64,000 nt of DNA. Source: Chthoniobacterales bacterium (lineage in GTDB: Bacteria > Verrucomicrobiota > Verrucomicrobiia > Chthoniobacterales > JAFAMB01). The stretch spans positions 419 through 64,418 of the forward strand of contig DASWVC010000293.1 in the NCBI GenBank assembly GCA_036401335.1, in the 5' to 3' direction. The notes beneath the pieces are model-generated. The model worked only from the letters and a program-made list of their open reading frames with translations, was not told the DNA's origin and made no database searches. Of the stretch, positions 1 through 64,000 are shown one piece after another. Each line of letters starts with the position of its first letter. Within the stretch, counting starts at the first letter, position 1. The translations under genes and the position numbers were made by a program.

Positions 1-326
1 GTCACCACGTCGTGGCCCTCTGGTCGCATGGGCAAATCCGCCGCCTCCCCTACCACGAACCGTACCCGGTCCGAGACGCGCTCCGCCTCGGCCTTCCGGC
101 GGGCTTGCCCGACCGCGTCAGCGCTTCGGTCCACACCGGTGCCTCGCACGGCCCAGTGACGAGCCCAGAGCCGCAACAACAGACCGTGGCCGCTGCCGAT
201 ATCGAGGACATCCGTGCCGTCCTTGACGCGGCACGTGGCCGCAAGTTGCAACAACGCTCGCCGGGAGGTAGGGGTCGAAATCTCGAGCGGGCGTTCCGCG
301 ATCTCAACGTAGTCTAAGGCGTTCAT
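1..326 (-). CDS. class I SAM-dependent methyltransferase, N-terminal part (CDS runs off the left window edge)
   Basis: Absent from the ORF track because there is no in-window stop. Manual minus-strand translation from ATG (complement of 324-326) gives MNALDYVEIAERPLEISTPTSRRALLQLAATCRVKDGTDVLDIGSGHGLLLRLW..., with SAM motif I VLDIGSGHG. It displaces the R/P-rich plus-strand ORF 12..317. Confidence 0.6.
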   Translation of the reverse strand, partial: MNALDYVEIAERPLEISTPTSRRALLQLAATCRVKDGTDVLDIGSGHGLLLRLWARHWAVRGTGVDRSADAVGQARRKAEAERVSDRVRFVVGEAADLPMRPEGHDVV

Positions 327-430
327 AATGGGTTGGGCAGAATCCTTTTCTACCCGGCCCGGCCGGGGCGGTGCGAGCCCGAACGGCCGAAACTGCTTCG
401 ATGCACGTCTGCCGCAAAGGGAGATCCGGG

Positions 431-2428
431 CTAGCCGGCGGGCACGCGTGCGGCTGACGCCTGGAGGACGGCTTCCAACTCAGCCCGAACCACAGGCTTC
501 ACCAGTTTGTCGTCCATGCCGGCCGAAACGCACCTCTCCCGTTCTTCATCAAGCGCATTCGCAGTGAGCGCCACAATGTAAGGCTGCCGTGCCGGCCGCA
601 GAAGGGCACGAATTTCCCGGGTTGCTTGCAGGCCGTCAATCCCCGGCATCTGCACATCCATCAGGATGAGGTCGAAAGCTTCGCTTACCGCGGCGTCAAC
701 AGCTTCCCGACCGTTCTCTACCTCCATGATGTTACGGACCCCCAGCTTTTTCAGCAGGGCGACGGCCACGAACCGGTTGACGGCGGTATCGTCGACGATC
801 AGCACGTTGAGATCGGCCAGGGATCGTTGCAGGACCGAAGCTCCGTTGCGTGGACCCCTCACGTCCAGGGGAACGCCCTGATCCGAAATCGCCTGGAGGA
901 AGCGAGCTTTTCTCAAGGGCAGCCCGAGCACGATGGCCGCAGGGTAAAGGCTGGCCCACTCCGACCGGTTCCTGGCCCGAGTCAAGAGAATCAGGGACGA
1001 CCCGTTCATCTGGCTCGACGCCGGAATCTCGCTCCTGCAGGCATCGGCGTCGATGATCAGGTAGCCGGCTCGTGTATTCCTCAGGCTCTCCGCCGGATCT
1101 GAGCGAATCACCACCTCTAGGGCGAGTTCCTCGGCCCAGGTGGCTAACTGCCTAAGCAACCGGACATTCTTGACCATCAGCATCAGTCGTTTGCCGGTCG
1201 ATGCGGCAACGTTCCGGCCAGGTTCGGCGGAAATAACAGGGGGCAAGGAAATGGTAAAATGAAACCGAGTGCCTTTGCCAACGGCACTTTCCACCCAGAT
1301 CCGGCCGCCCATCAGCTTGGTCAAAGTACGACAAATCGAGAGACCCAGTCCCGTGCCTCCGAAATGGCGTGTCGTGGACGCATCCACCTGACTGAATGCT
1401 TGGAACAAGCGGTCGAGCTTTTCTGGTGCTACCCCGATGCCCGTGTCTTCCAGGCTAAAATGAACCATATTCGGCCCATCGAAAGAAGGGTTTACTTCCA
1501 GATAAATCTCACCGCCGGCCGTGAACTTGACCGCGTTGCCCACCAGGTTTAGCAGGATCTGCCGCAAGCGGGTGATGTCACCGAGCACGGTCGCAGGCAG
1601 CTGCGGACTGACCCACGCAATGATGTCAAGATCCTTTGCGAACGCTCCTGGCGCCAACAACTCCATCACTTGGTCGATGGCATCACTGAGGAGGAAGGGA
1701 GTCGATTCGAGTTCAAGTTTGCCTGACTCCATCTTTGACAGGTCAAGGATGTCGTTGATGATGCGCAGCAATGTCTCGCCGGACGTGCGAATGACCTCCA
1801 CCAGATCCTTTTGCGGAGCGCTCAAGGGGGTGTCTGCAAGGACGTCGGCGACTCCTAACACGCCCACCATCGGTGTGCGTATCTCGTGGCTCATGTTGGC
1901 GAAGAATTCCGATTTGGATCTCGTCACTTCCGCCAGTTGGTTGTTCAGCTGGACCAGTTCTGCATTTTTTCCCAACAGCTCGGCTTGCGCCTTTTCAAGC
2001 GCCTGGAACGCCGCCCTGCGCTGCAGCTCGTGCAGGTAACCCTGGGAATGCAAGCGGACGCGCGCCAGCAGTTCAATGCGGTCGGGCAACTTGATCAGGT
2101 AGTCGCTGGCGCCGGCCTCAAACGCTGCTTGTTTGATCACGGGTTGCTCCCGCGTGGACAAGACAATGACAGGAATTTCCCGGGTCTGCGGGCTGTTGCG
2201 GTATTCCTTCAGCAGGTCGAGTCCATTTACCCCGGGCATGACCAAATCCTGTAAAATCACCGTCGGGCAGATTTTCTCAGCCGCTTCGACCGCCCGGGTA
2301 GGATCACTCACGTAGCTGAACGCAATCCCGGCATCGGTGGCCAGCATGCGCCGGATGCCTTCAGCTACCATCGGTTGGTCATCGACCAACAGAACTGAGA
2401 TCCTCTCCGTCGTGTGCTCGCTTTTCAT
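431..2428 (-). CDS. hybrid sensor histidine kinase / response regulator (REC - coiled coil - HisKA - HATPase_c - receiver-like spacer - REC)
   Basis: REC1: VLLVDDQ, PTVILQDLVMPG, DYLIKLPD. H-box: FFANMSHEIRTPM. ATPase boxes: NLVGNAVKFT, DTGIGV, GGTGLGLSI. Degenerate receiver: MLMVKN...LIIDAD. C-terminal REC: VLIVDD, LILMDVQMPGIDG. The track start 2473 is TTG; the ATG at 2428 preceded by GGAGAA is preferred. Confidence 0.9.
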   Translation of the reverse strand: MKSEHTTERISVLLVDDQPMVAEGIRRMLATDAGIAFSYVSDPTRAVEAAEKICPTVILQDLVMPGVNGLDLLKEYRNSPQTREIPVIVLSTREQPVIKQAAFEAGASDYLIKLPDRIELLARVRLHSQGYLHELQRRAAFQALEKAQAELLGKNAELVQLNNQLAEVTRSKSEFFANMSHEIRTPMVGVLGVADVLADTPLSAPQKDLVEVIRTSGETLLRIINDILDLSKMESGKLELESTPFLLSDAIDQVMELLAPGAFAKDLDIIAWVSPQLPATVLGDITRLRQILLNLVGNAVKFTAGGEIYLEVNPSFDGPNMVHFSLEDTGIGVAPEKLDRLFQAFSQVDASTTRHFGGTGLGLSICRTLTKLMGGRIWVESAVGKGTRFHFTISLPPVISAEPGRNVAASTGKRLMLMVKNVRLLRQLATWAEELALEVVIRSDPAESLRNTRAGYLIIDADACRSEIPASSQMNGSSLILLTRARNRSEWASLYPAAIVLGLPLRKARFLQAISDQGVPLDVRGPRNGASVLQRSLADLNVLIVDDTAVNRFVAVALLKKLGVRNIMEVENGREAVDAAVSEAFDLILMDVQMPGIDGLQATREIRALLRPARQPYIVALTANALDEERERCVSAGMDDKLVKPVVRAELEAVLQASAARVPAG

Positions 2429-2543
2429 GGGTAAACTTGTTGGTTCTCCATTCTTTAACGATTGTCCTGACAAGCTTGGATCCCGTTGTTAAATGCAGGC
2501 GGCGCCCGATGCGCAGGCGCGGACATAGAACCGAAGCATCCTT

Positions 2544-3524
2544 TCAACGTAAGAATAGTTGCCTGAGGCGTGGTCCGATTTTTCCCAACGGCAGAATGTC
2601 GGTAGCTGCGCCGAGCTCGGCGGCAGCTTTCGGCATCCCGTAAACGGTGCTGGTTTGCTGATCCTGGGCAATGGTGTGGTACCCGGCATCACGCAGGTGT
2701 TTCAGCCCTTGCGCGCCGTCCCGTCCCATCCCGGTTAACAAAACACCTACCACCGACCCGGTGAAATGCCGCACGGTGCTGTCAAAAAAAACGTCCACGG
2801 ACGGTCGGTAGGAATGTTCTCTCGGCGCGGCCGTGTAACCGATCCGGTGCGGGCTTTTGAAGACAAGGTGATCGCCGGTGGCAGCGACGAGAATGGTCCC
2901 GGCGGTTAGTGAATCGCCCTCGCGGGCCAGCTTCACCGGCAGCGGTGAATGCTCATTTAGATACTGGACGAAGTCCGGCGCAAACCGGGCTTCGATGTGC
3001 TGCACGATCACCACGGCCGGTTCAAAGTGCCGCGGCAGACTGGAAAGGATTGCACTAAGGGCGGTGCTTCCGCCAGCGGATGCACCGATGGCCACAAGCT
3101 TGGTCACGATCGGGCCTGGTTTTAGCTCCTCCGGCATTGAACCCCGGCGGTTCGTGAGGTGCCCGATCTGCGCGATCCTCTCCAGCAAGGCTTTTCCCGT
3201 TTGCCGAGAGCCGGGATGCACAGGGAAATTTACCGCGTCGATGGCGCCGGCCCGCAAGGCTTCCAACACCGCGGGCGAATCTTTTCCCGCCAGCTCTGTG
3301 AGGATCAAAACCCGGCAAGGCGTCCGCTTCATGATGCTTCGCGTGGTTTCCGCGCCGTCCAATGACTGCATCAGGACGAGGTCGGGAGGATCGTCACGAC
3401 ACCTTTCAACCGCTTCAGCCGCGGTCCCGGCAGTCCAGGCAATTTCATGGACCGCAGAAGCCGTGAGCAGTTCGCGCAGGGAATCAACCGCTGAACGGAG
3501 TCCATCGACGATCCCGATTCTCAT
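2544..3524 (-). CDS. cheB: CheB/WspF-like protein-glutamate methylesterase with atypical receiver domain
   Basis: Catalytic Ser/His/Asp contexts GASAGGSTAL, VIVQHI and LTGMGRDGAQG are present. There is an N-terminal receiver-like domain. The start overlaps the cheA stop (ATGA at 3521-3524). Confidence 0.9.
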   Translation of the reverse strand: MRIGIVDGLRSAVDSLRELLTASAVHEIAWTAGTAAEAVERCRDDPPDLVLMQSLDGAETTRSIMKRTPCRVLILTELAGKDSPAVLEALRAGAIDAVNFPVHPGSRQTGKALLERIAQIGHLTNRRGSMPEELKPGPIVTKLVAIGASAGGSTALSAILSSLPRHFEPAVVIVQHIEARFAPDFVQYLNEHSPLPVKLAREGDSLTAGTILVAATGDHLVFKSPHRIGYTAAPREHSYRPSVDVFFDSTVRHFTGSVVGVLLTGMGRDGAQGLKHLRDAGYHTIAQDQQTSTVYGMPKAAAELGAATDILPLGKIGPRLRQLFLR

Positions 3525-5812
3525 CCGGTCGCCTCACCGATCAGGTTGACCACCGCCACCAGCAGGGTCTCGTCGTGAAAGCTTCCCTTGGCCAGGTAAT
3601 GGTCCGCTCCGGCTTCCAAGCCGCGCCGCCGGTCTTCCTCCCGGTCTTTGTAGGAGACAATGATCACCGGGAGCGCTGTTAACCCGGGATCACGTTTGAT
3701 GAGCGAGACAAGTTCAATCCCATCCTGTCGCGGCATGTCCACGTCGGTTACGACCAGGTCGAACTTTCCCGTCCGGACTGCGTTCCAGCCGTCCATGCCA
3801 TCGACCGCGATCTCGACTTCGTACCCCCGCGTCTGGAGCAGTTTTTTCTCCAGCTCCCGCACCGTGAGTGAATCGTCCACAACCAGAATCCGTTTTCGCT
3901 TCTTGTTTGCCTCCCGGGCATCCTCGCGCTGGATGCGGGTCAGGGTGCCCGTCTCGACCAGTTTTTCGATCGAACGAACGGCGTCCGCGACTTCGACGAC
4001 CAACACCGGGGCGCCGTCCTCCATCAGCGCACCGCAGCTGATATCCTTGATTTTACCTAATCGCGGGTCGAGCGGCTGAACGATCAATTCACGTTCACCA
4101 AGAAATTTCTCCACCACCAAACCATAGAGCCGGCCGGCTTGACCGATGATCAGCACGCAGTTTTCCGCGCTCAGGGGCGCTTCTCCCCCGCCGCCGAAGA
4201 TCTGGCTGGCGGAAACCAGCCCGATCTGCTGACCGTCGAAGGAAAAATACTGCCGGCCGCCCACGGCCCGAACCCCCTCTTTAGGCAACCTGAATGCCCG
4301 CGCAACGTGCGCCAGCGGAAACGCGTAGGGTTCACTTTCGATTTGCACGAGCAGCGCCCTGACGATCGAAAGGGTTAAGGGCAGTTGCAGTTGGAAGGTG
4401 GTTCCCGTTCCCCGTTCCGTCGTGATCCGGATGACGCCGCGCACTTCCTTGACCAGCGCCTGAACGACATCCAGGCCCACGCCCCGCCCGGAGATTTCCG
4501 TGACGGTCTGCTTCATCGTAAAGCCAGGCAAAAGGAGAAAGTCCAGCAGCTCAACGGAGCTCATTTTTTCCGTTTCAGCCGCGGTTGTCAGTTGCTTGCG
4601 AACCACGGCGCCTCGCAGCCCCGCCAAATCGATCCCCGCGCCATCGTCGGAAACACTGACCAGGAGGTCACCGGCACTGTGCCGGGCTTCCAGTCTGATT
4701 ACCCCTTCATCAGGCTTGCCGGCGGCCCGGCGTTCCTCGAGCGGCTCAATGCCGTGATCAAACGCATTGCGCACCAGGTGAGTGAGCGGCGCTTCCAGTT
4801 TTTCGAGGATGTCCCGATCGACGTACGTGTTGGGGCCTTGGATCTCGAGCCGGGCTTGCTTGCCGAGCGTCCGGGCCAGGTCGCGGACCATCCGCGGAAA
4901 TCCGAGCAGGCCGTCGCCAAACGGCCGCATCCGGCACGCCAGGGCTTCATTGTAAAGGCGATGCGACAGGTGCGCCGAACGCTGGTCAGAATCCTCTAAA
5001 TCAAGCAGCCGTTCAGACAAGGCCCGGCGGCATTGCGACAATTGGGTTCTGGCTTGATGCACGTGCGCCACCGATGGTCGGACGGGTGTCTCCCGGCCCA
5101 ACGCTTCATGGATTGCGTCGAGGGTCTTGCTCAGCCCGCCCAACTGGCGTTGAACCCGCAGCAGCGACCCCGCCAACGGTTCCAACCGGCGCGAGGCGAT
5201 AAGGGATTCACCCGTCAAGGCAAGCAGCCGATTCAGGTTTGCAGCGGTCACGCGTAAAAACCGCGGCTGAGCCGCCGGTTTTTCGGCCGCTTTGGCGGAC
5301 AATCCGGTGGCTGTCGGCGTACCCGGGACCGTGTCTACCGTTTCGGGCGGGACTGCCGCCGGAAACGGCGGGGTACGCGGGGGCTCCGCGGCGTTGCCCT
5401 GGTGAATCGTGTCGAGTTCGACCAGGTAGTCTGCCATCCCGGGAACCAGCGGCCCGTTCTCCGCTTCCGTGCCGTTCTCAGGCATTTGGGCGATTTGCTG
5501 CATCAGGTCCACTCCGCGCAGGAGCACATCCACCTGGCGAACCAGCAGCACGAGCCGTCCGGTCTGGGCAGCAACAAAGACCTCCTCCATTGCATGCGCC
5601 AGCCGCACAGCCGCTTCACAATTCACCATCCGGGCAGCCCCTTTCAGCGAGTGCGCCGCCCGCATCAATACTTCCAGCCGAGAGGGATCGACGGGTTGGT
5701 GTTCGAGGCCGATCAAATGCTCGGCCAGGACCGCCGCCTGGTTGTTCACTTCCAGCCGGAAGAGCTCCATCATGGAGAAATCGGTGAGATCCGGCGGCAG
5801 GGTGGCACTCAT
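3521..5812 (-). CDS. cheA: CheA/WspE-like histidine kinase with C-terminal receiver (Hpt - kinase - CheW-like - REC)
   Basis: Hpt site AAHSLKGAARMV. N box HLVRNAFDHGIE. G boxes DDGAGID and GRGVGLDVV. CheW-like region. REC: ILVVDDS, DLVVTDVDMP. The ATG at 5810-5812 overlaps the upstream cheW stop (ATGA). The track start 5860 is GTG and would overlap cheW by 52 nt. Confidence 0.9.
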   Translation of the reverse strand: MSATLPPDLTDFSMMELFRLEVNNQAAVLAEHLIGLEHQPVDPSRLEVLMRAAHSLKGAARMVNCEAAVRLAHAMEEVFVAAQTGRLVLLVRQVDVLLRGVDLMQQIAQMPENGTEAENGPLVPGMADYLVELDTIHQGNAAEPPRTPPFPAAVPPETVDTVPGTPTATGLSAKAAEKPAAQPRFLRVTAANLNRLLALTGESLIASRRLEPLAGSLLRVQRQLGGLSKTLDAIHEALGRETPVRPSVAHVHQARTQLSQCRRALSERLLDLEDSDQRSAHLSHRLYNEALACRMRPFGDGLLGFPRMVRDLARTLGKQARLEIQGPNTYVDRDILEKLEAPLTHLVRNAFDHGIEPLEERRAAGKPDEGVIRLEARHSAGDLLVSVSDDGAGIDLAGLRGAVVRKQLTTAAETEKMSSVELLDFLLLPGFTMKQTVTEISGRGVGLDVVQALVKEVRGVIRITTERGTGTTFQLQLPLTLSIVRALLVQIESEPYAFPLAHVARAFRLPKEGVRAVGGRQYFSFDGQQIGLVSASQIFGGGGEAPLSAENCVLIIGQAGRLYGLVVEKFLGERELIVQPLDPRLGKIKDISCGALMEDGAPVLVVEVADAVRSIEKLVETGTLTRIQREDAREANKKRKRILVVDDSLTVRELEKKLLQTRGYEVEIAVDGMDGWNAVRTGKFDLVVTDVDMPRQDGIELVSLIKRDPGLTALPVIIVSYKDREEDRRRGLEAGADHYLAKGSFHDETLLVAVVNLIGEATG

Positions 5813-6528
5813 GCGAGGGTGCGCTCTAAGGCGAGGAAAAGCAGTGGGCCGTCGAGGCACCCAACGTTCTGGCCCTCACAGGGAAGGAGGCCGCGGATGT
5901 AACCCGGAGGCGCTTTTGGCCCCGTCCACGGGACCTGCTGCAACTCCGAGGGACTGAACCGGCGGAGGCCCCGCACTTCATCCACCGGAAACACGAAACG
6001 GGAGCCTTCGCGCACCGCCACGAAGAGCCGGCGGTAAATGGTGCGGCGAGGTCCGGGGACGTTGGGCGCAATGTTTTCCAAACCAAGCAACTCGGCCAGG
6101 GTCACACAAATGAGCAGTTCGCCCCCGATGTTGACGACGCCCAAAACCGCTTTGTTTCGCAGCTGCGGCACGGTATGAATCGGACGATCAACCGCAATCT
6201 CTTGCAAACTGTGCGGCGACAACCCCAGCCACTCGGCGCCAATGCGGAAGATCAGGATGCCCTGCGTAGGCTCGTCCTCAAGGTGCCCGGCACGGGCGAA
6301 ATGTTCTGTCCAATGGTCCATGTAAGCCGGCGGCACTTCCTGCTCAAGCCGGTGCCCCGCGGCTGAAGAATAAACCCCGCAGTTGCGGCAGTGGACCGCA
6401 CCTTTCAAAACGGGGCATTGCCGGTTACCCCAGATGCCAATTTTGTTCCAACAATCGTTTGGCCGGCCAGCTTCGGCCGTGGGCACACTTCCATTGGCCA
6501 GGTTTCCGTTAGCCGAGTTCGCGATCAT
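5809..6528 (-). CDS. cheW: CheW-like coupling protein (WspD position) with N-terminal Cys/His-rich motif
   Basis: CheW-like core: ILIFRIGAEWLGLSPHSLQEI...LGVVNIGGELLICVTLAELLG. N-terminal motif: DCWNKIGIWGNRQCPVLKGAVHCRNCGVY. ATGA overlap with cheR at 6525-6528. Confidence 0.85.
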   Translation of the reverse strand: MIANSANGNLANGSVPTAEAGRPNDCWNKIGIWGNRQCPVLKGAVHCRNCGVYSSAAGHRLEQEVPPAYMDHWTEHFARAGHLEDEPTQGILIFRIGAEWLGLSPHSLQEIAVDRPIHTVPQLRNKAVLGVVNIGGELLICVTLAELLGLENIAPNVPGPRRTIYRRLFVAVREGSRFVFPVDEVRGLRRFSPSELQQVPWTGPKAPPGYIRGLLPCEGQNVGCLDGPLLFLALERTLA

Positions 6529-7757
6529 CGGGTGCCCTCCTGGACCCGACGGGCACGGTCCCTCAACACCCGGGCTGCGGCATGGTTGCCCGAATGTTCC
6601 TGGAGCAAGGCGAGGTGAATGGCAGCCTCGTAATGGTTTGGCTCCAAGTAGAGGGCTTTCCGGTAAAAGCGATCGGCCTGGTCCCGGTCTCCCTCACCGT
6701 CCCGGATAAGCGCAAACAGGTAAAAGAGGGCCGCAGAGGGACCGGCCTTTTGGAGCAGGGCTTCACACGCTTCAGCGGCCTCCGCCAGCCGGCCCTGATC
6801 GGCCAGACGGCCAGCTTGCTCCAGCTCCGGCAAAGTGGCGGCCCCGGCCGCAGGCGTTTCCGTGGCCGTGCGGCTCGGCCTTGGCAACTTAGGCTGGTGG
6901 CCGGTCAACGCCGCGTTTGGGGTCAGGCAAATTTTCCTGCGAATGGGTTTAGGAGCTGGCCAAAGTGCCGGTTCGCGCCGGCGAAAGCCAAACGCCATCG
7001 GCAAACGCGCCGAAGCAAAGCCGTGGTTGGTCAGTAAACCGGCTTCGGCCGGACCGACAAACAGCAGTCCGTCCGGCACAAGAAGTTTTTCCAAACGATC
7101 CAGGGCCTTACCCTGTGTCTCCTCGTCAAAATAGATCAACAGGTTGCGGCAGAAGATGAATTGGTACGGTTCACAGAACACCCCGAAATTCTCGGCGACG
7201 ACGTTCCCGGGTGCGAACCGAACACAGGCGCGAACCCGTTGATCCAATTGCGCACCGGCATCGGTCTCCGCGAAAAACCGCGCCCGGACGTCAGGGTCGG
7301 TTCCACGAAAGGAATGGTTCCCGAACACGCCGGCCTGCGCGACCTGAAGGGCGCGTTCACTCACGTCAAACGCATCAATCCGGAATCTGTCGGCTGTCAG
7401 TCCCAGCTCAAGCAAGCTTATCGCCAGAGAATAGGGTTCTTCACCGGTCGAACAGGGAACGCTGAGAACACGGATCATTCCGGATGCGAAAAACAGCGTC
7501 TCACGAACGCGGTGCTGGAACGCGTTGATGCCTTCAGGGTGCCGGAAAAAGAAAGTCTCCGGGATCACGACCGCCTCAATCAGGTTCCGCATCTCCGGTG
7601 CTGAGCGTCGCAAAAGGTCAACGTACGACGGAACATCCTCAAGCTGGTTGGCGCGGAGCCGCTCCGCCACGGCACGTCTGATCAGATCCGCGCCAACCGA
7701 AGCAACGTCGAGGCCGATCCCTGCTTTCAGCAGCGCGATGACTTCGGTGAATGGCAT
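6525..7757 (-). CDS. cheR: CheR/WspC-like MCP methyltransferase with C-terminal TPR region
   Basis: Motifs ETFFFRHPEG and LSVPCSTGEEPYSLAI. The C-terminal TPR-like helices read LADQGRLAEAAEACEALL...YRKALYLEPNHYEAAIHLALL. TGATG overlap with the upstream cheW at 7755-7759. Confidence 0.9.
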   Translation of the reverse strand: MPFTEVIALLKAGIGLDVASVGADLIRRAVAERLRANQLEDVPSYVDLLRRSAPEMRNLIEAVVIPETFFFRHPEGINAFQHRVRETLFFASGMIRVLSVPCSTGEEPYSLAISLLELGLTADRFRIDAFDVSERALQVAQAGVFGNHSFRGTDPDVRARFFAETDAGAQLDQRVRACVRFAPGNVVAENFGVFCEPYQFIFCRNLLIYFDEETQGKALDRLEKLLVPDGLLFVGPAEAGLLTNHGFASARLPMAFGFRRREPALWPAPKPIRRKICLTPNAALTGHQPKLPRPSRTATETPAAGAATLPELEQAGRLADQGRLAEAAEACEALLQKAGPSAALFYLFALIRDGEGDRDQADRFYRKALYLEPNHYEAAIHLALLQEHSGNHAAARVLRDRARRVQEGTR

Positions 7758-8215
7758 CAGGTTTCCACCAGTTCACGGAACAGCGCATCCCGTATGCCTG
7801 GGGTGAGTAACTGTTCAATCGCAACCCGCTGAATAAAGTTCCCCTCATGATTGGCCATCCGGCCTAAGCAGGGCGCACCGTCCGATGCCACCCCGGTTTC
7901 CGAAAACGCTCCCGCGTTGAATTGCATGGTTTCGGTTACGTGTTCGGCCATCAAACCGAGCAGCCGCTTCCGCTCACCCTGCGTGGCCTCCACCAGGATG
8001 ATGCGGGTGCTTAGGCGGCGGGCCGCTGGCTCACCCCGGATCATGAGGCTCAGGTCCACCACAGGCACCACGGCTCCTCGATAATTGAACAATCCGGATA
8101 TTCCGGCCGGCACCTGCCAAAGCCCATTCAGCTTCAACCGCGGCAGGACTTCCACAATCCGGTTGGCCGGAATCGCATACCGGGCCGGGCCAAGCTGAAA
8201 AAGGATGAAAAGCAT
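7757..8215 (-). CDS. cheW: CheW-like coupling protein (WspB position)
   Basis: 152 aa, MLFILFQLGPARYAIPANRIVEVLP...FNYRGAVVPVVDLS, typical of a single CheW domain. It sits in the operon between the MCP and cheR. Confidence 0.85.
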   Translation of the reverse strand: MLFILFQLGPARYAIPANRIVEVLPRLKLNGLWQVPAGISGLFNYRGAVVPVVDLSLMIRGEPAARRLSTRIILVEATQGERKRLLGLMAEHVTETMQFNAGAFSETGVASDGAPCLGRMANHEGNFIQRVAIEQLLTPGIRDALFRELVET

Positions 8216-8242
8216 GCGAATCTCGTTCGGTTGGCGTGACCC

Positions 8243-9736
8243 CTAGGCCGGCTGGGCTTTAAACAAGGCAATGCCGGTGCGCAGTTCGGTTCCCGTAAAG
8301 TTCAAACGGTCGATCACCATGGTTGATTGTCGAAGCGACTCAGCGGTCTGCTGGGCGGAGTCCGCCAGCTGCACCAGGGCTTCACTGATCTGCTGAGCGC
8401 CGGTCGCCTGCGATTGCATCCCTTCGTTGACGGTCTCGAATTGCGGCGTCAGCGCCTGGACCTGCATGATGATCTCGGCCAGTTGCCGGCTGACCTGCTC
8501 CACTTCGTGCACGCCGCGGCGGACCTCATCTGAGAATTTCTCCATGCCCATGACCCCGCCAGAAACAGCCGACTGCATCTCCTTCACGATTTGTTCGATG
8601 TCGTAGCTCGCAACCGCGGTCTGGTCGGCCAGGCGGCGGATCTCTGTCGCTACCACCACGAACCCACGGCCGTACTCGCCGGCCCTCTCCGCCTCAATGG
8701 CGGCATTCAGGGACAGCAGGTTTGTCTGGTCGGCCACCTTCGTGATGGTGGTCACAACCTGGTTGATGTTGGTTGCCTTTTCGTTTAACGCCGCAAGGTT
8801 CGCACTGATGACGCCGGACGCTTCGGCCACTTGCCGCATGGTAGCTTCCATCCGGGTTAACCCGGTCTGGCCGTTCCCGGCCAGGTCCGACGTCTGCTCC
8901 GCCACTTCCGTTACCTGCCGGATCGTTTTTAGCAATTCTTTGGAGGTGGCCGCAATCTGCCGGGAAGTCGCGCCGATCTCGCTGGTGGCAGAGACCACTT
9001 CTGACGCGGTGCCCTGCTGCTTCTTGGCGGTCACCGCGATCTCGCCGACGGAGTTAGTGACCTGCAGGACGGACCGCTCCAACTGGCTGATCAACCCGTT
9101 GATCGCGCGCACCACCGAGTAACAGATCAACATGGCAAGGGCAACGCTGAGAACGACGCCGACTGTTAACATGAACCGTGCCTGACTGGAGATTGCGTTT
9201 GCCTTATGAATCGCTTGCGCGGATTCGTTCTCCGTGTCCGCGAGCTCACGGTCGACCAGGTCCAGAAATTTCTGGTACGCCGGCTGCAGTTGCTCTTGCA
9301 AGAGGGCGTAGGCTTCTTTGTCCTTTTGTTGTCGGCTCAACTTCAAGACGTCTTCAAGGGTGGCCTCAAAGCTTGCATAAGCGCCCTCCAAGGTCCGCAA
9401 GAACTCGAGACGGTTCGATCGGGTTTGCTTCGCAGCGTAGCCTTGAACGAGGTCCTGCACCCTTTTTCCAGTCTCGGTAATTTGCTTGTCCAGCCTCGAC
9501 AGGTCTTCCGGCCGTTCCAGGCCGATGTGCAGCAGCGCCTGCGACGACTGACTCTGGGCTTCCAACGCGATTTTGCCCATCAGAATGGCCGCCGGGAAAC
9601 TGTCGGTCGCCAGGTAGGTGGTCTGCCTTTGAATCGCCGTCAGCCTTTGGAAAGCGTACAGGCTCATGCAGAGGGTGATCAGGATCGTCGCCCCAAATCC
9701 TGCCGTGATTCGTTTGCCGATCGTCCAGTTCTTCAT
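8243..9736 (-). CDS. methyl-accepting chemotaxis protein (WspA position)
   Basis: Two TM segments ([20 protein letters not shown]; [21 protein letters not shown]). The signalling-domain tip reads [34 protein letters not shown]. The ATG at 9734-9736 is preceded by GGAGGA. The 72-codon N-terminal extension in the track (to 9952) is R/P-rich and rejected. Confidence 0.9.
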
Positions 9737-10222
9737 GCTTCCTCCAGGCGTTATCGGCCGTACCGGGGTGCCATTTAGCGGGATCGACACTTGGAGTGGG
9801 GCCCGGCCGGCATCGACGGTTTGCGACGGAAGAATGGACGGGGCGCGGACTTTTCGTGGCCTTGGCCGCGGGAATGAAGTAATGAGGCGGTTGAAATGGC
9901 GGACTCGGAGTACAAAAGCCAGCTCCCCCCGGAGCGGGTGGCATTTTCCCAACGGCCGGTTACCGGCCTGGCGGGCGACCGTCGACCCGCGTTAACCGGC
10001 GGGGTTATTGCCCGTCCGATAACACCGGCACTGCTGAAAAACGCCTTCAGCTGGCTCCTTTGCGCTGCCCTCGCCGGTTGGGCCTTGGCGAAAGCACTGC
10101 CCGGAAAACGAAAGCGGAGGGCACTCCCCGGACACCGGCCTCCCCCCGGCCGAGTTGAGAAAAGTCCGGCGGCGCACCCGCCTGACAAAGGCTTGGGTCT
10201 GCCCAACTTTCTGGCGTTGACC

Positions 10223-11356
10223 ATGGAACTTGCACTGGCTGTGGGGTGGAATGTGGTGCGGCAGAAGACGGGGACGTGGCCCGTCCGCCGGTCCGCGAAA
10301 AGCAGGCCGGCGGTCACCCACGCCGCAGCATCCCCCGCCGTGCCGGTTCAGCCGGCTGCCGGTGAAAGGAGGCCTGCGGAAGCGGCGGATTCCCGCGGTC
10401 GCAAAGCGAGCAACGATAAGGCCGAAAAAGCCCGGGCAGGCAGGTCTCGCCTGGCCAAGGTTTTCGACCTCTGCAAACGAACGGCGGCGGAGTGGTCCCA
10501 GGACAAATGCCCGCAACTCGGCGCCGCCTTAGCCTACTACACCGTTTTTTCGCTGGCGCCGCTGGTGCTGGTGTTGCTGGCCGTGTTCGGCCTGGTCTTC
10601 GGCGGCAGCGAGCACGCTCGGGAAAAGCTGACCGAGCAACTGCGCTACCTGATCGATCCCAGCGGGGTCAAGGTCATCCAGGATATTGCGGCGAACGCCT
10701 CAGAGCCCAAGGGCGGCATCCTCGCAACCATCATCGGTTTGGTGGTCGGGCTTTTTGGCGCGAGCGGCGTCTTTGGCCAATTGCAGGACGCGCTTAACAC
10801 GATCTGGGGTGTTAAACCAAAGCCCGGTCGGGGAATAGCAGGGTTTGTGCGCACGAGGTTCCTGTCATTTTCGATGGTTGGCGGGGTGTGTTTCCTGCTC
10901 CTGGCCTCCCTCACCGTGGAGAGCGTGCTCCGGGGTTTTAACGCCTACCTCAAGAATCTGCTGCCCGGCGGAGACATTGTTGCGCTGATTCTCTTTTTCG
11001 CCTTCGACATCGGCGTCGTGCTGTTGCTCTTCGCCATGATCTTCCGGTACCTGCCAGATGCCAAGATTGCGTGGCGCGACGTCTGGATCGGTGCGGCGCT
11101 GACCGCGGTTCTCTTTGCCATCGGCAAATTTGTGTTGGCGCTCTACCTGGGCAGCGGCGCCGCCGGCTCGGCTTACGGCGCAGCCAGTTCCCTGATCACG
11201 CTGCTGCTGTGGATTTTCTACGCTGCCCAGATCTTGCTTTTTGGCGCTGAGTTTACGCAGGTGTACGCGAACACGTACGGCTCACAGGTCGAGCCCCAGG
11301 ACCATGCGGTCAGGGTGGAACGGACAGAAGTTGAAGTACCCGCGCCACAGCCCTGA
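10223..11356 (+). CDS. YihY/BrkB (ribonuclease BN-like) family inner-membrane protein
   Basis: Family hallmark PQLGAALAYYTVFSLAPLVLVLL, followed by about 6 TM segments. The start is uncertain. The first ATG that gives a plausible N-terminus is 10223; the track ORF begins at 9896. Confidence 0.8.
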   Translation: MELALAVGWNVVRQKTGTWPVRRSAKSRPAVTHAAASPAVPVQPAAGERRPAEAADSRGRKASNDKAEKARAGRSRLAKVFDLCKRTAAEWSQDKCPQLGAALAYYTVFSLAPLVLVLLAVFGLVFGGSEHAREKLTEQLRYLIDPSGVKVIQDIAANASEPKGGILATIIGLVVGLFGASGVFGQLQDALNTIWGVKPKPGRGIAGFVRTRFLSFSMVGGVCFLLLASLTVESVLRGFNAYLKNLLPGGDIVALILFFAFDIGVVLLLFAMIFRYLPDAKIAWRDVWIGAALTAVLFAIGKFVLALYLGSGAAGSAYGAASSLITLLLWIFYAAQILLFGAEFTQVYANTYGSQVEPQDHAVRVERTEVEVPAPQP

Positions 11357-11573
11357 AGACGTGTTCCGGGAATGCCGGTAAGGGGTGAAGATCCGAATGC
11401 CGCAAATTTCGCTTGTGTATTACTCCAGGTGAGCGAGCCTAAGGGGCTACGTTTGATCTAGTTCGAAGTGCGGTGGATCGTCAAGTGAGGTTATCTCTCG
11501 GTGGTGATTTGAAACCCGGTTCCCGGGAACGGCTCTGTAGCTGGCATTCGTCAGTAAATCATCAGCTAAAAGC

Positions 11574-11882
11574 ATGAAACTTTACGTAGGAAATCTATCC
11601 TTCAACACAACTGCAGACGACCTTCAGAAAGCTTTTGAGGCTTTCGGAAGCGTGACTGAAGTCGCCTTAATCAGCGACCGCGAAACTGGTCAGTCGCGCG
11701 GCTTTGCCTTCGTCACCATGGGAAGCCGAGCCGAAGCCAAGGCGGCGATTGAAGGCATGCAGGGTCGTGAACTCGACGGGCGCACGCTGACGGTTAATGA
11801 AGCGCGCCCGAAAGAAGATCGTTCCGGCGGCGGCGGCGGCAATCGTTCCGGCGGTCGTCCTTATTCCCCGTCACGCCGCTAA
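11574..11882 (+). CDS. RRM-type RNA-binding protein with Gly/Arg-rich tail
   Basis: RNP-2 KLYVGNL, RNP-1 RGFAFVTM, C-terminal SGGGGGNRSGGR. A long upstream non-coding region lies at 11357-11573. Confidence 0.9.
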   Translation: MKLYVGNLSFNTTADDLQKAFEAFGSVTEVALISDRETGQSRGFAFVTMGSRAEAKAAIEGMQGRELDGRTLTVNEARPKEDRSGGGGGNRSGGRPYSPSRR

Positions 11883-12048
11883 GCGAACGGGGTGAGCTTC
11901 GGTGTGTACGGCCTCTGCGAAAGGCCGTTCGCGTCTGGTGAAACCCGGCAGGGGCAACTGGATGTTTATTCTCAGGTAACCTGCACGTTGGCGCTATAAA
12001 ACCAGCTCTTTTCAGGCGTCGAGCGGTCAAACCATGACTGGTCGAATG

Positions 12049-12079
12049 GAACGGTTGCCCCACTCAGGGGTAACCGTTC
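12049..12079. other. strong intergenic stem-loop (13-bp stem, 5-nt loop)
   Basis: GAACGGTTGCCCC actca GGGGTAACCGTTC, with one G-T wobble. There is no T-run, so it is not called a terminator. It lies 30 nt upstream of the 12109 start. Confidence 0.3.
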
Positions 12080-12108
12080 GCTGCGATTTGGTGAAGGACC
12101 CCCCTTGA

Positions 12109-12624
12109 ATGGCGTTCTCTGCAAACGTTTCCATGAAAGCAACGCTTACCACCCTCACGGCACTGCTCATCTGTACGAGCGTTTTTGCCGATGATTCCCC
12201 GAGTGTGGGCGACCGCCTCCGTGAAGCTGCTCGACAGGCAAGCGATGCCTTCCAGAAAGCCAAGGGAGCAGTTACCCAGGGAGCACAGGAGGCGTGGGAA
12301 AAAACCCAGGCCTATCTGTCCGACGACCCGGCAACGTACCGGGAAGGCGCAACGGGCACATTACAGGAGTGGGGCGCGGAAATCGGCCAGCTGCAGCAGC
12401 AGGCAGCCGCGGTTGCCCCGACCCGGGTGTATTTGCAAACTTTGCTTACAGCCCTTGCCCAACAACGTGAGTTCGCCGTCCAGCAACTTGCGGCCCTTAC
12501 TCCAGACCAGGTCCATGAAGGCCGTGACGGCGCCCGCCGCGCCCTGGACGGGACCATGCACCACCTGGAGGAACACCTCGACTTGGCCCGGGGCGAATTG
12601 CGGGACCTGATCGGTTCCAAATAA
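12109..12624 (+). CDS. hypothetical secreted alpha-helical protein
   Basis: Signal-peptide-like N-terminus MKATLTTLTALLICTSVFADD. The remainder is Q/A/E-rich and predicted helical. AAGGA lies about 10 nt upstream of 12109. No recognisable family. Confidence 0.55.
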   Translation: MAFSANVSMKATLTTLTALLICTSVFADDSPSVGDRLREAARQASDAFQKAKGAVTQGAQEAWEKTQAYLSDDPATYREGATGTLQEWGAEIGQLQQQAAAVAPTRVYLQTLLTALAQQREFAVQQLAALTPDQVHEGRDGARRALDGTMHHLEEHLDLARGELRDLIGSK

Positions 12625-12743
12625 AACAGGGGCATTGCCGGTCGCTAACACCTGCTCCCGTACTTAGGAGCGCGGGTGTCAGCCCGCGGGCCCGCATGGC
12701 TCGGAGGCAACCCCGGGGCGGTTGGTGGTATTGGAACGGTGAC

Positions 12744-13580
12744 TTAGGCACCTGCTCGCTCACGCCGATGGCCTGCTAGTTCGACGAGGCCAATTCTTCC
12801 ATCCAACGTGATGCTTGCGTGGGCTCGGGGATCGCGTGCCAAGCTTTGCCAACAGGTGGCCATGTCAGGCGAAAAGTTCACGTCGTCGACCAAAATGAGG
12901 CCGCCGGCCTGCATCCTCGGCGCGAGCAGATCGAATTGTTGCCGCACAAAGTCGCCCGTATGGATGGCGTCTACGAACGCGATGTCGATCCGACGGAAGG
13001 GGCCCAGTTTCGCGTCGATGTGTTCCTCGAACGTCCCCACCGTAAGTTCGAACTGGTTGCTGATCTGCGCCAGGTTGTGACGAGCGATTTCCGCCCAGAC
13101 CGGGTTCGGTTCAAACGTGAGTAACCGCCCGCTCTGGTTTTGTTTGAGCCCGGCGAGCCAATACATCCCGGAGACGCCAAAAGCCGTACCGAATTCCACG
13201 ATCAGGTTCGCGGACCGCCTGCTAGCGAGCCAGGCGAAGAAGATGCCGGCTCGTGCCGTTGAACGAACCTGATCCGAGCTTCTCTGGCTGTCAGAAGTCG
13301 CGCGTGGATAATTGACGACGGTTTTATAACCATCCCACAACGGTTTCGCGCCCAGTGCTTCGGTTTTTGCTGCTTGTTTTTCGATTTGCCGCCATTCAGG
13401 GCATAACGGAGGTGCAAAAGCCGGTTCCCGGATGTTCTCTGTCATCCAGCCGGGACGCTTCACAACGAAATCAACCCGCATTGCGTCGCTGCGCTGCTTT
13501 GACGGCAAGAGCATCCGCTTAAGAAGCGTAAGTCGGTTCATGGTTGAGCCGGTTCTAGTTTCCACCTGAACATCAGCCAT
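12744..13580 (-). CDS. class I SAM-dependent (O-)methyltransferase
   Basis: Motifs LIVEFGTAFGVSGMYW, LLTFEPNPVWAEIARHN, IDIAFVDAIH and GGLILVDDV. The start is ambiguous (ATG at 13580 or 13541; the track ORF extends to 13718). Confidence 0.8.
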   Translation of the reverse strand: MADVQVETRTGSTMNRLTLLKRMLLPSKQRSDAMRVDFVVKRPGWMTENIREPAFAPPLCPEWRQIEKQAAKTEALGAKPLWDGYKTVVNYPRATSDSQRSSDQVRSTARAGIFFAWLASRRSANLIVEFGTAFGVSGMYWLAGLKQNQSGRLLTFEPNPVWAEIARHNLAQISNQFELTVGTFEEHIDAKLGPFRRIDIAFVDAIHTGDFVRQQFDLLAPRMQAGGLILVDDVNFSPDMATCWQSLARDPRAHASITLDGRIGLVELAGHRRERAGA

Positions 13581-13851
13581 GATGACCGGCAGACTCAACC
13601 TTTTAGTTGATGTACCTCCGGGGGCTATCGCATTTCGTTCCAGGATCTGCCTCCGCCGCGTCCGGAAGCCGGCGGCGCCCCAGGATGCCACGAACGCAGC
13701 GATGAAGGAGTGCCGCAAACCGCAGCCTCAGAGAAGAACGGTTAACCGTGGCGCTTGGACCCGTCGTGGCATTTTTCGGTTCTTTGATGTGTGGCACTTA
13801 CCCACCGCCCCTTCACCCCGGTCACCGAGGGACCGCCGGCCCACCCCGGGT

Positions 13852-15135
13852 TCAGGCAGGGGAGGCAGTGGACGACGGAAGGTTCCTCAACGTCCAGAGG
13901 GGCGACAGGCAGGCCAGCAGGCAGCTGAAAACCCAGCAGCACGCCAGCAGGACCAGGGTGTGACGTATGCCCATGCACCCACCCAACCAGCCCCCAAGGA
14001 CGGCGCCGAAGGGCATCACGCCGGTAACCGCAAAACGAAACGCACCGTTCATCCGGCCAAGGACCTGACGTGGCGTGAGCAGTTGCCGAATCGTCCATGC
14101 ATAAACCGTGATGGCCGATCCGCCCATGCTAAGGAAAAAATAGGCGGCGGTTAACCACACGACCTTGAGGCCGGATCCACCGGGTATCGCCGGGAAACAG
14201 AGGGCCGCAAGCGCGGCGAGCAGGCACGCAAAGATCACCACCCGCCCTGGGCCGACCTTGGCCCCGAACCGCTCTGCTCCCAAAGCGCCACTGATGGCGC
14301 CCAATCCGCCCAGGCTCACGATCACTCCGAAAAGCCCGGGCCGCACTCCCAGTTCGCGCGTGACGAACAGCACGAGGACCGCCATCAACGCGTTCATAAA
14401 CAGGTTATTCAAGCTCAGCAACCAAAGGAGCGCCCGGATGTGGGGCTGGGTTGCCACCATCCGGAATCCATCGACGATTTCCCGAGCCATGAGATGGGGC
14501 GGTTTGAAGCGTCTTGTCTCCTGCCGATCGATTTGAAAGATGCTCAGTGCGCAGATCAGGTAGGAAAATGCGTCAATCAGCACGGCCACCGGAGCCCCGA
14601 GCCATTCCACCAAAAGGCCCGCGAAACCAGGCCCTGCCGACTGGCCCAGTGAATAGGACAACATGATCCGGCTGTTGGCCGTCACCAGTTGGTCCCGTTC
14701 GACAAGTTCCGGCACGTACGTCTGGTAAGCCATTTCAAACACCGTTTTCAACGAACCCATCACGAACATGAGGAGGTACAAAACCTCTAGACGCAGCAAA
14801 CCCGCCAACACTGCGATTGGCACGAGCACGATCGCAAAGCCCTGCACAAGGTTGGTGCACACCATAAGCAACCGGCGGATGCCAAAATCCGCCCAGAACC
14901 CGGCGGGCAGGGTAAAGATCAGGAAGGGAGCGAATTCAGCGGCTCGAAGCAAGCCCATCTGCAACGGGGTGGCGTGCAGCGTGATGGCAGCAAGCAACGG
15001 GACGGCAAACGCGGTGACCTGCGAACCCAGTGTAGAGACGCTTTGTCCAAGCCAGAAAAAACCGAAAGCTCGGTTCAGGTAAAACGACTGGCGCGGTGGG
15101 GGGAGTGGCGCGACGGGAGTTGCCACCTCCCTCAC
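13852..15135 (-). CDS. MFS transporter (EntS/MFS_3-like)
   Basis: 427 aa with about 12 hydrophobic segments. N-terminal FFWLGQSVSTLGSQVTAFAVPLLA is typical of this MFS subgroup. GTG start. Confidence 0.85.
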   Translation of the reverse strand: MREVATPVAPLPPPRQSFYLNRAFGFFWLGQSVSTLGSQVTAFAVPLLAAITLHATPLQMGLLRAAEFAPFLIFTLPAGFWADFGIRRLLMVCTNLVQGFAIVLVPIAVLAGLLRLEVLYLLMFVMGSLKTVFEMAYQTYVPELVERDQLVTANSRIMLSYSLGQSAGPGFAGLLVEWLGAPVAVLIDAFSYLICALSIFQIDRQETRRFKPPHLMAREIVDGFRMVATQPHIRALLWLLSLNNLFMNALMAVLVLFVTRELGVRPGLFGVIVSLGGLGAISGALGAERFGAKVGPGRVVIFACLLAALAALCFPAIPGGSGLKVVWLTAAYFFLSMGGSAITVYAWTIRQLLTPRQVLGRMNGAFRFAVTGVMPFGAVLGGWLGGCMGIRHTLVLLACCWVFSCLLACLSPLWTLRNLPSSTASPA

Positions 15136-15765
15136 CGCTTGCCCACTCCCTTCTTTAGCCTGGGCGGCTTGCAGAACTGCCCACAGACCGACCTGGCTGA
15201 CTGAGGCGCGTTAGATTCAGGTTCTTCGACGAACATTTGCCTGGGCTACCAATCGGACATGAACCGCGCCCCGTCCACATAAAACGTTTTAGATATGCAA
15301 CCAAGGTCTTGGGCTGAAAAGAGCCACCGCGTAGGGCGGCGAGTCCCTTCGCCGCCGGCAACCATCAAATATTTTGCTAATTCGTCAGGGGATTGAGGGC
15401 CGCGGTAGAGGTCAGAGGCGAGCTTGATCGTCAGGAGTACTGCCATGGATTTGGGAACGAGCGCCTTTCAGATCGCGTCAATCGCTCAAAGTGAAGGCGC
15501 CTGGACGGCTTTTGTTCGGTCCGGGCAGGTTTTCCTTGTGGAAGAATCGGTCTTGCACCGAGCCCAACGTGACCTCGAACGAAGGCTAACGGTGGAAAAA
15601 GGTCCGAAGGGATCCCGCCAACGGCGGATTAGGGGCGCCGCAAGGATTCGTGGCTACCTCATCGGCCACAAGCAGCCCTACTAGGTGATCTGCGCTGTGG
15701 CGGGGGTGACTCGCTGGGGTGCATGACCTGTTTGCTCCCGCCTAAAGCCCGTTCCGAAATGGACG

Positions 15766-16137
15766 ATGCTCCCCTTAGCCATTATGGACACCGAGGAGTT
15801 CGTTCTTATCGCTTTGACCCGATCCGACAAGGGACGTTTGAAGCAGCGGGCGTTTCTGGAAGGTGAAGATTGGATGGTGCAATGGAATTTTCTTTCCCGA
15901 CTGGTCTACACTGCCATGCGCATGGAGCGGGGGGAGCCAGTCGCGCAAAACTCGGCCCGGTTTGTGCGATTTTTGGAAAATGGGTGTGCGGCGCACCACC
16001 TCAGTTACCGTGAGTCGGCGGTGCTTTCGTTCCACCACTGGCTGGGGCTGGACCTGAGCCTGCACGAAGTCCGCACGCGGATCTCCGAGTTTCCTATCAC
16101 TCTGGTGAGCGACAACGGCCGGCAGTACGAATTCTGA
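15766..16137 (+). CDS. hypothetical protein
   Basis: 123 aa with ordinary amino-acid composition and high third-position GC, unlike the antisense 373-aa R/G/P-rich ORF. No recognisable motif. Confidence 0.4.
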   Translation: MLPLAIMDTEEFVLIALTRSDKGRLKQRAFLEGEDWMVQWNFLSRLVYTAMRMERGEPVAQNSARFVRFLENGCAAHHLSYRESAVLSFHHWLGLDLSLHEVRTRISEFPITLVSDNGRQYEF

Positions 16138-16203
16138 CTGCTTGCCCTGCGGCCAGGACTGCGAACCGGCACCGACACTTTCGTCGTTCCCAGAGCTTGA
16201 GCA

Positions 16204-17232
16204 TTGCCTGCTGCTGGGCGAAAACTCTGGCCAGGAGTGAGTCGGCAGGCCGTTTCCACATTGTCCGTTGTGATGCTCGCCCTCGTGGCCGGGGCGCTTG
16301 CCCTTGCCGAAAGCGGCCTGTGGACGTGGGCCTACGAAGCCGTTCACCCACCCTCTTTCCACTGGCCGGACCGCCGTCCGATCGGCTCGCTCTTCCTCGC
16401 TCGCGCCTCCCCGGGATGGACCGGCAACCCGCGCGGCTGGTTTGGCGCCGGGGACCTGGACATCGCATCCGGACCGGGTCGCGGGCAGTTCCGCCAGCGG
16501 CTGCAGGGGCTGGCGGAGGCTTGCATCGGAAACCTTCGCGCAGCGAACGCTCAAGGGATCATCATATGGGATCTGGAAGGTGAGCAATACCCCCACCCCT
16601 CTGGTTCGTTCGTGGGCGACCCGACAAACCTGAAGCGAATCGCCCCGGAGATGGACGAGGTGGCGGACGATTTTCTCAGACGGTTCCGTGATGCCGGATT
16701 CCGCGTGGGGTTGTGCATCCGTCCCCAGTCCCTCTCGTTCCGATCCGACGGTTCCTTTCGCCAACATGAACCGGTTCTCGATGCTACCGCCCTTTACCGA
16801 GAACTGGACCGCAAAATAAGGTATGCGGAGAACCGCTGGGCGTGCACGCTGTTTTACGTTGACTCCAATTTTGGATTTCAGAACCTGGGCCTCCACTGGG
16901 TCGGCATCTTTCGGCGTTTACACGCAGCGCATCCCGGTGCGCTGCTCATCCCCGAACACGGCTCGTGCGCGTACCTCGGGGTGAGCGCCCCCTACACCTC
17001 GCTGCAGGCAGGACGTTCCTGGGTCGGCCGCTTTTTTTCGGCCGATGGTTGCGGGGCCTCACGCTTCCATGGATTCCGGGTCATCAACGTTGCAGACACG
17101 CCTGCCGCGGCTTTGCCCGCCTTGGCCCGGCAGGTTGCGGGAGGCGACGTTCTGCTTTTTCGGGCGTGGGTTGGAGGGCAGGATCTTGCCCTGGTGCAAG
17201 CCGCCTATGGGCGGGCTGGAGGGTGGCCGTAA
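16204..17232 (+). CDS. uncharacterised family X protein, short form (membrane anchor + conserved C-terminal domain only)
   Basis: N-terminal anchor LSVVMLALVAGALALA. The conserved blocks DRRPIGS, NPRGW, IIIWDLEGEQYP, APEMDEVADDF, GFRVGLCIRP, RWACTLFYVDSN, HPGALLIPEH and GDVLLFRAW are shared with 20240..21940 and 28193..30052. Confidence 0.8.
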   Translation: MPAAGRKLWPGVSRQAVSTLSVVMLALVAGALALAESGLWTWAYEAVHPPSFHWPDRRPIGSLFLARASPGWTGNPRGWFGAGDLDIASGPGRGQFRQRLQGLAEACIGNLRAANAQGIIIWDLEGEQYPHPSGSFVGDPTNLKRIAPEMDEVADDFLRRFRDAGFRVGLCIRPQSLSFRSDGSFRQHEPVLDATALYRELDRKIRYAENRWACTLFYVDSNFGFQNLGLHWVGIFRRLHAAHPGALLIPEHGSCAYLGVSAPYTSLQAGRSWVGRFFSADGCGASRFHGFRVINVADTPAAALPALARQVAGGDVLLFRAWVGGQDLALVQAAYGRAGGWP

Positions 17233-17345
17233 ACCGTCAGGAGTCGACGCGGGGTCCATTGCGCGTCCTTTCCAGGTACGCTACCATGGCCGCGGCTGCC
17301 TGGCGGCGCGGGTTTTTCAGCAACCCACGCCAACACGCAACCTTT

Positions 17346-18719
17346 ATGGATCGTCGCTCTTTTGTGCGTCAACTCGCGGCAGCGTCCGGTGTTGGATTGC
17401 TTGCCGCCAGCCGGGCTCTGGCCCAACCGGTCAGAGGGCCCGAACCGTGGGACCTCGACTTTCCGGAGGGGACCGCGCCAGTGCCGGCCGATTTTCTCGG
17501 CCTGAGCTTTGAGACCGATCGGATCGCGGACGGCGACTACCTTCTGCCGGGAAACCAGAGCCTGGTAGCGCTCGTGCGCGGCCTTGGTCCGGCTGGCACC
17601 GTTCGTATCGGCGGGAACAGCAGCGATCGCCCGGCGGGTGCATCGCCCGCCCGGGTGGGCCGTGTTCAACTCGAAAGGCTTGCCAGCTTTCTTGAGGTCA
17701 CCGGGTGGCGGCTTATTTACGGGCTGAACCTCGGGTCGGGCACCGCCGAGCGCGCGGCGGCTGAGGCGCAGCTCGTTGCGGAGACCGTCGGAACCCGCCT
17801 GTTGGCCTTTCAGATCGGGAACGAGCCCGACGTTTACGCCGGCAACGGTTTGCGACCCGGCGGCTACGGTGTGGCCCCGTACGTGCAAGACTGGAACCGG
17901 TTTTCCGCCGCGATCCGCGACAAAGTGCCAGGCGCACGGTTTGGCGGCCCGGATTTGTCCTCGGACACGAGCTGGCTGGCGCGGTTTGCGCAGGGGAGTT
18001 CGTTCAAACCGGCATTCCTTTCCCACCATTTCTACAGTGAAGGCCCGGCCGGCAATCCCAATGTCACGGAGGCACGCATGCTCGCCTCCACCCCCAGCCT
18101 GCTCCACCGGCTCGATGTCATCCGGCAAGCCGCCCCGTCCGGCCTGCCGCTGCGTATGACCGAAATCAACTCGGTCTGGAACGGGGGTCAACCGGGAGTA
18201 AGCGATACTTTCGCCGCGGCGGTTTGGGCCTTCAACGCCCTCTGCTTGATGGCCGCGCGCGGGTGGACGGGCGTGAACTTCCACGGCAATCAGGGCGCTT
18301 GTTACTCACCGTTGCAGCGTCAGGCGGACGGCCAATTTTATGCCGCGCCCATCTACTACGGACTCAAGCTGTTTTCTGCCCTGGGTCCCTCCTCTGTCGT
18401 CGCCAGCCCCGACTTTGATGCCGGCGCGAGCCTCCGGCGCTACGCGATGCGTGACAAAGAAGGGCGGAAACGGGCCGTCATCGTCAACCTTGATGCAAAC
18501 CGGCCAGGCGTAACGACCTTGCGGGCGAGCACGCGGGGATGGCGGCTCCGCCGGTTCAGTGCGAAGAGTTTGCCCGGACCGAAGGCACCTCCTTACGGAC
18601 TGCCCCGGCCGGAAACGTTGTTTGGACTGGACGGGCCCGGCGAACGGCTGCAGTCGATCGGCGACAGCATACCCGTCGCGATTGGGCCGCTCACCGTACT
18701 CGTCTTAGAAATTTTGTAA
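17346..18719 (+). CDS. TAT-exported glycoside hydrolase family 79-like protein (beta-glucuronidase/heparanase-like)
   Basis: Twin-arginine signal MDRRSFVRQLAAASGVGLLAASRALAQ. GH79-like blocks FLGLSFE, VRIGGNSSD, FQIGNEPD (acid/base context), HHFY and LRMTEINS (nucleophile context). The track ORF start 16965 is rejected. Confidence 0.8.
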   Translation: MDRRSFVRQLAAASGVGLLAASRALAQPVRGPEPWDLDFPEGTAPVPADFLGLSFETDRIADGDYLLPGNQSLVALVRGLGPAGTVRIGGNSSDRPAGASPARVGRVQLERLASFLEVTGWRLIYGLNLGSGTAERAAAEAQLVAETVGTRLLAFQIGNEPDVYAGNGLRPGGYGVAPYVQDWNRFSAAIRDKVPGARFGGPDLSSDTSWLARFAQGSSFKPAFLSHHFYSEGPAGNPNVTEARMLASTPSLLHRLDVIRQAAPSGLPLRMTEINSVWNGGQPGVSDTFAAAVWAFNALCLMAARGWTGVNFHGNQGACYSPLQRQADGQFYAAPIYYGLKLFSALGPSSVVASPDFDAGASLRRYAMRDKEGRKRAVIVNLDANRPGVTTLRASTRGWRLRRFSAKSLPGPKAPPYGLPRPETLFGLDGPGERLQSIGDSIPVAIGPLTVLVLEIL

Positions 18720-19020
18720 CGAGAACCAGGCGCGCCGTCCTGGCCAGCAGCGGAGCTTTGCAAGGAAGGTCAGCACCATTTTGCGGCGCAGCCACCCTGC
18801 CTTGAAAACGGGGCAGCAGGTAAATGAGCCCGAAGGTCGCCGCCCACAAGGCTGAAAGGAAAAGGTGAAAAAGGTCGTCGGCGAATTCAGGCATGCCAAA
18901 CGCACGCGAAAGCCGAAGGGCGGTTGCAATCGAATACAGCGTACCCAGGCTGGCCAACGACCCAAAAAGCAGGTTCAACTCAAGCGACATGGGGAGAACA
19001 AGGTTCAGTGTGTCCAGCAA
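18691..19020 (-). CDS. hypothetical small membrane protein (doubtful)
   Basis: 109 aa with two hydrophobic stretches. It overlaps the 3' end of the GH79-like gene by 29 nt. No motif. Confidence 0.25.
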   Translation of the reverse strand: MLDTLNLVLPMSLELNLLFGSLASLGTLYSIATALRLSRAFGMPEFADDLFHLFLSALWAATFGLIYLLPRFQGRVAAPQNGADLPCKAPLLARTARLVLVTKFLRRVR

Positions 19021-19153
19021 TTTTGCTTTGCGAGGCCGATTCGCAACCTAATATTTTTGAGAAAACGCGAATTCCTGCCCGTTTCCCAATGTTTGGGGAC
19101 GATTTCCGCCCCGTCCAGTGGGACGTGCACCCACGCAACGCAGCCGACCCGAA

Positions 19154-20140
19154 TCACACCGCCACTTCCCGGTGACGCCGCCGGCGGAAATATGCCCGGA
19201 CATCCGCCTCTTTAAGGTCTCCGAAGTCTTTGACGCTGTGGATGATGCTATGGCCGCGCGCCAGGAGGTTTTCCGGCCGGTCGGGTAAGCCCCGGAAGCG
19301 AATGGCAAACGGCTCCTCCCGGCCGCTGCCGTCCTGAAGCGCCAAGTCGACAGACTTCACGCACATCGATACGATCATGTCCTCGACCAGGGGAGTCGGC
19401 AGCCAGACGCAGGGACGGGCCAGAAGGCTCCGGGCGTGGAGCGCGCGGACGCAGGCGTGAGAAAGCGCATAGCCGCCGCCGTAACAGTGTTCGCCCACCC
19501 GGAACCCGTTGATGAAGGCGTGACGAATCGTGTCTCGAATCAGCCGAAAACGTCCCCAAAAGGCAATCTGAACAGTGACGCCGCCGCACTTGGTGGCGCG
19601 CCAGACCGTAAATTGCTTTAACAGCTTGTCCAGTGCCCGACCCAGAGGCCTCACCGTCTCGTCGCCGCGTTCCGGCAGGCTGGGGTCCCGTATCGTTCCA
19701 ATCATGCCCACTTCAGGATGGCTCGCGAACTGGCGGGACAGCGCTTGTGAGAACGGCCGGATCACCAGTGCGTCGGTGTCCAGCTTTACCGCGAACTCAA
19801 ACGGCAACGCCCGTTTGGTTAATTCGTGCAACCCTGCCAGGACGGCAACGGCACAGCCGGCGGCCCACCCGCTGCCCCGTCCGTTCCGCGGATTTTTGAT
19901 TTCGGTGAATCGGTCCCGGACCGTGTCCGGGACAGCGCGGTTGAACCGCGCCGGCCCGGGTTGATCGTCAACCAGGACCAAATGGTAGTTGCCGCCCTCA
20001 AAGGTCTCCAGGGATTCCACGAGGTCGCGTACACGCTCCACCTCCCGTTCGCCGGGTCCCACGGGGACGACGACCGCAAATCCTGCCGATCGCCCCGGTA
20101 CCGCCCGGCTGAGTTCTTCGTCCGTCCCTGTTCGGCTCAC
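19154..20140 (-). CDS. uncharacterised GT-A-like glycosyltransferase family Y, copy 1
   Basis: Blocks FAVVVPVGPGE, HLVLVDD, NPRNGRGSGW, KLDTDALVI (DxD-like), GEHCYGGGYALS and SIIHSVKD. Clear paralog of 60163..61101. GTG start. Confidence 0.8.
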   Translation of the reverse strand: MSRTGTDEELSRAVPGRSAGFAVVVPVGPGEREVERVRDLVESLETFEGGNYHLVLVDDQPGPARFNRAVPDTVRDRFTEIKNPRNGRGSGWAAGCAVAVLAGLHELTKRALPFEFAVKLDTDALVIRPFSQALSRQFASHPEVGMIGTIRDPSLPERGDETVRPLGRALDKLLKQFTVWRATKCGGVTVQIAFWGRFRLIRDTIRHAFINGFRVGEHCYGGGYALSHACVRALHARSLLARPCVWLPTPLVEDMIVSMCVKSVDLALQDGSGREEPFAIRFRGLPDRPENLLARGHSIIHSVKDFGDLKEADVRAYFRRRRHREVAV

Positions 20141-20239
20141 CCGGCATACTTTTAGCGCATTTGAGGTGGGCGCAAGTTCCGCTTTCGCTTAACCTTTCGT
20201 CCGCAGGCCCGGCGCGGCCTAAATGTCTGTCCCGCTTTT

Positions 20240-21940
20240 GTGATGAACTTTATCCTGCAACGGTTACCGGAACTCTCGCGTCGTGTCCGGTACCGGGGGT
20301 GCGTGTCGTCCCTGGCCGTCGCGGGTGCGCTGTACCTCGGCCTGCACGCAAACCTCGTGTTTGCCGAGGAACCGGGGATCGCCTTACGGTTCAGTGAACG
20401 CGGATTGGCGTCGCTTACTTACCACGGTCAGGAGTTTCTTGACTCGGCCGGCAAAGAGCCACGCGGTGAACCGGTAATGTCGGTTTGGCTGGAAGGCGAC
20501 CCCAAACAACATTACGACGGCCCGAAGGAATCACGTTGGCCCGATCCAAACACCTTTGTGCGGTTGTACCCCTGGGGCTTGGCCACGGTGCATTATGGCG
20601 TGGCGGGAGACAACCTGAACGTGACGGTGGAGGTCCACAACACCTCTGCCCAGCAGGTCCGAAAAGCGCAGTGTGACCTTTTTTACCTGCGCTTCCCTGA
20701 CGGGCTCACCCCGGATCGGTGGGACAACACGGATCCGCCCAAAAACGACGGTCGTCTTGCCCCGACGGTGCTAACCGCTTCGTACCGCCAGGGCAAACTG
20801 GTGACAGTTGACCCGGATCCTGGCGTTGCGACTTACACCCGCTTTGGTTCACGCCAGGGCGCAGGTTACCAGCTTTCGCTCGCGAGCCTGGCTCCGCTCG
20901 CACCGGGCCAGACGGTTCGGCTCTCCACCAGTTGCCGGTTCCGGCCGCCCGACGCGCCGGTTGAACAAGTCGCCGCAGACGTTTACCATCGGTTCCGCGA
21001 CCAGCATCCACGTTCCTCCCAATGGGCCGATCGCCGGCCGATCGGTTCGCTGATGCTTGCTCGGGTCAATACAAAATGGGCAACCAACCCCCGGGGCTGG
21101 CTCAACGACCCGTCTCTCGACGTGTTCACCCCGAACCGACGGGCCGTGTTCTGGGAACGCTTGTTTGCGTTCGTGAATGCCACGGTGACGAACCTCCGCA
21201 TGATGGATGCACAAGGCGTCATCGTGTGGGACCTGGAGGGAGAACAATTCCCCCAGGGAGAAGCAACCTATGCCGGAGATCCACGCCTGCTCCCCAAACT
21301 CGCTCCCGAAATGGAGCCGGTCGCTGATGCCCTGTTTGAAAAATTCAAACGAGCGGGTCTCCGGGTCGGCGTCTGCCTGCGTGCCGATGCGGTCACCTTC
21401 CGGCCCAATGGAAGCTTTTACCAAAAAGTTTTCATGGACCGTCAGTTGCTCCTGCAGTCCCTGGACGACCGCATCGCCTACGCCAAGGCCCGTTGGGGGT
21501 GCACAATTTATTACATAGATTCGTTCGGCGGCCCGCCGGCGTATGATCCGGACGTTCTGCGGCAACTGGCGGAAAAGCACCCCGATGTGCTGCTGGTTCC
21601 AGAATTCGAGCAGACCCTCACGTACGCCTACGCTGCGCCTTACAAGGAATTACGCCCAATGGGGCGGAACCCGGGCACCGGTTCAACGCCGTCCCGCGTC
21701 ACGGCGGTGTACCCTGACGCGTTTAGTGTGATCAATGTGGCCGATGGCGATTTGCCGGGCCGCCGCGCCGAACTGCTTCAGGCGGTACGCCGTGGGGACG
21801 TGCTGCTCTTTCGGGCGTGGTATCGCAACCAAGAGTTTGCCATGGTTCGGACCATCACGCAGGAGGCAAGGGCTACGTCGGGTCGAGAGCCGGTGCACGG
21901 CCGGCCCGTAAGCGGAAATCCCGGTCCGGTAGGGCGGTGA
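20240..21940 (+). CDS. uncharacterised family X protein, full form (signal peptide + N-terminal beta-rich domain + conserved C-terminal domain)
   Basis: Signal LAVAGALYLGLHANLVFA. The N-domain is shared with 28193..30052 (YPWG, WDNTDPP). C-domain blocks: DRRPIGS, NPRGW, VIVWDLEGEQFP, APEMEPVAD, GLRVGVCLRA, RWGCTIYYIDS, HPDVLLVPEF, GDVLLFRAW. Confidence 0.85.
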   Translation: MMNFILQRLPELSRRVRYRGCVSSLAVAGALYLGLHANLVFAEEPGIALRFSERGLASLTYHGQEFLDSAGKEPRGEPVMSVWLEGDPKQHYDGPKESRWPDPNTFVRLYPWGLATVHYGVAGDNLNVTVEVHNTSAQQVRKAQCDLFYLRFPDGLTPDRWDNTDPPKNDGRLAPTVLTASYRQGKLVTVDPDPGVATYTRFGSRQGAGYQLSLASLAPLAPGQTVRLSTSCRFRPPDAPVEQVAADVYHRFRDQHPRSSQWADRRPIGSLMLARVNTKWATNPRGWLNDPSLDVFTPNRRAVFWERLFAFVNATVTNLRMMDAQGVIVWDLEGEQFPQGEATYAGDPRLLPKLAPEMEPVADALFEKFKRAGLRVGVCLRADAVTFRPNGSFYQKVFMDRQLLLQSLDDRIAYAKARWGCTIYYIDSFGGPPAYDPDVLRQLAEKHPDVLLVPEFEQTLTYAYAAPYKELRPMGRNPGTGSTPSRVTAVYPDAFSVINVADGDLPGRRAELLQAVRRGDVLLFRAWYRNQEFAMVRTITQEARATSGREPVHGRPVSGNPGPVGR

Positions 21941-21952
21941 AACCCGACGCGG

Positions 21953-22702
21953 TCAGTCCAACGGCACCAGTCCGAACGCGGCCCGTACAACCGGCGTCAG
22001 CGGGCGGGTCCGCATAAGCTTCGACAACGTGGCCCGCACGCCGAGGTGCCGCAAGTTCGGGCCGCTGTTGTTTTCCCCCGTTTCCTTCACATAAATGGCG
22101 CCGGGGAAAGGCAGTCGTTCCAATGGCCGGCCGGTTCCGGCCAGGTATTTAGCAATCGCATGGTGGCCGTGACAAAGAATAAAGAATCGCTCACGAAGAG
22201 AATCCAGGTCCTCGGGCAATTCTGCCGATGCGAGCCGGATGATGTTGGAGGTACCACAACGAAGGTGAAAATCGGCGTGCCGCTCCAGCCAATGACTGCC
22301 CTCGTCATGGCTGTACCCCAGCGGGATGAACCAACCGTTGGATTGCGGATGGCGCGACACCAGTGCGGCCAGCGCCCGGTGGACCAGATCGTCGGCATCC
22401 ACGCCCATGACAAAACCACCGCCGACTTCTCGCACCGCCATCAAGCCGCGCCGAACTTTGCGGGCTTTATCGGCAATCTGCGACTGCTTATCTGCCGCCG
22501 GGATCGGGAAATCACCGTGGACGATGCGCAGATTCGGGTGCATGGACATCCCCTCAGGAGGTTGGTTGCAGACCAGAAACACACGGAACTGGTCGGAGGT
22601 TTGCCGGTAAAGCGAGCGCAACGTTCGTCGACACAGGCGAGAAACCTGTTTCCAATCGTTCGAGGCTTGTGGGCTCTTCAAAGGGACGATGAAGTTGAGC
22701 AT
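21953..22702 (-). CDS. GT-A fold glycosyltransferase (GT2-like)
   Basis: MLNFIVPLKSPQASNDW...FRVFLVCNQPP...GVDADDLVH (DxD). 249 aa. Confidence 0.8.
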   Translation of the reverse strand: MLNFIVPLKSPQASNDWKQVSRLCRRTLRSLYRQTSDQFRVFLVCNQPPEGMSMHPNLRIVHGDFPIPAADKQSQIADKARKVRRGLMAVREVGGGFVMGVDADDLVHRALAALVSRHPQSNGWFIPLGYSHDEGSHWLERHADFHLRCGTSNIIRLASAELPEDLDSLRERFFILCHGHHAIAKYLAGTGRPLERLPFPGAIYVKETGENNSGPNLRHLGVRATLSKLMRTRPLTPVVRAAFGLVPLD

Positions 22703-22780
22703 AGGGAGAAGGGCTGGCCGGCCCTCGGAGAACCGATCACGGGCGGGACGTAGCGGCGGGACGGGCGACGCACGGCTTGA

Positions 22781-24511
22781 CTACCATTTTAGGCCGGCCG
22801 GAAGCGGCCACCGCAACACCTGGCGGGCCTTGGCGAGCCGCGCCGCGAGCTTGGCATAATTCACGTCTTGCACGATCGAACCGTCCTCAATCGCCTGCAC
22901 CGCGGCCGCCGCCGTGGACTGTCCCAAAATCATTTCCGTCGGTTCCATCCGGATCGCTGAAAAACAGACGTGACTCGCTGAAAGGCAAACCGGCACCAGC
23001 AGGTTCTGGCACTCCGAACGTTTTGGCACGGTGGCGGTGTAAGCCACGGGAAAGGGACCTGGAATGCGCTCCAAAAAGTGGCCCTCAAGTCTCACGTTCC
23101 CTTCTTTGCAGATGCGGTGCACCCAATGCGAGTCGAGGAAGTAAGCGGCCAGGCCAATCGATCGATCGGCGATCCTTTGCCCTTTTGCGTTCTGTTCCAA
23201 CATGACGTAATCGGACACCATCCGTCTACCCTCGCGGATGTACAATTGGTAAGGCCAGTTGCCGTTGTCCTGGAACTCGTCCCGGCAGAGGCCGTACGTG
23301 AGCCACTCCCGGCGGATTGCCGGCGGCACGGCGCTGCTGTGCCCGAGGAAGTAGAGCAACCCGGCCGTGTACCGTCGAAGCTCGGCCGCAAACTGCTCGC
23401 GGTCTTCCGATGAGCTTTCAATGTACCCGTCATTGTAACCGATGAGGTCCGTGGAGAGCAGCCCATTCGTGAAAGAGGTCGAACAATTGACGTCGAACTT
23501 CTGGTTCGGCAGGGCGTCAATCTTCAGAAACGATCTTAGTTCCAGAGTCTCGCCACGGCTCAGCCGCTGCTGAATGTCGCGGGCAAGCAGTTCGTAATCT
23601 CTTTCGTCGTATCCCGGCGGAGCGGTGAAGGGAATGCGGTTTGCGGCATTCCGGGTCAGGCACAAACGGTACCCGTAAGCCTGAACGCCTCCGTCGGCAG
23701 CACCGACGGGCAAGTCCCGGTCTGCCTGCACGTAAGGCAAAAGGCCGGAGGCAGGCCGACCAGGCTCCCGGAACGCACTCAGGGGTTCCCCGTCCTGCGG
23801 CGGCCGGACGCCGTTAAGGGTCTCTTGGTACTTGGCATTGGCTTCGCGGCCGATGGTGCGGCTGACGCCCGCTCCTGCCAGCAAATCCCCTTCGTAAGAC
23901 GCATCGATGAACATCTGCGCACGGAAGGTGGCACGCCCCGCCGTGGTGACCGAGACGATTTTCTTCCCGCTCACCTCAACCCGATCCAGCTTGTCGCCCA
24001 TGGCCACATGGACGCTACTTTCCCGGATCATCTCATTGAAGACCCTTTCCGCCACATGGGGCTCGAACGTCATCGAGTCTGGCCGTTCATAAACGTGGCC
24101 GACCCTCGCGAAAAACTCCTGAGAGATCCCTCCGACGACGGCTTTGAAGGCGGGCAGATAATCGGAAAATCCAAGCCCGCTGGTCATCATGCCGCCAAGA
24201 TGACGGGTGGGTTCGATCAGCACGGCGCGTCCGCCCATCCTGCCGACCTGAACCGCAGCAGCAATCCCCGCCGGGGTACCGCCATAAATCACGACATCGG
24301 CCTCGTGCGGATCGACGCCGGTGACCCCGTGCACCAGCTTTCTTTTACTGCTCTGAGTTACTACTGCGGCTATCAGGACAGCGATGCAGATGGCCATTAC
24401 AAACCGCAGGCGGTTCGGATAGGCGGCAAATGGTGCCGTTCGCCCCCCCATTCGAACGCCGGTCCGCGCGGTTTTTGGGACCAGCCATCCCAGCTTCAAC
24501 TTCAGCCGCAT
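22781..24511 (-). CDS. FAD-dependent oxidoreductase (FAD_oxidored family, the type often annotated as xanthan lyase)
   Basis: Dinucleotide-binding motif DVVIYGGTPAGIAAAVQVGRMG, preceded by a hydrophobic anchor MAICIAVLIAAVV. 576-aa ORF. The start could be an internal Met. Confidence 0.85.
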   Translation of the reverse strand: MRLKLKLGWLVPKTARTGVRMGGRTAPFAAYPNRLRFVMAICIAVLIAAVVTQSSKRKLVHGVTGVDPHEADVVIYGGTPAGIAAAVQVGRMGGRAVLIEPTRHLGGMMTSGLGFSDYLPAFKAVVGGISQEFFARVGHVYERPDSMTFEPHVAERVFNEMIRESSVHVAMGDKLDRVEVSGKKIVSVTTAGRATFRAQMFIDASYEGDLLAGAGVSRTIGREANAKYQETLNGVRPPQDGEPLSAFREPGRPASGLLPYVQADRDLPVGAADGGVQAYGYRLCLTRNAANRIPFTAPPGYDERDYELLARDIQQRLSRGETLELRSFLKIDALPNQKFDVNCSTSFTNGLLSTDLIGYNDGYIESSSEDREQFAAELRRYTAGLLYFLGHSSAVPPAIRREWLTYGLCRDEFQDNGNWPYQLYIREGRRMVSDYVMLEQNAKGQRIADRSIGLAAYFLDSHWVHRICKEGNVRLEGHFLERIPGPFPVAYTATVPKRSECQNLLVPVCLSASHVCFSAIRMEPTEMILGQSTAAAAVQAIEDGSIVQDVNYAKLAARLAKARQVLRWPLPAGLKW

Positions 24512-24762
24512 CGGGTAAATTAACGTACCACCCGGGCGCGCGCGAATGCCAAAGCGGCCGACGGGCTTGGGCGGGAGAGTTGGCCCCGTTCGGGTTCACG
24601 GCCGCGGGCCAGCCGGTCGGCCGCCCGGAGCGCGTGTTTGCCATTGGGGAGGAGTTGTGCAACCTCTTTCGCCGTCGCTTGACGTGGAAGGGGCCGGAGT
24701 GAGCCTCTGGGAGCGGACGTTGGCCGATCGCGGCCGCCCGGCGTTGCGCGGTGCGAATACGT

Positions 24763-26031
24763 ATGGGTAAACCGATTATAGAAGCGCACAAGCTGGGGAA
24801 GCGCTACCGACTGGGCGTGTTGGGTGCGCGGACGTTGCGCGAAGATGCCGGACGCCTGGTTCGCAATCTGTGGGACCGGCCGGGCGCTGAGCATCGCGAG
24901 CGTGAGCGAAAGGGCTTCTCCTGGGCGCTGCGTGACGTGTCCTTTGACATTCAACCCGGGGAAACCGTCGGGTTTATCGGCGGCAATGGCGCCGGCAAAT
25001 CCACGTTGCTCAAACTCCTCGCCCGGATAACCGAACCAAGCGCGGGCCATGCCAAAATCCGCGGCAAGGTCGCGGCTTTGCTGGAAGTCGGGTCTGGCTT
25101 TCACCAGGAATTAACCGGGCGCGAAAACATCTTTTTGAACGCGGCTATTCTGGGAATGTCGCGAGCTGCGACGCGCCAGCGGTTGGACGCGATCATCGAT
25201 TTCTCCGGGGTCGAGAAGTACGTGGACACACCCGTAAAACGGTACTCCAGCGGCATGCGGGTGCGCCTGGCCTTTGCGGTCGCAGCCTTTCTGGAGCCCG
25301 ATATCCTGATTGCCGATGAGGTGCTCGCGGTGGGAGATGCAAGCTTTCAAAAGAAAAGCCTCGGCAAGATGGGCGAGGTCGCCCGAGAAGGCCGCACCGT
25401 GCTTTTTGTCAGCCACGACCTCGCCGCGGTCCAACACCTTTGTCAACGGGTGGTGGTGCTCAAAGACGGCACACTGGTCACCGACGGGCCGGCAACTGCC
25501 TCGATCCGGACGTACCTCGGCTCGATTTCGTCGGCCCGCGCCGGCCAGGATCTTACCGACCGGCGACCGTCTACCGGGCCGCACCTCGTTGGTTTTTCCG
25601 TTAACCAAGGCGAGCACACGGTGGATGACCTGCTGGCCAGCGGACGCCGGGCCGAGTTGTCGTTTGCCTTGCGGAACGTGCAGGCCAACGTGCATTGTTG
25701 CGTGGAACTGTATTCCGAAGCCGGAGTGCTGGTCACCCGTTTTGCCACCCGCGGCTACATCGACGGCGATTTCTCCGGCGACATCACCCTGCGCTGCCGG
25801 ACCGACCAACTATTACTTAACCCCGGACGCTACCGGCTGGCCTTTCAGATTTTCCAGCGGGACGCTCTGGTGGAATATCACGAACACCTCACCACGTTCG
25901 ACGTTGCCCGCGGCACCGTCGGTGCCCACCAACTCTGGAGCCAGGAAACCAACGGGTTGTTTTTTTTCCCGCACGACTGGACGGCTGAACCGCTTGAGGC
26001 GCCTGCCCTGGTGCCTTCAGCCACCGCCTAA
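24763..26031 (+). CDS. wzt: polysaccharide ABC exporter ATP-binding protein (Wzt/TagH-like) with C-terminal beta-sandwich extension
   Basis: Walker A GGNGAGKST, signature YSSGMRVRLAFA, Walker B ILIADEVLAVGD, H-loop FVSHD. An extra domain of about 180 aa (LNPGRYRLAFQIF) is consistent with a Wzt_C carbohydrate-binding domain. The N-terminus MGKPIIEAHKLGKRYRLG is typical. Confidence 0.9.
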   Translation: MGKPIIEAHKLGKRYRLGVLGARTLREDAGRLVRNLWDRPGAEHRERERKGFSWALRDVSFDIQPGETVGFIGGNGAGKSTLLKLLARITEPSAGHAKIRGKVAALLEVGSGFHQELTGRENIFLNAAILGMSRAATRQRLDAIIDFSGVEKYVDTPVKRYSSGMRVRLAFAVAAFLEPDILIADEVLAVGDASFQKKSLGKMGEVAREGRTVLFVSHDLAAVQHLCQRVVVLKDGTLVTDGPATASIRTYLGSISSARAGQDLTDRRPSTGPHLVGFSVNQGEHTVDDLLASGRRAELSFALRNVQANVHCCVELYSEAGVLVTRFATRGYIDGDFSGDITLRCRTDQLLLNPGRYRLAFQIFQRDALVEYHEHLTTFDVARGTVGAHQLWSQETNGLFFFPHDWTAEPLEAPALVPSATA

Positions 26032-26963
26032 GCTCCGGCGCCGGCTTTTTCCCGGAACCGGCCTGCGAGACAATCGCGTCGAAAGCGCTCGAGCCGCTCC
26101 AGCAAACGTTCTTCGAGGAGATCAAGGCGATGGCGATCGCTCATCGACGGCTGTGCCGTCGCGATCACCCGGCGGAGTGCGCGCCTGGCGTTCACCCGGG
26201 TTACCCGAGTGTGCTGGCGCAAGAAGAAATCGTTGTCGGGCGGCAACTCAAAAAGACGCGGCAACCGGTGCGGACGGTAACTAAGTCCGACGGAATCGCA
26301 CCAATCCAGCCACTTGAACTCGAGAATCCGGTCATCGATGCGTACCGGAACCCACGGATGGCGAAGCGCGTCGGAGACGATCGCCCCGTGCATTGCTTCC
26401 GTAAGAAGCACCTCGCAATCGAGGATTTTGGCAATGACAGTTTCCGGGCTGCCCTGTGGGTCTATGTAACCGATGCCGATGTCTGTGCAAACGCAGCGCC
26501 AGGCGTCGAGGTTATGGTGAAAATGCGGCATAAACGCATATTTGTAGGCTGGGTGCCGCTGAGGTTTAGGGACAAACCGGCGCGCCAGCATCCCGGGATC
26601 GGTGATGGCCAGGTCCACGCTCAGCCCAAGCGCTTCCGCTGACCTCGGGCCACGAAGGCAGTAGACGTGCCACGAAGCATCCAGCACGGGCGCTTCGCCA
26701 TAACCCACGCCGGATCCGAAAACTACTTTTTGCGGGTACCTTTCGATTCCGTGTTTTTGGTTAAGGATCGTTCCTATTCCCAGAAAGACCGTGTCCGCGT
26801 CATCATCGAAGCATTCAGGCACAAGGTGGTCCCAAAGCCAGACATTAAGCTCGTCCCCAAAATTCCTGATTGCACTCCAATAAAATAACCTCATAGGTCC
26901 GGGTGGCACAAGAAAACCGACATCCGCCGGTTGGGCAAGCGCGTAACTTCCGGACAAAAGCAT
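26028..26963 (-). CDS. ExoV-like polysaccharide pyruvyl transferase
   Basis: N-terminal LFYWSAIRNFGDELNVWLWDHLVP and overall size (311 aa) are typical of the ExoV/PS_pyruv_trans family. 4-nt overlap with the convergent wzt end. Confidence 0.8.
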   Translation of the reverse strand: MLLSGSYALAQPADVGFLVPPGPMRLFYWSAIRNFGDELNVWLWDHLVPECFDDDADTVFLGIGTILNQKHGIERYPQKVVFGSGVGYGEAPVLDASWHVYCLRGPRSAEALGLSVDLAITDPGMLARRFVPKPQRHPAYKYAFMPHFHHNLDAWRCVCTDIGIGYIDPQGSPETVIAKILDCEVLLTEAMHGAIVSDALRHPWVPVRIDDRILEFKWLDWCDSVGLSYRPHRLPRLFELPPDNDFFLRQHTRVTRVNARRALRRVIATAQPSMSDRHRLDLLEERLLERLERFRRDCLAGRFREKAGAGA

Positions 26964-27026
26964 GAAGTCCCGCTACGTTAAGGAACCGCTGCCGCGTGAA
27001 CCTTTGCGCACGCCCCGCGTCTGGTC

Positions 27027-27983
27027 GTGAACACTGCTCCGCGCGTCTCGCTCCTCGTGCCGTGTTACAACGCGGGCAAGCACCTGCGGGGCCTGGCTGA
27101 ACAAATTGCGGCGCAGGAACTGCCGTTTGCGGAGGTAATCTGCTACGACGACAACAGCCAGGATGATACCCTTGAGGTGGCCCGTGACCTGGGCTTTTCC
27201 GTTATTGCGGGTGACACAAACCGTGGGGCCGGCTTCGCCCGGAACCGGTTGTGGGAGTCCGCTGCCATGCCGTGGATTCACTTTCATGATGCCGATGACA
27301 CGCTAAGTCCGCGGTACCTCGAGAAGCTAGCGGTCTACCTGGGTGAAGAACCAGCGGCCGTCATGTGCGCCTTCCGCAAGCGTTGGAGCGGTGGCGAGGA
27401 AGCAGACCTGGTTTACCGTTACCCTGACGCCGGAACCGAGACGGACTGGATCACGTTTTTTATCCGGCATTTCGTGCACCTGAATGCCTTCATTTTCCCG
27501 ACGGAAGCGCTCCAGACGACCGGCGGGTTCGCGGAAGACCTCCGCATCGCGGAGGACCGTGAGTTCCTGGTTCGCGCCGCGGCAAAAGGGCTGCGGTTTA
27601 CGTATGTGGACGAATTGCTCGTCGATTGGGTGGTGCACAAAGATTCTACCTTGGGCCGTGCCGCGGAGGCGATTCGGTGGCGGTACGACGGAATTTTTCT
27701 GCGACGTTGCTATGACCTGCTTGATCTACCCCACCGGAAAGCCTTGGGCGAGTATGCCCTGTACCGCGGATGGTGGCTTTTCTGGACCGGCGTGTACCCG
27801 GGAGCGCGAGAAAACATCGAGGTGGCTCAACTGTGCGGGGTGTACCATGCAGACGACGCCAAACTGCTGGAACAACTCTTGAGCCACACGATCGGCACCC
27901 TGCGCTGTTTCGCCCTTAAAAAAGGCTGGGCCCGTCTGAAGGCATGGCTATCCGCTAAACACAGAATGCCCGGCTCTGAATAA
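27027..27983 (+). CDS. family 2 glycosyltransferase
   Basis: VSLLVPCYNAGKHL...VICYDDNSQDDT...HFHDADD. Paralog of 55874..56878. GTG start. Confidence 0.9.
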   Translation: MNTAPRVSLLVPCYNAGKHLRGLAEQIAAQELPFAEVICYDDNSQDDTLEVARDLGFSVIAGDTNRGAGFARNRLWESAAMPWIHFHDADDTLSPRYLEKLAVYLGEEPAAVMCAFRKRWSGGEEADLVYRYPDAGTETDWITFFIRHFVHLNAFIFPTEALQTTGGFAEDLRIAEDREFLVRAAAKGLRFTYVDELLVDWVVHKDSTLGRAAEAIRWRYDGIFLRRCYDLLDLPHRKALGEYALYRGWWLFWTGVYPGARENIEVAQLCGVYHADDAKLLEQLLSHTIGTLRCFALKKGWARLKAWLSAKHRMPGSE

Positions 27984-28192
27984 CAGAGGTTAATGTTGTG
28001 GGCGCTCCCGGCTCGCAGGCTGGTGCCGGCTCGGCAGTGGTATGCCGTCTGGCATTCAGTTCATCGTCGGCCGCAGCCAAACGGCACGTTATTCTCATTA
28101 TTGAGGTACAAAGGGCATGGCAAACAGGACGAAGACTCATCTCTGAGAAGACGCCGCTTGCCATGTTAGGTGGAGGGGATCATGGTCCGGCC

Positions 28193-30052
28193 ATGCCATT
28201 TCCAGGTAATTTACGCTTGACACTCGCTTGCATGGTCAGCGTGATCGCTTCCATGCTGTCCGCCTCGGCAGCCGTCGAGTTCACGTTGGACGGCGCTGGG
28301 TTAGCGACTCTCCAGCATAATAACCAAAATTTTCTGCGTTATTTTCTTGGCCAAACCAAGGGCGATCTATTTGTCTCAGTGTGGAAGGACGGGGCAGCCA
28401 ACTCCCAGTACGAGAATCATTCCCAGACTTCCCTGATCGCGCCGGATACGGTGCAGCAGAGTTACCCCTGGGGCCAGGTGACGTGCACCTACACGGTCGA
28501 TGGCGACGTCCTTCGATTTTCGATTCAGGTCGCGAACCAGAGCCAGAACACGTTGAGCGAGGTCCAGTTGGCACTTGCTGACATTCAGTTTCCCGGCCAG
28601 GCAACGCCAGCGAACTGGGATAACACGAATCCGCCCGGGACGGACAACTACAAGTCTCCGGCCATCCTGGTGGGCGACTACGGCTCGGGCACGTTGGCTC
28701 TGGTGAACGACGACGTGAACACCCGGGCCTGGACGCAATGGTCTTCCCGGTACTACGGTGCATACCCGCTTCGCGTAAGCTACTGGCAGCCGCTGCCGCC
28801 CGGCCAGACCAAGGCGTTCACCATCAGCTTGCGCTGGGGAGAATCGGGCGCCAGTCGCGAGCAGCTTGCCGGCGACGTCTTCGACGCGTTTCAGGAACGC
28901 TATCCGCAACAGCTGGATTGGAAGGACCGGCGGCCGATCGGTTCCGTTTTTCTCGCGTCAGCCAACCGGGAGTGGGCTGACAATCCCCGCGGCTGGTTTA
29001 ACGACGCGAACCTGAACATCTCCAGCCCGGACGGCCAAAATTACTTTCAAACGCACCTGTCTTGGCTGGCCGACCAGATTGTCGGGGAGATGCAGGACAT
29101 GAATGCCCAAGGTTGCGTGGTCTGGGACATTGAAGGTGAGCAATACCCGCAAGGACTCGCCACGTTCATTGGCAATCCCCTGTTGCTGCCGCAGATGGCG
29201 CCGGAAATGGATCCCCTGGCCGACGCTTTTTTTGCCCGGATCAAGCAGGCCGGGTTCCGCGTCGGGGTCACCATCCGCTGCCAGCACCTCGTGCCGTTTT
29301 CCCAAGGCGGTTATGTTCAGGAAGAGTACCCGAACAACGACGCGATCTTCGACGCCATGGACCAGCGCATCATGTACGCGCAGCAACGCTGGGGCTGCAC
29401 GCTTTTTTACTTCGACTCAAATGGCGGCGTGCACGGCTTGTACGACGTCGACATTTTTCGGCGTCTCCGTGCAAAACACCCGGACTGTCTCCTGATTCCC
29501 GAAGCGCAGGACGACTCGTACTACTCCCAGACCGCGCCCTACGAAGAGCTCCGTAAACTGGGTGCGAACCCCGGCACGGACATCACCCCGCCCGGCGTGC
29601 GTGGACTTTACCCGGGAGCGATCACCGTGATCAACACACCTGAGGGCGACACCGTCGGCCGGCGCGGGGACTTGGTGGCAGCCGTTCAGCGCGGCGACAT
29701 TCTGATGTACCGCACCTGGTTCCGCGCCCCTGAATTTTACGATGTGAAGTCCATTTACCAGGAAGGCACCGCAAACGGAGGTGTCGTTGCTTACAACGAC
29801 ATGTTCCAGGTGAGCGCTGGGAATACCCAGACCCTTGATGTTTTGGCCAACGACTTCGACCTGAACCCTTCGGACCCACCGCTCAACGTGGTCTCCTGGA
29901 CCCAGCCGGACATCGGCTCGGTAAGCGTAAACAACAACCAGTTGCAGTTCAGTGCACCCGCAGGAATTACCGGCCAGACGAGCTTCAGCTACACCATCTC
30001 AAACGGCGCGCGATCGGCAACGGCAACGGTAAAGGTTGGCGTTTTTCCGTGA
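28193..30052 (+). CDS. uncharacterised family X protein, long form (signal peptide + N-domain + conserved domain + C-terminal cadherin/VCBS-like domain)
   Basis: Signal LTLACMVSVIASMLSASAA. Family X blocks: DRRPIGS, NPRGW, VVWDIEGEQYP, APEMDPLAD, GFRVGVTIRC, RWGCTLFYFDSN, HPDCLLIPEA, GDILMYRTW. C-terminal 89 aa: AYNDMFQV...LDVLANDFD...FSYTISNG. The ATG at 28193 is preferred over the track start 27998. Confidence 0.85.
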   Translation: MPFPGNLRLTLACMVSVIASMLSASAAVEFTLDGAGLATLQHNNQNFLRYFLGQTKGDLFVSVWKDGAANSQYENHSQTSLIAPDTVQQSYPWGQVTCTYTVDGDVLRFSIQVANQSQNTLSEVQLALADIQFPGQATPANWDNTNPPGTDNYKSPAILVGDYGSGTLALVNDDVNTRAWTQWSSRYYGAYPLRVSYWQPLPPGQTKAFTISLRWGESGASREQLAGDVFDAFQERYPQQLDWKDRRPIGSVFLASANREWADNPRGWFNDANLNISSPDGQNYFQTHLSWLADQIVGEMQDMNAQGCVVWDIEGEQYPQGLATFIGNPLLLPQMAPEMDPLADAFFARIKQAGFRVGVTIRCQHLVPFSQGGYVQEEYPNNDAIFDAMDQRIMYAQQRWGCTLFYFDSNGGVHGLYDVDIFRRLRAKHPDCLLIPEAQDDSYYSQTAPYEELRKLGANPGTDITPPGVRGLYPGAITVINTPEGDTVGRRGDLVAAVQRGDILMYRTWFRAPEFYDVKSIYQEGTANGGVVAYNDMFQVSAGNTQTLDVLANDFDLNPSDPPLNVVSWTQPDIGSVSVNNNQLQFSAPAGITGQTSFSYTISNGARSATATVKVGVFP

Positions 30053-30110
30053 GATCGCAAATCCCCCAGGGCCGCTCAAGGCCGTTTGGTAAAGGTTTTT
30101 TCCAAACTGA

Positions 30111-30300
30111 CTCGCGGCGGCCCGGCACCGGGGCGGCTTCATGAGCCTGAACTCCTGCGTGCAGCAGACGTTCTCGGGCCTCGGGACGAGCCTGGGCGGT
30201 TACCTGATCATTGACCAGGCGCACCAATCGCTGCGGAACTACGGGCTGATCGGCTGGATTGCCGCCGGAATTGCCATCGGCTGCATCGGGTTAGCTTCTC
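30111..30300 (+). pseudogene. C-terminal fragment of an MFS transporter
   Basis: RGGFMSLNSCVQQTFSGLGTSLGGYLI...NYGLIGWIAAGIAIGCIGLAS resembles the last two TM helices of DHA-type MFS proteins. There is no upstream body (in-frame stop at 30108-30110). Confidence 0.3.
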
Positions 30301-30605
30301 CCATGTGCCGACCCGAGACCGGGCCAAACCGAAGGCAACCGCGGGGGGGCGATTTCTCAAGCCGTGCCGTTTCCATTGCAATCCGTTCAACAAGTGACCC
30401 CTTACCTCAGCGGGAGGGGGTATTTGCGCTTCAACCCGGGGGCGTGCCGGCAAGGCTTCGTTTCCCTCTAAACTGCCTTGATTCGCTCCGCCTGGGGCGT
30501 GCACCTCACAGGCGAGGGCTTTTGCATTCAGAGGGATAACCCCAGGAGAATGCCCTCGCGCGGTCCTCTGATTGGAAGGCAAAGGACAACCAGGAACCTG
30601 AGCCT

Positions 30606-31270
30606 TCAGGTCCGCAGGACGATCTTGCCCCGGGTGTGGCCCTGCTCCAGCTGCTCGAACGCCGCGCGGACGTCCTCCAACGGGTACGTAGCGGCAATCG
30701 GCACGTGAAGGTCACCGGCGGCGATCAGCCCGGCGAGTTCGGCGAGAACCGCAGCGCTCTTCGCGGCGCCACGCCCAACTCGATGGCGAGCTGGACGACC
30801 ACGGAGCCAACGCCGCCTGCGGCGCCCGCCACCGCCACCCTGTCACCCGGCTTCAGGAACACCGCGCGCACCGCCGCATAGGCCGTGCTCCCGGCGATGG
30901 CCAACGACCCGCCGACCTCCCAGGACACCTTCGCCGGCTTGGCCGTCAGGTTCCGCGCTTCCACGATCACGTATTCGGCGTGGCTGGCGCGCCGGTCGGT
31001 GAAACCGATGACCCCGTCACCGGTTGTGAACCCCTCGACCCTGGGCCCGATGTCCGTCACGATCCCGGCCAGATCCGTGCCCTCGCCCGACGGGAACGTG
31101 GCCGGCCATCTCGCGTGCAACCGTCCCTCCCGGACCTTCGCCTCGCCGGGGTTGATCGACGCGGCCTTGACCTTGACCAGCACTTCCCCCTGAGCCGGCT
31201 CAGGGACCGGCACGTCGGCCACTCGCAGGACGTTGATCCCGCCGTACGTGTCGAATCGCACGGCCTTCAT
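30606..31270 (-). pseudogene. MDR-family NADPH:quinone oxidoreductase disrupted by an internal deletion plus frameshift
   Basis: The N-terminal 170 aa are intact (MKAVRF...AAGGVGSVVVQLAIELG). The reading frame then stops at 30725. In another frame the authentic C-terminus AAVLAELAGLIAAGDLHVPIAATYPLEDVRAAFEQLEQGHTRGKIVLRT* ends at 30606. About 90-100 codons of the nucleotide-binding domain are missing. Confidence 0.6.
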
Positions 31271-31644
31271 GCTTCCCTCTTTTCGTGGGGGACGGGGTTA
31301 AGGGTGATTGCACCGGTGGGTTCCGCAGTATTGCTCGTCGACATCTTTGTTCCTGTGACGGTTGCGCCAGACGGCTCGAGCCTGAATTTCCACGGACAAG
31401 CAGCCGGCTCACGCGACACTCGCTCGAATGGCGACCCGACGGCCCCTCGCGCTCGCCTTGCCGACTCCATAAGGCCGCCCGGATAGCAGGTGAGACCGGA
31501 TCGTGGGCGTTACAAATCGGGCTGGCCCAAGCCAGGTTGTCCGTCCCTCCGCGAGAGGTCGGAAGGATGTGCTCCAGATGGTACGGGACCCGGGCGACTT
31601 CCTGGGGAGCACGGCAATACTCGCAGCGGCGGCACGCCCGTCCA

Positions 31645-32295
31645 TCATGGCCTGTTTGCTAAGCGTCGCGATGAAGTCTGTCGGCCTTTTATCGACCTGA
31701 TCGACTCCGCGACGGCGTTGCGAACTGGCTCTAAATCGAAGCCTGACCCAATGGCCTGTTCGTCCAACTGCTCGGATAACTCCTCAAGGCCGAACAAAGC
31801 GCGCGGAAAACGCGGGTGGACAATCCGACCAAGTAAAAGTTGTGCTTCTTGCGCACTGACCTCTGGCGACAACCGAAAGGCTTCTTTCAGGTAAACACTC
31901 AATCGTTCATGGGGAATAGAAAGGATCACATCGAAGTACCGGGCCGAACCCTCCGGAAACCGTGCCGCCTCCGCGATGCTCAAGCGGCACATCTGGATCG
32001 TGCGCGCATAAAGCAAGATCTCCAGAAATCGCCCGCAAAACATGACCAAGGCTTCCGAACTGTCACCGGGATAATCGCCAGGCAGCTTCAACTTGCTGAC
32101 CAGGAGCCCGCGCACCATGTCGATGACTTTGAGGTACAGCTTCTCCTTGTTCTCGAAGTGAGCGTAGAGGGTGCGCTTGGAAGTTTCCGCCCGGCTGGCG
32201 ATCACATCCATTGAAGCGCGCTCGAAACCCATTTCCAGGAACACGTCTTTGGCGACGTGGAGGATGTGCTCGCTCAGTTTGTCACCGCGCATCAT
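31645..32295 (-). CDS. TetR family transcriptional regulator
   Basis: HTH region ILHVAKDVFLEMGFERASMDVIASRAETSKRTLYAHFENKEKL. Divergent from the NmrA-like gene. Visibly lower GC than its surroundings. Confidence 0.9.
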   Translation of the reverse strand: MMRGDKLSEHILHVAKDVFLEMGFERASMDVIASRAETSKRTLYAHFENKEKLYLKVIDMVRGLLVSKLKLPGDYPGDSSEALVMFCGRFLEILLYARTIQMCRLSIAEAARFPEGSARYFDVILSIPHERLSVYLKEAFRLSPEVSAQEAQLLLGRIVHPRFPRALFGLEELSEQLDEQAIGSGFDLEPVRNAVAESIRSIKGRQTSSRRLANRP

Positions 32296-32351
32296 AAGGG
32301 CAGGTTACATTTTCCTTGTTCTCATGTAAACGGTACAGTGTAGTATACAGT

Positions 32352-33236
32352 GTGACCGTTCTTACTACTCCCACCGGAAACATCGGTTCGCAGGTCCTTA
32401 AGAATCTCCTGGCCGCCAACGCCGCGGTGCGTGTCATCGCGCGTGACCCGGCCAAGCTCGCCCCGGAGGTTCACGGCAAAGCCGAGATCGTGCAAGGCTC
32501 GATTGACGACCAGCAGGTACTGACCCGGGCGTTTGCAGGCGCGGAAAGCGTCTTCCTCATCGTCCCCCCTTCGTTCACGGACAAGAACGACACGGAATAC
32601 TACCTCCGCTTCACCCGACCCGCGTGCCGCGCGGTCCGGAGCCAAGGCGTCAAACGGGTCGTGGGCGTCTCCGTTCTGGGCCGGGGAACGTCCCTGGCCA
32701 AAAACGCTGGCCCGATCACCGCCTCTTTGGCGAAGGGCGAAGAGATCGAGCGCACGGGCGTGGATTACCGCGCCCTCTGGTGTCCCGCCCTGATGGAAAA
32801 CATGCTCGGCCAGGCGCAAGCCCTCAAGCATCAAGGGATGTTCTTCATGCCAGCGAGCGGGGACTTCAAGACTCCCCAGGTGGCTGCGCGGGATGTCGCC
32901 GCGAGTGGGGCCAAACTTCTCCTCGACCTGTCATGGACGGGCCAGGGTGGACTCGCCGTGCTAGGGCCGGAGGATTTGTCCTTCAACGACATGGCCGCGA
33001 TCATGACGGAGGTGCTCGGCAAACCAATCCGGTTTGAGTCGGTCCCGGCCGACGGCTACAAAGCTCAGCTCATGCAGTACGGTGCGAACGAGGTTTTTGC
33101 CCAGGGAATCGTGGACATGATGGCGGCCAAGGACAAAGGCATGGACAACACCGAACCCCGCACGGCCGAAAATACCACTCCCACCGGCTTCCGGCAGTGG
33201 TGTGAAGAGGTTCTGAAACCTGCCGTGCTCGGTTAA
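32352..33236 (+). CDS. NmrA-like NAD(P)-binding protein
   Basis: Rossmann N-terminus VLTTPTGNIGSQVLKNLLAANAAVRVIARDP. A GTG at 32352 is preferred over the track start 32316. Confidence 0.85.
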   Translation: MTVLTTPTGNIGSQVLKNLLAANAAVRVIARDPAKLAPEVHGKAEIVQGSIDDQQVLTRAFAGAESVFLIVPPSFTDKNDTEYYLRFTRPACRAVRSQGVKRVVGVSVLGRGTSLAKNAGPITASLAKGEEIERTGVDYRALWCPALMENMLGQAQALKHQGMFFMPASGDFKTPQVAARDVAASGAKLLLDLSWTGQGGLAVLGPEDLSFNDMAAIMTEVLGKPIRFESVPADGYKAQLMQYGANEVFAQGIVDMMAAKDKGMDNTEPRTAENTTPTGFRQWCEEVLKPAVLG

Positions 33237-33269
33237 CCGGCTAACCACCTGGCATCGGATCCGAATGAT

Positions 33270-33488
33270 TCAACTAAGAAACGAAGAGGATGCCTCGAAC
33301 TCGGCGAATTCATATTTCTGCCCGTGGGCTTCCATCATCGCCCTGGTGCCTTCCTCCATGCCGGGCGTCCGGATGGGTCCGGGGCTGACTGCGTTGCCCG
33401 TGCCGCCCAGCGCCTTGGCCGGCGAGACAGCCTGCTCGATGTTGACCACCTTAGTCGCCCCGTAGTTGGCAACGACAGGCTGTGGCAT
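33270..33488 (-). pseudogene. C-terminal fragment of a short-chain dehydrogenase/reductase
   Basis: YGATK (YxxxK) and NAVSPGPIRTPGM are present. No TGxxxGxG Rossmann portion lies upstream. Confidence 0.5.
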
Positions 33489-33714
33489 CGGCCTTGGGAG
33501 AAAAGGCCCGCTCGGAAGGCAGCGCCGTCGAGCTCGCCGAGGCGTGCCGGGCGGCGGTCCACGGTCTTGTCAGTCTCAAGCTGACCTGTCCATCGTTCCC
33601 CTCCACCCCGCCTGAAACGCTGTGTCGGCTCCTGCTAGAAAGTTTGGTCGACCATCAGCAAAGATCAACCTGACCTGTACGGTGGTTCATCCCGTACAAA
33701 GAAGGTGTGATCAG

Positions 33715-33898
33715 CGAATCGACGATGCACTCTTGACGCACCTGCCGCCTTTGGGCTGGGAGCACATCCATCTGACCGGCGATTACGGCTGGCACCCCAA
33801 TAAACGGATCGCGAAAGACCCAAAACTTGATTTCACCCCGGTTTACAGCGCCACCCGACGCTTAACGTACGCTATTGTCCGTTTCGTGCGCTGACCCC
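33715..33898 (+). mobile_element. tnpA: Tn3-family transposon right end: last ~60 codons of tnpA plus terminal inverted repeat
   Basis: RIDDALLTHLPPLGWEHIHLTGDYGW matches the conserved C-terminal LSPLGWEHINLTGDY block of Tn3-family transposases. The stop codon (33892-33894) lies inside the 38-bp IR, as in Tn3/Tn21-type elements. Nothing tnpA-like lies upstream of 33715. Confidence 0.7.
33861..33898. repeat. 38-bp Tn3-family terminal inverted repeat (single copy)
   Basis: The complement reads GGGGTCAGCGCACGAAACGGACAATAGCGTACGTTAAG, with an outer GGGG, an inner ACGTTAAG and a central AAACGG..AAT core like the Tn21/Tn1721 IRs as I recall them. Confidence 0.65.
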
Positions 33899-34077
33899 TT
33901 GATGAACGCCATTGCATGGCGTCGTTTATTACCGTTGAATGCCTAGCAACGACCCCCAGACCCACCCAGTCGGGGAGGTGACGAAACAAGCTTCGCCGTT
34001 GAGCAGGCGCCATTGAACGCGGCCCGTGGTTTCCAGGCCGGCCTGCAATGCTCGGCGGAACCGCGCGTGGTAAGCCC

Positions 34078-35415
34078 ATGAACCGAGCACCCTCGACCGA
34101 CCGCACGAAAGCACCAACTCCCCTGCGGATTTATCTGGAAAATGGGACTCACGACATGCGGAACCTGGGTGACGCTGCCATGCTGACGGAGGCGTACCGG
34201 TGCATACGGGCCGAGTGGCCCGATGCAGACGTTTATGTGAGCACAGGCAACCCAGGCAGGCTTGAGCGTTACTGCCCCGGGGCCATTCCGGTTAACGTAA
34301 AGGGACGCCGTTCCTTGTCAGTCGCCTGGGCGCCCTGGCGTCGGTTGGAAACCCGAGCGCCCGGCCTCTCGTCTGCTCTCCGCCGTCTTCGTTTGAGGCA
34401 CCATAGTTTAGTCAACCGAATCTGGATTTACCTGATCTGCCGTTACCTGCGGCAATCCGCGGCGGACGTCGAGGCGTTCATAAGGTTTCTGCACAGCGTC
34501 GACGTTCTGTTTTACTCTGGGGGAGGCTATTTCAACGATGAATTCCGCGTCTTCATGCATGAGTTGGTGAGTGTCGGGGAGATCGTTCAGCGCCTCCATC
34601 GGCCGGTCGTTGCTTTTGGCCAGGGCATCGGGCCGCTTTCGACTGCCCTGGTTGCACGCCCGGTTGAAGGTCTGCTACGGGGAATGACGGCGGTCGGTGC
34701 CCGCGAAAACACCAGCTTGCAATGGGTTGAGTCTCGCCGCGTTTCGCCTACCTTGTGCAGGCTGACCGGCGACGATGCCCTGCTCGCCCCGGATCTGCCC
34801 TGGCCCCAAGCCATGGGGGACGCATTGGGAGTCAACGTGCGGCTTTCGCATTACAGCGGCGTTGAACTCAGCGGGCTGCGCTTTCTTAAGGTGGCGGTGG
34901 CCCGCTTTCTTGAGGAGATGCAACTGCGGAGGGCTCAACCGGTGCTAATCAAAGACACTGATTATGAGTCGACCCGGCAAGCTCTTGGCGAACTGCCCCT
35001 CGAAGACTGCCCGTTCGAGAATGCAGCAACGTTGCGCGCGATCTCCGCCTGTCGCGTGGTGCTGACGGGAAGTTACCATGCCGCGGTGTTTGCGTACGCG
35101 CTGGGGGTAACGGTGGTCGGCCTTGCCGCAAACCCGTATTACCGACAAAAGCTGGGCGGCGTCGCCGAAAGCTTTGGCACAACACCGCTGGTCTTTACTC
35201 CAACCGGGACGTCAAGCAACGATCGGGATGCGGCCGAGTTGCAAAGCCTGCTCCATTCTGCCTGGACGTCAGCTCCAGACAATCACGAGCCTTTATTGGA
35301 AGCACGCCGGGCACAGATCGCTGCGAATCGTAGCTTCAAACGAGAGGCTTTTGACCTCGTTAACGCAAAGGTAGAGGAACGCCGGCCAACTCCCGACACC
35401 GTTGCCGGTCGTTGA
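34078..35415 (+). CDS. polysaccharide pyruvyl transferase family protein (CsaB/WcaK-like)
   Basis: LRIYLENGTHDMRNLGDAAML, SGGGYFNDEF, GSYHAAVFAYALGVTVVGL. Paralog of 53526..54818. The start is either 34048 or 34078. Confidence 0.85.
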   Translation: MNRAPSTDRTKAPTPLRIYLENGTHDMRNLGDAAMLTEAYRCIRAEWPDADVYVSTGNPGRLERYCPGAIPVNVKGRRSLSVAWAPWRRLETRAPGLSSALRRLRLRHHSLVNRIWIYLICRYLRQSAADVEAFIRFLHSVDVLFYSGGGYFNDEFRVFMHELVSVGEIVQRLHRPVVAFGQGIGPLSTALVARPVEGLLRGMTAVGARENTSLQWVESRRVSPTLCRLTGDDALLAPDLPWPQAMGDALGVNVRLSHYSGVELSGLRFLKVAVARFLEEMQLRRAQPVLIKDTDYESTRQALGELPLEDCPFENAATLRAISACRVVLTGSYHAAVFAYALGVTVVGLAANPYYRQKLGGVAESFGTTPLVFTPTGTSSNDRDAAELQSLLHSAWTSAPDNHEPLLEARRAQIAANRSFKREAFDLVNAKVEERRPTPDTVAGR

Positions 35416-35558
35416 TGGGCACGATTCGCAGCGTTCCGTGCCGCTGGCAAGGTTAAGTTAAGCTCCCACAAAGCGTTTCTCCAAGCCGGTGGTCTAGTTC
35501 GATGGCGTGGGAACGAACCTTGGTAAGCGGGGGGTGGGTAAAGGTTGCAACGGGAAGG

Positions 35559-35678
35559 GTGCGCCCGCGTCTGCGGGCTGACGTTTATCTTTGGGTTGCT
35601 GGTTAAAATCGGCGACACGGCCGAACGCGCCATGCCTGCTTTCCGAGCGATGTCGTGACTGGTAGCTCGTCGCGTCAT
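35559..35678 (-). pseudogene. LacI-family regulator remnant (HTH only)
   Basis: MTRRATSHDIARKAGMARSAVSPILTSNPKINVSPQTR resembles the LacI/GalR HTH. The sequence that follows has no periplasmic-binding-protein-like domain. Confidence 0.45.
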
Positions 35679-35780
35679 GGGCTCCTATCGCAAGCTTAGG
35701 TAGGGCAGTCGCCATAGAAGTTGTTCCGGAAGGGGGCAACTTGGCCGGCGTGATTGGTTCTGCGCCACGGCAACTCAGCT

Positions 35781-37112
35781 TTACCCATTCTTTGAAGGCG
35801 GCCGCAAGGACTCCGGAATGTAGTCACCGTGAGCCGCGAGCAGTTCGTCCACCAACGCCCAGATCTGATCAAGGTCCAGTTCGGCCGCTGTGTGGGGATC
35901 GAGCATGGCGGCTTGATAGACAAGGTCGCGGTTGCCGGTCAGCAGCGCTTCCACCGTCAGCGCCTGCACGTTGATGTTGGTTTGCATAACGCTGGCCAAC
36001 TGCAATGGGATCGGTCCAATGCGCACCGGTTGCAATCCGTTGCGGTTAACCAGGCAGGGTACTTCCACACAACAGCCAGCCGGAAGATTCTCAATCAGCC
36101 CATGGTTGGCCACGTTGCTGTAAACCACCCGGGAAGTGTTCGTTTCCATGCTGTGGATGATTAACGACCCGTACTCAACGCTGCGCTCGATGGCGATTGG
36201 ATCCTCGGAAGCCTCAAACTGCGTGCGAAGCTGTTCCCACCTCGCGATTTGGGCCTCGCACCGGCGAGGGTACTCGTCCAAGGGAATGTTGTAGCGCTTG
36301 ATGAGGTCTTCCCGGCCCCGTTTGATGTACCAGGGGGCGTACTCGGAAAAGTGTTCACTCGATTCAGTGACGAAATAACCCAGCCGGCGGAACAGGTCGT
36401 AGCGGACCCGATTCCACTCAGGCACGCGTCCTTCCTCAATCACGCGTTGGATCTCCGGATAAAGATCCTGCCCGTCGCGCTCAAAGCGCAGGTAGAACGC
36501 CAGGTGATTGATGCCGGCGACCACATAATTGATCTCCTCAAGGGGCACGCCGATGTCCTCGGCCAACTCGCCCGCCGTGTGCTGGACGCTGTGGCACAGA
36601 CCGATCGTTCTAACCTTAGAGGCGCGGCTCAAGGCCCAGCAATTCATGGCCATGGGGTTGACGTAATTGAGGTGCACCACGTCCGGGCACAACCGTTCCA
36701 TGTCCCGGCACATGTCGAGCAACACCGGCACCGTACGCAACGCGCGCATGATGCCGCCGATGCCCAGGGTGTCGGCGATGGTCTGGCGCAGGCCGTAGCG
36801 CTTCGGCACCTCGAAATCAGTGACCGTGCAAGGTCGGTACCCGCCGACTTGAACCATGTTGATGGCGTAGGTAGCACCCGCAAAGGCCCGGGTTCGATCT
36901 GCCGTGGCCTCCACCCTGGCTGGTGCACCCAGGGTCCGGGCAATGCGTTGGGCCACGGCCTCGGAGGTCTTAAGCCGTTCCGGATCGATGTCGAACAAGC
37001 AAATGGTAGAGTCGGCCAGTTCCGGAAAGGAGAGGATGTCGCCGATCAGGTTCTTGGCAAAGACGGTGCTGCCCGCCCCGATGAAAGTGATTTTTCGTGG
37101 TGAAGTACTCAT
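35781..37112 (-). CDS. glycoside hydrolase family 4 (NAD/Mn-dependent alpha-glucosidase/alpha-galactosidase-like)
   Basis: KITFIGAGSTVFAKNLIGDIL, LNYVNPMAMNCW, GLCHSVQHT. The ATG at 37112 is preferred over the track start 37190. Confidence 0.9.
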   Translation of the reverse strand: MSTSPRKITFIGAGSTVFAKNLIGDILSFPELADSTICLFDIDPERLKTSEAVAQRIARTLGAPARVEATADRTRAFAGATYAINMVQVGGYRPCTVTDFEVPKRYGLRQTIADTLGIGGIMRALRTVPVLLDMCRDMERLCPDVVHLNYVNPMAMNCWALSRASKVRTIGLCHSVQHTAGELAEDIGVPLEEINYVVAGINHLAFYLRFERDGQDLYPEIQRVIEEGRVPEWNRVRYDLFRRLGYFVTESSEHFSEYAPWYIKRGREDLIKRYNIPLDEYPRRCEAQIARWEQLRTQFEASEDPIAIERSVEYGSLIIHSMETNTSRVVYSNVANHGLIENLPAGCCVEVPCLVNRNGLQPVRIGPIPLQLASVMQTNINVQALTVEALLTGNRDLVYQAAMLDPHTAAELDLDQIWALVDELLAAHGDYIPESLRPPSKNG

Positions 37113-37530
37113 GGGAAAGGTGGTTCCGGATGAGGGGCTTTGACGCGGCGAATCCCCGCCGGCAAGGTGATTGACCGGAAAATTCTTCACTCTCCGGTAA
37201 GCGCCGGGGCGATGAACGGCCGGCCGCAGGCCGCTTGGCTGGCGAGCAGATTATCGTGGCGTCGGCCGAAGCACGTGCCGGGGTTGTGGTGGCAGACACG
37301 GTGGGGATGGTCGGGGCCATTGGGGGGTACGGAAGGGGGGCCCGATCCGCACGAACCTCGCCACGCATTGGTTTTGACCCAACCGCAACGAGCATCACGC
37401 CTGCCGGTAACCCGTGTCAGCTTACCGGTACAACCCGCGCTGATCGGTTGTCAAACGCGTTTCCAGAACCTTCAAAAACCAGCTCTCAGGGCTTTTTTCC
37501 CGGTGGTCAGGTACTCTCCTGACCCCGGGA

Positions 37531-38601
37531 CTAACCCCAGCTTTGGGCGGTGCTCTCGACCGGGTTGCCACTCTGGACGGCTTCATCGATCAGGAGGCTC
37601 AGGTAGTGGTCTTGCGCGGCTTCTGCCACGCTGTAAAACGCCTGCCCGGTTTCCACGTAGCGGCCCATCGACTCCAGGCACGTGGCAATCGCGATTTCAT
37701 CGTCGGACAAGCGGCCCGGGACGAACGGGTTGCGGTACCACCACGCCCCCCCGGCCGTGTAGCCGGCGTGGTAGTAACCCTCCAGATTGCCCGCCTGCCC
37801 GGTATCCTGGCGCTCAAAGCCAACCCGCAGGGGCGTGCGGAAGTCGCTCAGGTACCGGGCCTCCAGGTTATTGATTTCGCCCCGCTCACCCCGCACCAGC
37901 AGGCGCCCTGACCGGATCCAGGAGAAGTACTGGTCGGCGGTGAAATCGAAGATCGCTAGCTTCTCGCCAAATTGAAAGGTCGCGATGACCTGCCGCGACT
38001 CGATCCGCCTGTCTTCGGCCGGCGGCCCCGAGCGCGTCGGACCCGCCGTGACTGGGGAGGTGAAGGCAAAAGCCCGGACCACGGCGTTTTCGCAGCCGAG
38101 GTCCAGGAACTTTCGGATCAACGACACGCCGTGGTACCCGTGCGCCACGGAAACCTGCACCTGGGAGATGGCGCCCAGGGTGCCCGCCCGCACAAAGGCC
38201 AGGCGGGCCGCATGCAAGGGTTGAAAGGCGTATTGCTCGGCCACTTGCACCCGGGCGGCGGCGGGCAAACGCTGCCACAGCGCATTGAGCCCGGCCAGAT
38301 CCGCGGCAGGCGGGGTCTCGGCCAGCACCGGCACGTTCTGGGCCGCCAGTTCAACCAGCAGCGGCCCTGAAACAGCCCACGGCACCGAGGTCACCAAAAA
38401 ATCCGGCCGTTCCTTGAGCAAGGCTTCGGGATCGTCAAAGACCGGCAGGTTCCAGTCCGCCTGAATCCGGGCACGGGTGGCGATGGTCTTGGCCACACAC
38501 CCGGCGATCCGGAAGCGTTCGGGCAGGGCACGAGCGACGCGAACGTAAAACTCCGCCCGCCAGCCTCCGCCGATCAGTCCAAACGTAACCGGTTTGCTCA
38601 T
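37531..38601 (-). CDS. Gfo/Idh/MocA family oxidoreductase
   Basis: N-terminus MSKPVTFGLIGGGWRAEFYVRVA (Rossmann). The ATG at 38601 is preceded by AAGGAGA. The track extension to 38790 is rejected. Confidence 0.85.
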   Translation of the reverse strand: MSKPVTFGLIGGGWRAEFYVRVARALPERFRIAGCVAKTIATRARIQADWNLPVFDDPEALLKERPDFLVTSVPWAVSGPLLVELAAQNVPVLAETPPAADLAGLNALWQRLPAAARVQVAEQYAFQPLHAARLAFVRAGTLGAISQVQVSVAHGYHGVSLIRKFLDLGCENAVVRAFAFTSPVTAGPTRSGPPAEDRRIESRQVIATFQFGEKLAIFDFTADQYFSWIRSGRLLVRGERGEINNLEARYLSDFRTPLRVGFERQDTGQAGNLEGYYHAGYTAGGAWWYRNPFVPGRLSDDEIAIATCLESMGRYVETGQAFYSVAEAAQDHYLSLLIDEAVQSGNPVESTAQSWG

Positions 38602-38728
38602 GCTGTCTCCTTCGGTCCAGCCTGCCGGAGTGGCCGACAAAAATGCTTCGAACCTCGCCAAAAAGATGCGTTGATCGCTGCCGCACCAGTTGGCAACAAA
38701 CAAGTTGGCGTTTGACGGTCGGCCACCC

Positions 38729-39679
38729 CTACCAAGACGGCTGCCCGGTCCGGCCGCGCATGAGGCTTGCCAGCTGTTCCGCCTTTTCAAACCCGAAAAA
38801 ACGCAGCATCAAGCGGTACTTCCAGGGGGATCTCGGACCTTCAAGGCGGACCAAGCCCTCCTTCTTCCGCTCTAGATAATACTGCTTCGCCATGCGCAAG
38901 TCGATGCCGGCAAGATCGCGCGCCATCTGAAAGCAGAGCTTGCCTGCGAGCCTGCGGTGGTGGTCGGTCAACTTGCCTTCTGCTTCAAGCCACGCCACCA
39001 ACTCGCGAACCAGTTCGGTGATGCCCAGAAGCATCGAGGTTTTGTCTTGATTACTCACCGTCGCTTGCGACCACATGCGCCAAATCGCCGCGGGCTCCCC
39101 AGCGATTCCGTAGCGCAGCCCAGCTTTGAAGGCTCTGACGTGCAGCTCTGAGTCCTGCAAACGTCGCCGTTCCTCACTCCAACCCCCAATCCGGGCAAGC
39201 GCGTCTCGACGCCACAAACAGGCACCCGTCTGGGGCATTTGCCAGTCCAGGTAAACCGCCCGCAGGTCGGCGTTGCGGGAGAGCGGCATGGTTTCGCGAC
39301 GCACGTAAACTCCGTTCTCCCAGTATTCCTTGATCGTTGCACTGCACAGCACGTCAAAGCAGGCCAGGTTCCCGCAGTCGTTTACCTGGCTTGCGATCTT
39401 GTTGGGGGCCAGGTAATCGTCAGCGTCAAGGTACTGAATCCAGCTTCCCGTGGCCAGCCGTAGAACCTCGTTGCGGGCCGCGTTCCCGCCCGATTTTGCA
39501 AGGCGGACAAGCCGGACGGCTTCCTGAAACCGAGCACAAATGGCCGGCGTGCAGTCGGTGGAACCATCGTCGACCACGATCACCTCCTTGTCGGGCCAAG
39601 TTTGGTCTAACGCCGATTGAATCGCGGTTGCGATCCATTGTTCACAGTTGTAGACGGGGATCCCGATGGTGACTCTCAA
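38729..39679 (-). CDS. family 2 glycosyltransferase
   Basis: MRVTIGIPVYNCEQWIATAIQSALDQTWPDKEVIVVDDGSTD...YLDADD. Paralog of 54892..55812. Confidence 0.9.
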   Translation of the reverse strand: MRVTIGIPVYNCEQWIATAIQSALDQTWPDKEVIVVDDGSTDCTPAICARFQEAVRLVRLAKSGGNAARNEVLRLATGSWIQYLDADDYLAPNKIASQVNDCGNLACFDVLCSATIKEYWENGVYVRRETMPLSRNADLRAVYLDWQMPQTGACLWRRDALARIGGWSEERRRLQDSELHVRAFKAGLRYGIAGEPAAIWRMWSQATVSNQDKTSMLLGITELVRELVAWLEAEGKLTDHHRRLAGKLCFQMARDLAGIDLRMAKQYYLERKKEGLVRLEGPRSPWKYRLMLRFFGFEKAEQLASLMRGRTGQPSW

Positions 39680-39892
39680 AGGCTCCTTACCTCCTCACGG
39701 TCGGGGTGAAACGGTGTTGTCCGGGCTTAAAACCAAATGAAGTTAGGCAGGGTTGTCCTGCGGGCGCAAGTCCCGGCCGACACCTTTCACGAATTATGCT
39801 GGCAGCGCGACCTTGAAGCACCGAACGTCGGGGAGGGCCGGAACGAGCGGTCGACGATCTCGCGCCCCTGACACACGCAATGGATTGTTCGT

Positions 39893-40687
39893 ATGAAACC
39901 GGCCAACCACAAGAATGGCAGCATCAAAATCAACCCCTTTCTATCCAGGTACGCGACCGAACTAAGGGCCTGGATAGGGAACACGCCGGTGCTGGGACCG
40001 GCAGCGCATGCGTTTGCCAAAACGGCTTTTGGCAGGTGGCTGCGCCGGGGTCTCAGCTACCTGACGTTTCGCCGATCGTCTTCCTTCTGGGAGCGACGCT
40101 ACGGGAAGGGCGGTAGCTCGGGAAGTGGTTCCTACGGTCGACTCGCAGCCTTCAAAGCGGAAATTCTCAATGATCTGGTCGCACGGCGGGCCATCCAATC
40201 GGTAGTCGAATTTGGCTGCGGGGACGGAGCCCAACTTGCCCGGGCGCAGTACCCGCGCTACGTCGGAATTGACGTCGCGCAGGGTGCGGTCGCGCTCTGC
40301 CGGGAACGCTTTGCCCATGACCCGACAAAGCAATTTTACCTCGCGAGCGAGCTGCCCGCCGATCTCGGATGCTTCGATCTCGCGCTCTCGCTGGATGTCA
40401 TCTATCACTTGGTTGAGGACGCCGTGTTTGATGCTTACATGCGTTCACTTTTCGCGCATGCCCAGAAGGCGGTGGTCATCTATTCAAGCAACAAGACGGA
40501 GCCGAGCGGGGTGCCGCACGTCCGGCACCGCCGATTTACAGACTGGGTCCAGCTGCACGCGCCGGAGTGGCGCAAGGTCGGGTACGTGGCCAACCGGTAC
40601 CCGTTTGAGCCCGCGCGATCATGGGAGACCTCCTTTGCAGATTTCTACATCTTCGAACGGGAAAGCGCGACAGTTAACCACGATTGA
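39893..40687 (+). CDS. class I SAM-dependent methyltransferase (glycan-cluster type)
   Basis: FWERRYGKGGSSGSGSYGRLAAFKAEILN, VVEFGCGDGAQL, LDVIYHL. Confidence 0.85.
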   Translation: MKPANHKNGSIKINPFLSRYATELRAWIGNTPVLGPAAHAFAKTAFGRWLRRGLSYLTFRRSSSFWERRYGKGGSSGSGSYGRLAAFKAEILNDLVARRAIQSVVEFGCGDGAQLARAQYPRYVGIDVAQGAVALCRERFAHDPTKQFYLASELPADLGCFDLALSLDVIYHLVEDAVFDAYMRSLFAHAQKAVVIYSSNKTEPSGVPHVRHRRFTDWVQLHAPEWRKVGYVANRYPFEPARSWETSFADFYIFERESATVNHD

Positions 40688-41016
40688 GCCGAGGCAGCCT
40701 TGGGCGGTACGGTTAGGGCACCCCCAGTGGATGACCACTTTTCAGGCGTTGGCTTCTGCAATGGAGCAAAAGAACGCGACCGCAGTTGCCACTTGCTGCG
40801 ATTTTGTCCTGAGAGAGGCATGCAGGAGAACGCCACGGGAGCCAGGCAAGGCCCGGCGGCGTCAGGAGCAGCGCTATTGGCGGAATGGGCAACGCCGGCC
40901 GTTATTAGCGAATCCGCGCGTAGAAATGTGGGCGCGAGGGTAGCCATGGCCGCTTCGAAGGCGAGCACGAGCGTTGATTTGTCGGGGCGAGGAAGAATGG
41001 CTCGAGGGAACTCAGG

Positions 41017-42444
41017 ATGGAGATTGAATTTCAGGGACTCACTGCGGCGGAACTCGGTTGCGCTTTTTTCGAGGGACGAACCGATCCTGTGGTGGCCCTC
41101 GACTTTTACCTGGAGCAGGCGAAAGCGTCCGGTAGTGTTTTCATCAGCCTCTGTGAAGGCCGGGCGCGCGTCGAAGCGGAGGCGTCGCGAGCGCGTTGGC
41201 GTGAGGGGTTGCCGCTGAGCGCCCTCGATGGAGTACCGATTGCGTGGAAGGATCTGTTCGACGTTCGAGGGACGGTCACCACAGCCGGCTCGGCCGTGCT
41301 CAAGCACCGCCCGATGCCGGTGGCAGACGCCGTGGTGGTGTCCCGTGCCACCCAGGCCGGCATGGTGTCCCTGGGAAAAACCAACCTGACGGAATTCGCC
41401 TATTCAGGCCTGGGCTTGAATCCCCATTTCGGAACCCCTGCAAATCCGCATGCAACCGGGGAAGCCAGGGTGCCAGGTGGATCTTCATCGGGCTCAGCGG
41501 TGGCGGTGGCCAGGGGTGCTGTGCCGCTGGCGGCGGGAACCGACACGGCCGGCTCCATCCGGGTGCCGGCCGCCTTCAATGGCCTCGTCGGGTATAAAAG
41601 CTCAACCCGTCGTTACCCCTTGAAAGGCGTGTTCCCGCTGGCTCCTACGCTCGACTCCGTGGGGCCGCTGACACGAAGCGTTCGCGATTGCTATTTATTG
41701 GACGCGATCTTTCGTGGCTGTCCCGAGCCGGAACCGCTCAGGCCGATGCCGTTGCGTGCGCAGCGTTTCATCATTGAACAGTCCGTCCTGGAAGATGCAC
41801 GGATTGAACGGGCTGTGCGGCAAAACCTTGAACAAGCTGCGGCTTTTTTGGCTGCGGCCGGTGCTTGCATCGAGTCCCGTCCCGTTCTTGCCATTCAAGG
41901 TACCATGGCGTTGATCGAACGGCATGGCTGGCTGGGGGCGCCGGAGGCTCTGGCGACCCATGAGAGCCTGCTCGCGAGCGACGAGGCCGACCGGTTGGAT
42001 GACCGGGTGAAAACGCGCTTGCTGAGCGCCCGCAACATGCCGGCCACCGACCTCGTCCATCTGCACTGGGGTCGTGAGAAATTGATTACACAGCTCGAGG
42101 AAGAACTCGACGGCGCCGTGTTGATCCTTCCCACGGTGGGGCACGTCGCGCCCCTGTTGCGGCCACTGGAGGAGGACCGGGACCGGTTTGCGGCGGTTAA
42201 CCTCGCCACCCTGCGTCTGACGATGCCCGGCAGTTTCCTGGACACGCCGGGCGTTGCCCTGCCGACCGGCGTGGATGCAGGTGGCCTCCCGACAAGCATG
42301 CTGTTGTCTCTACCTCAGGGAGAGGATGACCGGCTGCTCCGCCTGGCCGCGTCGGTTGAATTAACTTTGGCCAAGTCCGCCAGCGGCAAACCTGGGCAGA
42401 CGAACCTGCAATCATCGCCTTACGTTGTGAGACATTCTTTATGA
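41017..42444 (+). CDS. amidase-signature family amidase
   Basis: AS signature [14 protein letters not shown], plus [10 protein letters not shown] and [10 protein letters not shown]. The stop overlaps the next start (ATGA at 42441-42444). Confidence 0.9.
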
Positions 42445-43319
42445 GCAAAGAAATATTGTGTGCATTTGGCGTCGACGTCGACGCTGTGGCCGGATGGCTT
42501 GGGTCTTATGCCGGCGAGGATTCACCTGACGACATCTCGCGCGGTTTGTTCGCGGGGGAAGTGGGTTCCCCCCGGCTGCTTAAGCTGTTTGAGAAATTCG
42601 GCCTGCGCACCACCTGGTTTATCCCGGGCCACTCCGCCGAAACGTTCCCGGAGCAGATGAAGGCAGTGGCGGAAGCGGGCCATGAGATCGGTGTTCATGG
42701 GTACAGCCATGAGAACCCGATTGCGATGACCCCGGAACAGGAGGAGGCGATCCTGGACAAATGCATTGATCTGCTGACCGGGCTGTCGGGCAGCCGCCCG
42801 ACCGGCTACGTGGCACCGTGGTGGGAATTCAGTCCGGTGACCAATGAGCTCTTACTGAAAAAGGGGATCAAGTACGACCACAGCCTGATGCACAAAGATT
42901 TTCACCCCTACTATGTGCGCGTCGGGGATACCTGGACGAAGATTGACTACAGCAAGCATCCGGATGCCTGGATGAAGCCGCTTGTCCGCGGGCATGAAAC
43001 CGACCTCATCGAGATCCCGGCGAGCTGGTACCTGGATGATCTGCCGCCGATGATGTTCATCAAAAAAGCGCCTAACAGCCATGGGTTCGTGAATCCGCGG
43101 CACCTGGAAGAGATGTGGCGTGACCAGTTCGACTGGGTTTATCGGGAACACGATTACGCGGTGTTTGGAATCACGATTCACCCCGACGTGTCGGGGCGTC
43201 CTCAGGTCCTGTTGATGCTGGAACGTTTGATCGAACACATCCAACGTCATCCCGGAACGCGCTTCCTGACGTTTAACGACATTGCAGATGATTTCAGCCG
43301 GCGGTTTCCCCGGAGTTAA
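42441..43319 (+). CDS. polysaccharide deacetylase (CE4) fold metallohydrolase, possibly imidase/PuuE-like
   Basis: [33 protein letters not shown] (metal-binding His pair context). 292 aa with no signal peptide. Confidence 0.85.
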
Positions 43320-43444
43320 ATTCCTCCTGCGAACAAAAAAAACAAAGCACTCCGTGCGGGCCAAACCGAAAGGCGTGAGGCCGTCCACCCACAAGGTGCC
43401 TCCTGACCTGCCTGGCCCTGCTACACGAATTACCCTGATCATGT

Positions 43445-44197
43445 ATGAATGAAGCGCTTCGAAACCGGCGTGCGGTGATCACCGGAGCGGCCAGCGGCAT
43501 CGGTGCGGCCATCGCGGCGGCGTTCGCGCGCGAGGGCGCGGACCTGGTGTTGGCTGACCTGGACCTCAACCGCCTTGGCCCCGTTGCGGCGGGGTGCGAA
43601 CGGGCAGGAGCCAAGGTGCGGCAGGTTCAGGCCGACGTCGGTTCGGTCGAGGGGGTTGCGCGAACGATGGCGGCGGCGTTTGCGGATCAGGGTGGGCCGG
43701 ACGTTCTGGTTAACAACGCAGGGATGTTGACGCAGGGCCGGTGTGTTGATCTCACCGTCGAAATGTGGGACGACATGCTTCGGGTGGACCTGCGAAGCGT
43801 ATTTCTGTTTTCGAAGGCCGTCATTCCGTACATGACGGCCCGCCGTTGGGGCCGAATCATTAACATTGCTTCGCAGCTTGGCATCAAGGGTGGGGTTGAG
43901 CTCTGCCACTACGCGGCTGCAAAGGCCGGGGTGATCGGGTTTACCAAGTCGCTGGCGCTTGAGCTGGCCCCGGATAATGTTTTGGTAAATGCAATCGCCC
44001 CCGGACCAATCGAGACGCCGCTGGTTGCGGGGATCAGTTCAGATTGGAAACAGGCAAAGGCCCGGGAGTTGCCCCTCGGGCGGTTCGGGCTCGCCGCGGA
44101 AGTTGCGCCCACGGCCGTACTGCTGGCCTCCGATCCCGGAGGTAATTTGTACGTGGGCCAGACGCTTGGACCGAATTCCGGTGACGTGATGCCGTGA
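43445..44197 (+). CDS. SDR family oxidoreductase (FabG-like)
   Basis: VITGAASGIGAAIA, NNAG, YAAAKAG, PGPIETP. Confidence 0.9.
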   Translation: MNEALRNRRAVITGAASGIGAAIAAAFAREGADLVLADLDLNRLGPVAAGCERAGAKVRQVQADVGSVEGVARTMAAAFADQGGPDVLVNNAGMLTQGRCVDLTVEMWDDMLRVDLRSVFLFSKAVIPYMTARRWGRIINIASQLGIKGGVELCHYAAAKAGVIGFTKSLALELAPDNVLVNAIAPGPIETPLVAGISSDWKQAKARELPLGRFGLAAEVAPTAVLLASDPGGNLYVGQTLGPNSGDVMP

Positions 44198-44210
44198 GGA
44201 CATTTTAAAG

Positions 44211-44507
44211 ATGTGTGGTTTGTGCGGTCTGCTCGGCGGCGAATCATCCTGGACTGCTCCGGTTCGATCCACCTTGCCGGCGAGGCAGGAGCGCCTGGAG
44301 CGGGTTCGGCAGGTAAATCGGATCCTGCGTTATTACGGATTGAACCTCCGCGATTTCCAGGGCTCGGCCTACGTGCTGGCGAACCGGACCGGACGCTCCG
44401 AAATGGTTGGTGACCTTGGCGAGATCTGGCCGCTGGCCGAGAAAATGGCCGGAAGACCGCTGGACCCCTTTGACCCCGAGCTTCTTCAGATGCTGCAAGC
44501 CACTTAG
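44211..44507 (+). CDS. hypothetical small protein with N-terminal MCGLCG motif
   Basis: 98 aa, tightly packed between the SDR gene (13-nt gap) and the COG0523 gene (3-nt gap). No recognisable family. Confidence 0.55.
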   Translation: MCGLCGLLGGESSWTAPVRSTLPARQERLERVRQVNRILRYYGLNLRDFQGSAYVLANRTGRSEMVGDLGEIWPLAEKMAGRPLDPFDPELLQMLQAT

Positions 44508-44510
44508 ACC

Positions 44511-45554
44511 GTGCCGCCGCCGAATCCGAGCTTCGAAGTGCTGCCGGTGAACGTGATTACCGGGTTTTTGGGCAGCGGCAAAACCACGTTGTTACGCCGT
44601 GTCCTTGCTTCGGACGGCTCTGGGGACACCGCCGTTCTTATCAATGAATTCGGCGAGATCGGCATTGATCACTTACTGGTGGGGGAAATCGCGCCAAACG
44701 CCGTCCTGCTCAAGAGTGGCTGCGTCTGTTGTTCCATCCGGGGCGAGCTGAAAGACGCATTAGCCGGGTTGTTTTCGCAGCGCCAGCGCGGCCAGGTGCC
44801 GGCGTTCCGCAGGGTTCTCGTGGAAACGACGGGGCTGGCGGATCCCGCCCCGATTGTGGCCACCCTCTTAGGGGATCCCGTGCTCCGACACCATTACCGG
44901 GTTGGTCTGATCATCACCACCGTGGATTGCGTCAATGCCGAACTGCACCGGTCAACGCAACCGGAGTGGTGGGCGCAAGTGACGGCAGCCGACCGGATCG
45001 TGCTCACCAAATCCGACCTGGTGAGTCAGCAAGCCTGTGGTTTGCTCACCGGCGAGCTGCGCGACCTCAATCCCGCTGCCACACTGGCCCTGGCTCAGGA
45101 GGTCACCGAAGCCGACCTTTTTCTTCTCGGCCACGGACTGCACGATGAGGAGCCTTCCGCGGAGGTGAAACGCTGGTTTGAACGTTCCCCGAGGCATCGA
45201 ACCGGGGTGCTGATCGAGCGGCTTCCCGGTGTCCAGCCGTCGGCGCTGCCGCACCAAGACCTGGCCTCCTTCTGTGTGGAGTTTGCGAACGAGATCAACT
45301 GGACCGCGTTCGGTCTTTGGCTGTCGTTACTCCTGCATCGGCACGGCAAAGACATTCTGAGGGTAAAAGGAATTTTGAACCTTGCCGGCCTGCCGTTTCC
45401 GGTGGCCATCCACGGGGTGCAACACCTGGTCCATCCTCCGGTTCACCTGCCGGCGTGGGGCGACGCCGACCGCCGTTCCCGGATTGTGTTTATCGTCCGT
45501 GGCATCGACCAGCAATGGGTCGAGCGGTCGTTCCACGCGTTTGCGCACCGGTAG
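44511..45554 (+). CDS. CobW/COG0523 family GTP-dependent metallochaperone
   Basis: P-loop GFLGSGKTTLL, metal motif CVCCS, ETTGLADP, NKSD-like LTKSDL, and a CobW_C-like C-terminal domain. GTG start. Confidence 0.9.
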   Translation: MPPPNPSFEVLPVNVITGFLGSGKTTLLRRVLASDGSGDTAVLINEFGEIGIDHLLVGEIAPNAVLLKSGCVCCSIRGELKDALAGLFSQRQRGQVPAFRRVLVETTGLADPAPIVATLLGDPVLRHHYRVGLIITTVDCVNAELHRSTQPEWWAQVTAADRIVLTKSDLVSQQACGLLTGELRDLNPAATLALAQEVTEADLFLLGHGLHDEEPSAEVKRWFERSPRHRTGVLIERLPGVQPSALPHQDLASFCVEFANEINWTAFGLWLSLLLHRHGKDILRVKGILNLAGLPFPVAIHGVQHLVHPPVHLPAWGDADRRSRIVFIVRGIDQQWVERSFHAFAHR

Positions 45555-45603
45555 AAACGTTGCCTGCAACGGTGACGTGGAGGCCCCCGGGCGGTGTCCC
45601 CCC

Positions 45604-46119
45604 TTACCCTTCGGTGCGTGTCGGACGTGCAACGAGAACGGAACAGGGAGCATGGCGGATCACGTGCCCGGCGGTTCCACCGAGCAGGAAGCGGCTCAGG
45701 GTTGAGGCCGCTCTGCTTCCCACGATGATCAGGTCCGGCCGGATCGTTTCCGCTTCCTCCAGGATCTCCTCATGCGGGACGCCCATCCGCACGCTGGTGG
45801 TGCACCGGATGCCTGCCGCCTTAAATACCTCGCTCAGAGAATCGAGGCGCTCCAGCGCCTGGCGCCGCCACCCATCGAGCTTGGACTGGATTTCTTCCAC
45901 GGAGGCAAAGACCATCGGGTTCAGCTGCGACCGGGGGACCTCCAGCACGTGCAGGACAACGACTTTGATGGAGGCAGATCTCGCGAGCGCGAGGGCGTAG
46001 CCGACCGTGAGGGAAGGACCCACGAACGCCACCGGCACAAGGACCGTCTCGAGCTTGACGGTCCCCGGTTGCAGGCTGGCAAAGGACGGAACGACGGACG
46101 TTGATTGGGGGTCGGGCAT
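45604..46119 (-). CDS. universal stress protein (UspA family)
   Basis: VLVPVAF..., DLIIVGSRAASTLSRFLLGGTAGHVIRHAPCSVLVARP. Confidence 0.85.
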   Translation of the reverse strand: MPDPQSTSVVPSFASLQPGTVKLETVLVPVAFVGPSLTVGYALALARSASIKVVVLHVLEVPRSQLNPMVFASVEEIQSKLDGWRRQALERLDSLSEVFKAAGIRCTTSVRMGVPHEEILEEAETIRPDLIIVGSRAASTLSRFLLGGTAGHVIRHAPCSVLVARPTRTEG

Positions 46120-46255
46120 GAAGCAAGATCGCTGGCGGGGAGCAACAGAAAGCGGCTACTGTCGTCGCGGCCCCGTCAAGATGCAACCTGCCGGGCCGCG
46201 ACAAAAGAGTTTGCGATGGAGCCACCCTGCCCTGCAGTCGGGCGCACCTCGGCCA

Positions 46256-47374
46256 TCAGCGCTTGACGGTGGGTGCAGCAATTCGGGCAAACAATTGTTG
46301 CCAGAGAGGCCAGGCATCGGCAAACGTCCATCCCGACCGGAGCACAGGTGGGGGCGACGGCGGCCAACGTTCATACCAGTGCTGCACCCACTCGGCCACG
46401 GCTTCCGCCGCTTCCGGGGCAAAGACGCCGGCGTTTTCCGCCGCCCTTAATTCGGTGGCGATGGCCCCTTGCTCCGGGCCGATAAAGATCAGCGGCCGGG
46501 GCAAACAGACCAGCAGCCCCAGCTTGCTTGGCCAGAGCAGGCCGCGCGTGCACCTTTTCTGGGTGACGACATGGACGTGGGCCGCAAGGAGCGTGTTCGT
46601 GAGTTCAGCCTCCGGCACGTAGGGCCGCCAGACAACCCGGGTAAGTTTGAGCTGAGCCGCCCGGGCCTGGGCCAAGGCGCGTGAGGCTCCCCCACCCTGG
46701 AACGCAAGTGTGACCGGGCAGTGCCTGTCTTCCAGCAGGCGTTGAGCGGTCAGGAGCGTTTCCCACTCGTGCGCTTGTCCGAGGTTGCCGGAGTACAACC
46801 AGGTAAACGAACCCCGGGGTGGGTAGGCCAGGGGCGCCGTGTCTACGGAGGCAAGTTCCTGCAGCAGCCATGGACGGATAACTTCTGCTTCCACGCCGTA
46901 TTTCTGACGGATCCAGGAACGCATGTCCGCGTCCAAACAAACGGTACGCGCATTTGCACGGTAGCCCAACCGTGTCACCGCGAAAAGGAGTGCCTGCAGG
47001 AGTTGAGGGACCGACCAGCCGCCGAGGGCAAGCGCAAGCTCTGGGTAGAGGTCGAGCGCCCAATGGACGGATTTCGCCTGGCGCACCGCTGCGAGCAGGG
47101 ACGCCGTCAGCAGCAAACCCGGCGGGGACGAAGCAGACAGGACCACGTCACAAGGGCCGGCCGCGACGCCCCGGCGGAACAATTGCCAATGGGCATTCAG
47201 CTCTCGCCCCACCCGTGCCGCCTTGTTCCTGGCGCGGACCTCATAGTCCAGGCCCGAGCCGATCAGGGTCACCCGGTGACCGTCCCCGCGCAGGCCGTCG
47301 GCCAGGTCGCCCACCAGTTTTGCGGTGGGAGACAAGTCCGGCGGAACGTACTGGTTAAGGATGACGACGTGCAT
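46256..47374 (-). CDS. GT-B fold glycosyltransferase, family 4 (WcaI-like)
   Basis: MHVVILNQYVPPDLSPTAKLVGDLADGLRGDGHRVTLIGS. The ATG at 47374 is preferred over the track start 47542. It overlaps the upstream acetyltransferase gene by 20 nt. Confidence 0.85.
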   Translation of the reverse strand: MHVVILNQYVPPDLSPTAKLVGDLADGLRGDGHRVTLIGSGLDYEVRARNKAARVGRELNAHWQLFRRGVAAGPCDVVLSASSPPGLLLTASLLAAVRQAKSVHWALDLYPELALALGGWSVPQLLQALLFAVTRLGYRANARTVCLDADMRSWIRQKYGVEAEVIRPWLLQELASVDTAPLAYPPRGSFTWLYSGNLGQAHEWETLLTAQRLLEDRHCPVTLAFQGGGASRALAQARAAQLKLTRVVWRPYVPEAELTNTLLAAHVHVVTQKRCTRGLLWPSKLGLLVCLPRPLIFIGPEQGAIATELRAAENAGVFAPEAAEAVAEWVQHWYERWPPSPPPVLRSGWTFADAWPLWQQLFARIAAPTVKR

Positions 47375-47921
47375 CGTGCAGAGGTCCGATCGGTTTGATC
47401 TGCCGGGCCGGGTTGCCGCCGACGAGACAACCCGGGGGGACGTCTTCCATAACGACGCTGCCCGCAGCCACGACTGAGCCGGCGCCGACCGACACGCCGG
47501 GCCCGACAAAGGCGCTCGCCGCAATCCAGCTGCTTTCACCAACCACGATCGGCTTCGTGATCAAATCGAACGTCTCGCGTCGGAAATCGTGGGAGCCGGT
47601 GCAAAGGTAGCAGCGCTGGGAGAGGCAAACGTTCCGGCCGATGGTTACGGGGGCCAGACTCAAAATCCACACCCCTTCCCCAAGCCAGGCGTCGTCGCCG
47701 ATCTCCAGCCGCCAGGGAAAACTGACTTTGACGTGTGATCGGATGACCACGCCCGTTCCGACGCGAGCACCGAACCAGCGCAGACAAGCCACCTTAAGGG
47801 CGGACGGCCACGGCCAGGGAGTGTCAAAGAAAAGGTTGCGCACCAAAACCCAAAGTGCTTCCCGCCATCGCGGGGCACCCCGGTCGAAGCCGGCATTGGA
47901 AAACTTCCGCAGTTTGATCAT
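47355..47921 (-). CDS. hexapeptide-repeat O-acetyltransferase (WcaF-like)
   Basis: FFDTPWPWPSALKVACLRWFGARVGTGVVIRSHVKVSFPWRLEIGDDAWLGEGVWILSL... is a left-handed beta-helix repeat pattern. Confidence 0.85.
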   Translation of the reverse strand: MIKLRKFSNAGFDRGAPRWREALWVLVRNLFFDTPWPWPSALKVACLRWFGARVGTGVVIRSHVKVSFPWRLEIGDDAWLGEGVWILSLAPVTIGRNVCLSQRCYLCTGSHDFRRETFDLITKPIVVGESSWIAASAFVGPGVSVGAGSVVAAGSVVMEDVPPGCLVGGNPARQIKPIGPLHDARRHP

Positions 47922-48122
47922 CGGTTGATTCCCTGGTGAGGGGTGACCTGCCTCCGATTAACCCAGGGCTCCCACGCGAGCAAATGCATCCGCAGACAGG
48001 GCACCGGGTCGAGCGGAGGTTCGGCAGGGCGGCAATTCCCTTCGCCCCCGCCCAGTCGGCCGGGGCCGGTCCCCGCGCTTTCCATCCCAACCCCGTTATC
48101 TTGATGCCCTTTCCCCGTCACC

Positions 48123-48151
48123 TTGACCTGCAAGCCAACCGCCCTTAAAAG
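48123..48151 (+). promoter_or_regulatory. candidate sigma70-like promoter for the exosortase gene
   Basis: TTGACC - 17 nt - TAAAAG, ending 13 nt before the ATG at 48164. Consensus rules for this unknown phylum are uncertain. Confidence 0.2.
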
Positions 48152-48163
48152 GTCCGCAGCAGG

Positions 48164-49750
48164 ATGGCAAGCGCGACGCAGGAAAAAAATTCATCAGGAA
48201 GGTGGTTTGCAGCGGGCACCCTGGCCGTTGTCCTCCTGTACGGATGGAGCCTCTTCCTATGGCACCTCTCGGTGTTTTGGCGCATGCTGCCGGATTACGC
48301 TTACGGCTGGGCGGTGCCGGTCCTGACGCTCATCCTGTTGGGGCGCCGCCGCCACGCCCTCGGACCACCGGCTGGCCTGCTCGACCCGCAGACGGCTTTA
48401 GCGACGGCGTTCCTCACCCTGCTCTACCTTCCCCTTCGGATCGTTCTGGACGCAAACCTGGACTGGCGGCCCGCGGCTTGGGTCCTGGCCGCTCTGGTCG
48501 TGGTTCAAACGCTGCTCCTCGTCCACCTCGTGGGGGGACCGCGCTGGTCGCGGTGGTTGGCTTTTCCCCTTCTGTTTACCCTTACCGGGGTGCCGTGGCT
48601 GGGCCGTTTGGAAATCCCAATCACCACGGGGCTGATGCACTTCGGCGCTTTTGTTGCGACGGAAGTCCTCAACGCGCTCGGCGTCGCGGCCGACCAGCGC
48701 GGGAACGTGATTGAGACAACTGCAGGCTTCATCGGGGTCGATGAGGCCTGCAGCGGCATCAAGAGCCTGCAAACCATGGTGATGATCGGCTTTTTTCTGT
48801 CCGATTTTACCTCCTGGAGGGGCTGGCGGCGGGTCCTCGTCGTCCTGGCCGGTGGAGCCCTGGCTACGACGGCCAATCTTTTGCGCATCCTGGTGCTTGC
48901 GCTCGTGGGGAGCCGGAATGGCCAGGCCGGCATCGAAGGCTGGCACGACGTCACCGGCACACTGGCCTTCGCGGCGGCCTGCGCAGGCCTTTTGTTCCTG
49001 GTGCGGCAGTTGCCGGCCGCACGTCCGGCCGTTGTCTCCCCGGGAGCGCCCCGGTCTACTCCGCGCCCCGTCCGGCCGTCGGTGATCGGCTGTGGGGCTT
49101 TCGCCGCGGTGTTTCTGGCGGGGACGGAAGTGGTCCGCTGGCACTGGTTCCGGGAGGCGGCGCCCGTGGCGTCCTCAGCCTGGACGGTAACGTGGCCGGA
49201 CCACCTCGAAGCACGGGTCGTCCACGTCTCGAGTGCCGTGCGTCAACAACTGCAATGCGATCAGGGGGATGCTATGGCTTGGTCAAACGAGCCGGGCACC
49301 CGTTGGATCGGGTATTACTTTACGTGGAACCCCGGTTTGCAGGCCTATTTTGCCCGGAGCCAGCACGCGCCGGAGATTTGCCTGCCGGCGACGGGTCGGC
49401 GATTGACCGCCGATGCCGGGTATTTTGATTTCCCGGCACCGGTCAAAGTGCTGCGGGTCCGCCATTTAGTTTTTGACGATGAAGCGGGTCCGCTTAACGT
49501 GTTTTTCATTGTGGACGGCTCAGCGGTGCGGGACACGGACCAGCAACTGCACTCGGACACGTGGCGGGTGCGGTTAGGAAACGTGATGGCGCACAAGAAA
49601 GAAGCTGACCGCCGTTCCCTGGAGTTGATTGCGGCAGGATACGCGGTGCCTGAAGAAGCAGCGGAGGCCGCAAAACGCTGGCTGCGCACGCTGATCCAAC
49701 CGGAAGAGAAAGGCATGGCGACGGGAACCCAGGCGTCAACAGGTCAATAG
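48164..49750 (+). CDS. exosortase (EpsH family) fused to a C-terminal EpsI-like domain
   Basis: Polytopic N-terminal half with catalytic-Cys context VDEACSGIKSLQ, then NLLRILVLAL and GWHDVTG. The C-terminal half carries the EpsI-type block SQHAPEICLPATG. Confidence 0.9.
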   Translation: MASATQEKNSSGRWFAAGTLAVVLLYGWSLFLWHLSVFWRMLPDYAYGWAVPVLTLILLGRRRHALGPPAGLLDPQTALATAFLTLLYLPLRIVLDANLDWRPAAWVLAALVVVQTLLLVHLVGGPRWSRWLAFPLLFTLTGVPWLGRLEIPITTGLMHFGAFVATEVLNALGVAADQRGNVIETTAGFIGVDEACSGIKSLQTMVMIGFFLSDFTSWRGWRRVLVVLAGGALATTANLLRILVLALVGSRNGQAGIEGWHDVTGTLAFAAACAGLLFLVRQLPAARPAVVSPGAPRSTPRPVRPSVIGCGAFAAVFLAGTEVVRWHWFREAAPVASSAWTVTWPDHLEARVVHVSSAVRQQLQCDQGDAMAWSNEPGTRWIGYYFTWNPGLQAYFARSQHAPEICLPATGRRLTADAGYFDFPAPVKVLRVRHLVFDDEAGPLNVFFIVDGSAVRDTDQQLHSDTWRVRLGNVMAHKKEADRRSLELIAAGYAVPEEAAEAAKRWLRTLIQPEEKGMATGTQASTGQ

Positions 49751-49919
49751 GCGGCACGGCACTGCATCGGGCTAAGGGCGGAGAACGTCTGAACTACCAT
49801 AACTTTAATAGCCTAACGTAAATAAATTTGATCATTAATGGTGCGCAACGTGCGACCTCTGCTAACCTTCGCCGGTGGATAAGGGGGGCCCACAGTCTCC
49901 TTCAAAGCAAGGACAACAT

Positions 49920-50690
49920 ATGAAGAAATTGTGGTTAACGGGTGTTGCGGCAATCCTGGGAGCGTCTGGGGTCGCTGCTAGTGCCAGCGTTGTGACGCTC
50001 GACTGGAATAAGGTGGCGCAAGGGACCCTGCAAAAACAGGGCTCCTCCTATACCGAACTGGTCAATGTCGGGGGTGGCGAGGTCGAGGTTTCGGTTGCGC
50101 CAAGCGGTGCAGTCAGCCCAAATCGCTTCGGTTTAGCCGGGCTGCAAACGCCTGCGGTGACAAATACCATCTTTCAGGGTGGGCTGAGTTCCAACTTCAG
50201 CAATCTGTCGACCGTGGCAAATTTCAATCCCGGCCGTGGCAGCGACCCGACACTGACGTTCACGATCGATTTCCTCGGCTTCAAGCAGGGAGTCAGCAAC
50301 GTGAACTTCTCGTTGTTCGATGTCGATTCGATGCCGAACCGGTTTGTGGACCAGATTACGTTTCGCACGGCCGGGGCGAGCCTGACCGGCAGCGCGGCCA
50401 ATGTGGTTGCGGGAAATACGGTGCGGGGTGTGGCCATGTCTCCTAACCTTGGTGCCGGCAGCGGAGAGGGCAACGTTGGGGTGAAGTACGGCAACCTGCC
50501 GTCGCATGAGATCGTGTTTACCTACACCAGCCCTACGGCGAACCAGGTTTTGCACGGGTTCGGGCTGGGCAACATCTCGTTCACACCGGTGCCGGAGGTG
50601 AACCAACTGGCGATCGGGTTAGCGGCATGTGTTTTAGGTGCAGTCTGGCTGCGGCGGACCGGTCGACGAAGGGCCGTGACGCTCGCCTGA
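49920..50690 (+). CDS. PEP-CTERM sorting-signal protein (VPEV variant)
   Basis: Signal peptide MKKLWLTGVAAILGASGVAASA. The C-terminus FTPVPEVNQ-LAIGLAACVLGAVWL-RRTGRRR has the motif, TM helix and basic cluster. AAGGA lies before the ATG at 49920. Confidence 0.85.
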   Translation: MKKLWLTGVAAILGASGVAASASVVTLDWNKVAQGTLQKQGSSYTELVNVGGGEVEVSVAPSGAVSPNRFGLAGLQTPAVTNTIFQGGLSSNFSNLSTVANFNPGRGSDPTLTFTIDFLGFKQGVSNVNFSLFDVDSMPNRFVDQITFRTAGASLTGSAANVVAGNTVRGVAMSPNLGAGSGEGNVGVKYGNLPSHEIVFTYTSPTANQVLHGFGLGNISFTPVPEVNQLAIGLAACVLGAVWLRRTGRRRAVTLA

Positions 50691-50724
50691 GCCTGGCAAA
50701 GGGACCTGACGTCTTGAGTCAATA

Positions 50725-50763
50725 CCCTCGGAGACGGCGGCGTCTCCGGGGGTTTTTGTTTTT
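50725..50763 (+). terminator. Rho-independent terminator after the PEP-CTERM gene
   Basis: CCCTCGGAGACG gcgg CGTCTCCGGGGG (8 perfect bp, extendable to 12 with one wobble), followed by TTTTTGTTTTT. Confidence 0.8.
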
Positions 50764-50849
50764 CGCAGGCCGAGGGCGGCCATGACCACGGCGAAAAACG
50801 CGTGCATCCTTCGCTCCTTGAACCTTGAAGGACCTGCTTCCCGCTCTTT

Positions 50850-52541
50850 ATGCGTATACGGTTGCCGTGTTTCGTGGCGCTTGGGCTGCTTATGGGCTGC
50901 GCACTGCCTGGTCCGGCTCTGGGCGGTCCCCTCACCCGGTACCGGCTTTGGCAAAGCCAGCAATCGACCAACGCTGCGCTGAAGGCGTTTCGGAACAAAA
51001 AGTTCGAAGAGGCGGAAATCGACACCCGGCGGGCATTGCAGCTCAATCCGTTGAACCTGCAAGCCCTTGACCTGATGGCGCAGCTAAGCGCCCCCAGTTC
51101 ACCTCAGGTGTCGCTGAAACTGCGGCTGCGCATTACCCAATTCATGCCGCACTCAGCCGAGGCCTGGCTGAACGTGGCCGAGGCGGCCGTTGCGGCCGGC
51201 GAGTTCGAAACTGCCCGGAATGCCCTTCAGAAAGTGCCCGTGTCGGGCCGTGGAATACGGTTCCTTCGAGATTCCGGCAACCTGGCGCTTGGCATGAACG
51301 ATCGGCCGGAGGCCATGAAATTTTTTTCGGCCGCCGTGCACGTTCCGGGAGCGGTTGGGGCCGACCACTTCAACCTGGACGCGCTGACGCTCTTTTCCGG
51401 TCGTGAGGAAGAGGTGGCGGCTGCCCGGGAAGACCTGGAAAGGTTAACCGGCAGCCCTGAACTGGCGTCGAAAAGTCATCGGCTGCTCGCTTCCTTTTAC
51501 ATCACTCACGAAATGCCAGACCGTGCCCGAGGGCACGTTGACTACCTGCTGGGCCTGCCGCAGGTTCAATTTGAGGACGTCCTCCTGGCCTTGGACCTGT
51601 TTCAAGCGTCGGATCCGCCGAAGTACCGCGAGCTTCTCGGCAACTGTTTTGAACGTTTCAAGCGGGAGGCCCTGCCGGCCTCACAATTGGTGCGTTGGTT
51701 GAACGAGAAGAACCTCCTGGAGGATGCACGGGCGAGCAGGGCCAAGGTTGACCCTGCCGTCGCCCTGGATCCCGTTTACCAAGCGGCGTTGGCCGACACG
51801 TTTGTGCGTGCACGGGATTGGACCGGCCTCCAGGAATGGAGCAAAGGGGATCCCGCGTGGGGCGTAAACGAGTACTTGCGGATTGCCTACCAGTTGAAAG
51901 CCCGACGCGAACTCAACGCCATTACGATTTCAGAAGCTTCCAACGAGTGGCAGCGCGCCCTCTCCCGTGCCGACAAGCATGCGGACTGGACGGCTGCACT
52001 CTATCACCTTGCACTCAGCTGGGGATGGCGGAAGGAAGCGGAAAAGAGCTTGTGGGCCGCAGCGGACGGGACCGTCGCTCCGCGGGATGCCTTGCATGTG
52101 CTCTGGCGATGGTACGAACAGGATAAAGACACGAGCGGGCTTTTCCGCGTGGCAAACCGGATGCTTGAACTCAACTACAACGACCGGAACGCCCGCAACA
52201 ACGTGGTCATGCTGGGTTCGCTGCTCGGCATCGACAATCACGCCTTCCGTGAATGGGCAAGGGAGGATTGGGAGACCGATGGAGGCAAAAACCCGCAATT
52301 CGGGACGACTTACGCCTACATTCTGTACCGGCAAGGAAACGTGGAAGACGCGGTCCGGGTCCTGGATGGCATTGGCCCCGAGGCGTTCCAGAACCCGTCG
52401 GACGCACTTTATGCGGGCGTGATCCGCGCTGCTTCCGGCAACCGGGAGGACGCCAGGCGGTTGCTCGAGAAAGCTTCCGACGCGAACCTGTTGCCGGAGG
52501 AAAAGCAGCTGTTGGCGCAGGGCCGTTCACTGTTAGAATGA
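50850..52541 (+). CDS. TPR-repeat lipoprotein (PEP-CTERM-system-associated type)
   Basis: Lipobox-like signal MRIRLPCFVALGLLMGC. Multiple TPR-like helical pairs follow (RRALQLNPLNLQALDLMAQL, AEAWLNVAEAAVAAGEFETA ...). Confidence 0.8.
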   Translation: MRIRLPCFVALGLLMGCALPGPALGGPLTRYRLWQSQQSTNAALKAFRNKKFEEAEIDTRRALQLNPLNLQALDLMAQLSAPSSPQVSLKLRLRITQFMPHSAEAWLNVAEAAVAAGEFETARNALQKVPVSGRGIRFLRDSGNLALGMNDRPEAMKFFSAAVHVPGAVGADHFNLDALTLFSGREEEVAAAREDLERLTGSPELASKSHRLLASFYITHEMPDRARGHVDYLLGLPQVQFEDVLLALDLFQASDPPKYRELLGNCFERFKREALPASQLVRWLNEKNLLEDARASRAKVDPAVALDPVYQAALADTFVRARDWTGLQEWSKGDPAWGVNEYLRIAYQLKARRELNAITISEASNEWQRALSRADKHADWTAALYHLALSWGWRKEAEKSLWAAADGTVAPRDALHVLWRWYEQDKDTSGLFRVANRMLELNYNDRNARNNVVMLGSLLGIDNHAFREWAREDWETDGGKNPQFGTTYAYILYRQGNVEDAVRVLDGIGPEAFQNPSDALYAGVIRAASGNREDARRLLEKASDANLLPEEKQLLAQGRSLLE

Positions 52542-52574
52542 CCGGAGGCGGCATGGCCGCAGGGAGGTTGATCG

Positions 52575-53426
52575 ATGCAGACGAAGGAGCAATACGAGAT
52601 TGAGATCCGGCCAAGCCAGAGCTGGCTGAAGTTGAACTGGAGGGACCTGGTCGAGTTCCGCGACCTGTTCCTGCTGTTAGTCCGGCGCGATTTCGTAGTT
52701 AAGTACAAACAAACGCTGCTCGGCCCGCTCTGGTTTCTGATCCAACCCTTGCTTACGACCGTGGTGTTCACCGTCATTTTCGGCGGGGTTGCCAAGATGC
52801 CGACCAACGGCGTACCCCCGATGCTGTTTTACCTCAGCGGGTTGACCATCTGGTCCTATTTTTCTCAGTGCGTCAACGTTAACTCCATGACGTTTCTGAG
52901 CAATTCGGCACTGTTTTCGAAAGTGTTTTTTCCGCGATTGATTTTGCCGTTAAGCACGACGACGTCGAACTTGTTTGCGTTGGGGGTCCAATTGATCAGC
53001 CTGATTGCGTTCACCACTTATTTCAAGGTGGCAGGCGCGCCCGTCCACCCCCATCTCCTGGCCCTGGTCACAGTGCCGCTCCTGGTGTTGCAGGCAGGGG
53101 TGCTTGCGCTCGGGTTCGGGCTTCTGTTCGCCTCGTTTACGGCCAAATACCAGGACCTGGTGCATTTGCTCGCCTTCGGCGTGCAAATCTGGATGTACGC
53201 AAGCCCGATCATCTATCCGGCTTCCCACATCCCGGCGAAGTTTGCCTGGCTGATCTGGGCGAACCCGGTGGCCCCATTGATCGAGAATTTCAGGGCGGCC
53301 TTTCTGGGCACTCCCGCGGAATCGATGCAGAACACGTTGTGCTCCGTCGCACTCACCGTCATTGTGTTGGGCATCGGTCTGCTGCAGTACCAGCGGGCCG
53401 AACGCACGTTCGTCGACACGATCTGA
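52575..53426 (+). CDS. wzm: polysaccharide ABC exporter permease (ABC-2/Wzm)
   Basis: FRDLFLLLVRRDFVVKYKQTLLGPLWFLIQPLL, followed by 6 TM segments. Confidence 0.9.
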   Translation: MQTKEQYEIEIRPSQSWLKLNWRDLVEFRDLFLLLVRRDFVVKYKQTLLGPLWFLIQPLLTTVVFTVIFGGVAKMPTNGVPPMLFYLSGLTIWSYFSQCVNVNSMTFLSNSALFSKVFFPRLILPLSTTTSNLFALGVQLISLIAFTTYFKVAGAPVHPHLLALVTVPLLVLQAGVLALGFGLLFASFTAKYQDLVHLLAFGVQIWMYASPIIYPASHIPAKFAWLIWANPVAPLIENFRAAFLGTPAESMQNTLCSVALTVIVLGIGLLQYQRAERTFVDTI

Positions 53427-53525
53427 AAGCGGCCCGCTTTGCCGGGCAGACCGGCGGGCACGAACGACGCGCAGCCTCTACCGAAAGCACCGGGGGCCTC
53501 CGCTCCCCGCGGCGCCCCTCCTGAG

Positions 53526-54818
53526 ATGAACATTCTGGTGGACAACGGCGATCCTGAGCTCACTAACCTCGGCGATTACGCGATGCTTTCGGCAGCCTGC
53601 CAGGAAATCGGCTTGGCCTGGCCGAAAGCCAGCTTGTTTACCTTTGCTTCCCGCCCGGAGCGGCTCGCGGAACTCCTTCCGGGCGTTCGCCCGGTTCCTA
53701 CCCTGGGCCGCGACCTCTGGTCCCGGCTGGCGGCGCTCGGGTGGTTCTGGGAGAGCAGGTTTCCCCGGTCCAGAAGGCTGGCGCAGCAATACCGTCTTTT
53801 TACGAGCCGCCCGTCTGCCGCGTTGCTCGCGCGCCTGACCGCGCCCGCTACGAAAGGCGGCCCGGAAGCGGTGCGCCAATTCTTAAGGTTCCTCCGTCGG
53901 GTGGATCTCTACTTTTGGTGCGGGGGCGGTTACCTGACGGACCCGTTCGGTTCCCTGGCCACAAAACTGGCCAATACGCTGGAAGTGCTGACCAGCCGGA
54001 CGGTTCCCGCCGCTGCCTTCGGCCTGGGGGTTGGGCCGCTGCACCGGCCCCGCATCCACGCCGCCGTGCGCTCCGCGATGGGTAATTTTCAGGCCGTGGG
54101 GTTGCGCGACCATGATTCCGCCCGGCAGCTTAAGGAATGGGGCATCGAGCAGGGGCGCGTCCGGGTGACGGGTGACGATGCACTGTCAACGGCGGAACGG
54201 CACACCCCTCCAGACCTTGGCACCTGGTTGGGAATCAGTTTCCGACACAGTTATTACTCCGGGTTCAGCCCTGAGCGGATGGTGCCGCTGACGGCGCGGC
54301 TGCCGGATTTCTGTGCGCGTCACCGCGCCGCCATGGCTTCCATCCCGATTGCCCGCGCGGACCTGTCGGCAAACTGGGGCCTGCGTTCAACCAGCGTTTC
54401 GTTCTACCAACCGCCTTTCGACCTTGCGTCCGTGCTCGACGCCGTCGGCCACTGCCGGCTGGTTGTAACCGCCTCCTACCATGCCGCGGTGTTCGCCCTG
54501 GCCATGGGTGTATCGGTGGTTGCGGTGACGGCCTCAGGGTATTACGCCCTCAAGTTCACCGGTCTGCAACGGTCGTTCGGAGGTCTGCTTCCGGTCATCC
54601 CGCTGCCGCTGCCTTCGGATGCGGCAGGCAACGAACGCCTTCTGGGTCAGATGGAAGAGAGCTGGCGCCGGGCCCCACAAGTGAGGGGAGAGTTGCAGGA
54701 CCGGGCGCGGCAACAGATTGAGGTGAACCGTCGCTTTCGCCACGAGGTTTTCGCGGAGCTGAGGCGGGAGACGGACGCAGTGCACGGAACCGTCGGCCAA
54801 CGGCAGGCTCACGGCTGA
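53526..54818 (+). CDS. polysaccharide pyruvyl transferase family protein
   Basis: MNILVDNGDPELTNLGDYAML, CGGGYLTDPF, ASYHAAVFALAMGVSVVAV. Paralog of 34078..35415. The track start 53439 is rejected. Confidence 0.85.
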   Translation: MNILVDNGDPELTNLGDYAMLSAACQEIGLAWPKASLFTFASRPERLAELLPGVRPVPTLGRDLWSRLAALGWFWESRFPRSRRLAQQYRLFTSRPSAALLARLTAPATKGGPEAVRQFLRFLRRVDLYFWCGGGYLTDPFGSLATKLANTLEVLTSRTVPAAAFGLGVGPLHRPRIHAAVRSAMGNFQAVGLRDHDSARQLKEWGIEQGRVRVTGDDALSTAERHTPPDLGTWLGISFRHSYYSGFSPERMVPLTARLPDFCARHRAAMASIPIARADLSANWGLRSTSVSFYQPPFDLASVLDAVGHCRLVVTASYHAAVFALAMGVSVVAVTASGYYALKFTGLQRSFGGLLPVIPLPLPSDAAGNERLLGQMEESWRRAPQVRGELQDRARQQIEVNRRFRHEVFAELRRETDAVHGTVGQRQAHG

Positions 54819-54891
54819 GGGCGTCTGAAGGCGGAGATGCCTCGCCTGCACTTGCGGACCTCGGGAGGCTGTGGGTAGGATTAAACGAAGA

Positions 54892-55812
54892 ATGAGAGTG
54901 ACCATTGGCATCCCGGTGTACAACTGCGAACGCTGGATTACAGCGACCATCCAGTCCGCCCTTGACCAGTCGTGGCCGGACAAGGAGGTGGTGGTGGTGG
55001 ATGACGGTTCCTTCGACGCTACGCCCCGCCTGTGCCGGGAGTTTGGTTCCAAGATTCGCTTCACCGCGCAGGGACGCAAAGGCGGCAACGCGGCGCGCAA
55101 CCGGATCATCGAGGCGGCGACGGGTGAGTTCATCCAGTTTCTGGATGCGGATGACGCGTTGCCTGCAGACAAAATCGAAGCCCAACTGGAATCCGGCACC
55201 CGTGCCGATGTGCTGTGCAGCCCGGTGCGCTTCGAGACCTGGAGCAACGGTCAACCGGTGCAGACGGATCTGCAGGTTCTGCCCGACCCGCTGGATTGGA
55301 AGGCGGAATGGCTGCGGTGGAACCTTCCTCAGACCGGCGGCTGCCTCTGGCGCAAATCGGCGCTGGTCCGCATCGATGGCTGGAACCAGCGCTTTCACTG
55401 CAACCAGGAATACGAGCTCTATTTTCGGGCGTTCAAGGCGGGCCTCCGCTTCCGTCGGGTACATGCGCCGGCAGCTATTTACCGGCTCTGGTCGGAAAAC
55501 ACGGTGTGCCGAAAGGACAAAGCGGGGGTGATCGAATCCAAGACGCAGCTGATCAGCAGCTTTCTGGACTGGCTGCGAACGCAGGGTGAAGAAACCGCAG
55601 CGTACCGGCGCCTGGCCGGCATCGCCTGCTTTGAGATGGCCCGTTCCCTGGCCGTGCAGGATCTGGAACGGGCTCGGCGGTATTTTCAAGCCCGGCGAAG
55701 CGAAGGGTTGATCACTCCCGAAGGTCCCGCCGCTCCTTGGAAATACCGGCTGCTCCTTCAGTTGCTCGGTTTTTCAGCCGCGGAACGGCTGGCCAAAGCG
55801 AGCCGGTCCTGA
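54892..55812 (+). CDS. family 2 glycosyltransferase
   Basis: MRVTIGIPVYNCERWITATIQSALDQSWPDKEVVVVDDGSFD...FLDADD. Paralog of 38729..39679. Confidence 0.9.
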   Translation: MRVTIGIPVYNCERWITATIQSALDQSWPDKEVVVVDDGSFDATPRLCREFGSKIRFTAQGRKGGNAARNRIIEAATGEFIQFLDADDALPADKIEAQLESGTRADVLCSPVRFETWSNGQPVQTDLQVLPDPLDWKAEWLRWNLPQTGGCLWRKSALVRIDGWNQRFHCNQEYELYFRAFKAGLRFRRVHAPAAIYRLWSENTVCRKDKAGVIESKTQLISSFLDWLRTQGEETAAYRRLAGIACFEMARSLAVQDLERARRYFQARRSEGLITPEGPAAPWKYRLLLQLLGFSAAERLAKASRS

Positions 55813-55873
55813 GCGACTGAAGGCACCGTTCACCCAGGCAGGTGCGATCGAGTCGACGCGTGCTGGGATAAGC

Positions 55874-56878
55874 ATGGCGCAACCCCGCGATCTGATGACC
55901 AAACCGATTTCCCTTTTGATTCCCTGTTATAACTCGGCCCGTTTTCTGCCGGGTTTGTTCGACCAGATCCACCGGCAGACCGTGCCCTTTGCGGAAATCA
56001 TTGTCTACGATGACCACAGCGCGGACGGTTCGGCTGCCGTCGCTGAGGCCCTTGGCGCGAGGGTGTTACGAGGCAAGGCCACACGCGGTCCGGGATTTGC
56101 CCGGAATCGCCTGCTGGAAGCAGCCGGTAAACCGTTCCTGCACTACCACGATGCCGACGACGGGGTGGAACCGCTCTTCGTGGAGAAAATGAGCCGGGCC
56201 TTGGACTCGGATCGGCATGGAACGGTTTGCGCCCTCCGGATCGTTCACCTCGACCACGCCGAGGCGGATTACGTGCTTCGGTTCCCGGAAATCGCTGCCC
56301 ATGCGGATCTCGTCGGATTCATGATCCGTACGTTCATCCACTTCGATGCCATGGTCGTTCCGCGACGGTTGTTGGTTGAGGCCGGCGGCTTTGTCGACCA
56401 GATGCGGTTTAGCGAAGACCGGGACTTGCTGGCACGGCTGGCCGCCACCGGAATCGCTTTCAATTACGTCGACGAACCGTTGGCCACCTGGACCAAGCAC
56501 GGGGCTTCCCTGACGCGCTCGCGTCCGACCCTTGCGCAGGCCCCGTACCGTCGCTGGTACCTTCACCGGTGTTACCGCAAACTCCCTTCGCAACACCGTC
56601 CCGCCATTGGGGACATGGCCTTGTACGTGGCCTGGATGTTCTACCACGATGCCCGTGGCCGGGAAGCCCGGGCCTACCGCGAGGAAGCCCGCCGCTGGAT
56701 GTACCTCGCCCGCCTTTGCCGCCGTCGCTACGGGCGTTCCGCTTCCTGGCCGGAAAAACTGCTCGCGCAGGGTTTCGGTCCAGAAGTGGCCTTCTTCGTT
56801 CGCCGGATGCACGCTGCCGCCCGGGGCCGGTTGGATGGTTCTCCGCGCAAAATCCAAAGCCCGACGGCACGCCCGTAG
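55874..56878 (+). CDS. family 2 glycosyltransferase
   Basis: ISLLIPCYNSARFL...IIVYDDHSADGS...HYHDADD. Paralog of 27027..27983. Confidence 0.9.
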   Translation: MAQPRDLMTKPISLLIPCYNSARFLPGLFDQIHRQTVPFAEIIVYDDHSADGSAAVAEALGARVLRGKATRGPGFARNRLLEAAGKPFLHYHDADDGVEPLFVEKMSRALDSDRHGTVCALRIVHLDHAEADYVLRFPEIAAHADLVGFMIRTFIHFDAMVVPRRLLVEAGGFVDQMRFSEDRDLLARLAATGIAFNYVDEPLATWTKHGASLTRSRPTLAQAPYRRWYLHRCYRKLPSQHRPAIGDMALYVAWMFYHDARGREARAYREEARRWMYLARLCRRRYGRSASWPEKLLAQGFGPEVAFFVRRMHAAARGRLDGSPRKIQSPTARP

Positions 56879-56889
56879 CGGCACCCGCC

Positions 56890-58131
56890 ATGCAGATCGC
56901 GTTTATCGTTGCGGGATTCCCCATTGCTTCGGAAACCTTTATTCTGAATCAGATCACGGGCCTTCTGCAACGCGGCCATCAAGTCGACGTGTTCGCCCAG
57001 TGGCGGGATACCGGGAGCGGCCCGCATCCGGACGTGACCCGCTTCCGGCTCGTGGAGCGCACCTTTTACCTGCACGTGAGCCCCCACCGTACCGCTCGCC
57101 TGCTGTCAGCCCTGGACGCCCTCGGCCGCGCGATGTCGCGCGGGCAACTCCGCATCTTCCGGGCGTTGGACCCGAGGCGCTTCGGCCGGCAGGCGCTGAA
57201 CCTCCGGGTGCTCAACCAGATGCGCCCCTTTATCGGCCGGCCGGCTTACGCCGTCGTGCACTGCCATTTCGGGCCTTCCGGCGTGATCGGCGACACGGTG
57301 CGCCAACTCGGTCTCACGGCCGCACCTTTGCTGACCACCTTTCACGGCTACGACATTTCGTCGTTTGTCCGGGAGCGCGGCCCGGAGGTGTACAAAAACC
57401 TTTTCCGGGATGGTGATGCCTTTACATGCTCCAGCCAGTTTATCCGCAACCGCTTGGTGAGCGCAGGGTGTCCGGCCCCCAGGATCCACCTGTTTAAGTT
57501 GGGCACCGACCTGAAAAAGTTCAGCTTTACCGCACGGGTTCCGGACGAGACGGGCGCCGTCCGACTGGTGACGGTGGCGCGGCTAACCGAGAAAAAGGGG
57601 CTTGAGTACTCAATTCGTGCGTTTGCCAAACTGGCGGCGCGCTTTCCTTTGCTGGAGTACAACATTGTCGGCGACGGCGATCAACGGAAACCGTTGGAAC
57701 GGCTGCTGAACGGGCTTGGACTTAACGGCAGGGTCAGGTTGCTGGGCTGGCGCACCGACCCTGAGGTACGGGAAATTTATGCCCGCTCCCACCTGTTTGT
57801 CCTGTCCAGCGTGGAAGCTGCCAACGGAGACATTGAAGGTCAGGGCATGGTGCTGCAGGAAGCCCAAGCCATGGGGCTGCCGGTGGTGTGCAGCCGGCAC
57901 AATGGCTTTCCGGAAGGCATCTTGGAGAATGAGTCCGGCTTTCTGGTGCCGGAGCGGGATGCAGACGCCCTCGCCGCCTGTCTAACCACCCTTTTGCAAC
58001 GTCCAGGCACCTGGCCCGAAATGGGCCAGCGCGGCCGGGCCTACGTCGAGGCGGAGTACGACCTTGAAAAGCGCAACGACGCACTCGTGGCGCTTTACGA
58101 CGAGTTACGGGCCCGGAGGGCACGACCGTAG
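56890..58131 (+). CDS. GT-B fold glycosyltransferase, family 4 (WcaL-like)
   Basis: MQIAFIVAGFPIASETFILNQITGLLQRGHQVDVFA. EX7E region EGQGMVLQEAQAMGLPVV. The ATG at 56890 is preferred over the track start 56569. Confidence 0.9.
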   Translation: MQIAFIVAGFPIASETFILNQITGLLQRGHQVDVFAQWRDTGSGPHPDVTRFRLVERTFYLHVSPHRTARLLSALDALGRAMSRGQLRIFRALDPRRFGRQALNLRVLNQMRPFIGRPAYAVVHCHFGPSGVIGDTVRQLGLTAAPLLTTFHGYDISSFVRERGPEVYKNLFRDGDAFTCSSQFIRNRLVSAGCPAPRIHLFKLGTDLKKFSFTARVPDETGAVRLVTVARLTEKKGLEYSIRAFAKLAARFPLLEYNIVGDGDQRKPLERLLNGLGLNGRVRLLGWRTDPEVREIYARSHLFVLSSVEAANGDIEGQGMVLQEAQAMGLPVVCSRHNGFPEGILENESGFLVPERDADALAACLTTLLQRPGTWPEMGQRGRAYVEAEYDLEKRNDALVALYDELRARRARP

Positions 58132-58138
58132 AACTTTT

Positions 58139-58179
58139 GGGCGGTGCGGGGGTCTCCTGCGTGCTCGCCCGTTTTTGTT
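58139..58179 (+). terminator. possible terminator after the GT operon
   Basis: GGGCG ... CGCCC stem with an imperfect GC-rich interior, followed by GTTTTTGTT. It lies between convergent genes. Confidence 0.35.
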
Positions 58180-58215
58180 CTCGCCAGCGCGGCGTTGGCG
58201 GCCCGCGTCAACGCA

Positions 58216-58971
58216 TCAGGCTCGGGTAACGGTGAGGCCCGCGCGTTTGAACGGTGCAATCAGGTCCTCCGGGGCATCAACCTCGACCACCATGCCGCTG
58301 ACCTCGTTCAGGGGCGCGATGACGTACGCGGAAGCGGCATGGAGCTTCTCGCTTGAGGCCAGCACGATCGTCTCGGCCGCCCGCCGGCTCAGGGCCCGCT
58401 TGACGTGCGCCTCCTCCAGGTCACCGGTGGACAGCCCCGCCTCCGGATGAATGCCGGTAACGCCCATGAAAAAGACGTCGGCCCGCACCTGGGCAGCCGC
58501 CTCGATCACCGCGGCACCAACGGCAACGATTGAATGTTTGAAAAGGCGTCCCCCCAACAGCACCACTTCCACATGGCGGTGGGCCACCAGCGCCACGGCA
58601 ACCGAAGGGCTGTGGGTCACGACCGTGGCCCGAAGGTTGGGGGCCAAGTGCCGGGCCAACTGTACCGCCGTGGTGCCGCCGTCGAGGATGACGACCTGCC
58701 CAGGCTGCACCAACGCCGCCGCAGCCCGGCCTATGGCGGTTTTGCCCTCCATTCCCAACCGCTGCCGGCCCGCAAAATCGGCCACGGCGGGCGAGGCTGG
58801 CAACGCCCCCCCGTGAACCCGCTGCAGGCGGCCCTCGCTTGCAAGCTCGCGCAGGTCACGACGGATGGTATCCTCCGAAAGCCGGAGTTCCTGGCTGAAC
58901 GTCTTGGCAACGAACTGCCCGTCCCGCTGGAGTCGGTCAAGAATGAGGTTCTTGCGTTGGCTCGTGAGCAT
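58216..58971 (-). CDS. DeoR family transcriptional regulator
   Basis: N-terminal HTH QRKNLILDRLQRDGQFVAKTFSQELRLSEDTIRRDLRELA. C-terminal DeoRC sugar-phosphate-binding-type domain (VVILDGGTT). Confidence 0.9.
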   Translation of the reverse strand: MLTSQRKNLILDRLQRDGQFVAKTFSQELRLSEDTIRRDLRELASEGRLQRVHGGALPASPAVADFAGRQRLGMEGKTAIGRAAAALVQPGQVVILDGGTTAVQLARHLAPNLRATVVTHSPSVAVALVAHRHVEVVLLGGRLFKHSIVAVGAAVIEAAAQVRADVFFMGVTGIHPEAGLSTGDLEEAHVKRALSRRAAETIVLASSEKLHAASAYVIAPLNEVSGMVVEVDAPEDLIAPFKRAGLTVTRA

Positions 58972-59002
58972 GGGTTCAGTCTAGGGCAGCAGCGCATCGT
59001 TC

Positions 59003-59060
59003 GCACGAATTTTCGGGGAGGTTGCACGAAGTTGCATGAATAAGCTTGATTTTTCACGAA
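59003..59060. promoter_or_regulatory. candidate operator: three (G/T)CACGAA repeats in the DeoR divergent intergenic region
   Basis: GCACGAA at 59003 and 59024, and TCACGAA at 59054 (spacing 21 and 30 nt). A related CACGTG lies at 59082. Confidence 0.25.
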
Positions 59061-59124
59061 AGCTGCCGATCATGCCTGCTTCACGTGCAGCAACTGCTTG
59101 AGCAAGTGCCAACAATTCCGTTTT

Positions 59125-59517
59125 ATGAATATGCCTCCCCATCGTCCTCTGACCATCCTGATTGCCGGCCCGTTTCGGTCCGGGTCTGGAGACGACCCAG
59201 TCCGGCTCTCCGACAATTTGCGTGCGTTGGAAGCTCATGCCCTGCCGCTCTGGCGTGCCGGGCACATCCCCATGATTGGCGAGTGGGTCGCCCTGCCCCT
59301 GATCCACGCGGCGGGCGGTACCCACATTGCCGACGGCGTGCACCAGGATTTTCTCTACCCGGTCGCCCGGCGCTTGATTGCGCGTTGCGATGCGGTGCTG
59401 CGGGTTCCCGGGGAGTCGAAGGGTGCTGACCAGGATGTCCGGTTGGCACGCGAGCACGGCCTGCCGGTGTACTTCCACGTCGACGAGGTGCCGGTGGCGG
59501 CCCGGCCGCATGTTTAG
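59125..59517 (+). CDS. DUF4406 / nucleoside 2-deoxyribosyltransferase-like fold protein
   Basis: LTILIAGPFRSG ... CDAVLRVPGESKGADQDVRLAREHGLPVY matches the pattern of this family as I recall it. The track start 59098 is TTG; the ATGs at 59125/59131 are preferred. Confidence 0.6.
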   Translation: MNMPPHRPLTILIAGPFRSGSGDDPVRLSDNLRALEAHALPLWRAGHIPMIGEWVALPLIHAAGGTHIADGVHQDFLYPVARRLIARCDAVLRVPGESKGADQDVRLAREHGLPVYFHVDEVPVAARPHV

Positions 59518-59547
59518 CTACCAACGTGAGCAGAGGATCTTAGCCGT

Positions 59548-60150
59548 ATGAACCCATCAGAACGTGTGCGCATCCGGGAGGTAAAGGTGCTTTCCGCCGA
59601 CTGGTACGTGCTCAAGAAGACGACGTTCGACTACCGCCTGCGGAACGGGGGTTGGAAGACGGTCAGCCGCGAAACCTACGATCGGGGCAACGGCGCCACC
59701 ATCCTCCTGTTCCATCGGCGGCGCGGAACGGTGCTGCTGACCCGGCAGTTCCGGCTTCCGGCCTACGTGAATGGTTGCGCTGACGGCATGCTGATCGAGG
59801 CGTGCGCGGGGCTTCTGGACGGCGACTTGCCGGAGGCCGCCATTCGGCGGGAGGCGCAGGAAGAGCTGGGGGTAGAGGTGGGCCCGGTGAAAAAGGTCAT
59901 GGAGGCCTACATGAGCCCCGGGTCCGTCACCGAAAAGCTGCACTTCTTTGTGGCGGAGTACGAGACGCCGCCCGGGGTAAGCGCGGGCAGGCTCGACGAG
60001 GGGGAAGAAATCGAAGTTATCGAAATGAGGCTCGAGGACGCCCTGGCGAAGGTTGAGCGGGGTGAGATCCAGGATGGCAAAACGATCATGCTGCTGCTTT
60101 GGGCGCAGCTGAATGCCTTTGTGAGCGGCCAGAAGAAGGTGTCGCCGTAA
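59548..60150 (+). CDS. nudK: NUDIX hydrolase, GDP-mannose pyrophosphatase NudK-like
   Basis: YDRGNGATILL, RQFRLPAYVNG, IEACAGLLD, Nudix box REAQEELGVEV, YMSPGSVTEKLHFFVAEY and GEIQDGKTIMLL closely track E. coli NudK. Confidence 0.85.
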   Translation: MNPSERVRIREVKVLSADWYVLKKTTFDYRLRNGGWKTVSRETYDRGNGATILLFHRRRGTVLLTRQFRLPAYVNGCADGMLIEACAGLLDGDLPEAAIRREAQEELGVEVGPVKKVMEAYMSPGSVTEKLHFFVAEYETPPGVSAGRLDEGEEIEVIEMRLEDALAKVERGEIQDGKTIMLLLWAQLNAFVSGQKKVSP

Positions 60151-60162
60151 CGGCGTGTGGAT

Positions 60163-61101
60163 TCACGGCGAGCCGCCTCCCCGAGGAGGCCGGCGGCTCT
60201 TGAAGAAGGTGCGAATGTCCGCCTCGCGCCGGTCTCCGTGATCCTTGACGCTGTGAATCACGCTGCGGCCTTGTGCGACGAGGCGGTCGGGTGCGTCCGG
60301 CAGGCCAAGGTGGCGCACCGCGAACACGTCACCGGCCTGGTCGAAGGGTTCCAGTCCATAGCCGGCGGCGGCTGCAAGCAACGCTACGATGGCGTCTTCG
60401 CCCAACGGGGCCTGCAGCCAGAGCGTTGGATCGTCGAGGTACCCTTCCCGGTGCAGGGCTTGCAAACACTCAGCCGACACGGCGTAACCTCCGCCTGAGC
60501 AGTGCTCGCCGAGGCGGTAGCCGTTCAGCAACGCCCGCCGCAGGACGTTCCGAATCCGTCCGTAGCGGCCCCAGAACGCCAACTGGAGCGCTGGGCCGCC
60601 GGCCGGCGTTCGACGCCAGACGCTGAATTGCCGCAGCAGTTTTTCCAGCGCAGGGGTTGAGGTGCGGTCTTTCATCCGGGCCGGGCTGAATTGGTAGGCT
60701 CCCAGGATGCCCGCTCCGGGAGTGGCGGCGAATTTCGCCCGGATGCGGTTTGCGCACGCACCGATCACGAGGGAATCGGTGTCGAGCTTCAGCACGAAAC
60801 TCACCTCAGAACTGGCGACCACCCGGCGCAAGCCGGCCAGCACGCCCGCTGCTGCGCCGGAGCCCCAACCCGAACCCCGGCCACGCCGCGGGTTGGGCAG
60901 CATGGTCACGCGGGAGCCGAGGCCGGGCGCAATTCGCTGGATGAGCGGACGGCCCTTGAGGTCGTCATCGACCAGGACAAGGTTGAATCGGCCGCCTTCG
61001 AAGGCTTCCAGGGCTTCGGCCAGGTCCCGTGCCCGCTCGATTTCCACCGGGTTTGGTCCGATCAACAGTACGACGGCGAATGGTTGCGTCCCTAAGTTCA
61101 T
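60163..61101 (-). CDS. uncharacterised GT-A-like glycosyltransferase family Y, copy 2
   Basis: FAVVLLIGPNP, NLVLVDD, NPRRGRGSGW, KLDTDSLVI, GEHCSGGGYAVS, SVIHSVKD. Paralog of 19154..20140. The ATG at 61101 is preferred over the TTG at 61116. Confidence 0.8.
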   Translation of the reverse strand: MNLGTQPFAVVLLIGPNPVEIERARDLAEALEAFEGGRFNLVLVDDDLKGRPLIQRIAPGLGSRVTMLPNPRRGRGSGWGSGAAAGVLAGLRRVVASSEVSFVLKLDTDSLVIGACANRIRAKFAATPGAGILGAYQFSPARMKDRTSTPALEKLLRQFSVWRRTPAGGPALQLAFWGRYGRIRNVLRRALLNGYRLGEHCSGGGYAVSAECLQALHREGYLDDPTLWLQAPLGEDAIVALLAAAAGYGLEPFDQAGDVFAVRHLGLPDAPDRLVAQGRSVIHSVKDHGDRREADIRTFFKSRRPPRGGGSP

Positions 61102-61132
61102 CACCGCCCAACCCAAAGAAGCGAACGCGCAT

Positions 61133-61957
61133 TCACGGCAGTATCCCCAACTGGTGCAAGTACCGTTTGGCCATCCGTTTCACCAGCGGGTCCAGGTGCT
61201 GCGGCAGCAGGCGTTCGTCGTATTGCGGCCCTGCCGCCGTGAGCCGTTGCAGGGACCCGGAGGGATGGATTTTGTCATGCCAATCATCAGTCCGGGCATG
61301 TTCCCAGCCGCTGAACCCCCCCGCAACGGAGCGCAGCCTGGTTGCCAGACGCCGCTGCATCTGCTCCGGCGAACGGTACTTGTAATGCTTGTAGAGCAAC
61401 CTTCGTGGATGAACGGGCCCCAGGTTAACCGGCCAGCCGGTGTGGTTGGGCCAGGTCAGCCGTTTGCGGTCACGGAAAAAACGGGGCTCGGAATTTGTCA
61501 CCGCGTAAAACTGCAGGCGTTCAAGGTCAGCCGGCGGCACCTCCGGCCGAAGCTGGTACCCGGGGCTGACGTCCTGCTCGGTCAGGTAGAATTCCACGGC
61601 GACGCCCCAGACTACGTGTTCAGGAGGGCGCACCCGGGCGAGGAACGCCCGCGGGTTTTCAAGGTAAAACTCGTCGGCATCAAGGTGGCACCACCAGTCG
61701 CCCGGCCGGGCACCCTCACGAAATGCGTTGAAGACTTCGGCCCGCAAGCTTTCCTGGAACACCTTGCCATCCCGTTTCCACGGAATGATTTTCTCGCTTG
61801 CCATGCTGCAGACCACGTCCCAGGTATCGTCCTCACTCTGGCCGTCGTAAACGATGATGCGGTCCGACCATCGCGCGGCCGCGTTGAGGCAGGCTCCGAT
61901 CACGTCGCCCTCGTTTTTGACCACACAGATGGAATGAATCTTGAAGTCGCAGGGCAT
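61133..61957 (-). CDS. glycosyltransferase family 2-like protein
   Basis: IHSICVVKNEGDVIGACLNAAARWSDRIIVYDGQSEDDT ... HLDADEFY. Confidence 0.8.
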   Translation of the reverse strand: MPCDFKIHSICVVKNEGDVIGACLNAAARWSDRIIVYDGQSEDDTWDVVCSMASEKIIPWKRDGKVFQESLRAEVFNAFREGARPGDWWCHLDADEFYLENPRAFLARVRPPEHVVWGVAVEFYLTEQDVSPGYQLRPEVPPADLERLQFYAVTNSEPRFFRDRKRLTWPNHTGWPVNLGPVHPRRLLYKHYKYRSPEQMQRRLATRLRSVAGGFSGWEHARTDDWHDKIHPSGSLQRLTAAGPQYDERLLPQHLDPLVKRMAKRYLHQLGILP

Positions 61958-62190
61958 GGATCATTTCTTCAACTTACCTGCCTCGTCGTTGCGGCGGGCA
62001 GGCTGCGTTTGTGCAGAACTGCTAAGCAGGGGCACCCGCCCGTCAACTGAAATGTCCGGGCGGACGTCCCGCCGCCGGAACGCTCCGTCGGAGCAACCGG
62101 GACGGACCGACGAACCGGGCGACCATCCGGGCATGGCTTGGGGGAAACGACTGCTGGCAAACGGCCTCAGGGTGCGGTAGGCGGTTTGGC

Positions 62191-63129
62191 ATGCCCGAAC
62201 TTTCGGTGGTGATCCCGACGTTCAACCGCGCGAAACTCCTGGCCCGCGCGCTTGCCTCGCTGCCGTCGACGGCGGCCGGAGATCTGGAGATTATCGTCGT
62301 GGATGACGGGTCGAGCGACGGCACTGAAGAGGTGGTGGGCGGCTGGAAGCGGCCGGTGCGTTTCCTGCGTCAGGACCACGCGGGACCTGGCCGCGCCCGA
62401 AACCTGGGTTGGGATCAGGCGACCGCGCCTTACGTCGCATTCCTCGACAGCGACGACGTCTGGCTTCCCTGGACGCTGGCGGTGTACCGGGCGCTGCTGT
62501 GCACGGATCCCCCGCCCAGCATGGTGATTGGAGCGCCGTTCTGGTTCGAGGACGAGGCCGAACTGGCCCGGGCAGCTCGCGGGCCCCTGGCCACCCGCAC
62601 GTTCCCCGACTACCTTGCATCGGCCGGTTGGCCCATCTGGCTGGGCGCCTCCTCCCTGCTGGTCCGGCGAGACATCGGCCCCAGGTTCGAAACTGAACGC
62701 ATGAACGCGGAAGACCTTGACCTGGCCATCCACCTTGGAGGCGAACCGGGCTTCGTGTGGGTCCAGGCTCCGGCAACGTTCGGCTACCGGCGGCACCCGT
62801 CCACCTTGGTCTCGAACCTCCAGGGAACGCTGACCGGCGTGGGCCACCTCATCAGCGAAGAAACGGAAGGCCGGTACCCCGGGGGGCAGGCACGGCGCCG
62901 AGCGCGCTGGCAATTGATCACCCGGGCGGTGCGTCCACCCGCCCTTGCCGCCCTGCGTGCGGGGCGCTGGGCGGAGGGGTTCAGGTTGTATGCCCTGACC
63001 TGGCGTTGGCACGTCGCGTTGGGCCGGTGGCGGTTTTTGCTCGCGTTCCCGGTCCTGGCTGCCTGGGCCCGTTGGAAACGGCCGAAGGCAGGCCAACCGC
63101 TGGCCGCGGACCCGGCGGCAAGAACATGA
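62191..63129 (+). CDS. family 2 glycosyltransferase
   Basis: LSVVIPTFNRAKLLARAL...IIVVDDGSSDGT...FLDSDD. Confidence 0.9.
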   Translation: MPELSVVIPTFNRAKLLARALASLPSTAAGDLEIIVVDDGSSDGTEEVVGGWKRPVRFLRQDHAGPGRARNLGWDQATAPYVAFLDSDDVWLPWTLAVYRALLCTDPPPSMVIGAPFWFEDEAELARAARGPLATRTFPDYLASAGWPIWLGASSLLVRRDIGPRFETERMNAEDLDLAIHLGGEPGFVWVQAPATFGYRRHPSTLVSNLQGTLTGVGHLISEETEGRYPGGQARRRARWQLITRAVRPPALAALRAGRWAEGFRLYALTWRWHVALGRWRFLLAFPVLAAWARWKRPKAGQPLAADPAART

Positions 63130-64000
63130 GCGAAGAAATCGACGACCTCGCGTCGTGGGTCACGGTCGGGATCAGCACGAAGGACCGTTGGCCAGACCTC
63201 GAGGCAACCCTGCGCCGGCTCGTGGCAGCCGGCTTTGGCCGCCTGCTGCTGCAGGTGATTGATGACGGTTCCCGGACGCCTTGCCCGTTTGCACTCGACT
63301 TCTGGCCCGGCCCGTTCAACCTCCAACGTTTCGACAGACCTGCCGGGCTGGTGGTGCGCCGCAACCAACTGGCAAAGAATGCCCGGACCAAGTACCTCCT
63401 GAGCCTCGACGACGATTCCTACCCGGCGGAAGGTTCACTGGCCAGGGCCGTAGCCTTCGCGGAAGGGCAACCGGACCTCCTCTGCCTTGGTTTCACCGTC
63501 TACAACCCTGCCCGGAACGCCTATGAGAGCCCCGCCACGGGGCCCGACCCTTACCCCGTCCGGGCATTCATCGGGTGCGGGCACCTGATGAACCTGCCCC
63601 ATTTCCTGGGTCTGGGCGGCTACCGGGAGGAAATCATCCATCAAGGGGAAGAACCAGAGTTGGCGGCTCGCGGCTGGACCCGGGGCTGGCGCTGCTTCCA
63701 TTTTCCCGGGTTGACCATTCATCACACCGCTTCCAGCCAGGGAAGAAATTGGGCCCGGATGGATTATTACGGCTCTCGCAATGCGTTCTGGTGGAACGCC
63801 TGGTTTGTGCCGGCTCCGCTGCTGCCGTGGCAGCAGGCCCGGACGTTTGCCGGCCGGGTTCTGCTTTTCCTCCGGTTGCGACGGCCGGCTTTGGCGAAGG
63901 GCATTCTGGACGGCTTGCTTCTGGCCAGGCGCTACCGCCGTTTCCGGCATCCGTTTACCGCCGGCCAGTTCCAACTTTGGCGTCGATTGCCACCCCATTA
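63126..64000 (+). CDS. GT-A fold glycosyltransferase, partial (runs off the right window edge)
   Basis: Not in the ORF track (no stop in the window). Manual translation gives MSEEIDDLASWVTVGISTKDRWPDLEATLRRL...LQVIDDGS...LSLDDDSYP..., open through 64000. ATGA overlap with the previous GT at 63126-63129. Confidence 0.7.
   Translation, partial: MSEEIDDLASWVTVGISTKDRWPDLEATLRRLVAAGFGRLLLQVIDDGSRTPCPFALDFWPGPFNLQRFDRPAGLVVRRNQLAKNARTKYLLSLDDDSYPAEGSLARAVAFAEGQPDLLCLGFTVYNPARNAYESPATGPDPYPVRAFIGCGHLMNLPHFLGLGGYREEIIHQGEEPELAARGWTRGWRCFHFPGLTIHHTASSQGRNWARMDYYGSRNAFWWNAWFVPAPLLPWQQARTFAGRVLLFLRLRRPALAKGILDGLLLARRYRRFRHPFTAGQFQLWRRLPPH

Follow-up and report, generated by a model that had tools for sequence, protein, structure and literature searches.

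A Wsp-type chemosensory operon of a Chthoniobacterales bacterium with a WspR-receiver/ShkA-like hybrid kinase as terminal gene

The window, i.e., the whole stretch of 64,000 nucleotides analysed here, is part of the MAG of a soil bacterium of the Chthoniobacterales (Verrucomicrobiota) and carries a true surface-sensing operon of the Wsp type, which belongs to the ACF class of chemosensory systems. Its terminal gene encodes a WspR receiver and stalk joined to a cytoplasmic ShkA-like hybrid kinase and no cyclase; as the kinase lacks a GGDEF domain, it does not synthesize c-di-GMP directly. A Wsp operon with a REC-hybrid-kinase at its 3' end is a real and widespread arrangement, and it is probable that in this operon the chimeric kinase feeds a phosphorelay.

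Gene content, junctions and surroundings of the operon

Seven minus-strand open reading frames at 431-9736 follow the order wspA-B-C-D-E-F plus the terminal kinase gene, and the reading frames and Pfam domains agree with the genes, coordinates and Wsp order proposed in an earlier note on this DNA (Table 1). Over the signalling domain the wspA-like protein is 61% identical to Azoarcus WspA, its identity to WspA of B. cenocepacia is 48%, and the wspE-like protein is over its full length 54% and 51% identical to WspE of Azoarcus and B. cenocepacia, respectively. The CheR-TPR fusion is a hallmark of ACF/Wsp systems (PMC3447774), and the 4-Cys motif of the wspD-like protein is common to the WspD proteins of Azoarcus and Burkholderia and to the verrucomicrobial relatives. 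An alignment with six comparators revealed that the receiver of the wspF-like CheB has lost the phospho-acceptor Asp (LVLMQ----SLDG), a loss also present in an independent assembly; therefore, the adaptation feedback may be non-canonical in this genome. No GGDEF, EAL or HD domain is found by Pfam in any of the seven operon proteins, as already claimed for GGDEF, EAL and HD-GYP, and the operon encodes no CheY.

Table 1. Features of the operon and of its terminal kinase (window positions)
Feature	Position	Strand	Basis
wspA-like chemoreceptor, 497 aa	8243..9736	-	Pfam 4HB_MCP_1 (PF12729) sensor and MCPsignal (PF00015)
wspB-like CheW, 152 aa	7757..8215	-	Pfam CheW; stop overlaps wspC start (TGATG)
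wspC-like CheR methyltransferase with C-terminal TPR, 410 aa	6525..7757	-	Pfam CheR_N, CheR, TPR
wspD-like CheW, 239 aa, N-terminal 4-Cys signature DCWNKIG...C...HCRNC	5809..6528	-	Pfam CheW
wspE-like CheA-receiver hybrid, Hpt-HATPase_c-CheW-Response_reg, 763 aa	3521..5812	-	Pfam
wspF-like CheB methylesterase	2544..3524	-	Pfam Response_reg (weak) and CheB_methylest; NCBIfam CheB
Intergenic gap between wspF and kinase gene, 115 nt	2429..2543	-	ORF coordinates
WspR-type receiver, kinase residues 9-130 (D16, D17, D61, S91, K113)	2039..2404	-	PDB 3BRE, E 6.8e-53
WspR-type coiled-coil stalk, residues 131-170, running on into DHp helix 1	1919..2038	-	WspR alignment to GGDEF boundary
HisKA (H181) and HATPase_c catalytic core, residues 171-396	1241..1918	-	Pfam; matches ShkA, GacS, RetS
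Pseudo-receiver, residues 412-515; acidic pair and Lys lost, D460 kept	884..1195	-	hhalign, AF2, ShkA Rec1 alignment
Intact C-terminal receiver, residues 540-660 (D546, D547, D591, T622, K644)	449..811	-	Pfam Response_reg 542-655

Overlapping stop/start codons were found as the earlier note had stated them, i.e., TGATG at 7755-7759 and ATGA at 6525-6528, 5809-5812 and 3521-3524, accounting for four of the five junctions upstream of the wspF-kinase gap; the fifth is a gap of 27 nt. Compared to these junctions the 115 nt in front of the kinase gene might suggest that the gene is an unrelated neighbour, driven by a separate promoter and controlled by another upstream kinase, and is not the Wsp output, and a close homolog (P0005, locus L001) indeed stands alone amid transposases. 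However, this gap, which shrinks to 70 nt if translation of the kinase begins at an in-frame TTG further upstream (2473) and which had been singled out as the place to look for an independent promoter or terminator, shows no sigma-70 or terminator consensus, although it could hold a promoter of another type to which such a scan is blind, and its RNA fold is unremarkable (z = 0.16) with no terminator-like structure. Moreover, the linkage to wspF is kept over 44-62% identity with annotated gaps in the relatives ranging from an overlap (L004) via 35-47 nt (L002, L003, L006) to 141 nt (L005), the kinase receiver is specifically WspR-type and the operon encodes no other response regulator as output, making an unrelated neighbour very unlikely. 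The layout of wspA-F with a 3' kinase is kept in L002, L003, L005, L006 and L008 and partly in L004/L007 and L010, with 44-62% identity between the kinases; taken over the relatives, the layout is kept at 45-64% identity.

The operon had also been described as sitting beside an exosortase/EPS locus of more than 45 kb. It is neither adjacent nor contiguous: polysaccharide genes begin 15 kb from the operon with one for a Wzt-like ABC ATPase at 24751, the exosortase is encoded at 48164-49750, and genes for an amidase, an SDR, a CobW GTPase and an alpha-galactosidase are interspersed among the polysaccharide genes. This neighbourhood is a loose mosaic that is not conserved, the flanks in the relatives being unrelated, and the link to EPS is weak.

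Domain structure of the terminal kinase

The seventh protein (431-2428) has the layout REC-stalk-HisKA-HATPase-pseudoREC-REC. Pfam assigns two Response_reg domains, HisKA (171-236) and HATPase_c (283-396) to it, in accordance with the earlier claim of a kinase core and no GGDEF. The WspR likeness of receiver and stalk, which the earlier note had proposed, is borne out: residues 10-163 align with P. aeruginosa WspR (3BRE) with about 58% identity across the entire stalk, PleD being the next match with E 1e-17 compared to 6.8e-53 for 3BRE, and Azoarcus WspR shows the same 58% identity as far as the stalk/GGDEF boundary. The fusion junction coincides exactly with this boundary, and in the AF2 model (mean pLDDT 80) a single helix comprising residues 117-198 runs from REC alpha5 into the DHp domain.

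The spacer lacking the acidic pair is a degenerate receiver, as its description as receiver-like had suggested: hhalign against a REC profile gave a probability of 91.7% (E 7.7e-7), residues 414-514 adopt a beta/alpha topology like that of a receiver in the AF2 model, and in the homolog P0105 the region is called a third REC by Pfam. The second receiver is intact, as proposed. In 77 family members, conservation is complete or reaches at least 90% for D16, D17, D61, S91, K113, H181, the N, G1 and G2 boxes, D546, D547, D591, T622 and K644, and the H box and D460 of the pseudo-receiver are likewise invariant or nearly so.

Over its C-terminal 500 residues the kinase has the same DHp-CA-pseudoREC-REC layout as Caulobacter crescentus ShkA (PDB 6QRJ): residues 167-665 align with ShkA 4-478 of 484 (E 5.1e-73, about 34% identity), and 6QRJ is the top Foldseek match to the kinase model (E 4.4e-31). 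As the module aligns end to end and the counterparts of ShkA R324 and R344 are kept (R486, R506), the kinase might be gated by c-di-GMP via its pseudo-receiver and would then integrate Wsp phosphorylation with the c-di-GMP level. However, four of the six residues by which ShkA contacts c-di-GMP are changed or missing, and its DDR tether is not kept either: Y338, I340 and Q351 are replaced by V, G and R, S347 lies in a four-residue beta5-alpha5 segment missing from the window kinase, and the tether reads G-A-S. Y338A by itself severely impairs ShkA activity in vivo (PMC6969517). Gating by c-di-GMP is very unlikely.

Predicted route of the signal

Each phosphotransfer step, the direction of control and its target are predictions. 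The membrane receptor WspA would control autophosphorylation of the CheA-receiver hybrid WspE, which in turn would phosphorylate D61 in the N-terminal receiver of the kinase. The resulting change would pass along the continuous alpha5-stalk-DHp helix, altering the autophosphorylation of H181, and the phosphoryl group would move on to D591 of the C-terminal receiver. From there it would be transferred to an Hpt domain, which is present in cis in most close relatives and for which a separate ShpA-like protein from another locus would be needed here, and finally to a response regulator presumably controlling transcription.

The earlier proposal of a multistep phosphorelay as output stands as the most reasonable inference, but the relay is incomplete in this copy. 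The kinase ends at the stop codon 431-433 with neither an Hpt domain nor an Hpt remnant downstream, and the 64-kb window contains neither an Hpt gene nor a response-regulator gene; therefore, the sequence at hand does not suffice to complete the relay. In most close relatives a C-terminal Hpt with intact His motif is fused to the kinase, and a subset of the relatives has none.

Alternatively, the wiring might be negative, i.e., a constitutively active kinase is turned off when WspE phosphorylates its N-terminal receiver, or the C-terminal receiver might act only as a phosphate sink while an orphan regulator is phosphorylated directly. This is possible but on balance doubtful. Phosphorylation activates WspR through the same stalk, and the cis Hpt of most close relatives argues for the C-terminal receiver being a relay station. 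Furthermore, loss of wspH in Burkholderia suppresses constitutively active wspA/wspE mutants, implying positive wiring. In favour of these alternatives, CheA3 of Rhodospirillum centenum phosphorylates the CheS3 receiver (REC1), thereby inhibiting the CheS3 kinase, and the CheA3 receiver is a sink (PMC3868531); moreover, for WspH an action on RowR, a regulator of the OmpR type, has been proposed that needs no Hpt, and an Hpt is missing also from the window copy and a subset of its relatives.

Relation to known systems

Kinase outputs of such kind are already known, and the suggestion that a WspR-receiver/kinase swap within a Wsp operon is uncharacterised does not hold. Burkholderia cenocepacia WspH/WspHRR is a REC-kinase in place of WspR, for which genetics and c-di-GMP measurements exist, and WspH is genetically required for the Wsp output (PMC4324302, PMC8552884); these systems are designated H-type (Cooper 2014; O'Rourke 2015, PMC4324302; Kessler 2021, PMC8552884). 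REC-HisKA-HATPase(-REC)(-HPT) outputs, the architecture class of the window kinase, were catalogued bioinformatically in 2012, when they accounted for about 40% of the multidomain regulators encoded by cheR-TPR clusters (Munoz-Martinez 2012, PMC3447774), although that catalogue contains no functional or evolutionary analysis of the window lineage. In a published survey of Wsp systems, H-systems are confined to Burkholderia and none is located 3'.

WspH resembles the window kinase in that a WspR-type receiver with HisKA-HATPase replaces the GGDEF output in a complete wspA-F cluster, the output being phosphorylation and not c-di-GMP, and the two receivers are 52% identical. This might suggest orthology, i.e., one ancestral fusion later moved from 5' to 3' and extended by extra receivers. 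However, WspH has only 363 aa, lacks a pseudo-receiver, a second receiver and an Hpt, and is encoded 5' of wspA as a separate unit, whereas the window kinase is located 3' of wspF. The WspH junction (RDEAL/DFLSHDMRSP) lies about 25 residues earlier in the stalk than that of the window kinase (ELVQLNN/QLAEVTRSKSEFFANMSHEIRTP), the kinase cores are 26% identical compared to 45-52% between the window core and generic hybrid kinases, and each receiver is nearer to WspR (window 60%, WspH 64-68%) than to the other. Moreover, the window receiver and stalk carry the H-type residue at 1 of the 14 H-system signature positions (Table 1 of PMC8552884, mapped by hand onto the kinase/WspR alignment). Orthology is thus very unlikely and, judged by these sequence comparisons, the window fusion arose independently of WspH.

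The P. aeruginosa Wsp operon (WspR = PA3702, PDB 3BRE) shares gene order, CheR-TPR, CheA-REC and the WspD signature with the window, but its WspR has a GGDEF domain and the window's host belongs to the Verrucomicrobiota. ShkA resembles the window copy, unlike most of its relatives, in lacking a cis Hpt and relays through the separate Hpt ShpA to TacA (PMC6969517); it differs in having no N-terminal receiver and in being turned on by c-di-GMP at Rec1. CheS3 of the R. centenum Che3 cluster (PMC3868531) belongs to an ACF cascade with the step predicted for the window, namely phosphotransfer from a CheA-receiver hybrid to the receiver of another protein that is a REC-kinase; however, the receiver of CheS3 is not known to be WspR-type, and CheS3 phosphorylates the single-domain CheY3 of its cluster, whereas the window has no CheY. 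Leptospira LvrB (PDB 8VC9) is a solved REC-kinase hybrid regulator but does not belong to a chemosensory operon. What sets the present operon apart is its Chthoniobacterales host, the position of the kinase 3' of wspF, a fusion separate from WspH and the ShkA-like C-terminal module.

A Wsp operon with a kinase as terminal product

In the earlier note the operon at 431-9736 was described as seven minus-strand genes in wspA-F order ending in a hybrid kinase, and this description held: all seven open reading frames were found where the note had placed them, Pfam returned the domains that it had assigned by eye, and the overlapping stop/start codons (TGATG at 7755-7759; ATGA at 6525-6528, 5809-5812 and 3521-3524) are exact. 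The order MCP-CheW-CheR-CheW-CheA-CheB is present in one unit with four such junctions and, as in other Wsp systems, Pfam identifies WspC as a CheR fused to TPR and WspE as a CheA without P2 and with a C-terminal receiver. GGDEF, EAL and HD domains are absent from all operon proteins in the Pfam scan, in line with the note, and the output protein is not the GGDEF diguanylate cyclase expected for Wsp.

Features of the window, with position, strand and database behind the assignment
Feature	Position	Strand	Source
665-aa kinase: two scoring Response_reg stretches, HisKA 171-236, HATPase_c 283-396	431-2428	-	Pfam
REC-CheB_methylest (WspF)	2544-3524	-	Pfam
Hpt-HATPase-CheW-REC (WspE)	3521-5812	-	Pfam
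CheW (WspD)	5809-6528	-	Pfam
CheR_N-CheR-TPR (WspC)	6525-7757	-	Pfam
CheW (WspB)	7757-8215	-	Pfam
4HB_MCP + MCPsignal (WspA)	8243-9736	-	Pfam
Wzt-like ABC ATPase	24751		
Glycosyltransferases	27027, 46256, 56569, 62191		
Pyruvyl transferases	34048, 53439		
Deacetylase	42441		
Exosortase	48164-49750		
PrsT-like TPR protein	50850		

Over its full length, WspE shares 54% identity with its Azoarcus counterpart and 51% with that of B. cenocepacia; in WspA, identity to the Azoarcus protein amounts to 61% in the signalling domain, and WspF is 48-51% identical to its proteobacterial counterparts (Azoarcus, B. cenocepacia). Judged by these sequences, the cluster is truly homologous to Wsp, with core proteins near those of proteobacterial Wsp, extending true Wsp systems to the Verrucomicrobiota. 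The gap between wspF and the kinase gene comprises 115 nt, or 70 nt if the in-frame TTG at 2473 serves as start. A scan of the 115-nt gap found no consensus sigma-70 promoter or terminator, other promoter types being possible, and its RNA fold is unremarkable (z = 0.16).

The N-terminal part of WspD (residues about 28-60) carries a four-cysteine signature, DCWNKIGIWGNRQCPVLKGAVHCRNCGVY, of the form C-x11-C-x9-C-x2-C (DCWNxIG...C...HCRNC), a WspD motif common to Azoarcus, Burkholderia and the verrucomicrobial relatives. It may represent a metal or redox site; the broad survey of Wsp systems presents WspD motifs without known function and nowhere mentions cysteine or zinc (PMC8552884). Moreover, the receiver of the window's WspF lacks the phospho-acceptor aspartate (residues about 47-57, 'PDLVLMQ----SLDG'), the same site reading 'PDLVLMDLxMPxMDG' in four verrucomicrobial relatives, Azoarcus and B. 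cenocepacia. Its beta1 strand is altered too (IVND to IVDG), no damage is apparent in the methylesterase domain, and the receiver change was reproduced in an independent Logan assembly. Phospho-feedback adaptation has probably been lost in this genome; in Pseudomonas, loss of wspF locks the Wsp system on.

A WspR-type input module joined to a ShkA-like kinase

Residues 1-170 of the kinase matched the WspR structures 3BRE (E 6.8e-53) and 3I5A (2.8e-50), the next match being PleD at 1e-17. The WspR match spans the receiver and the entire helical stalk, and in a direct alignment the kinase tracks WspR to the start residue of its GGDEF domain (...ELVQLNN / QLAEVTRSKSEFFANMSHEIRTP). The WspR-like N-terminus, which the earlier note had proposed, is therefore confirmed, and the output protein has the WspR-type receiver and helical stalk expected for Wsp. 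This clean junction offers a natural system for studying how one phospho-switch drives different catalytic outputs.

A search with the receiver-stalk module against 1.84 billion cluster representatives gave 405 clusters at E <= 1e-30, and the fusion partners of the best 150 of these were assigned by local classification and a Pfam scan of 36 members. A kinase core was the partner in about 72 of these best 150, half of them with a further receiver, followed by GGDEF (about 17), class III nucleotidyl cyclase (14) and SpoIIE/PP2C (7), with HD-GYP, GAF or PAS partners among the others; these counts are not unbiased frequencies because the ranking favours relatives of the query. Kinase fusions of the WspR receiver-stalk are common, and the module is a widely reused, promiscuous input module with kinases as the commonest partner in the best 150 clusters.

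For the kinase as a whole, the nearest NCBIfam models were BarA, TorS and RcsC-type hybrid kinases, all under the cut-offs. An AF2 model built from a 77-sequence alignment (mean pLDDT 80) predicts a single helix at 117-198, which continues receiver alpha5 through the stalk as far as the H181-bearing DHp helix 1, and a receiver-like beta/alpha topology at residues 414-514. The latter is backed as a degenerate receiver by hhalign (probability 91.7%) and is still scored as Response_reg by Pfam in the Opitutaceae-type relatives. The best solved structure in Foldseek was full-length Caulobacter ShkA (6QRJ, E 4.4e-31), the REC-kinase hybrid regulator LvrB (8VC9) also being among the matches, and by sequence kinase residues 167-665 align to ShkA 4-478 of 484 (E 5.1e-73).

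The architecture DHp-CA-pseudoreceiver-receiver is common to both proteins. For ShkA (DHp-CA-Rec1(pseudo)-Rec2) it was shown that the relay proceeds to the separate Hpt protein ShpA and then to TacA, and that the kinase is switched on when c-di-GMP displaces the DDR linker motif from Rec1 (PMC6969517). At the ShkA contact positions (paper number = chain index + 12), the window kinase keeps only the two arginines R324 and R344, whereas Y338, I340 and Q351 are replaced by V, G and R, S347 falls within a four-residue segment that is missing, and the DDR tether reads G-A-S. With the contact residues mostly changed and the DDR motif replaced, the sequence does not support c-di-GMP gating in the manner of ShkA.

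The residues needed for phosphotransfer are intact in the WspR-type receiver (D16, D17, D61, S91, K113), the kinase core (H181 and the N, G1 and G2 boxes) and the C-terminal receiver (D546, D547, D591, T622, K644), and all of these are invariant or at least 90% conserved in 77 sequences. In the proposed signal flow WspA would control WspE, and WspE~P would phosphorylate D61 of the kinase; the stalk-DHp helix would then alter autophosphorylation of H181, from which phosphate might pass to D591 and onward to an Hpt domain, in cis in relatives and in trans for the window copy, with a regulator as the putative end of the relay. In the majority of the nearest relatives the protein has about 790 aa and ends in an Hpt domain whose HKLK(G/S)AA motif is intact; the window copy and a subset of relatives are without this domain. 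The gene that follows the kinase stop at 431 is methyltransferase-like and unrelated. Past this stop, across the rest of the window and downstream of the Hpt-less relatives, no Hpt remnant was found. Likewise, no Hpt, receiver or DNA-binding regulator gene was found elsewhere in the 64-kb window, and a local phmmer search of all window ORFs returned no receiver or Hpt outside the operon, its sensitivity being limited since the weak CheB receiver was missed. Of the earlier reading of the operon as a phosphorelay output, the underlying observation is confirmed and the interpretation is supported in part.

Relatives and genomic surroundings

An NCBI entry from a MAG labelled 'Chthoniobacterales bacterium' matches the kinase at 100% identity. 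More than 100 homologs of the kinase (45-64% identity) were found in soil and freshwater metagenomes and in MAGs labelled Verrucomicrobia, Verrucomicrobiae and Opitutaceae. The wspA-F genes with a 3' REC-kinase-REC gene are present at five related loci (L002, L003, L005, L006, L008) and in part at L004/L007 and L010, with annotated wspF-kinase gaps ranging from an overlap (L004) via 35-47 nt (L002, L003, L006) to 141 nt (L005). A scan of a genome collection with the full kinase as query returned 80 loci, of which L007-L010 alone are true relatives, since it was chiefly the kinase core that had supplied the search patterns; among the rejected loci, L079 (Burkholderiaceae) and L042 (Rhodoferax) are not flanked by wsp genes. 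L008 and L009 are syntenic relatives from MAGs labelled 'uncultured Bifidobacteriaceae' with 44-46% identity to the verrucomicrobial proteins; such a wsp operon makes this label implausible, and a binning or labelling error of the contigs probably lies behind it.

The receiver-stalk of the Opitutaceae-type kinases (L002, L003; residues about 10-150) is 81% identical to Azoarcus WspR, suggesting an exchange of the Wsp system or module between Betaproteobacteria and Verrucomicrobiota, and there are hints that this horizontal transfer was fairly recent. The Hpt-bearing homolog P0005 (L001, 10001-12430; 62% identity) is an orphan outside any wsp operon. It is located among IS91, Tn3 and IS21 transposase and integrase genes, with a stand-alone receiver gene and one encoding a PocR domain next to it, and its position among transposases suggests that the kinase gene is mobile.

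The EPS locus that had been placed beside the operon is not adjacent to it: the polysaccharide genes of the table start 15 kb away and are interspersed with alpha-galactosidase, amidase, SDR and CobW genes, and the operon flanks in relatives are entirely different from those in the window. A functional link of the operon to EPS is therefore only a guess. Divergent from the operon, a YihY/BrkB-family membrane protein ORF (9896-11356, plus strand) has a low-complexity Arg/Pro/Ala-rich N-terminal extension of about 190 aa, probably an over-called start overlapping the wspA upstream region, and a small RNA-binding protein of the RRM type, its tail rich in Gly and Arg, is encoded after it (11574-11882, plus strand). 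Large ORFs of 373, 584, 328, 566 and 249 aa occupy 15775-24511, between the operon and the polysaccharide genes; they had no NCBIfam match and in Pfam at most one weak match (Glyco_hydro_39, sub-threshold, 584-aa ORF).

Comparison with known kinase outputs

In Pseudomonas, the Wsp system produces c-di-GMP via WspR. Burkholderia WspH is, as is the window protein, a WspR-type receiver fused to a histidine kinase without GGDEF. Its receiver has about 70% sequence similarity to WspR, the wrinkly phenotype of wspA and wspE mutants needs WspH, the regulator RowR was proposed as its target, and c-di-GMP levels are unchanged in Burkholderia Wsp mutants (PMC4324302, PMC8552884); no WspH/RowR literature newer than 2021 was found in the literature searched. 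However, wspH lies 5' of wspA (PMC8552884), in a transcription unit separate from wspA-F, whereas the window kinase gene lies 3' of wspF. WspH from the B. cenocepacia wsp locus (L089) comprises 363 aa with REC, a weak HisKA and HATPase, and its His box is joined about 25 residues earlier in the stalk (RDEAL/DFLSHDMRSP) than that of the window kinase. The two kinase cores are 26% identical (E 5e-18), neither the junction nor an orthologous core being shared, and unrelated hybrid kinases reach 45-52% identity to the window core. Furthermore, each kinase-type receiver is nearer to WspR than to the other (window-WspR 59-60%, WspH-WspR 64-68%, window-WspH 52% identity). At the 14 REC/stalk positions of the H-system signature (Table 1 in PMC8552884), mapped by hand and validated on P. 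aeruginosa and Burkholderia sequences, the window kinase is H-type at one, R-type at four and neither at nine. By these differences the window fusion is independent of the WspH fusion. A kinase has thus taken the place of the WspR cyclase on at least two occasions, each time with another kinase module. An unbootstrapped NJ tree of 129 receiver-stalk modules (137 columns), which was not counted as primary evidence, intermixes the outputs and sets the window clade away from WspH.

The first Burkholderia match considered as WspH (H68, locus L087) was rejected, and the true WspH locus was recovered with a REC+HisKA query. L087 (10854-12999; B. cenocepacia chromosome 2, NZ_CP091013.1) contains an orphan CheB-like gene and, immediately after it, a gene for a WspR-like protein of the form REC-stalk-GGDEF (GGEEF). 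The receiver of this protein shares 57% identity with that of the window kinase and about 75% with P. aeruginosa WspR, whereas the literature states that B. cenocepacia is without wspR.

Among cheR-TPR (ACF) clusters, Munoz-Martinez et al. reported HisKA+HATPase in about 40% of the multidomain regulators, some of which have one more REC or an HPT, with examples including Burkholderia, Methylobacterium and Polaromonas (PMC3447774). In R. centenum, a receiver of the REC-kinase CheS3 is phosphorylated by CheA3, which inhibits CheS3 (PMC3868531); the Che3 cluster encodes a single-domain CheY substrate, whereas no stand-alone receiver gene is present in the operon or window. In view of WspH, this catalogue and CheS3, the earlier statement that such an arrangement had not been characterised is wrong in general. 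Two further comparators were rejected: Comamonas FlmD, considered as a kinase-type Wsp output, belongs to a Tfp-class pathway as its PilH-like regulator with a single domain, and the full-length Niveispirillum match (H81, L091), considered as CheS3-like, is a generic REC-HK-REC protein with a non-WspR receiver and without a wspA-F cluster.

In the window protein the WspR phospho-switch (receiver plus stalk) is joined, by a predicted unbroken helix, to a kinase of the ShkA class, with most c-di-GMP contacts of the pseudo-receiver gone; in Caulobacter, a kinase of this class acts as a c-di-GMP receptor. It seems rather unlikely that this fusion, independent of WspH, represents a natural 'second-messenger bypass' in which an ancestral two-step route from Wsp via c-di-GMP to a kinase was compressed into one polypeptide. 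If true, the WspR stalk would be a portable actuator for cyclase or kinase. The window operon is an independent, phylum-crossing example of a kind of system already known, the Wsp/ACF pathway with a kinase output, and introduces no new principle. It documents a 3'-terminal kinase output, which was reported absent by the sole broad Wsp survey (PMC8552884), and gives, next to WspH, another independent approach to what kinase-type Wsp outputs do.

Follow-up and report, generated by a model that had tools for sequence, protein, structure and literature searches.

The window analysed in this work, a stretch of 64,000 nucleotides from a soil verrucomicrobium (Chthoniobacterales), carries what, judging from sequence comparisons, is probably a conserved verrucomicrobial sorting cassette, made up of an exosortase that belongs to no named subtype and bears a fused EpsI-like domain, a beta-sandwich cargo protein encoded in cis, and a TPR partner (Table 1). 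Every gene described in the first-pass annotation was found as an ORF at the position given there. Taking the explanation as a whole, it is likely that this exosortase serves a small regulon of VPEx-tailed proteins, one beta-sandwich member of which is nearly always adjacent to it. The combination of exosortase, cargo and TPR protein was found in more than 30 genomes of Chthoniobacterales/Verrucomicrobiota, the source organisms being uncultured MAGs throughout. Among 36 loci encoding a related exosortase, where a partner was scored if located within 7 kb, a member of the cargo family was present in 32, in accordance with the proposal of the first-pass annotation that the cognate substrate is encoded in cis, and a homolog of the TPR protein in 33, which makes the latter the most constant partner of this exosortase clade. 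In locus L001 (58% identity) the synteny with the cassette of the window is complete.

Table 1. Features of the exosortase cassette and adjacent gene (window coordinates)
Feature	Position	Strand	Basis
Exosortase, 528 aa	48164..49750	+	ORF, PF09721 and TIGR04178
EpsI-like domain, diverged, PF11984-related, fused to exosortase	49181..49702	+	Shared motif, hhalign
AT-rich intergenic spacer, 5' of cargo gene	49751..49919	+	Sequence reading
Cargo/substrate protein, 256 aa, ATG start	49920..50690	+	ORF, homologs, AF2
Tripartite sorting signal of cargo	50580..50690	+	Conservation across cargo family
TPR-repeat partner, 563 aa	50850..52541	+	TPR_2, TPR_19, TPR_1 above cutoffs
ABC-2 type (Wzm-like) permease, 283 aa	52575..53426	+	PF01061

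By its sequence, the 528-aa protein is an exosortase of the EpsH family, of an unnamed subtype that has a signal flavour of its own. It matches PF09721 (130.9 bits, cutoff 25.7) and TIGR04178 (58.5 bits, cutoff 23), and the three catalytic contexts from which it had initially been recognized, DEACSGIKSL (C196), NLLRI (R241) and GWHDVTG (H261), hold Cys196, Arg241 and His261, invariant in an alignment of 22 sequences. These residues lie in a polytopic helical core (aa 1-281), followed by an additional TM helix (aa 305-328), in an AF2 model with a pLDDT of 86.9 and a pTM of 0.85. The statement that the subtype cannot be assigned by eye was borne out, as none of the named Xrt subtype models, when run, reached its cutoff with the 528-aa protein; the exosortase of the distant-clade locus L021 gave no match to them either. 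The top NCBIfam match was XrtD (93 bits vs a cutoff of 400), aligning aa 41-416 with profile positions 6-385 of 486 and reaching the C-terminal domain; XrtA scored 91 bits (cutoff 208), and the generic 8TM_EpsH model came near its cutoff (92 of 105.5 bits).

As to the periplasmic alpha/beta domain at aa ~340-513, indirect evidence points to an EpsI-like domain that has diverged. Neither of the HMMs for EpsI, PF11984 and TIGR02914, gave a direct call on this C-terminal domain of the exosortase. It contains, however, SQHAPEICLPATG at aa 399-411, with key residues invariant among the 22 aligned sequences, and the resulting motif H401-x-P403-E-x-C406-L-P-x-x-G411 is common to the PF11984-positive relatives P0030, P0031 and P0034; a further relative, P0028 (34% identity over 93% of the query), matches PF11984 weakly, and hhalign returned P = 1e-4 with a probability of 56%. 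The proposed fusion of an EpsI-like domain is upheld by the shared motif and not by the EpsI models. The accompanying remark that EpsI is normally a separate gene overstated the novelty of the fusion, since EpsH proteins to which a C-terminal region homologous to EpsI is fused have already been described (Haft et al., 2006, PMC1569441).

The cargo protein, for which an alternative GTG start exists upstream at 49875, has a signal peptide (aa 1-~24, boundary ASA/SV), followed by a beta-sandwich of ~200 aa, modelled confidently by AF2 (pLDDT 90.6), and by the C-terminal sorting signal. The composition of the mature protein (G 13.8, V 11.2, S 10.2 and N 9.2%) and the domain searches agree with its first description as a secreted, Gly/Ser/Asn/Val-rich protein without a recognisable domain: Pfam/NCBIfam searches with the 256-aa sequence found no domain, and a Pfam domain was present in none of 61 homologs. 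The family comprises 992 representatives at E <= 1e-3. Foldseek matches of the model to CBMs and lectin-like adhesin domains (TM about 0.3) are weak and only faintly suggest that the cargo may be lectin-like or carbohydrate-binding.

The C-terminus of the cargo reads FTPVPEVNQ-LAIGLAACVLGAVWL-RRTGRRR, i.e., the motif F221-T-P-V-P-E226-V, a TM helix directly after it (predicted at residues 229-255) and a basic cluster; a motif abutting the predicted helix is the arrangement described for exosortase-cleaved signals (Haft 2023 preprint). F221, V224, P225 and E226 are invariant in 45 sequences, T222, P223 and the intrahelical C237 are kept in at least 90% of them, and among about 1000 representatives of the family the tail hardly varies. 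As the tail is conserved family-wide, we regard it, from its sequence, as a genuine sorting signal of a flavour other than PEP, and the earlier reading of PEV in place of the canonical PEP was correct. Of the two HMM calls on which the first interpretation of the module had been made to depend, the exosortase was obtained and the PEP-CTERM domain was not: neither TIGR02595 nor PF07589 matched the cargo tail, and TIGR02595 found 0/45 family members at E <= 1. Because of this, the case for the cargo as a substrate is built on its architecture, its conservation and its linkage. The only curated model touching the tail is NF038120 (PEP_CTERM_QFxxD), with E = 0.012 for the isolated tail and 8/45 family members at E <= 1 (best 1.8e-5); the tail scores 15.4 bits against a cutoff of 80, and the match of the window protein is confined to the tail (profile positions 183-214 of 215).

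The residue after Glu is I, V, M or A in most genomic copies and Pro in 5 of ~85; a second tabulation of tails gave Pro in 19 of 122 members of the cargo family. The cassette copy of L054 carries VPEPNP, canonical VPEP tails coexist in some cassette genomes (L050, L076), with VPEP and VPET on neighbouring genes in L050, and rare cyanobacterial and Verrucomicrobiales relatives with the same mature domain carry VPEP (L079, L081, L083). Since Pro is tolerated in some copies and VPEP tails occur in the same genomes, the VPEx flavour may not determine specificity strictly.

The same tail is not restricted to the cis gene. A second cargo paralog, VGD78_18560, 66% identical and with the tail FTVVPEVNQ, is encoded on another contig of the same MAG (prefix VGD78). 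Cargo paralogs stand in tandem within the cassette in L012, L016, L020, L028, L031 and L076, and ~40 are orphans, several of them in genomes also carrying the cassette. In L003, three unrelated VPE[A/T]-tailed proteins adjoin a 41%-identical exosortase; a separate 223-aa family with a VPEM tail has 482 homologs (non-Pro in 120/120); and proteins of giant size, 2657 and 1062 aa, bear the same tail beside cassettes. The search for further substrates thus found same-tail proteins outside the cis pair both in the same MAG and in related genomes, and the single dedicated substrate proposed initially, with the strict one-enzyme/one-substrate pair that it implied, had to be abandoned.

The TPR repeats of the third cassette protein were confirmed (TPR_2, 40.8 bits; TPR_19, 34.2 bits), and the protein has an N-terminal signal or anchor; its supposed lipobox, LLMGC, has an unusual residue at position -2 and was not found in the orthologs. 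The next gene, as annotated initially, encodes a wzm-like ABC-2 permease (PF01061, 66.2 bits), but linkage of the cassette to this gene and to the glycosyltransferases is limited to the closest clade (3/35 cassette loci). The spacer 5' of the cargo gene contains a sigma-54-like TGG-N9-TGC element (49839-49853), which occurs in 10/77 upstream regions vs 4.4 +/- 2.0 in shuffles and was not found upstream in the closest relatives; its significance is doubtful.

The following sequence of events can be proposed. The cargo would be exported by Sec, as its signal peptide indicates, and, given the tripartite architecture, its C-terminal helix would tether it in the inner membrane with RRTGRRR in the cytoplasm. 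The polytopic exosortase would recognise F-T-P-V-P-E-[V/I/M/A] at the periplasmic face and cleave by means of the Cys196/Arg241/His261 triad, conserved here and assigned its chemistry by analogy with the exosortase/archaeosortase family. Once cleaved off, the lectin-like mature part might be freed or passed to an acceptor, either at the cell surface or within the matrix of exopolysaccharide. Two strictly linked components, the TPR protein and the EpsI-like domain, are probably accessory and handle substrate or acceptor. In this scheme several VPEx-tailed proteins, and not one dedicated substrate, would be processed.

The cassette shares much with the XrtA/PEP-CTERM system of EPS loci, which comprises EpsH, EpsI, the TPR lipoprotein PrsT and PEP-CTERM substrates (Haft et al., 2006, PMC1569441): a polytopic enzyme of the EpsH family whose triad is Cys/Arg/His, an EpsI-like domain (here attached), a TPR partner encoded nearby, substrates with a signal peptide and a tripartite tail whose motif lies against the TM helix, and a position in or near polysaccharide genes. 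It is conceivable, though rather unlikely, that we deal with an ordinary system of this type, its motif relaxed in Verrucomicrobiota; the VPEx tails would then be degenerate PEP-CTERM signals served by a general exosortase, and to distinguish a subtype would mean nothing functionally. The top subtype scores (XrtA, XrtD, 8TM_EpsH), the minority of tails with Pro, the adjacent VPEP and VPET genes of L050 and the 65 PEP-CTERM proteins of Verrucomicrobium spinosum (PMC1569441) agree with this, as do the neighbours in the distant clade, whose best matches are to XrtA/XrtB-locus models (pepcterm_export, the chain-length determinant ChnLen, EpsL/TIGR03016, PrsT), all sub-threshold. However, every subtype cutoff is missed, including that of XrtA, TIGR02595 and PF07589 pass over the tail, V/I/M/A replaces Pro as the third motif residue, and two large families strongly disfavour Pro there (the 223-aa family completely), while in Cyanobacteria the same mature domain has VPEP. 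Moreover, one cargo family stays beside the enzyme, and the cassette is kept as a unit with its own TPR partner, which, unlike PrsT (profile length 899; 25.6 bits of 312), is ~560 aa long and not consistently a lipoprotein; a PrsK/PrsR pair was not seen in the 64-kb window. A long fused exosortase with a signal departing from PEP is also found in XrtD/VPLPA-CTERM (TIGR04152, TIGR03370), XrtD being grouped with further long exosortases to which a C-terminal domain is fused (XrtW, XrtT, XrtO, XrtJ), but the signal here is VPE[V/I/M/A], XrtD falls well short of its cutoff, and the VPLPA-CTERM model touches 1/45 cargo homologs (E = 0.05).

Strict dedication of the exosortase to the adjacent protein appears unlikely too, in spite of the neighbourhood of the two genes in 32/36 loci, the presence of a single PEP-CTERM-like tail in the window and the lack of other VPEx-tailed genes in the flanks of L001, L006 and L007, the closest relatives. 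Dedicated sorting systems, with one enzyme and one target encoded side by side in a conserved cassette, are a recognised pattern (rhombosortase/GlyGly-CTERM singletons, MrtJ/JDVT-CTERM; PMC3237569, Haft 2023 preprint), but here VGD78_18560 and the paralogs and unrelated same-tail families of related genomes make the target non-unique, so that the enzyme would have few targets instead of one, the cis member being privileged among them. Finally, the helix could be a permanent anchor, and the beta-sandwich protein could stay on the inner membrane and act in the periplasm as a partner of the exosortase/TPR machinery or as its regulator; C237 could then mark a contact with the enzyme, either between helices or by a disulfide. 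This is highly improbable, considering that the invariant residues occupy the extramembrane FTPVPE motif, where exosortase signals have their signature, that unrelated proteins including the 1062-2657 aa giants bear the same tail, as is typical of sorting signals, and that no exosortase is encoded near the orphan paralogs. We suppose, then, that the cassette represents an unnamed subtype of a known sorting system, its fused exosortase being of a kind known since 2006.

The open reading frames and motifs that the first-pass annotation had listed for the exosortase region were all recovered, at the coordinates it had assigned. The window comes from a Chthoniobacterales (Verrucomicrobiota) MAG, where it is part of a contig of 93 kb, and the products of the exosortase gene, of the gene of its presumed substrate (the cargo) and of the gene of a TPR protein match exactly the records HEY0792700.1-HEY0792702.1 (the last two being VGD78_16685 and VGD78_16690), which NCBI labels just as "exosortase/archaeosortase family protein" and "hypothetical protein". 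The mechanical ORFs of two GT4 genes, 46256-47542 (-) and 56569-58131 (+), begin far 5' of their likely starts (MHVVILNQ... and MQIAFIVAGFP...), and because they are called from too far upstream, they produce spurious overlaps with the adjoining acetyltransferase and GT2 genes.

Genes of the exosortase cassette, the permease gene that follows it, and the predicted segments of the exosortase and of the cargo
Feature	Location	Strand	Basis
Exosortase	48164-49750	+	528 aa ORF
Polytopic helical core of exosortase	aa 1-281		AlphaFold2 model
Additional TM helix of exosortase	aa 305-328		AlphaFold2 model
Alpha/beta globular domain of exosortase	aa 340-513		AlphaFold2 model
Cargo	49920-50690	+	256 aa ORF counted from ATG
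Signal-peptide helix of cargo	N-terminus, MKKLW...ASA		AlphaFold2 model and sequence
Beta-sandwich of cargo	aa ~25-223		AlphaFold2 model
C-terminal helix of cargo	aa 229-255		AlphaFold2 model
TPR partner	50850-52541	+	563 aa ORF
ABC-2 permease (Wzm-like)	52575-53426	+	283 aa ORF

The exosortase is called by PF09721 (130.9 bits, cutoff 25.7) and by the TIGR04178 signature (58.5 bits, cutoff 23). Its residues C196, R241 and H261 are invariant in an alignment of 22 exosortases with identity down to 23%, Cys/Arg/His being the proposed catalytic triad of the family (Haft, 2023, preprint). According to the AlphaFold2 model (pLDDT 86.9, pTM 0.85), the enzyme is predicted to be a polytopic membrane protein, in line with the approximately eight transmembrane helices typical of the family. 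The subtype, considered unassignable by eye in the first-pass annotation, is not assigned by the NCBIfam models either: with the window exosortase, none of the approximately 20 named subtype models (XrtA-XrtX, CrtA-C) reached its cutoff (bits/cutoff: XrtD 93/400, XrtA 90.7/208, XrtW 70.7/425, XrtV 65.4/313), and the generic TIGR02602 (8TM_EpsH) gave 92.1 bits at a cutoff of 105.55. The exosortase of L021, a locus of a more distant clade, likewise stays under all subtype cutoffs.

As for the C-terminal domain of the exosortase, we regard it with moderate confidence as a diverged EpsI-like domain, because it shares an invariant motif with proteins recognized by the EpsI model, is bridged to them by an intermediate homolog, and aligns with them at the profile level. 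The motif, H401-x-P403-E-x-C406-L-P-x-x-G411, is invariant in PF11984-positive and PF11984-negative members of the alignment alike; the bridging protein, P0028, shows 34% identity across 93% of the query together with a weak match to PF11984; and hhalign of the PF11984-negative against the PF11984-positive clade aligned 114 columns around the motif (P = 1e-4, probability 56%). PF11984 matches 5 of the 22 exosortase-family members, the most distant ones, with the best E-value of 4e-61, and neither PF11984 nor TIGR02914 matches the window exosortase at E <= 10, whether the whole protein or its isolated C-terminal half is searched. The EpsH-EpsI fusion proposed earlier is thus moderately supported by the motif, P0028 and the profile alignment, but the EpsI HMMs do not call the domain. 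Nor is such a fusion new: the view that EpsI is normally a separate gene overlooked the fused forms described by Haft et al. (2006, PMC1569441), who found a C-terminal region homologous to EpsI in a number of EpsH proteins and designed TIGR02914 to cover EpsI either fused or adjacent to EpsH. A Foldseek search of the exosortase model against PDB returned no significant neighbor; the best local similarities of the EpsI-like domain (49181-49702), non-significant as well, were to Mog1/PsbP-like sandwiches (E 0.1-0.8, target TM 0.45-0.53), among them SciW and EagT6, which are Eag chaperones, and LpqN. SciW and EagT6 bind transmembrane helices of T6SS effectors, and we take the resemblance of the models as a hint, to be used as a lead only, that the EpsI-like domain might participate in binding of hydrophobic segments.

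The cargo was described in the first-pass annotation as a Gly/Ser/Asn/Val-rich protein without a recognizable domain, and both points agree with our data: the mature part contains 13.8% Gly, 11.2% Val, 10.2% Ser and 9.2% Asn, and HMM searches of Pfam and NCBIfam with the whole protein and with isolated segments found no domain. The family is nevertheless large, comprising 61 homologs in a word-indexed database and, in a profile search of 1.84 billion cluster representatives, 992 representatives at E <= 1e-3 (143 at E <= 1e-30). Its mature beta-sandwich has a conserved F-x-L-F-D-V-D block. The AlphaFold2 model of the cargo is confident (pLDDT 90.6), and its Foldseek matches in PDB are weak and generic beta-sandwich ones (E ~1e-3, TM ~0.3), to carbohydrate-binding modules CBM27, 61, 11, 35 and 6 and to lectin-like adhesin domains (Sgo0707, the SspB/antigen I/II V domain, gingipain adhesin domains). 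These resemblances of the model are compatible with glycan binding but are not a proof of it; at the sequence level, the profiles of both families retrieved nothing from PDB.

The cargo has the tripartite tail architecture of an exosortase signal, with the FTPVPEV motif abutting the C-terminal helix, the basic RRTGRRR cluster at the extreme C-terminus, and a signal at the N-terminus. F221, V224, P225 and E226 do not vary in the alignment of the family, and T222, P223 and C237 are kept in at least 90% of the members. In place of the near-invariant Pro-Glu-Pro the cargo has P-E-V, and the third residue in its family is I, V, M, A or F, with P in a minority: among the genomic copies the residue following Glu is mostly I, V, M or A and is Pro in 5 of approximately 85, and among the cluster representatives it is V in 40, I in 23, P in 19 and A in 15. 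Hereafter we refer to such tails as VPEx. The HMM check suggested by the first-pass annotation therefore has a divided outcome: PF09721 and TIGR04178 call the exosortase, but the PEP-CTERM models are silent, as neither TIGR02595 nor PF07589 matched the cargo or its isolated tail at E <= 10, and TIGR02595 hit 0 of 45 cargo-family members at E <= 1. The sole curated model touching the tail was NF038120, faintly and at its tail end. A few relatives from Cyanobacteria (loci L081 and L083) and a Verrucomicrobiales MAG (L079) carry canonical VPEP tails on the same mature domain, so it is the lineage with its sortase that the signal flavor follows, rather than the cargo domain. The near-invariant Cys237 (50628-50630), located in the middle of the tail helix, could contact the exosortase or be modified; it is also present in the tails of giant proteins discussed below and is absent from the family that we call VPEM.

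Upstream of the cargo gene, 81 nt from its start, there is a sigma-54-like sequence TGGTGCGCAACGTGC (TGG-N9-TGC, 49839-49853). We rejected it as a sigma-54 promoter: TGG-N9-TGC occurs in 10 of 77 upstream regions vs. 4.4 +/- 2.0 after shuffling, and it is absent in the closest relatives. Three loci (L011, L026, L042) have a common, better site of the TGGCA[C/T] type at -35 to -37.

The scan with the cargo profile over one genome per GTDB species yielded 79 loci, which with few exceptions belong to Chthoniobacterales or other Verrucomicrobiota, and six-frame ORFs of all of them were searched with the exosortase and cargo HMMs and with the single sequence of the TPR protein. According to the neighborhood clustering, 36 loci contain this exosortase clade, with a TPR homolog within 7 kb in 33 and the cargo family in 32, the cargo being usually directly adjacent to the exosortase. 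In the closest clade (L001, L006, L007; 55-60% identity) the gene order and orientation are the same as in the window, and synteny extends over the entire polysaccharide block, from the hexapeptide acetyltransferase and GT4 genes through the cassette to the genes of the ABC-2 permease, the pyruvyl transferase, GT2, GT2 and GT4. In the larger, more distant clade, where the cargo is ~30-35% identical, the exosortase is transcribed divergently from the cargo-TPR pair, and the recurrent neighbors are a Wza-like export protein, a chain-length-determinant-like protein, a beta-barrel outer membrane protein, a hybrid histidine kinase and a 409-aa secreted protein. In NCBIfam these neighbors match best, always below threshold, families of XrtA/XrtB loci (pepcterm_export, pepcterm_ChnLen, TIGR03016/EpsL, PrsT). 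Judging from the linkage counts and from the polysaccharide and export neighbors varying between the clades, the core of the system is therefore the exosortase, the TPR protein and the cargo, while polysaccharide genes are a frequent yet variable context. A conserved linkage of the cassette to wzm, glycosyltransferase and pyruvyl-transferase genes was rejected, as their homologs are present at no more than 3 of 35 loci and the linkage holds in the closest clade only.

In the window itself the polysaccharide locus is split into two parts (24751-30052 and 46256-58131), between which ~16 kb are occupied by unrelated genes (amidase, deacetylase, SDR, CobW, Usp). Genes of a Wzt-type ABC ATPase (24751-26031, with the YSSGM signature), a pyruvyl transferase, a GT2 and a Big_9 protein are located ~26 kb upstream of the Wzm-like permease; at L001 the Big_9/GT2 block immediately precedes the cassette.

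By its score the TPR protein does not qualify as PrsT: the model (TIGR02917) gives 25.6 bits with it and 44.2 with the distant ortholog from locus L035, the cutoff being 312.2. Its earlier description as a lipoprotein rested on the lipobox-like LLMGC, which is indeed present, with an atypical Met at position -2, but is not conserved: close orthologs lack the Cys and have plain signal peptides, and distant ones have a single N-terminal transmembrane anchor.

The first-pass annotation viewed the cassette as a dedicated pair of one enzyme and one substrate, and four observations contradict this view. The 64-kb window contains only one VPEx/PEP-CTERM-like tail; however, the source MAG encodes a second cargo paralog, VGD78_18560 (P0038), 66% identical, with the tail FTVVPEVNQLAVGLAAC..., on a 3.9-kb contig. 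Two tandem cargo paralogs are present in six cassettes, and ~40 loci carry "orphan" paralogs with no exosortase within 10 kb, many of them in cassette-bearing genomes (for example, loci L015/L068 in QHNH, L009/L070 in JBHELY and L019/L065 in DASQPH). In relatives the tail also occurs on unrelated proteins (in the source MAG the second paralog alone was seen): a 41%-identical exosortase at L003 is flanked by three different unrelated proteins with VPE[A/T] tails, and a 34%-identical one at L005 has one unrelated VPEx-tailed protein beside it. Giant proteins of 2657 aa (L031:965-8938, -) and 1062 aa (L067:2210-5398, -) encoded inside cassettes end in TPVPE[V/M]NP...C..., i.e., in the same tail as the small cargo family, the helix Cys included. 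One more family with such tails is the VPEM family, highly conserved verrucomicrobial proteins of ~223 aa with the tail ...ADLPAVPEMNALLPI...RKRRR, for which 482 homologs and no Pfam domain were found; none of the 120 members listed has Pro after Glu. Its genes lie ~1 kb upstream of ten orphan cargo paralogs (L049:8653-9399, +; L041, L047, L052, L061, L064, L065, L070, L074, L077); no VGD78 member was found among the 120 matches listed. We conclude that the single enzyme probably has a few substrates, one of which, from the beta-sandwich family, stays encoded in cis.

Two side observations concern the location of these genes. The VPEM gene and the orphan cargo paralog form a conserved pair of VPEx-tailed genes away from any exosortase. 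At L003 (1-21584) the exosortase-TPR pair lies among Prim-Pol/AAA_25 and phage-integrase genes, and it is possible that an integrative element carries the module.

How strict is the VPEx flavor? At least one cassette copy of the cargo, that of L054, has Pro after Glu (VPEPNP), and canonical VPEP tails are encoded in some of the same genomes (L050, L076). At L050:8553-9921 (-) two adjacent unrelated genes of ~210 aa end in VPEPSTLALIF (canonical) and VVPETSTWVM, therefore both flavors coexist in one Chthoniobacterales genome. We considered this pair as a P/T swap within one family and rejected it, because the two genes are not paralogs (BLASTP E = 0.1, in the tail only). Since Pro is tolerated in L054 and VPEP tails coexist in L050 and L076, the system may be a relaxed version of PEP-CTERM served by a general exosortase. 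Against this explanation, the exosortase scores below every subtype cutoff, the PEP-CTERM HMM does not match the tail, Pro is strongly counter-selected after Glu in two large families, and the cassette is conserved as a unit.

The other explanation is that the cassette represents a new exosortase subtype without an NCBIfam model, with its own "VPEx-CTERM" signal F-[TS]-P-V-P-E-[I/V/M/A]-[N/G]-[P/Q], often accompanied by a helix Cys; the TPR protein would be its obligatory co-factor, and the cis-encoded lectin-like beta-sandwich protein the founding cargo linking cells to exopolysaccharide, the trio serving as a minimal model. We give this whole reading slightly less than an even chance. As to the mechanism, the analysis shows what the domains are, how the genes are linked, and that the triad and the tail motif are conserved. 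From what is known of the family, the cargo would be exported by Sec, and its C-terminal helix would tether it, the basic cluster facing the cytoplasm; the exosortase, by means of Cys196, would recognize and cleave it at the FTPVPE-x motif, after which the cargo would be released or passed to an acceptor. The EpsI-like domain and the TPR protein, judging by the linkage, would play accessory roles, and the mature cargo, judging by the weak fold resemblance, might bind glycan or matrix.

The cassette probably works like the enzyme/signal pairs XrtA/PEP-CTERM, XrtD/VPLPA-CTERM and XrtC/VPDSG-CTERM, whose exosortase subfamilies have target sets marked by different signal flavors (Haft, 2023, preprint); its exosortase is outside all named subtypes by the curated cutoffs, and its signal is outside the PEP-CTERM model. 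Dedicated sorting cassettes are a known concept (PMC3237569), from which the VPEx system, with the enzyme and a target adjacent, differs by having more than a single target per genome. The VPEx cassette is real, coherent and currently unmodeled, while conceptually it is incremental.

Environmental bacteria commonly carry exosortase systems, which are associated with the formation of biofilms and flocs; the questions now asked about their chemistry concern where they cleave, which acceptor they use and what EpsI and the TPR partner contribute. To these systems the cassette adds an unmodeled exosortase subtype from Chthoniobacterales, which are among the most abundant soil lineages. Two large families of "hypothetical proteins" (~1000 and ~480 cluster representatives) can now be regarded as probable surface or matrix proteins subject to sorting, and substrate counts in Verrucomicrobiota would be underestimated, because generic PEP-CTERM HMMs miss the whole signal flavor. 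The enzyme, the cargo and the TPR protein are a compact and convenient candidate for heterologous reconstitution, and, if our reading is true, the trio would be a minimal model for learning what exosortases attach their substrates to, owing to the small size and good folding of the cargo, whose gene lies next to that of the enzyme.
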